Counted from the first letter of the stretch, positions 1 to 20,000 are shown. The stretch is DNA of 20,000 bases from Candidatus Aminicenantales bacterium (GCA_049512315.1 JBEKXF010000002.1:112706-132705); one strand, 5' to 3'. Notes: generated by a model not told the origin, from the sequence alone. Numbers and translations are program-made.

Positions 1-2702
1 TTGCTGGGAAAGGACTCGTAGCCGCGGACGAGGTCCCAGTAGGCGATATAGTAAGGATAAAAGCGATCATCCCCGGCGTCCTTGCCGTACCGGCCGACGT
101 GAAGAGCCCGGAAGGCCAGGGTGAACGGCTTGACCGGCAGGAAATATTTCCGGAAATCGGCTGAAACCGTCGTGAAATTGATGTTGCCGATAGCCGGGGA
201 CACGGCCAGGCCGTAGCTCTGGCCGATAATGGGGCTGGTCGCCCCGAAGATCCCCGTGTCATAATAAAGCCCGGCCGTGGCGTAGCCGAAGCCGAGCCCC
301 GGCTGCGATTCCGGGTGGGTCTTGCTGTAGAAGATCTCGTACCCCGTGGCATAGGAATAGGCCCAGGTGTAGAGCGTCTGGCTGAATCCGATGTGGCGGT
401 AACCGGCGCTCAATTCGATCCGCTGGGCGGAGCTCAAGGGGTAGGAGGCGAAGGCGGAAACGTCGTAGTTGATGATCCGGTAGACCAACTCCTGTTCGAC
501 CATGGCCGGTTCGCCGTACGTGGTCGTGTCATCATAGATGTTATAATAAGGATAAGGATAGACGATCCGCTGGGCGGCCATTCCCCAGTTCAGGCGGTTC
601 TTGCTGTTGAGGTAGGCCACGACACCGGAAGTATCGATGATCTGGGGGCCCGTGATCGCGGTCGTGATGACCGTGTTCGTGCCCAGCATGTCGCTCCAGT
701 ACGCGGAGATCCCTCCCGCGCCGTAGGTCCCGTACCGGTCAACCCCGATGGCCAGCGAGGGCGGCGTGACGTAATCCAGGGCCAGTTTGGACTTGTACGG
801 GGAGACCGCGAAATTCGTGTCCTTGGGCAATCCGAACAGGGGGTTCTTGAGGAGCCCCATGAGGGAACCCTCGGATTGGGTCCGCGGCGGCAGGAGGGCG
901 GGGTTGCGGTCGAATTGGGCCAGGAAGGACTGGCCGGCCAGCACGGTCGGGTCGGCAATGACCGAGATCGAGAAAAAATTCCCTTCGTACGTGCTGAGGA
1001 TGATCCGGCCCGCCTGCGTCAGCGTGATCGCGGGGCTCAGCTCCGTGATCCCGCTGATGCCCGTGTAAAGGTTCGTGACCTGGAAGATCTTCCCCGAATC
1101 CAGGTCGATCCGGTAGAGATCGGTCTTGCCGTTCTGGTCTGAAAGAAAATAGAGCCCCTTGGAGTCCGCCGTCCACTGGGGGTTGATGTTCTTGCCGTTG
1201 GGGAAGGCCAGGACCTTCTGGATCTGGCCGGATTCGACGTCCATGAGGGCCAGCTCATAATGGCCGATATCGACCCATTCCAGGTTCGTCGTGAACCTTT
1301 CGGTCACGAAGGCGATCCTCTTCCCGTCGGGCGACCAGACCGGTTGGAGGTCGCCGTAAACGTCGCGGGTCATCTGTTTCAGGACGTTGTGCTCGAGATC
1401 GTAGATGAAGATATCGGTGACGCCGCCGGCCAGGGCCGAAAAAGCGATATAGCGGTCATCGGGCGACCAGCAGGGGCTCAGGATCTCGCCGAGCTCCTTG
1501 AAGGGGATCTCCTTCTCGACCCTGTCCTTTTTCATGTCGAGGATGGTCAGGACGGGCCGCCCCTTGGTGACCCCGCCGAAGACGAACTTCTCGCCCTTGG
1601 CGTCCCACGACCCGGTCGATCGGATGAACTCGATGCTCTCGAAATGGGGGTCGAGGGCCGTCGAGATCAGCTTCCTCTTGACCTGGCCGGTCTCGGCGTC
1701 CGCCAGGAACATGTCGATGGAGAAGAGGTCCCGGCTGGACATGAAGACCATCTCCTTGCCGTCCGGGCTGACGGCCGGGGAAATGTTGTACATGCTGTTG
1801 TCCGTCCCCTTGATGAGGATCCTCGCGAACTTGTCCGTGCTCTGGGTCTTTTCAAGGAGCGGGTTGTAGGCGTCCTGCATCGATTTGTGCCAGTCGGCCG
1901 AGAGCTGCTTGAGCTTGATCCCCAGGACTCCCTCGAGGATGACCTCGTAGTCCCCGGTCCGGCCGACGGACTTCATCATCTTGCCGATGACCTCGTCCCC
2001 CCAGCGTCCGGTGATGTAGGCCCACAGGGCCTGACCCCAGCGGTAGGGGAAGTATTTATAGGAATTGTCGAGCTTATTGATCGCCGGCAGGTCCTTGCGG
2101 CGGACGGCGTCCCTCATCCACATCGAGGTGTTGGGGTCGACCGGCCCGATGGAGAGGTATTCGGCCATCCCCTCGATGAACCAGAGTGGGATCCGCAGGT
2201 TCTGCTCGTTCACTCGGGCGGCGTCGGAGTGCCCCTGGGCCATGATGTCGTACTGGAAAGCGTGGACGAGCTCGTGGCCGATGACATGGTCGGTCTCATA
2301 GAGCGAGGCGCCATAGGGAAGGACGATCCTCCGCTTGAAGGACTCCGTGACTCCGCCCGTCCCCTCCCCCATCAGCTCCGAGATGACGGTGGTCTGCTGG
2401 AATTCGGGGCTGCTGCCGTAGAGGATCAGGGGCTGACGCGTCCGCAGCTCATAATTGAACATCCGGGAATAGCGCGAGTACCAGCGCTCGGCAATGAGGC
2501 CGGCGAGCTTGACGGTCTGTTCGTCCTCCAGATAGAAATAGATGTCGAAATGCCGGGTCTTCATGATCTTGAAGTCGAACTTCTGGTACTGGACCTTGTT
2601 CCGGCCGTAGTACTGAGCGTTCAATCCCGGCGCCAGTGCGCCGACGACGAAAACGAGGAGAGCGACGGCGATAAGATATCTCGGACAAGAGGTCAACCGC
2701 AT
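1..2702 (-). CDS. Exported multidomain outer-membrane protein: N-terminal gluzincin (Peptidase_MA-like) domain + PD40/TolB-like beta-propeller + Omp85 (BamA/TamA)-like beta-barrel; 3' end truncated by window edge (about 900 codons visible)
   Basis: Not in ORF track because it has no stop in the window. ATG at 2702 with SD AAAGGAGG at 2709-2716. Manual translation: MRLTSCPRYLIAVALLVFVVGALAPGLNA-QYYGRNKVQYQKFDF (signal peptide); HELVH (2262-2276) then PLWFIEGMAEY; repeats SPAVSPDGKEMVF, SPCWSPDDRYIAF, QPVWSPDGKRIAF, NPQWTADSKGLYF; aromatic-rich beta-strand C-terminal part ending ...ADFRKYF...YWDLVRGYESFPS with the Omp85 VRG[YF] motif at about 18-29. Confidence 0.9.
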   Translation of the reverse strand, partial: MRLTSCPRYLIAVALLVFVVGALAPGLNAQYYGRNKVQYQKFDFKIMKTRHFDIYFYLEDEQTVKLAGLIAERWYSRYSRMFNYELRTRQPLILYGSSPEFQQTTVISELMGEGTGGVTESFKRRIVLPYGASLYETDHVIGHELVHAFQYDIMAQGHSDAARVNEQNLRIPLWFIEGMAEYLSIGPVDPNTSMWMRDAVRRKDLPAINKLDNSYKYFPYRWGQALWAYITGRWGDEVIGKMMKSVGRTGDYEVILEGVLGIKLKQLSADWHKSMQDAYNPLLEKTQSTDKFARILIKGTDNSMYNISPAVSPDGKEMVFMSSRDLFSIDMFLADAETGQVKRKLISTALDPHFESIEFIRSTGSWDAKGEKFVFGGVTKGRPVLTILDMKKDRVEKEIPFKELGEILSPCWSPDDRYIAFSALAGGVTDIFIYDLEHNVLKQMTRDVYGDLQPVWSPDGKRIAFVTERFTTNLEWVDIGHYELALMDVESGQIQKVLAFPNGKNINPQWTADSKGLYFLSDQNGKTDLYRIDLDSGKIFQVTNLYTGISGITELSPAITLTQAGRIILSTYEGNFFSISVIADPTVLAGQSFLAQFDRNPALLPPRTQSEGSLMGLLKNPLFGLPKDTNFAVSPYKSKLALDYVTPPSLAIGVDRYGTYGAGGISAYWSDMLGTNTVITTAITGPQIIDTSGVVAYLNSKNRLNWGMAAQRIVYPYPYYNIYDDTTTYGEPAMVEQELVYRIINYDVSAFASYPLSSAQRIELSAGYRHIGFSQTLYTWAYSYATGYEIFYSKTHPESQPGLGFGYATAGLYYDTGIFGATSPIIGQSYGLAVSPAIGNINFTTVSADFRKYFLPVKPFTLAFRALHVGRYGKDAGDDRFYPYYIAYWDLVRGYESFPS

Positions 2703-2822
2703 AGGATTCCTCCTTTAATGTTTCTATTGTAACGGATAGAAGGCAGGATGGGAAATCTTCCCGGTGACGGGGCTCCAGGCGTGTCCATAGGTCGAAACTC
2801 CTTTCGACCCCTTCCCGCGAAT

Positions 2823-2851
2823 ATTCTATATGATGCCCGGGGAAATGTCCA
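2823..2851 (-). promoter_or_regulatory. Sigma70-like promoter for the peptidase/PD40/Omp85 gene
   Basis: On the minus strand TGGACA (2851-2846), 17 nt spacer, TAGAAT (2828-2823); each box 5/6 to consensus. Confidence 0.6.
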
Positions 2852-2874
2852 GAGCCCCGCACCTCTCCGAGCCG

Positions 2875-2904
2875 TTGACCTCGCCTCGCCAAATACGATA
2901 AGAT
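2875..2904 (+). promoter_or_regulatory. Possible sigma70-like promoter for the permease operon
   Basis: TTGACC (2875-2880), 18 nt spacer, TAAGAT (2899-2904), just upstream of ATG 2919; implies a very short leader. Confidence 0.45.
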
Positions 2905-2918
2905 GCGGAAGGCTTCCA

Positions 2919-4226
2919 ATGACCGCGCACGTCCTGATCATCCTCGCCGTCATGGCCGCCGCCTACGCCCTGGCCAAAACGAAGGGCTTGTCCGTCGAGC
3001 TGAGCATGTTCGCGGCGTCCCTGGCCGGGGGGATCGCGGGTGCTTTAGCCGGGACGCCGCCGGCCGGGGAGCTCGGGCGCCACCTTGTCGAAGGGGCCTT
3101 CACGTACCTCGACGTCATCCTCGTCTTCTTCACGGCCACGCTGTTCATGACCATCGTCAACGAATCGGGCGGCGTTAATTATGTCGTCACGGCGACGGTC
3201 AGGGCCTTCGCCCGCCAACGCGCCCTGGCCCTCCTCGTCCTGATGATCATCGTCCTCATCCCGGGCGCCCTGACCGGGGCCGGCAGCGTTTCCCTCCTCG
3301 TCGTCGGGGCTCCGGTGGCCATGGCCCTCGGCCGGCTGGGGATCCCGAAAAAAAGGACCGCCGCGATTCTCTTCATCCTGGCCGGCCTGAGCGCCGCGGC
3401 CCCGCCCGTGAACATCTGGGCCATGATCCTGTGCGCGGGAACGGCCATCCCGTACGTCGGGTTCGAGCTCGTCCTGGGTCTCCCCTGCCTTCTCCTCGGC
3501 GCGTTCACCGTCTTCCTTCTCGGCTGGAAGAAAGACCCGCTCTCCGCCGAAGCCTCCGGCCAGTTGCCTGCGGCCCCGGCCGGGATAACCTGGTGGCGGG
3601 TTCTCGTTCCTTTCGCGGTCTTCTTCGGCTTGGTTATCGCCGGCCGCGTCTGGCCCTTCGGGACCCCCATCCTCGGCCTGTCCCTGGAGTTCACGGTGAG
3701 CGGCCTGGTCGCCCTCGCCCTGAGCCCGCGGAAGCTCCCGGTCCTGGCCCTTTCCCTGGACACCGTCCGACGACTCCTGCCTCTCCTTTCGACAATGGTC
3801 ATCGTCGGGATGCTCCAGCAGATCATGACGGCGACCGGCGTCCGGGGTCTGCTGTCGTTCGCCGTGATCTCGGCGCCCCTGGTCGTCCTCTTCATCCTCC
3901 TGCCCGTCATCATCCCCGTTTCCGAGGGGGTCCTGACCTACGGCGGGGCGGCCATCATCGGCATCCCGCTCGTCTGGTTCCTGGACTCCATTGGATATCA
4001 TGCGACCGTCGTCATCGCCGGGCTGAGCCTCCTCTGGCCCCTGGGCGACGGCCTGCCGCCCACGGCCCTCATCGGGCGGCTGAGCAACATGGTGTCCGGA
4101 TACCACGGTTCGTACTGGGATTTTCTGAGATCGACCTGGATCCCCTGGCTGGTCATCACGGCCACGGGGCTCCTGATGATCATCTTCAGCTCCAAGCTGG
4201 CCTTCCTGGTCCGATGGAGCATGTGA
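2919..4226 (+). CDS. DctM-like (TRAP large subunit / ion-transporter superfamily) permease, 435 aa
   Basis: Many hydrophobic segments throughout; two helical-hairpin-type PP motifs (AAAPPVNIWAMIL, LGDGLPPTALIG) as in IT-superfamily carriers. Start moved from the track's 2748 to ATG 2919 (MTAHVLII), because the upstream part is non-hydrophobic and overlaps the promoter region. Confidence 0.8.
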   Translation: MTAHVLIILAVMAAAYALAKTKGLSVELSMFAASLAGGIAGALAGTPPAGELGRHLVEGAFTYLDVILVFFTATLFMTIVNESGGVNYVVTATVRAFARQRALALLVLMIIVLIPGALTGAGSVSLLVVGAPVAMALGRLGIPKKRTAAILFILAGLSAAAPPVNIWAMILCAGTAIPYVGFELVLGLPCLLLGAFTVFLLGWKKDPLSAEASGQLPAAPAGITWWRVLVPFAVFFGLVIAGRVWPFGTPILGLSLEFTVSGLVALALSPRKLPVLALSLDTVRRLLPLLSTMVIVGMLQQIMTATGVRGLLSFAVISAPLVVLFILLPVIIPVSEGVLTYGGAAIIGIPLVWFLDSIGYHATVVIAGLSLLWPLGDGLPPTALIGRLSNMVSGYHGSYWDFLRSTWIPWLVITATGLLMIIFSSKLAFLVRWSM

Positions 4227-4260
4227 GGACCCTGATGCCTGGCATTGTCCGGAGGTTCGG

Positions 4261-4416
4261 ATGTCCTGGGTCATGATCGCCTATTATGTGATCAGCGCTT
4301 TCCTCCTGGCCCTTCTCGCCTGGAACTTCGTCCGGGAAAAGAAGAGCCCGGACGACCTCGCCCTCTATCTCTTGGTCATGATCCCGCTCATCCTGAGGCT
4401 CCTCCGGGTGAAATAG
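4261..4416 (+). CDS. Small 51-aa membrane protein with two predicted TM helices
   Basis: GGAGG at 4251-4255, ATG 4261, TAG 4414-4416; MSWVMIAYYVISAFLLALLAWNFVREKKSPDDLALYLLVMIPLILRLLRVK. Fills the gap between permease and deacylase (9 nt to next ATG) and has GC-rich third positions like its neighbours. Shorter than any ORF listed in the track. Confidence 0.85.
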   Translation: MSWVMIAYYVISAFLLALLAWNFVREKKSPDDLALYLLVMIPLILRLLRVK

Positions 4417-4425
4417 GCGGAACCG

Positions 4426-5589
4426 ATGAAGCGCGAAGGACTTTTAAAATCTCTGTTCTTGGCGGCTGCTCTCGCCCTCCTCATCTGGGGAGGACCCCCG
4501 CTCTACCGGCACCGCCATTTTGACATCCCGGTCGTCGAAGGTCCCGGAGTCACGTCCGTGGCCAGGCTGAGCGACTATTGCCCCCCTCTCAAGGGCACGA
4601 TGGCCGACACGTCCGTCTTCGTCCTCGAAGGGAAGGAACCGGGAGGGAAAGCCATCCTCCTCGGCGACACCCATTCGAACGAGCCCGAAGGGCTGCTCGC
4701 CTCGCTCGTCTTCATCGAGAACGCGACCGTCGAAAAAGGAACGCTCTACGTCATCCCATTCTTCAACAACAGCGGCAGCCGGAACACCCGGCCCGGGGAC
4801 GGCTACCCGCTCTATTTCGAAATCCCCACGGACTGGGGGGGCCTGAAGATCAGGTTCGGGAACCGTGACGCCTCCCCTCTCGACCAATGGCCGGACCCGG
4901 ACGTCTACATCCATTATCCCGACCGGCAGCTCCTGTCCTTCATCGACGTCCGGAACGTCAACCGGACCTGGCCCGGGCGGCCTGACGGACCCCTGATGGA
5001 GCGGGTCACGTTCGGCGCCATGGAGATCATGCGGAGGGAAAAGGTCGACGTGGCCGTCGACATGCACGGGGCCGAGACGATGTTCCCGGTGACGAACTGT
5101 ATCGTGGCCCCTGAGAAATCCGTCAAGATCGCCACCCTGGCGGCCATGACCGTCAAGGCTAAGGAGGGGTTCGAGAGTCACGTCGAGCCGTCTCCGGCGG
5201 GCTTCCGGGGCCTTTCCCACCGGGAGATCGGCGACCACTCCGGAACGCTGCCCTTCCTCCTCGAGGCGCCCATCCCCTTCCTCGACCAGCCGACGGGCCC
5301 CAAGACGACCAAGCTCCTCCTCGACGGCAAGGACCCGTTTCTCTTAAGCCTGGCTCGGGGGAAAAAGCTTTTCGTCCCCTATGACGAATCCGGCTGGCCC
5401 ATGGAGAGGCGGGTCGGCCAGCATTGCTCGGTCGTCCTCGAAATCCTCCGCCAGTTCTCAAAAAAGTTCCCGGATAAAGCCATCGTGGTCCGGGACGTCC
5501 CGCGATACGCCGACCTCGTCAAGAACGGAGTTGGGCACTATTTCCTGAACCCGGACAAGGCGGAGCGAAAAAAGATCGTCCTGAATTGA
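4426..5589 (+). CDS. Succinylglutamate desuccinylase/aspartoacylase-family (M14-like) zinc deacylase with N-terminal signal/anchor, 387 aa
   Basis: HxxE motif (GDTHSNEPEG), NVNRTWPG (cf. NLNRxFPG), VDMHG third zinc ligand; N-terminal MKREGLLKSLFLAAALALLIWGG hydrophobic segment. Confidence 0.85.
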   Translation: MKREGLLKSLFLAAALALLIWGGPPLYRHRHFDIPVVEGPGVTSVARLSDYCPPLKGTMADTSVFVLEGKEPGGKAILLGDTHSNEPEGLLASLVFIENATVEKGTLYVIPFFNNSGSRNTRPGDGYPLYFEIPTDWGGLKIRFGNRDASPLDQWPDPDVYIHYPDRQLLSFIDVRNVNRTWPGRPDGPLMERVTFGAMEIMRREKVDVAVDMHGAETMFPVTNCIVAPEKSVKIATLAAMTVKAKEGFESHVEPSPAGFRGLSHREIGDHSGTLPFLLEAPIPFLDQPTGPKTTKLLLDGKDPFLLSLARGKKLFVPYDESGWPMERRVGQHCSVVLEILRQFSKKFPDKAIVVRDVPRYADLVKNGVGHYFLNPDKAERKKIVLN

Positions 5590-5623
5590 CGGATCGACCA
5601 TAGATCTTCCGGAGGTGACCCCG

Positions 5624-7348
5624 ATGTCTCTGATCAAAAAACCGGGCCCGGCGCTGGTCCTCGTCGCGGCCCTCATCGTCACGGGATTGGCACTCGTTCA
5701 CTCCCGCCCGGAAAAAGCGGGGGCGCCGGCGGCCGCCGACGAATTCGAGAACTGCACCGTCATTATGGTGGGGAAAGAGGCCTCGACGGACGGCTCGGTC
5801 ATGGCGACCCACGCCGCCGATTGCGGAGTCTGCGATTTCACCTGGCGCCACGTGCCGGCCGCGGACCACAAGCCCAGCGATAAAAGGAAGATCTACCACA
5901 TCAATCAGATCCGGACTTGGCCCCCTTCCCAGGGCCTGAAGTGGGACCTGATCAAGAAAGATCTCACGGGCCTGGAGTTCCCCGAGGTCCCTCATACGTA
6001 CGGCTATCATCATGCCGTCTTCGGCTATATGAACGACCAGCAGCTGGCCATCGGCGAGTCGACGATAGGAAACCAGCGCAAGATGTCGAACCCCACGCCC
6101 TCGGGCGTCATGGACATCACCATGCTCACGCTCCTGGCCATGGAGCGGGCCCGGACCGCCCGGGAGGCCATCAAGCTCATGGGGGGCCTGGCCGAGCAGT
6201 ACGGGTACGGCTTTCACGACTCGGGCGAGATGCTGGCCGTCGCCGATCCGAAGGAGGTTTGGGTCTTCGAGATCATGCCGGTCGGTCCCCTGTGGACGCC
6301 CAAGACCGGCAAGCCGGGCGCCGTCTGGGCGGCCCAGCGTGTTCCCGACGACGAAGTCTCCGTCTGCCCGAACGAATCGCGCATCGGCGAGATCGACCTC
6401 GCCCATGCGGAGTATTTCATGGCCTCGCCGAACGTCGTGTCCTACGCGGTCGAGGCCGGATTCTACGATCCCAAGAGCGGCAGACCGTTCAACTGGAAAC
6501 GGGCCTACAACCCGGCCGAAGCGAGCGCCGCGACCGACCCCCGACGATCCCGGCTGTGGCGCTTCCTCGACCTCGTGGCTCCGTCGCGGAAGTTCAGCCC
6601 CGAAACTCCCAACATGGATTTCCCTTTTTCGGTGAAGCCGGACAGGAAGCTCTCCGTGGAGGACGTCATGGCCATGACCCGGGACAAGTCGCAGGGAACG
6701 GCCTTCGACCCGGTCCGCGGCCTCCGGGGCGGCCCCTTCCAGAACCCGAATTACTACAAGGGGACTCGGCTGATCAGCGTCCCGAACGTCGAGTACACGA
6801 CGGTCACCCAAAGCCGGGCCTGGCTCCCGGATAGCATCGGCGGCATTGTCTGGGTGGCCCTCGGCTCCCAGGATACGTCCTGCTACATCCCTTTCTATGC
6901 GGGCGTCACGGACATCCCGAAGTCCTTCTCCGTCGGCGACCACTGGGTCCTCAACCGCGAGGCCGCCCGCTGGGCCTTCGATTACGTGGATTTCCATGTC
7001 CAGGTAGCCTACAACGCGGCCATCGTCGACGTCAGGGAAGCCCAAAGAAAATGGGAGAGTGAGGCCGTGGCCGGCGTCCAGGAGAGAGACCGGCAGGCCC
7101 AGGAGCTGTTCCGCAAGAGCCCCGCGGCCGCCGCCCGCTTCCTGACCGGCTATTGTCTGACAAACGCCCGGAACGTCATCGAAGCCTGGTGGAAACTCGG
7201 GGACGACCTCTGGGTGAAATACAACCATGGCATGCTCTACAACGCGGGCAAGCGGCTGAGCGGTCGGATCCCCACGGCCAACCCGGAGTGGTGGAACAGG
7301 GCCGTCCGGGCCCATGATGTCCTGACGGAGCCCGATGCGAAAAAGTGA
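5624..7348 (+). CDS. Exported peptidase family C69 (dipeptidase/secernin-like Ntn-hydrolase), copy 1, 574 aa
   Basis: GGAGG 5611-5615 favours ATG 5624 over GTG 5615. Signal peptide, then CTVIMVGKEASTDGSVM (nucleophile Cys at 5753-5755), MNDQQLAIGEST, LAMERARTAREAI, GEMLAVADPKEVW, WAAQRVPDD, NESRI. Confidence 0.9.
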   Translation: MSLIKKPGPALVLVAALIVTGLALVHSRPEKAGAPAAADEFENCTVIMVGKEASTDGSVMATHAADCGVCDFTWRHVPAADHKPSDKRKIYHINQIRTWPPSQGLKWDLIKKDLTGLEFPEVPHTYGYHHAVFGYMNDQQLAIGESTIGNQRKMSNPTPSGVMDITMLTLLAMERARTAREAIKLMGGLAEQYGYGFHDSGEMLAVADPKEVWVFEIMPVGPLWTPKTGKPGAVWAAQRVPDDEVSVCPNESRIGEIDLAHAEYFMASPNVVSYAVEAGFYDPKSGRPFNWKRAYNPAEASAATDPRRSRLWRFLDLVAPSRKFSPETPNMDFPFSVKPDRKLSVEDVMAMTRDKSQGTAFDPVRGLRGGPFQNPNYYKGTRLISVPNVEYTTVTQSRAWLPDSIGGIVWVALGSQDTSCYIPFYAGVTDIPKSFSVGDHWVLNREAARWAFDYVDFHVQVAYNAAIVDVREAQRKWESEAVAGVQERDRQAQELFRKSPAAAARFLTGYCLTNARNVIEAWWKLGDDLWVKYNHGMLYNAGKRLSGRIPTANPEWWNRAVRAHDVLTEPDAKK

Positions 7349-7402
7349 CCGCCGGTGCGGGCGGCCCGTGATCCAAGGGAAGCATCGACAAGGAGGCCAT
7401 CC

Positions 7403-9139
7403 ATGAAATCTCGAAAAATCCCGTCCTTGGCCGGAGTCTTCTTCCTCACGGCCCTTCTGGCCGGGGCCCTCGCCAGCCAGAAAGCGGCCCCGCCGAAACT
7501 CGCTCAGGACGATCTCCTCGCCCCGCGCGAATCCTGCACGTCCATCCTCGTGGGCAAGGACGCCTCGGTCGACGGTTCGGTCATGACTACTCATACCTGC
7601 GACTGCGGGATCTGCGACTGGACCTGGCGTCACGTGCCGGCGGCCGACCACAAGCCCGGCTCGACGCGCCGGATCCTCCACATTTCCCAGTACAAGACCT
7701 GGCCGCCGTCGGAGGGTCTCAAGTGGGACCTGGTCAAGAAGGATTACGCCGGATTCGACATCCCGGAGGTCCCGCACACCTACGGCTATCATCACGGGAT
7801 GTTCGGCTACATGAACGAGAACCAGGTGGCTATCGGCGAATCGTCGATCGGCAACCAGCGCAAGCTGTCGAACCCGACCCCTGCGGCCGGCCTGGACCTC
7901 ACCATGCTGACCCTTCTCGCCATGGAGAGGGCGAAGACGGCCAGGGAGGCCATTCAGATCATGGGAAGCCTGGCCGAGAAGTACGGGTACGGCTTCCACG
8001 ACGAGGGTGAGATGCTCGCCGTCTCCGACCCGAACGAGGCCTGGATTCTCGAGATCCTGCCCGTGGGGCCGTTGTGGACGCCCAAGAGTGCCAAGCCCGG
8101 GGCCGTTTGGTGCGCCGAGCGCGTGCCCGACGACCAGGTCAGCGTCTGTCCCAACGAATCACGGATCGGCGAGATCGACCTGGCCAATAAGGACATGTTC
8201 CTCGCGTCGCCGAACGTCGTCTCCTCCGCGGTCGAGATGGGCTTCTACGACCCCAAGAGCGGCAAGCCCTTCAATTGGAAGAGGGCCTACTCCCCGCAGG
8301 AGGGCAGCGCCGTGAGCACGAACGGGCGGATCCAGAGGCTGTGGCGGTTCTTCGACCTCTCCGCCCCTTCCCTGAAGCTCAGGCCCGAAACGCCCAACAT
8401 GGACCTTCCCTTCTCCGTCAAGCCGGACCGCAAACTATCTCTCCAGGACGTCATGGACATGACCCGGGACCGGAGCTACGGGACGCCCTTCGACCCCGTC
8501 CAGGGGATCCGCGGCGGGCCTTTCAAGAACCCCAGCTATTACCGGCAGACCCGGCTCATCGACGACGGCCGGGCCGAGTACACCACGGTCACCCAATGCC
8601 GCGCCTCCCTGCCCGGCCCCATCGGAGGGATCGTCTGGATCTCCTTCGGGTCCCAGGACACGGCCTGTTACATGCCCTTCTACGCAGGGGCTGCGGAGCT
8701 GCCGGGGTCTTTTGCCGTCGGGGACCATTGGACCTTCAGCCGCGATTCGGCCCGCTGGGCGTCCGACTATGTCGATTTCCACGTCCAGGTCGCCTACTCC
8801 GAAGCCATCAAGGACGTCAAGGCCGCCCAGGCGCGGTATGAGGGCGAGACGATCGCCCAGATCCCCGAAATCGACAGGCAAGCCCTGGAGCTTTACAAGA
8901 AGAAGCCCGCGGAAGCGACGAAGTTCCTGACGGCCTTCGGCCTGAACAACGCCAAGACGGTCCTCGACGCCTGGTGGAAGCTCGGCGACGACCTCTTGGT
9001 CAAGTACAACCGGCTCTATCTCTACGATACCCAGAAAAGGATCTACGAGCGGGGCAAGCCGGCCACGCCGGACTGGTGGAAAAAAGCGGTTCGGGTCTTC
9101 GATATCCTGTCGGAACCGGAGAAAAAGGACAACCGCTGA
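7403..9139 (+). CDS. Exported peptidase family C69, copy 2 (tandem paralog), 578 aa
   Basis: AGGAGG 7391-7396, ATG 7403. Signal peptide, CTSILVGKDASVDGSVM (Cys at 7535-7537), MNENQVAIGESS, LAMERAKTAREAI, NESRI; collinear with copy 1 over the whole mature region. Confidence 0.9.
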   Translation: MKSRKIPSLAGVFFLTALLAGALASQKAAPPKLAQDDLLAPRESCTSILVGKDASVDGSVMTTHTCDCGICDWTWRHVPAADHKPGSTRRILHISQYKTWPPSEGLKWDLVKKDYAGFDIPEVPHTYGYHHGMFGYMNENQVAIGESSIGNQRKLSNPTPAAGLDLTMLTLLAMERAKTAREAIQIMGSLAEKYGYGFHDEGEMLAVSDPNEAWILEILPVGPLWTPKSAKPGAVWCAERVPDDQVSVCPNESRIGEIDLANKDMFLASPNVVSSAVEMGFYDPKSGKPFNWKRAYSPQEGSAVSTNGRIQRLWRFFDLSAPSLKLRPETPNMDLPFSVKPDRKLSLQDVMDMTRDRSYGTPFDPVQGIRGGPFKNPSYYRQTRLIDDGRAEYTTVTQCRASLPGPIGGIVWISFGSQDTACYMPFYAGAAELPGSFAVGDHWTFSRDSARWASDYVDFHVQVAYSEAIKDVKAAQARYEGETIAQIPEIDRQALELYKKKPAEATKFLTAFGLNNAKTVLDAWWKLGDDLLVKYNRLYLYDTQKRIYERGKPATPDWWKKAVRVFDILSEPEKKDNR

Positions 9140-9150
9140 GGAGGAATGCC

Positions 9151-9804
9151 ATGAGTATCCTTTGTAAACTGACCATCCTCGCGACCGGCCTCGCCCTGCT
9201 GGCCGCGCCGGCCGCTCCCGCCCAGACCGTTCCCAAGGCCGGACTCCCCGTCCTGACGACGTCGGCCGGCCAGAGCACCGACGTCGAGACCCTCAATATC
9301 GTCATGGAGGAGGCCGGCATCAAGTATGATTACTGCGACGTCCCCACGGCAGACATGCTGGCGTCCGGCGTCGGCCTGGGCGGGAAACAGTCCGGGCCCG
9401 GCTTCCATGTCGAAGTCACCACCGACACCGCCAGGTTCCCCGTCGGGACGCCCTACAAGGCGGTCATCTTCGCCATCGGGGCCAGCCTGAAGGGCATGGG
9501 CGCCTCCGGGCTCACCCTCGAGAGTGAGGAGGCCCGGATCAAGAAGCTCGTCGACTTCTGCAAGCAGAAGAAGATCCTGATCATGGCCGTCCATATCGGC
9601 GGCGAGTCCAAGCGGGGGGCATCCGGCAGCGATAACGAGCGGATGATCGACGCGGTGGCCCCGTTCGCCGATTACCTCGTCGTCACCAAGGACAGCAACA
9701 AGGACGGCCGGTTCACCAAGCTGGCCAAGGGCCGAAACATTCCCTTGACCGAAATCGACTTTGCCCTCGGCCTCGTGGACATCCTCAAGCAGGTCCTGCT
9801 CTAA
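9151..9804 (+). CDS. Exported protein of unknown function, DUF6305-like, 217 aa
   Basis: AGGAGG overlapping the upstream stop (9139-9144), ATG 9151. Signal peptide ending APA-Q; motifs PVLTTSAGQS, GASLKGMGASG, HIGGESKRG, NKDGRF, which I recall from DUF6305 proteins (not verified by search). Confidence 0.7.
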   Translation: MSILCKLTILATGLALLAAPAAPAQTVPKAGLPVLTTSAGQSTDVETLNIVMEEAGIKYDYCDVPTADMLASGVGLGGKQSGPGFHVEVTTDTARFPVGTPYKAVIFAIGASLKGMGASGLTLESEEARIKKLVDFCKQKKILIMAVHIGGESKRGASGSDNERMIDAVAPFADYLVVTKDSNKDGRFTKLAKGRNIPLTEIDFALGLVDILKQVLL

Positions 9805-9880
9805 GACACGGAGGTTTGATCCGGCCTCTACGGGCGCGACCTCGGGCCCGTCGATATCCCGACCGGGGAGGAGATCACTC

Positions 9881-12205
9881 ATGAACCAGCGGATTTTCAT
9901 CAAGGCCACATTTCTCCTGTCGGCTCTGATCCTGATGACTTTTTCGCCCCCCGCCGGAGCCTCCGAGGCAATCCCCCGGGCCAGGTATCTTGCCTACGCC
10001 CGGGCCTCGGCCGATTGGGCCTACGCGCATTCCGCGGACGTGCTGACTCAATGGAAGAAGACCTTCGATCCCCTCAACGTCTTCGGCTACCGCCCCCCGG
10101 GAGGGTTCCTGGAAACGGCCGTCATCTATTCCTATCTTTATGAAAAGGAAAAAAAGCCCGAATACGCCGACCGGGCCAAGGCCATCCTCCTCTCCTATGG
10201 CGATTGCCGCTCCGCCTACCCTGAATCGTCCGTCAAGCTCAGGCCGGACTATGCCGAGGGCGTCCCGGCCCTGCCAGATTTCTTCACGGGCATGAGGTAC
10301 ATCCGGGCCTACGACACGCTGCGCCGCCTCGGCCGCTTCTCGCCGGAAGAGAAAATGAAGGCGGAAGGCCTCATTGCCGAGAGCATGCGCTACCTCCTTC
10401 GGACCCAGGAGTGGGGGCCGATGAACCGGTCCGCGCTCCGGGCCGAGTCCCTGGCCTGGGCTGTCCGGGCCCTCCCCGACTACCCAGAAACCCCGAAGTG
10501 GGAGATGCAGCGGCAGGCCTTGGGTAACGACAACTGGGGCCATTGGGAGATCGAGGACGCCACGATCTACAACGGGGTCTGGCTCTACTCCATCCTGGGC
10601 TACGCCGACGCCATGGGAAAAATGGATGATCTCTTCAAGACGCCGGAGATCTCCTATTATGCCCAGTATTACACGCACCTCATGAGCCCGGCCGGGATGA
10701 TCCCCGACTTCGGCGACGCCCATTGGATGTCGAACTGGACCCATTTCCTGGTCTTCTTCGAGGCGGCTGCGGCCCGCTTAAAGGCCCCCGCCCTCAAGTG
10801 GGCGGCGGACACAATCGCCGCCAGGTTCGTCGATTTCGCGAGCCCGGCCAACGTCGGGCTCGGGGCCATGCTCCTCGACTGTTACCGATGGGGAACGGAC
10901 GATGTCAGGCCGGCCCCGCCCTCCGAGCTGTCCGGAGAAGTCATGGAGGACATCGTGGGCAAAAAGATCGTCTTCCGGGACGGCTGGACCCCCCGATCGA
11001 CCTACCTCCTCCTCAATTACCGGGACGAGGGGGACGGCGGCCTGAACTATCGGGACTATCTGAGGGACTCCATCCCCGTTGAAGAAGAAAAGACGACTCA
11101 CGGCCACGCCGACGAGAACAGCCTCGTCCTCCTCATGTCGGGAGGCTCGGTCCTCCTCCATGACGCCGGCTATCGGGACTACATGCCGTCCGGCCCGTTC
11201 GGCGCGTATCGCCAGGACTATTTCCACAACCGGCTGTGCGTCCGGCCGGAGAAGGTCTGGATGGGGCAGAAACAGGGCGAGTATCGCTACAGCATCCGCG
11301 ACGCCGTTCCCGGCCAGGACCTCCTCGGCTTCCTCCGGGACGCCGGCTCCTACCGTCGGACGCGGACCCAAAAAGTCGACTTCCTGACGTTCCCGGACTT
11401 CGATTACAGCCGGACGCGTGTGACCGATGACAATTGGGGTTATCAATCCGACCGGGTCGTCGTCTATGTCAAGGATCCCGGGTGCTTTGTCGTTTTCGAT
11501 ATCTTCAAGGCCCTCCGCGAAGAATATTTCACCCTGGCCGGCCTCTGGCACACTCAGAAGATCTTCGCCCGGGGCGAACACTGGTATGACACCGGATATG
11601 AGAGGATCCAGAGCTCCGAGCTCGGGACGGACCGGCGGCTGCTCATCGCTTTTCCCTCCCCGCAGGCCGTGATCGAGGGGACGGAACCGGAGAGAAGACA
11701 TTACCAGGACGAGTGGTTGATCCATCAGACCAGGGCCCAGCATTTCGAGCTCGGCGGGACGGCCGTCCTCGTCTCCGTGCTCGTCCCCCACGGCGCTGCG
11801 GACGACCCCCGGCCATGGCTCGAGCGGATCTCGCTCGCGCCCGCCGGGCCGGAAGGAAAGGCCGTCGGCGTCAGGATCCGGAGCGGAGAGAGGGACGTCT
11901 GGATCGGCGTCAAGACGGACCTCCGGATGGACATCAGCCGCGATATGCGGCGCCCCCGCTACACCTACGACGCCGGCCGGATCCGGGTCGGGGAGATCGA
12001 GACGAACGGGGATTTCCTTTTCGCGTCCAAAGAGGAGGGCCGGCTGCGCTACACGATCGTCAACCTGACCAAAGCCCTGTTCAAAGGTTCGCCGCTCGTC
12101 GAGGTCAAGGACTCCCTCTACGGGCTGGCCTTCGACGCGAGCCCGGACCAGGCCGGGACCGGCAAGCTGCGCTACTGGAGGGACGAAGCTGTCATCAAGA
12201 GATAA
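9881..12205 (+). CDS. Exported heparinase II/III-like (polysaccharide lyase fold) protein, 774 aa
   Basis: GGAGGAG upstream of ATG 9881; signal peptide MNQRIFIKATFLLSALILMTFSPPAGA; helical N-half and beta-rich C-half; motifs EDATIY, IPDFGDA, HGHADENS, LLHDAGY, YFHNRL match the HxHxDxxS / DxGxY / HN pattern of heparinase II/III-like domains. Confidence 0.65.
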   Translation: MNQRIFIKATFLLSALILMTFSPPAGASEAIPRARYLAYARASADWAYAHSADVLTQWKKTFDPLNVFGYRPPGGFLETAVIYSYLYEKEKKPEYADRAKAILLSYGDCRSAYPESSVKLRPDYAEGVPALPDFFTGMRYIRAYDTLRRLGRFSPEEKMKAEGLIAESMRYLLRTQEWGPMNRSALRAESLAWAVRALPDYPETPKWEMQRQALGNDNWGHWEIEDATIYNGVWLYSILGYADAMGKMDDLFKTPEISYYAQYYTHLMSPAGMIPDFGDAHWMSNWTHFLVFFEAAAARLKAPALKWAADTIAARFVDFASPANVGLGAMLLDCYRWGTDDVRPAPPSELSGEVMEDIVGKKIVFRDGWTPRSTYLLLNYRDEGDGGLNYRDYLRDSIPVEEEKTTHGHADENSLVLLMSGGSVLLHDAGYRDYMPSGPFGAYRQDYFHNRLCVRPEKVWMGQKQGEYRYSIRDAVPGQDLLGFLRDAGSYRRTRTQKVDFLTFPDFDYSRTRVTDDNWGYQSDRVVVYVKDPGCFVVFDIFKALREEYFTLAGLWHTQKIFARGEHWYDTGYERIQSSELGTDRRLLIAFPSPQAVIEGTEPERRHYQDEWLIHQTRAQHFELGGTAVLVSVLVPHGAADDPRPWLERISLAPAGPEGKAVGVRIRSGERDVWIGVKTDLRMDISRDMRRPRYTYDAGRIRVGEIETNGDFLFASKEEGRLRYTIVNLTKALFKGSPLVEVKDSLYGLAFDASPDQAGTGKLRYWRDEAVIKR

Positions 12206-12211
12206 GGCGGC

Positions 12212-12733
12212 TCAGACGGGCAGGCCCTGCTGCTTTCTCTGCGCGTTCTTCTGGAGCTCCTGGCCGTCGGCGAGAAGTCCGGCCAGTTTGTCGAGGGTCA
12301 TCCGGATCTTGATATTGGCGAGCTTTCTTTTCCCCGACTTCTGGGTCTCGAAATGGGCCTGGAGGTAGCTCTCAACCTCCTGGGCGCTCATGATGTTCTT
12401 GACGAAGTCGTCGGCGGTGAGCTCCGCCTTCAGGTCCTCGAGCGTCTGGCCCTGGACGACGATCTTGTTCTCGACGAGCGCCTTGGACCTCCATTGCTCG
12501 AAATCCTTGGCGGCGTACACCGGAATGGGGCCCAGGAGCTTCTTGGCGTCCTGGAGCGTCTGATCGAAAAAGGCCTTCCCTTCCTTGAGGAAATTCCGGG
12601 CCCGGTAGTATTGGGGATCGCTCGCCGCGATGCGGTCTCCGAGGTAGTCCCTGAAGGTTTTGATGGAATCCGAGAGGAGCTCGAAGCACCGCGTCGCCCG
12701 AATGTAGATTTCGCGCTCGACCTGGACCTGCAT
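12212..12733 (-). CDS. Hypothetical cytoplasmic all-alpha protein, 173 aa
   Basis: Natural amino-acid composition (K/E/Q/L/A rich), GC-rich third positions, fills the gap without overlap, dedicated promoter upstream. No family recognised. Confidence 0.8.
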   Translation of the reverse strand: MQVQVEREIYIRATRCFELLSDSIKTFRDYLGDRIAASDPQYYRARNFLKEGKAFFDQTLQDAKKLLGPIPVYAAKDFEQWRSKALVENKIVVQGQTLEDLKAELTADDFVKNIMSAQEVESYLQAHFETQKSGKRKLANIKIRMTLDKLAGLLADGQELQKNAQRKQQGLPV

Positions 12734-12754
12734 TTTCCCTGAACCCTGGGCCTC

Positions 12755-12783
12755 AATCTAGCATAGGCCTGGTCCGAAGTCAA
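12755..12783 (-). promoter_or_regulatory. Sigma70-like promoter with extended -10 for the 173-aa gene
   Basis: Minus strand TTGACT (12783-12778), 17 nt spacer ending in TGc, TAGATT (12760-12755). Confidence 0.65.
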
Positions 12784-12810
12784 CGGGAGATTTAGGTCTT
12801 GATCCCAGCC

Positions 12811-14016
12811 CTATTTCCGGAGGATCGAGGCGGCGACGACGTTGGCGACTTTGCTCCGCATGGCGATGATCTCTCCCTTGTCGTCGGGGTGGACGCGGTT
12901 CGTCAGGAAGATGACGGCCGTCTTGGTCTCGGGGTCGATCCAAATCGACGTCCCCGTGTACCCCGAATGGCCGTAGGAGCGATAACTGAAAAGGTCGCCC
13001 CGGACCGTGCCGTAATCGGAGGTGAAGTCCCAGCCCAGGCCGCGGCCCGTGTCGGCGACCTTCGGGAAGACCTCCGTCATGCGCTCCACGGTGAGCGGGC
13101 TGAGGATGCGGACCCCGTTCCATTCGCCGCCGTTGAGCATCATCTGGGCAAAGACGGCCAGGTCGTCGGCCGTGGAGAATAGACCCGCGTTGCCTGAGAC
13201 GCCGCCCTGGAGCCTGGCCAGGGGGTCATGGACGACGCCGCGGAGCGGGCTGCCGTCCACGACCTGGGTCGGGACGCAAAGCGGGAGGAATTGGGGCGGC
13301 GGGTTGTAGAACGTCCGGCCCATTCCGAGCGGCTTGAAGATGTTCTCCGCCGCGAACTCGGCAATCGTCTGGCTGGTCACCTTCTTCACGATCCAGGCCA
13401 GGGTGATGTAGTTCAAGCAGCTATAGGTGAACTGCTTCCCGGCGGGGGATTCCTTGGGGATCTGGGAGATCACTTTGACGAGGTCTTCCGTGGAGCAGGG
13501 GTTGCCGTATTTTTTCTCGACCTCCTTGGGGTCCGTGTACGGCGGAAGTCCCGAGGTGTGGGTCAAAAGATGCCAGAGCCTGGCGTCGTCGGCCGGCACC
13601 CCCTTCTCCTGGAGGTAGACCGCGAAATCCGGGACGTAGGTCTTCACCTTGTCCCAAAGACGGATCTTCCCGCGCTCGACGAGGATCATGACCGAGGTTG
13701 CCGTCGCCACGGGCTTGGTGACCGAGGCCATGTCGAAGATCATATCCGTGGACATGGGCTTCGGCCCGGGCAGCCACTGGCTCTCCCCGAAGGCCCTTTT
13801 ATAGACCGTCTTGCCCATGCGGGTCACGAGGAGCACAGCCCCGGGGAAATCTTTGCGCTGGAGGGCTTCGTCGATGATCCGGTCGAGATAGGCCAGATGT
13901 TTCGATGACATCCCGACCTCCTCCGGCTTGGCGGCCGGGACCGGCTGCCCGGGGAGGAACGGAACGCTCCCCAGGAAGAGAAGGACGATCACCAGGAGCA
14001 TTGATGGCTTTTTCAT
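12811..14016 (-). CDS. Exported serine hydrolase, beta-lactamase/class C fold (AmiE/YbbE-like), 401 aa
   Basis: SD AAAGGAGG upstream; signal peptide; FDMASVTK (SxxK), LLTHTSGL, YSCLNY, GVVHDPLA, NAGLFS, GHSGYTGTSIWIDP, LTNRVHP. Confidence 0.88.
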   Translation of the reverse strand: MKKPSMLLVIVLLFLGSVPFLPGQPVPAAKPEEVGMSSKHLAYLDRIIDEALQRKDFPGAVLLVTRMGKTVYKRAFGESQWLPGPKPMSTDMIFDMASVTKPVATATSVMILVERGKIRLWDKVKTYVPDFAVYLQEKGVPADDARLWHLLTHTSGLPPYTDPKEVEKKYGNPCSTEDLVKVISQIPKESPAGKQFTYSCLNYITLAWIVKKVTSQTIAEFAAENIFKPLGMGRTFYNPPPQFLPLCVPTQVVDGSPLRGVVHDPLARLQGGVSGNAGLFSTADDLAVFAQMMLNGGEWNGVRILSPLTVERMTEVFPKVADTGRGLGWDFTSDYGTVRGDLFSYRSYGHSGYTGTSIWIDPETKTAVIFLTNRVHPDDKGEIIAMRSKVANVVAASILRK

Positions 14017-14052
14017 TGCGACCCCTCCTTTGCCCGGTTCCCAAGGCCGGGC

Positions 14053-15204
14053 CTATTTTTTCTCCGACTTCTTCGGCTCTTCCTTCCAGACAAGGCCGTC
14101 CTGCCGGATATGCCAGCTTGTGCCCGCCTTGTTAATGTAGACGGCTTCGAAGAGGCTCTTGGTGGTCTGGATGAGCGGCGGATACAGCCAATCCTTGACC
14201 TTCAACTCCTTCGCGTTCTTCAGCCCGAGGGAGCCGAGGTCGTCCGCGAAGGCCCCTTTCTCGTCGAGCTGGGCCCTCTCTCCATAATAGATCCTGCGCA
14301 GGGCCCACTTCACTTTCTCCTCGGGACGGTCGACGAACTTGTCGCCCCCCGAGCCCGCTTTTTTATCCGAGAACTGGACGTAGCCCCACATCTCGGGGTA
14401 ATGGATGTTGATGACTCCCTGCGGGGCCCACGTCCAATTGTCCTCGGGCAGCTCCCGCCCCGACGCCGGGTCCTTGGCCTTCGTGTACTTTCCGTTCTCG
14501 ACGTTCAGATAATGTTCGACCCTGGAGAAATTCATCCGCCACTGGTCGCCCGCCGCCGGCCGCTCGGGCTTCCCGGGGATGCATTCTCTGAGAACGCTGA
14601 ACGGGAGCGCGATCTCGAGCGTCCAGGCCTTGTCCCTGTCCGACGGGTCGTTGAGGGTCCCGTTAACGTAAACCGCCGTCTTGAGGCCCCTGATATCCCA
14701 GGCATGGACGGCGGGGCCGGCGTCCCGGTAAGGCCTTATAAGAAGCAGGTCCCAGACGGTGTTCAGGGCATTCATCTCGAGCTCGTAGTAATCGTGGGTG
14801 TCCCCATCCGGGTCGATGAAGGCCTCGAAGTCGTTGTCCTGGAAGATGATCGAGTCCCGCTCGGTCAGCGTGGCCCAGACGTTGGGCTCTTCAAGGTAGG
14901 CTCCGATATAGAGGAACTGGTCGTCCCAGAGCATCTGGACCCGGGTCCGGAAGCGGGGTCTGGGCTTACCGGAGCCTTCGATGTCCCCGAAGACCTCGGT
15001 CCAGCCGGCCTTCAGCCACGAATCCTCGCTGAGCCGGCCGTCGATCTGGATGGGGCCGGCCGCGCGCTGTGCGATATATCGGTTCGGCGAGAAGGGGATC
15101 TTGGGGGCGGGGACATTCATCAGTGGAACGGCAGTGAGTGACAGACATCCTCCGATGAAGCCGATGACGACGAGGGCGAGCCTCGAAGCACGGATTTTCG
15201 TCAT
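14053..15204 (-). CDS. Exported carbohydrate-binding family 9-like (DOMON-like) protein, possibly a lipoprotein, 383 aa
   Basis: GAGGAGG overlapping the upstream stop favours ATG 15204 over the track's 15243. IQIDGRLSEDSW, VQMLWDDQFLYI, DNDFEAFIDPDGD, YYELEMNALNT, WTLEIALPF, WRMNFSR; possible lipobox IGGC at residue 20. Confidence 0.8.
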   Translation of the reverse strand: MTKIRASRLALVVIGFIGGCLSLTAVPLMNVPAPKIPFSPNRYIAQRAAGPIQIDGRLSEDSWLKAGWTEVFGDIEGSGKPRPRFRTRVQMLWDDQFLYIGAYLEEPNVWATLTERDSIIFQDNDFEAFIDPDGDTHDYYELEMNALNTVWDLLLIRPYRDAGPAVHAWDIRGLKTAVYVNGTLNDPSDRDKAWTLEIALPFSVLRECIPGKPERPAAGDQWRMNFSRVEHYLNVENGKYTKAKDPASGRELPEDNWTWAPQGVINIHYPEMWGYVQFSDKKAGSGGDKFVDRPEEKVKWALRRIYYGERAQLDEKGAFADDLGSLGLKNAKELKVKDWLYPPLIQTTKSLFEAVYINKAGTSWHIRQDGLVWKEEPKKSEKK

Positions 15205-15214
15205 GCGACCCTCC

Positions 15215-15712
15215 TCAAGCCCGGAGATCCAGGTAGCTGACATCGTTGCCGGACCAGGCCAGGAATCTCTCGAAGTCCGCGAACGAGATATCCAGGGTCA
15301 CCGTGTTGACATTGGCATGGAAACCGAGAAAACCGCTTCCCCGCAGGTCCTGGTCGACGATGACCCTGACTTCCTTGGCCGCGTCGTTGATCAGCCCGAA
15401 CGGCGAGACCGAACCCGGCTCTAGACCGAGGCAGCGCGCCAGCCGCTCGGGCGAGCCAAAGCTCAGGCGGTCCTCTTCGAGCATCCTGTTCAAGCGCCGG
15501 AGGTCGATCTCCCGGGACGTCGGGGCGACAACGAGGTAGTGGCGGTTCCCCTTCTTGTTGCGCAGGAAAAGGTTCTTGCAGTGCGTTCCCTTGAGCTCCG
15601 TCCAGTACTTGTCGGCGTCCTCGACCGTGAAGACGGGCGGATGCTTATGACGGACATAGGCGATCCCCAGGCTATCCAGGACGTCAAGGACTTTGCGCTC
15701 GGTTTCCGTCAC
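15215..15712 (-). CDS. proX: YbaK/INS-superfamily trans-editing aminoacyl-tRNA deacylase, ProX/PrdX (ProXp-ala-like), 165 aa
   Basis: GTG start with GGGAGAGG upstream; HPPVFTVE, CKNLFL (conserved Lys), RLSFGS, GSVSPFGLIND (GxxxP loop), FHANVNT. Confidence 0.85.
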   Translation of the reverse strand: MTETERKVLDVLDSLGIAYVRHKHPPVFTVEDADKYWTELKGTHCKNLFLRNKKGNRHYLVVAPTSREIDLRRLNRMLEEDRLSFGSPERLARCLGLEPGSVSPFGLINDAAKEVRVIVDQDLRGSGFLGFHANVNTVTLDISFADFERFLAWSGNDVSYLDLRA

Positions 15713-15846
15713 GGCCTCTCCCGCCGCCTTCCGGGCGGCGATTCAACGATTACGATAAATCAAAGGACCGACACCGCGCAAGCCGGAAATTTCTTGGCTG
15801 TTCCGGAGCTTCCCCGTTTCGGATAGAATAGGCCCATCGAGGAATA

Positions 15847-16956
15847 ATGGATCCCACAACGAAAAAAAACGTCTCCGTTCTCTTTACCCCGATCCGGATC
15901 GGCCCGGCGACGATCCCCAACCGCTTCGTCCGGTCGGCGACCCAGGATTTCATGGCCACCAACGAGGGCGAAGTGACGGACAGGCAGGTCGACCTCTTCG
16001 CCCGGCTCGCCGAGGGCGAGGTCGGTCTGATCATCTCCGGCCACGCATTCGTGGAGCCCCGGGGAAAGGCCAGCCCGCGCCAACTCGCCGTCTATGACGA
16101 CCGCTTCATCGAAGGCTTAAGACGGATCGCGGCGGCCGTTCACCGCTTCCCCTCGAGGATCTTCCTCCAGATCGCCCACGCCGGACGGCAGACCAAGGAA
16201 AAACTCTCCGGCTCGACGCCGGTCTCGCCGTCCGCCGTCTACGACCCCGTTTCCAAGGTCATGCCCCGGGAGCTTTCGGCGGCCGGGATCAGGGCTCTCA
16301 TCGAGGCTTTCGTCCAGGCCGCCCGCCGGGCCAGAGAGGCCGGCTTAGACGGAGTCCAGCTCCACGCCGCCCACGGCTATCTGCTGAGCGCCTTCCTCTC
16401 CCCCCACACGAATCGCCGGCAGGACGAGTGGGGTGGCCCGCTCGAGAGCCGGGCCCGCGTCCTCGTCGAGATCCTGAAGGGGATCCGGGCCCTCAACGGA
16501 AGGGGTTTCCCCATCATCGTCAAGCTCAACTCCACGGATTTTCTGGACGGAGGCCTGACCGTCGAGGAGAGTGTCCGGACTGCGATGATCCTGGAGGCCG
16601 CCGGGATCGACGGGATCGAGGTGAGCGGAGGCACGGCCGAAGCGGGCCGGGGCTCGATCTGGGCCGGACTCCGGAGCGAGGAGGATGAGGGGTATTTCGT
16701 GGCCGCGGCGGCCAGCATCAAAGCCGCGGTCAAAGTGCCGGTCTCTGGCCTGGGCGGGATCCGGACCCTCGGTGTGGCGGAAGAATTCGTCCGGGAGGGC
16801 CGGGTCGACATGATCTCCTTGAGCCGGCCTCTCATCCGCGACCCCTACCTCATCAAGAATTTCCGGGAGGGCCGGGTTTCGAAATCGGAGTGCATCTCCT
16901 GCAACAGGTGCATGAACCCTCGCGGGATCCGCTGCGCCGAGCTCAAGCCAGGTTAA
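15847..16956 (+). CDS. NADH:flavin oxidoreductase, Old Yellow Enzyme family, 369 aa
   Basis: LFTPIRIG..IPNRFVRSAT, LQIAHAGRQ, DGVQLHAAHGYLLSAFLSPHTNRRQDEWGG, GGIR, SLSRPLIRDP; C-terminal CISCNRC...C. Confidence 0.93.
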   Translation: MDPTTKKNVSVLFTPIRIGPATIPNRFVRSATQDFMATNEGEVTDRQVDLFARLAEGEVGLIISGHAFVEPRGKASPRQLAVYDDRFIEGLRRIAAAVHRFPSRIFLQIAHAGRQTKEKLSGSTPVSPSAVYDPVSKVMPRELSAAGIRALIEAFVQAARRAREAGLDGVQLHAAHGYLLSAFLSPHTNRRQDEWGGPLESRARVLVEILKGIRALNGRGFPIIVKLNSTDFLDGGLTVEESVRTAMILEAAGIDGIEVSGGTAEAGRGSIWAGLRSEEDEGYFVAAAASIKAAVKVPVSGLGGIRTLGVAEEFVREGRVDMISLSRPLIRDPYLIKNFREGRVSKSECISCNRCMNPRGIRCAELKPG

Positions 16957-16986
16957 TAGCGCCGTCCCATCATCATTTATTGTTGA

Positions 16987-17083
16987 GGTCGCGGACTCGG
17001 GGGGAGTCCCTCCGGCAGGGAGCGGATTCTGAGGAGCGACCAGCAGAAGTGTGGCGGAGCGGCTCGGAGCCGCACTTCTGGTA
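16987..17083. repeat. Cluster of nested inverted repeats (REP-like or structured-RNA-like element)
   Basis: GGTCGC 16987-16992 / GCGACC 17036-17041 enclose GGACTC/GAGTCC (16993-17009) and CTCC/GGAG (17010-17022); CAGAAGTGTGGC 17044-17055 / GCCGCACTTCTG 17069-17080 (12 bp with one wobble); inner palindrome GCGGCTC-G-GAGCCGC 17059-17073. Confidence 0.6.
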
Positions 17084-17205
17084 AATATCTGAAACGAGTC
17101 TCTGAGTATTTTGTTCTAGGGGCCGTCCTTCTTTTCCAACCGTGCCCGCGTCGCGCTCAGTGTTTTCTCCGGGACATCCCCCCTGCGTCCGTAATTTTTT
17201 TATAA

Positions 17206-17226
17206 GGATTTAGGCAGGTTAAATCC
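17206..17226. terminator. Possible terminator-like hairpin between convergent genes
   Basis: GGATTTA-GGCAGGT-TAAATCC, 20 nt beyond the GH105 stop, in AT-rich context; the stem is AT-rich and lacks a clean U-tract in the expected orientation. Confidence 0.3.
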
Positions 17227-17246
17227 GGCCAAGCCAAGTTCTTTAT

Positions 17247-18308
17247 TTAAGCGCCCAGGTCGCGATGAGCGGCTTCCATCAATAAGAAAAAGGCCTGGCC
17301 TTCGGTGGCCGTGCCGGGCGCTTCGAAGGTCGGCGAGCCGCAGACGTCCTGGACGAGTCCCAGGCCGTCCACCTTGGACCTGGCCGCGGCCCTCATTTTG
17401 TCCGCCCGGGCCCTGTAAGCCGGACCGATCCAGCCGCCCCTGATCCCCCGGTAGATCGTGTAGGCCATGATCTGGGCCAGGTTGACTTCAACAAAGGTCT
17501 TCGAGTTGTCGACGACGTCATGGAAGAGGCCGTCCGGCCTTTGGCAGGCGAGGCAGCCGTCAAGGACGTCCCGGATATAGGTCTGAAGCCGCTTTTTCTC
17601 CGACGACATCCGTTCCGGCAGGGCCCTCAGGACCCGGGTCATGCCGGCCGCGGCCCAGCCGTTGCCCACGCCCCAGAAGTCTTTCCGGCCAAAGTTGTTC
17701 TTGGCGTCGTCCCAGATGTGGGAGAAGAGTTTTTTCCGCCCGTCCCAGAGCAGCCTCCGAAAGCCCTCGATCTGTCTCATCGCTTCTTCGGGTCTGCCCG
17801 CGACGGCCAGGAACGGCGGGGCCATGTACATGGAATCAATCCAGACCTGGGGCTTGTCGTCGATGTGATAAAAAATCCCGTCCTTGCGGCGCGGGGCCTT
17901 GTGGAGGAAATAGTCGAGCATCCGGTCGACGCCGGCCTTGAGCCTCGGGTCGGCGCTCTTGCGTGCGGCATAGAGGACGGCCTCGCCGTTCGCACCCGGG
18001 TCTGTGACGCCATGGTTATCGCAGACCTGTCCGAGCCGGCCGTCGTCGGAGATGCGGATGACGGCCTCCTTGGCCATGAGAACGACGAGCTCCTCTTCCC
18101 CGAGCTCGAGAAGCGCCTGGGCGGCGACGCCCTGCTCCCAGGCCTGGCGCTGCATAGTCAGCATGGCCAGCTTGACTTTTTCGACGAGCGGGTCGACGGT
18201 CCGCGAAGTCGCACTTTGATGGGACGCATCTTTCGCCGCCCAGTAACCGAGAGGGACCGTGGCGACTCCGGCGGTCAAAAGACTTCTCACGGCTGTTCGT
18301 CTTTTCAT
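17247..18308 (-). CDS. Glycoside hydrolase GH105/GH88 family (unsaturated uronyl hydrolase-like, (alpha/alpha)6), Tat-like signal, 353 aa
   Basis: GGAGG at 18317-18321 lies 8 nt from ATG 18308 but only 2 nt from 18314. MKRRTAVRSLLTAG twin-Arg leader; WEQG, QVWIDSMYMAPPFLA, LFSHIW, FWGVGNGW, QRPDGLFHDVVD, EGQAFFLL. Confidence 0.85.
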   Translation of the reverse strand: MKRRTAVRSLLTAGVATVPLGYWAAKDASHQSATSRTVDPLVEKVKLAMLTMQRQAWEQGVAAQALLELGEEELVVLMAKEAVIRISDDGRLGQVCDNHGVTDPGANGEAVLYAARKSADPRLKAGVDRMLDYFLHKAPRRKDGIFYHIDDKPQVWIDSMYMAPPFLAVAGRPEEAMRQIEGFRRLLWDGRKKLFSHIWDDAKNNFGRKDFWGVGNGWAAAGMTRVLRALPERMSSEKKRLQTYIRDVLDGCLACQRPDGLFHDVVDNSKTFVEVNLAQIMAYTIYRGIRGGWIGPAYRARADKMRAAARSKVDGLGLVQDVCGSPTFEAPGTATEGQAFFLLMEAAHRDLGA

Positions 18309-18376
18309 CGACATTCCCTCCTCTCTTCACCCGACGGACCCGGCCCGGGGCTCCCAGCCCGGGCGGCCCGCAGGCT

Positions 18377-18406
18377 ATTTTAATCCAGCCCCTGTGACCC
18401 AGGCAA
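18377..18406 (-). promoter_or_regulatory. Possible sigma70-like promoter for the GH105 gene
   Basis: Minus strand TTGCCT (18406-18401), 18 nt spacer, TAAAAT (18382-18377). Confidence 0.45.
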
Positions 18407-18499
18407 GACGAAGCCCTTGAAATCGTTCGTCGCGGGCCACGGACATCTTCTTCCGGCCGGCGCTGACGATTCAGCTCCCGGCAAAGATCGAAAGCCCAC

Positions 18500-18529
18500 T
18501 TGAAAAGACATCTTCCCCCGCTGTAATAT
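18500..18529 (+). promoter_or_regulatory. Possible sigma70-like promoter for the GH28 gene
   Basis: TTGAAA 18500-18505 followed by TGTAAT (16 nt spacer) or TAATAT (18 nt spacer); GGGAGG SD at 18539-18544. Confidence 0.45.
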
Positions 18530-18550
18530 CTCGGCCGCGGGAGGCTCATC

Positions 18551-20000
18551 GTGATCAACAAACTATTGAGATCGCTCCTCGTCCTATCCATCGGACTGCC
18601 GGCCCTCATGGCGTCGGCGGCGACAGATCCTTCTTCGGGCGTCCGGATTTTCAATATCAGGGATTATCGCGCGACCGGCCGGAAGGCGGAAAGCGCCCAG
18701 GCCGCCATCCAGAAGGCCGTGGATGCCTGTGCCGCGGCCGGAGGCGGCATGGTCTATGTTCCGCCCGGAGATTACAGCTCAGGCACGATCCATTTGAGAA
18801 ACCACGTTCGTTTTTATCTTGAAGCCGGGGCCACGATCTTTTCGATCAAGGAAAAGTCCGCCTTCGACAAGGACGCCCTTCTCTACGGCGAAGACCTTGA
18901 GAACATTACCATCGAGGGCCGCGGTGTCGTCGACGGCGAGGCCGCCTACGAATGGCGCCCGAGGGGGGATTTTCAGGATGACTTCATCCGGCCCAACCAG
19001 GTCGAGATGGAAAAACTCGGCCTGCCCCTCCTCCGCTCCTTCCCCAAAACCAACCAGTTCGGCAAGCTCGTGCTTCTCGTCCGCTGCCGGGACGTCCGGA
19101 TCGCGGGCGTATCGTTCATCGATTCGCCGTCGTGGACCATGCATCCCGTGGCCTGCGAGCGGATAGTCATCGATGGGATTTATATCCGGTCGAGCCTGAA
19201 GGACGGGGTCTGGGCCGACGGCATCGACCCGGACGGCTGCAAGGACCTCCGCATCTCAAATTGCACGATTGAGACGGGTGACGATGCCCTCGTTTTCTAC
19301 TCCATGGACTGGTTCGGCCCGGCCCGTCCGTGCGAGAACATCGTGGTCACCAACTGCCGGCTGAGCTCGGCCTCGAGCGCCATCAAGTTCTGCGACGGGA
19401 ATATCGCCGGCATCCGCAACGTGACGATCGACAATTGCGTGATCACCAACTCGAACCGCGGCATCGCCTTCATGACCTTCGACGGCGGCCCCGTCGAGAA
19501 CGTCGTCCTTTCGAACCTGACCATCGAGACCGTCCGGAACGACTGGTTCTGGTGGGGCGACGGCGAGCCCTTCCATTTCAATATCCGGAAGCGGAGCGAG
19601 GTCCACGCCGGCTGGCCCAGGGACAAAGACAGGCCGGCGGGTGCCATCCGGAACGTCAAGATCCAGAATGTCATCGCCCGCGGCTATGGGATGAGCGTCT
19701 GCAACGGTCATCCGGACTCCTGGCTCGACGGCGTCAGCTTCGAGAATGTCAAGCTCACGATCGCCCACGATCCCAAGGCCCCGTACGATAAGGCCGTCGA
19801 TGCGATCAGGTTCGAGCTGGCCCGCAACCTCCGGCTCCGGGACTTCGAAGTCGTGTGGGAGAAGCCACTCTATGACCGATGGCGGAGCGCGTTCGCCTTC
19901 GAGAACATCAAGGGGCTGACCCTCGACGGGGTGGTCTGCCGCCAGGCCCAGGACGGCGGCGCATCGCCGGCCATCCTCTTCCGCGGGGTCGATGACGCGA
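18551..20000 (+). CDS. Exported GH28-family parallel beta-helix glycoside hydrolase; 3' end truncated by window edge (about 483 codons visible)
   Basis: Not in ORF track because it has no stop in the window. GTG 18551 after GGGAGG. MINKLLRSLLVLSIGLPALMASA signal; FNIRDY, AAIQKAVDACAAAGGGMVYVPPGDY, NITIEGRGVVDG, DSPSWTMH, ADGIDPDGC, ISNCTIETGDDA, NIVVTNC, RNVTIDNC. Confidence 0.9.
   Translation, partial: MINKLLRSLLVLSIGLPALMASAATDPSSGVRIFNIRDYRATGRKAESAQAAIQKAVDACAAAGGGMVYVPPGDYSSGTIHLRNHVRFYLEAGATIFSIKEKSAFDKDALLYGEDLENITIEGRGVVDGEAAYEWRPRGDFQDDFIRPNQVEMEKLGLPLLRSFPKTNQFGKLVLLVRCRDVRIAGVSFIDSPSWTMHPVACERIVIDGIYIRSSLKDGVWADGIDPDGCKDLRISNCTIETGDDALVFYSMDWFGPARPCENIVVTNCRLSSASSAIKFCDGNIAGIRNVTIDNCVITNSNRGIAFMTFDGGPVENVVLSNLTIETVRNDWFWWGDGEPFHFNIRKRSEVHAGWPRDKDRPAGAIRNVKIQNVIARGYGMSVCNGHPDSWLDGVSFENVKLTIAHDPKAPYDKAVDAIRFELARNLRLRDFEVVWEKPLYDRWRSAFAFENIKGLTLDGVVCRQAQDGGASPAILFRGVDDA

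Follow-up and report, generated by a model that had tools for sequence, protein, structure and literature searches.

Organization of the locus

The window analyzed here is a 20,000-nucleotide stretch of DNA from a peat bacterium (Candidatus Aminicenantales), in which seven open reading frames lie on the plus strand between positions 2919 and 12205. The first (2919..4226) encodes a 435-residue permease of the ion-transporter (IT) superfamily, for which DctM is the nearest family. It is followed by the genes for a 51-residue microprotein (4261..4416) and for a 387-residue putative zinc hydrolase of the AstE/AspA type (M14-related) with an N-terminal anchor (4426..5589). Two C69 peptidases predicted to be exported, copy a (5624..7348; Pfam C69, 217 bits) and copy b (7403..9139; 209 bits), precede a 217-residue protein of the DUF6305 family, also predicted to be exported (9151..9804), and the run ends with a 774-residue heparinase II/III-like protein with a predicted export signal (9881..12205). 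The intergenic gaps are, in operon order, 34, 9, 34, 54, 11 and 76 nt, and a GGAGG-type Shine-Dalgarno sequence precedes six of the seven starts, the permease having GGAAGG only. The positions of the open reading frames thus agree with the preliminary description of this DNA, which had proposed seven co-oriented genes with these gaps and ribosome-binding sites. The permease start at 2919 was preferred over an upstream ATG at 2748 because 435-residue homologues cover 100% of it.

A promoter-like site ahead of the permease gene (2875..2904, plus strand) is a consensus match only, at 9 of 12 positions, and is weak evidence. A terminator-like hairpin past the last gene (12219..12231, plus strand) is likewise a consensus match only, and the number of such sites in the region is not above that in shuffled sequence. 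The sequencing runs that carry the locus derive from peat and sediment DNA, with no RNA run among those listed.

Every soluble product had been described as carrying an N-terminal signal or anchor, and this was borne out by hydropathy. All five have an N-terminal hydrophobic stretch (maximum 15-residue Kyte-Doolittle mean of 2.15-2.97; 2.43 for the zinc hydrolase), as against 0.27-1.33 by the same measure in three neighboring cytoplasmic-type proteins.

A conserved core of four genes

The DUF6305 protein, the DctM-like permease, the 51-residue microprotein and the anchored AstE-like hydrolase form a core that is inherited together. A genome survey was seeded with a permease alignment, and the best 80 of 369 relatives, all Aminicenantes-like, were examined. 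Among these, the permease, microprotein and AstE-like genes are contiguous in all 67 loci with room for them (62 found by tblastn and the other five by HMM), and all 41 testable loci contain DUF6305. A metagenome survey of 80 loci, seeded with distant DUF6305 proteins that are 31-38% identical to the window protein and counted with a profile of the wide DUF6305 alignment, placed the permease and hydrolase on 55 of the 61 contigs that extend 3.5 kb or more to one side; in all six misses the contig ends within 2.6 kb on the relevant side. The DUF6305 gene in the metagenome loci usually lies immediately before that of the permease. Across 301 genomes of the phylum, DUF6305 occurs in 17 and the permease in 16, all 16 of which are shared. 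The genome of the window itself contains a second copy of the module, on contig 7, with the four core proteins 50%, 49%, 47% and 36% identical to their counterparts (50% for the permease).

Because of these co-conservation counts, chance adjacency of the genes was rejected. The candidate seven-gene system is therefore a real conserved unit, but its core comprises four of the seven genes; the C69 pair and the heparinase-like gene are accessory.

The C69 pair is a lineage-specific accessory that varies from zero to three copies: among 41 relatives (from the best 80 of 369), four have none, seven have one, 28 have two and two have three. Gamma-glutamyltranspeptidase (GGT) replaces it elsewhere, often alongside genes for poly-gamma-glutamate synthase (pgs). 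One or other of these exported N-terminal-nucleophile (Ntn) hydrolases is found near the core in 51 of the 54 loci with a 4 kb flank on each side, and C69 and GGT are nearly mutually exclusive as partners of the same core. The two window copies are 68% identical, and both score about 200 bits, below the NCBIfam equivalog cut-off of 250. Cys44 of copy a, which follows a signal-like stretch, and Cys45 of copy b align with the start of the C69 profile, a position consistent with a mature N-terminal nucleophile. Of the C69 proteins with solved structures, the nearest carry no annotation beyond dipeptidase, and ordinary peptides must therefore be kept in view as an alternative substrate.

The linkage of the heparinase-like gene to the module is loose. 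It is present in 24 of the 41 relatives (again from the best 80 of 369), and at one locus (L011) two opposite-strand genes separate it from the DUF6305 gene. Its 774-residue product has no Pfam match at E values up to 0.01 and no NCBIfam or PDB sequence match; the label comes solely from a language-model comparison, in which heparinase II/III clusters resemble it at 0.95-0.99.

The permease and its small membrane partner

Pfam gives only a weak NhaC-type match for the window permease, with no DctM match at E values up to 1, and PDB sequence and profile searches found nothing. However, 52 of 63 permease relatives match Pfam DctM (best E 2e-14), and the top Foldseek matches of the AF2 model (pLDDT 90) are TRAP M subunits (9pym_A, TM 0.73; 7qha_B, TM 0.73/0.75). 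In VIA-align the model was no nearer to TRAP M subunits than to ArsB and DASS carriers, the scores for ArsB (Z 26.1) and SiaM (Z 25.2) being tied. Sequence and model together suggest that the permease has an elevator-type IT fold, with DctM its nearest but remote relative by sequence. The relatedness implied by the earlier label, a DctM-like permease, is upheld by the Pfam relatives and by Foldseek, albeit on remote evidence.

TRAP-type carriers are defined by a DctP or TAXI receptor together with a DctQ subunit. The preliminary description had reported DctP and DctQ missing from the operon, which proved correct, and a profile search of the whole genome (96.6% complete) found no match to DctP (PF03480), TAXI (PF16868) or DctQ (PF04290), nor any canonical DctM match. 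Routine occurrence of dctP or dctQ at homologous loci would have counted against a distinct system, and none of the 30 annotated neighbor clusters, i.e., those found in at least three loci, is DctP, DctQ or TAXI.

The place of the four-helix DctQ is occupied by the 51-residue microprotein, the hydropathy profile of which has two hydrophobic segments parted by a charged loop. Pfam and NCBIfam searches gave no family match for it. It nonetheless lies between the permease and hydrolase genes in every one of 67 relatives (among the best 80 of 369) and in distant metagenome loci, and its Y8, P42 and R46 are invariant across 51 sequences.

The module resembles TRAP systems (DctPQM, SiaPQM, IseQM and TAXI-TRAP) in its permease, probably of the DctM/IT-superfamily elevator fold, in a small, separate membrane subunit encoded alongside, and in an exported or lipid-anchored protein, the gene for which usually comes just before that of the permease. 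It differs in a small subunit of about 50 residues with two helices, as opposed to the four of DctQ, in an exported protein that consists of one Rossmann-like domain and is not a bilobed DctP or TAXI receptor, and in the constant presence of an anchored zinc hydrolase as fourth member (TRAP features as given in part of PMC5812351). TctABC likewise combines a large permease of IT type with a small membrane protein and an exported partner, as outlined in the same part of that source, although no TctA-type Pfam match is listed among the 63 permeases, and the partners differ in size and fold.

The DUF6305 protein

The DUF6305 protein matches PF19823 with 142 bits, against a Pfam cut-off of 25, and no paper on DUF6305 was found in a literature search. 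Its AF2 model (pLDDT 96) is a single Rossmann-like alpha/beta domain for which solved structures offer no clear relative (TM about 0.3 in Foldseek, and VIA Z not above 9.4). An atlas search outside its own family gave no usable match, and VIA-align detected no likeness to DctP, TAXI or TctC receptors. Sixteen residues are nearly invariant, mostly at or just past strand ends. Those conserved to this degree include Ser112, Lys114, Glu126, Arg129, Arg155 and Asp185, with Glu126 and Arg129 inside a helix; His148 is common. Compared with the GGT-linked type, the window type has about 30 inserted residues. DUF6305 proteins are predicted to be exported or lipid-anchored, and tandem two-domain forms exist. 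Of ten DUF6305 clusters, one carries an organism name, its two accessions being labelled Atribacteria and Nealsonbacteria.

The transporter had been proposed to be binding-protein-dependent. Such dependence remains a proposal, since the DUF6305 protein is one Rossmann-like domain without a clear solved relative and could be an enzyme. It is possible, if on the unlikely side, that it is an extracytoplasmic enzyme and no receptor, e.g., an isomerase or serine-type hydrolase that takes the released product as its substrate, and that the permease and microprotein need no binding protein, in the manner of ArsB and DASS carriers. The single domain, with nearly invariant polar residues mostly at or after strand ends, would suit an enzyme, and the fold is unlike the bilobed receptors; the best Foldseek rows are SGNH esterases, albeit with no strong structural match, and the tie between ArsB and SiaM in the permease alignment is compatible with receptor-free transport. 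On the other hand, the gene usually has a dctP-like position immediately before the permease, the protein is exported or lipid-anchored as a receptor would be, DUF6305 and the permease have a strict phyletic pattern in common, and the tandem forms could fold into a two-lobed binder. No structural match, moreover, is strong.

The zinc hydrolase

The window hydrolase scores 16.7 bits against AstE_AspA_cat, under the Pfam cut-off of 25, and its paralogue on contig 7 scores 26.1 bits; DoeB structures match it locally (E 7e-6). All 44 aligned members retain H83, E86, H214, N177, N179, R180 and E280. By analogy with characterized relatives, H83, E86 and H214 are predicted to be the His-x-x-Glu and distal His zinc ligands, and E280 the catalytic Glu. 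The zinc site and the Asn-x-Asn-Arg motif are common to AstE, aspartoacylase, DoeB and the window hydrolase. Unlike those enzymes, and apart from its sub-cut-off Pfam score, the window hydrolase is anchored to the membrane at its N-terminus, carries an inserted stretch of about 50 residues between motifs, and is permanently tied to a permease.

Association with gamma-glutamyl and poly-gamma-glutamate genes

Among the 80 metagenome loci, GGT is found in 58, a PgsB-like protein in 28 and CapC in 25. In one relative (L076), genes in the order C69-DUF6305-permease-microprotein-AstE-pgsB-capC all lie on the same strand. No PgsA recognizable by Pfam was found at the loci, and the gene after capC has no Pfam match. 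The preliminary description had listed N-acyl amino acids, gamma-glutamyl or isopeptide polymers and amino-acid-decorated glycans as possible amide-linked substrates; of these classes, gamma-glutamyl polymers are the best backed, by the GGT and pgsB/capC neighbors and by the paralogous module, which adjoins pgsB-capC.

The Bacillus poly-gamma-glutamate systems (pgsBCA/capBCA with GGT/CapD, PgdS and the phage-type PghP/PghL) offer a comparison, as relatives of the module adjoin pgsB, capC and GGT. Two known zinc carboxypeptidase-like enzymes, PghP and PghL, cleave poly-gamma-glutamate and set a precedent for such a hydrolase acting on gamma-glutamyl bonds (in the part of PMC6506827 that treats them). 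The module differs from these systems in its dedicated permease, in a hydrolase of AstE/AspA and not PghP type, and in the lack of a Pfam-recognizable PgsA; in the window, C69 stands where GGT would be and pgs genes are absent. In the available portion of an Atribacteria preprint (10.1101/536078), TRAP and polyglutamate come up only apart from each other.

Many loci have the module co-oriented with pgsB-capC and a third conserved gene, pgs genes are present in 12 of the 19 metagenome loci with full flanks, and the paralogue on contig 7 lies tail-to-tail with pgsB-capC in the same genome as the window. These arrangements would fit a module that helps to build, trim or anchor a poly-gamma-glutamate layer, as opposed to scavenging nutrients, either by supplying glutamate to the synthase or by processing the nascent chain, with the window copy a diverged duplicate. 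Such a role is improbable: 52 of the 80 metagenome loci and 79 of the 80 genome loci are pgs-free within the fetched DNA, an elevator-type small-solute carrier cannot move a polymer, and the hydrolases outnumber the synthase genes.

A Pfam scan of the whole 20-kb window found neither GGT nor pgsB/capC, and the only GGT of the genome lies about 29 kb before the window. The module in the window may then have nothing to do with gamma-glutamyl polymers and may scavenge ordinary or cell-wall peptides, its C69 dipeptidases and M14-type hydrolase freeing amino acids from peptides or muropeptides for import by the permease. The dipeptidase annotation of the nearest solved C69 relatives is in keeping with this, and a beta-lactamase-type gene, the product of which might help, lies near both the window module and its paralogue. 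Cleavage of the gamma-D-Glu bond of muropeptides by M14-type enzymes has precedent. In an unrooted FastTree phylogeny, which does not give the order of events, the window-type permeases group in a clade to themselves, and a separate clade would, like the DUF6305 insert, fit a changed specificity. Peptide scavenging is still rather unlikely, as the nearest outgroups of that clade are pgs- or GGT-linked, window-type loci (the best 80 of 369) adjoin GGT in 3 of 80 cases and are fused to pgsB-capC in 1 of 80, and C69 and GGT seldom share a core.

A proposed role for the module

The favored explanation, to which a probability of roughly 55% was assigned, is that the window contains a C69-type version of a conserved four-gene module for extracytoplasmic cleavage and product import, with a gamma-glutamyl-type compound as the likeliest substrate. 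The exported C69 enzymes would cut an amide-linked acidic polymer or oligomer, most likely of gamma-glutamyl type, outside the cytoplasmic membrane. The anchored zinc hydrolase would trim the short products, which are chemically N-acyl amino acids (e.g., gamma-Glu-Glu), the substrate class of AstE, AspA and DoeB. The freed amino acid would be imported by the permease on an ion gradient, with the microprotein as a small scaffold subunit in DctQ's stead, and the DUF6305 protein may either pass the product to the permease or perform one further extracytoplasmic step. Counting against this proposal, the window lacks GGT and pgs genes, the nearest solved C69 relatives are annotated as dipeptidases, the conserved DUF6305 residues are possibly catalytic and the receptor-free ArsB and DASS carriers are equally close to the permease; the co-operonic pgs genes are equally compatible with making or processing the polymer.

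A rather doubtful extension is that the module represents a further class of receptor-dependent secondary transporter. The DUF6305 protein would be a one-domain, Rossmann-like receptor, perhaps paired, a hairpin of about 50 residues would replace DctQ, and the system would be specialized for gamma-glutamyl substrates with a lineage-specific GGT or C69 front end. The zinc hydrolase would be a physical subunit, and cleavage and import would therefore be one coupled step at the membrane surface.

The four-gene module is conserved yet unstudied in the literature searched; its probable function is to break glutamate-type polymers or peptides down outside the cell and to take up the fragments. A DctM-related permease with a different fixed set of partners raises the question of how elevator carriers are scaffolded and fed, and DUF6305 gains a concrete, testable context. 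The module may also point to the turnover of poly-gamma-glutamate or acidic peptides by uncultured anaerobes of peat, sediments, digesters and guts. Since one genome holds two diverged copies of the module with different hydrolase partners, these form a natural pair for working out specificity.

Composition of the run and its conserved core

The seven open reading frames of the preliminary description were found at 2919–12205 (+), separated by gaps of 34, 9, 34, 54, 11 and 76 nt, and the strong Shine-Dalgarno sequences claimed for most of them were seen as GGAGG-type sites ahead of six of the seven starts. A hydrophobic N-terminal stretch was present in all five soluble products (maximum 15-residue Kyte-Doolittle means of 2.15–2.97; by the same measure, three cytoplasmic-type neighbours score 0.27–1.33), in keeping with the N-terminal signals or anchors proposed for them. 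Searches of the run against Pfam matched two products to C69 and one to DUF6305; the hydrolase gave a sub-threshold match to AstE_AspA_cat and the permease only a weak NhaC-type match, and neither the 51-aa nor the 774-aa product was matched. The C69 genes are tandem copies that are 68% identical, and the start of the C69 profile aligns with Cys44 in copy a and Cys45 in copy b.

The core of the system is four genes, encoding the DUF6305 protein, the permease, the microprotein and the AstE-like hydrolase. The source genome was found to hold a second copy of this module, which adds to the earlier account: on contig 7 the order is DUF6305, a 190-aa anchored protein, permease (50% identical to that of the window), a 49-aa microprotein and an AstE-like hydrolase. 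Conservation of the core was examined by scanning species genomes with a permease alignment, which yielded 369 relatives; the best 80 of these, all from Aminicenantes-like assemblies, were used. Among these 80, the hydrolase was present in 67/67 loci in which 1.6 kb or more follows the permease, as was the microprotein (62 via tblastn and the other five via HMM), and DUF6305 was present in 41/41 loci that extend 3 kb or more ahead of the permease and 8 kb or more beyond it. The remaining genes of the proposed seven-gene system vary across those 41 loci, with zero, one, two or three C69 copies in 4, 7, 28 and 2 loci, respectively, and a heparinase-like gene in 24. At L011, a locus of a relative, DUF6599 and DUF362 genes on the opposite strand stand between the DUF6305 and heparinase-like genes.

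A metagenome scan was seeded with distant DUF6305 proteins (31–38% identical to that of the window) and gave 80 contigs, none of which carried C69 or heparinase-like genes. Permease and hydrolase genes accompanied DUF6305 in 55 of the 61 contigs that extend for 3.5 kb or more on one side; each of the other six runs out within 2.6 kb on the side concerned. The gene-neighbourhood analysis called for in the preliminary description found the core genes kept together in these sets (67/67 for permease, microprotein and hydrolase, 41/41 for DUF6305, and 55/61 for permease and hydrolase beside DUF6305). In a phylum sample of 301 genomes, DUF6305 occurred in 17, the permease in 16 and both in 16; in the one genome with DUF6305 but without the permease, DUF6305 sits at a contig end. 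Literature searches for such a module returned nothing.

The permease and the missing TRAP partners

Sequence and profile searches of the permease against solved chains gave no match. Pfam matches among 63 members of its family were to DctM (52), CitMHS (40), DcuC (16) and NhaC-type (14) families. With the AF2 model (pLDDT 90), Foldseek ranked TRAP M subunits first (IseQM and SiaQM, TM up to 0.75), and in VIA-align SiaM (Z 25.2) tied with ArsB (Z 26.1) and DASS carriers. From the family matches and both structural comparisons, the permease is a predicted elevator-type carrier of the IT superfamily, nearest to DctM by sequence.

The claim that DctP and DctQ are missing holds well beyond the run, and its genome-wide extent is new here: profiles for DctP, DctQ, DctM and TAXI had no match in the 96.6%-complete genome, and none of these families was among the 30 neighbour clusters recurring in at least three metagenome loci. 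The module resembles TRAP systems in layout, yet it falls outside their definition as given in the available text of PMC5812351.

Alternation of C69 and GGT

The core has a link to gamma-glutamyl chemistry in other loci. Over the 80 metagenome loci, GGT (gamma-glutamyltranspeptidase) was found in 58, a PgsB-like ligase in 28 and CapC in 25. C69 and GGT were then compared as partners in loci that carry all four core genes and have 4 kb of flank on either side. GGT was present in 19/19 such metagenome loci, and C69 in 31 of 34 genome loci, two of which also had GGT; of the remaining genome loci, one had GGT only and two had neither. C69 and GGT alternate near-exclusively as partners of the core, a pattern absent from the preliminary description.

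The pgsB and capC genes of the source genome adjoin the paralogous module in tail-to-tail orientation, and at L076, a locus of another relative, C69, DUF6305, permease, microprotein, hydrolase, pgsB and capC follow one another on one strand. Window-type permeases form a single clade, to which the pgs-linked paralogue and a GGT-linked contig come closest (FastTree; unrooted, long branches flagged). At L005, the paralogue locus (which has its own coordinates), pgsB-capC is followed by a 323-aa gene without a Pfam match (4504–5475, +), of the same family as a conserved unnamed gene after capC in 23/80 metagenome loci. Members of this family are candidates for a third component of the synthase, standing in for PgsA.

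Properties of the core proteins and a proposed mechanism

The DUF6305 protein is modelled by AF2 as a single Rossmann-like domain (pLDDT 96) with no convincing relative among solved structures, and its nearly invariant residues lie mostly at, or just past, strand ends. No paper found in our literature search names DUF6305. An insert of ~30 residues marks the window type: two conserved motifs stand 70–87 residues apart in 49/49 C69-linked copies and 40–48 apart in 60/60 copies with GGT only, a difference confounded with phylogeny. Tandem two-domain DUF6305 proteins also exist (P0195 and P0251), a dockerin separating the copies in one of them, and hint that the extracellular working unit may have two lobes.

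The microprotein has two hydrophobic segments, with Tyr8, Pro42 and Arg46 invariant across 51 sequences. In the hydrolase, which aligns locally with DoeB structures, His83, Glu86, His214, Asn177, Asn179, Arg180 and Glu280 are kept in 44/44 sequences. Carboxypeptidase-like zinc enzymes able to cut poly-gamma-glutamate, PghL and PghP, are described in the available text of PMC6506827.

In the mechanism we propose, the substrate, probably of gamma-glutamyl type, would be opened by exported Ntn hydrolases and the short N-acyl-amino-acid-like products cut by the anchored zinc enzyme; the amino acid would be imported by the permease and microprotein, with DUF6305 serving either in ligand delivery or in one further catalytic step. 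Two weak points of this scheme are that the window itself contains no GGT or pgs genes and that the C69 enzymes may act on ordinary dipeptides.

Neighbouring genes

Divergent from the permease lies a gene for a 900-aa exported protein with PD40 repeats and a Peptidase_MA_2 domain (3–2702, −; cut by the window end), and such a gene is likewise placed in 29 of the 58 relatives, among the best 80 of 369, whose upstream sequence reaches 3 kb or more. A 173-aa ORF without a Pfam or NCBIfam match (12212–12733, −) stands tail-to-tail after the heparinase-like gene and is kept there in several relatives. Genes of the beta-lactamase family (serine hydrolases) lie beside both the window module (12811–14016, −) and its paralogue (L005 5562–7019, +) and are only ~28% identical to each other. 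The 190-aa membrane-anchored protein between DUF6305 and the permease of the paralogous module (L005 9805–10377, −) matches no family and has no counterpart in the window. DUF1850, usually an accessory of TAXI-TRAP systems, is encoded within 8 kb of the module in 3/80 metagenome loci (for example L125, 16374–16904).

CBM9-like, GH88 and GH28 genes form a glycan-degradation neighbourhood at 14053–19999, and the functional ties of the heparinase-like gene (9881–12205) may be to this group and not to the transporter. Among ORFs called from the longest ORFs, a YbaK-like ORF (15215–15712, −) overlaps the CBM9-like ORF (14053–15243, −) by 29 nt (15215–15243); the true start of the latter may lie further in.
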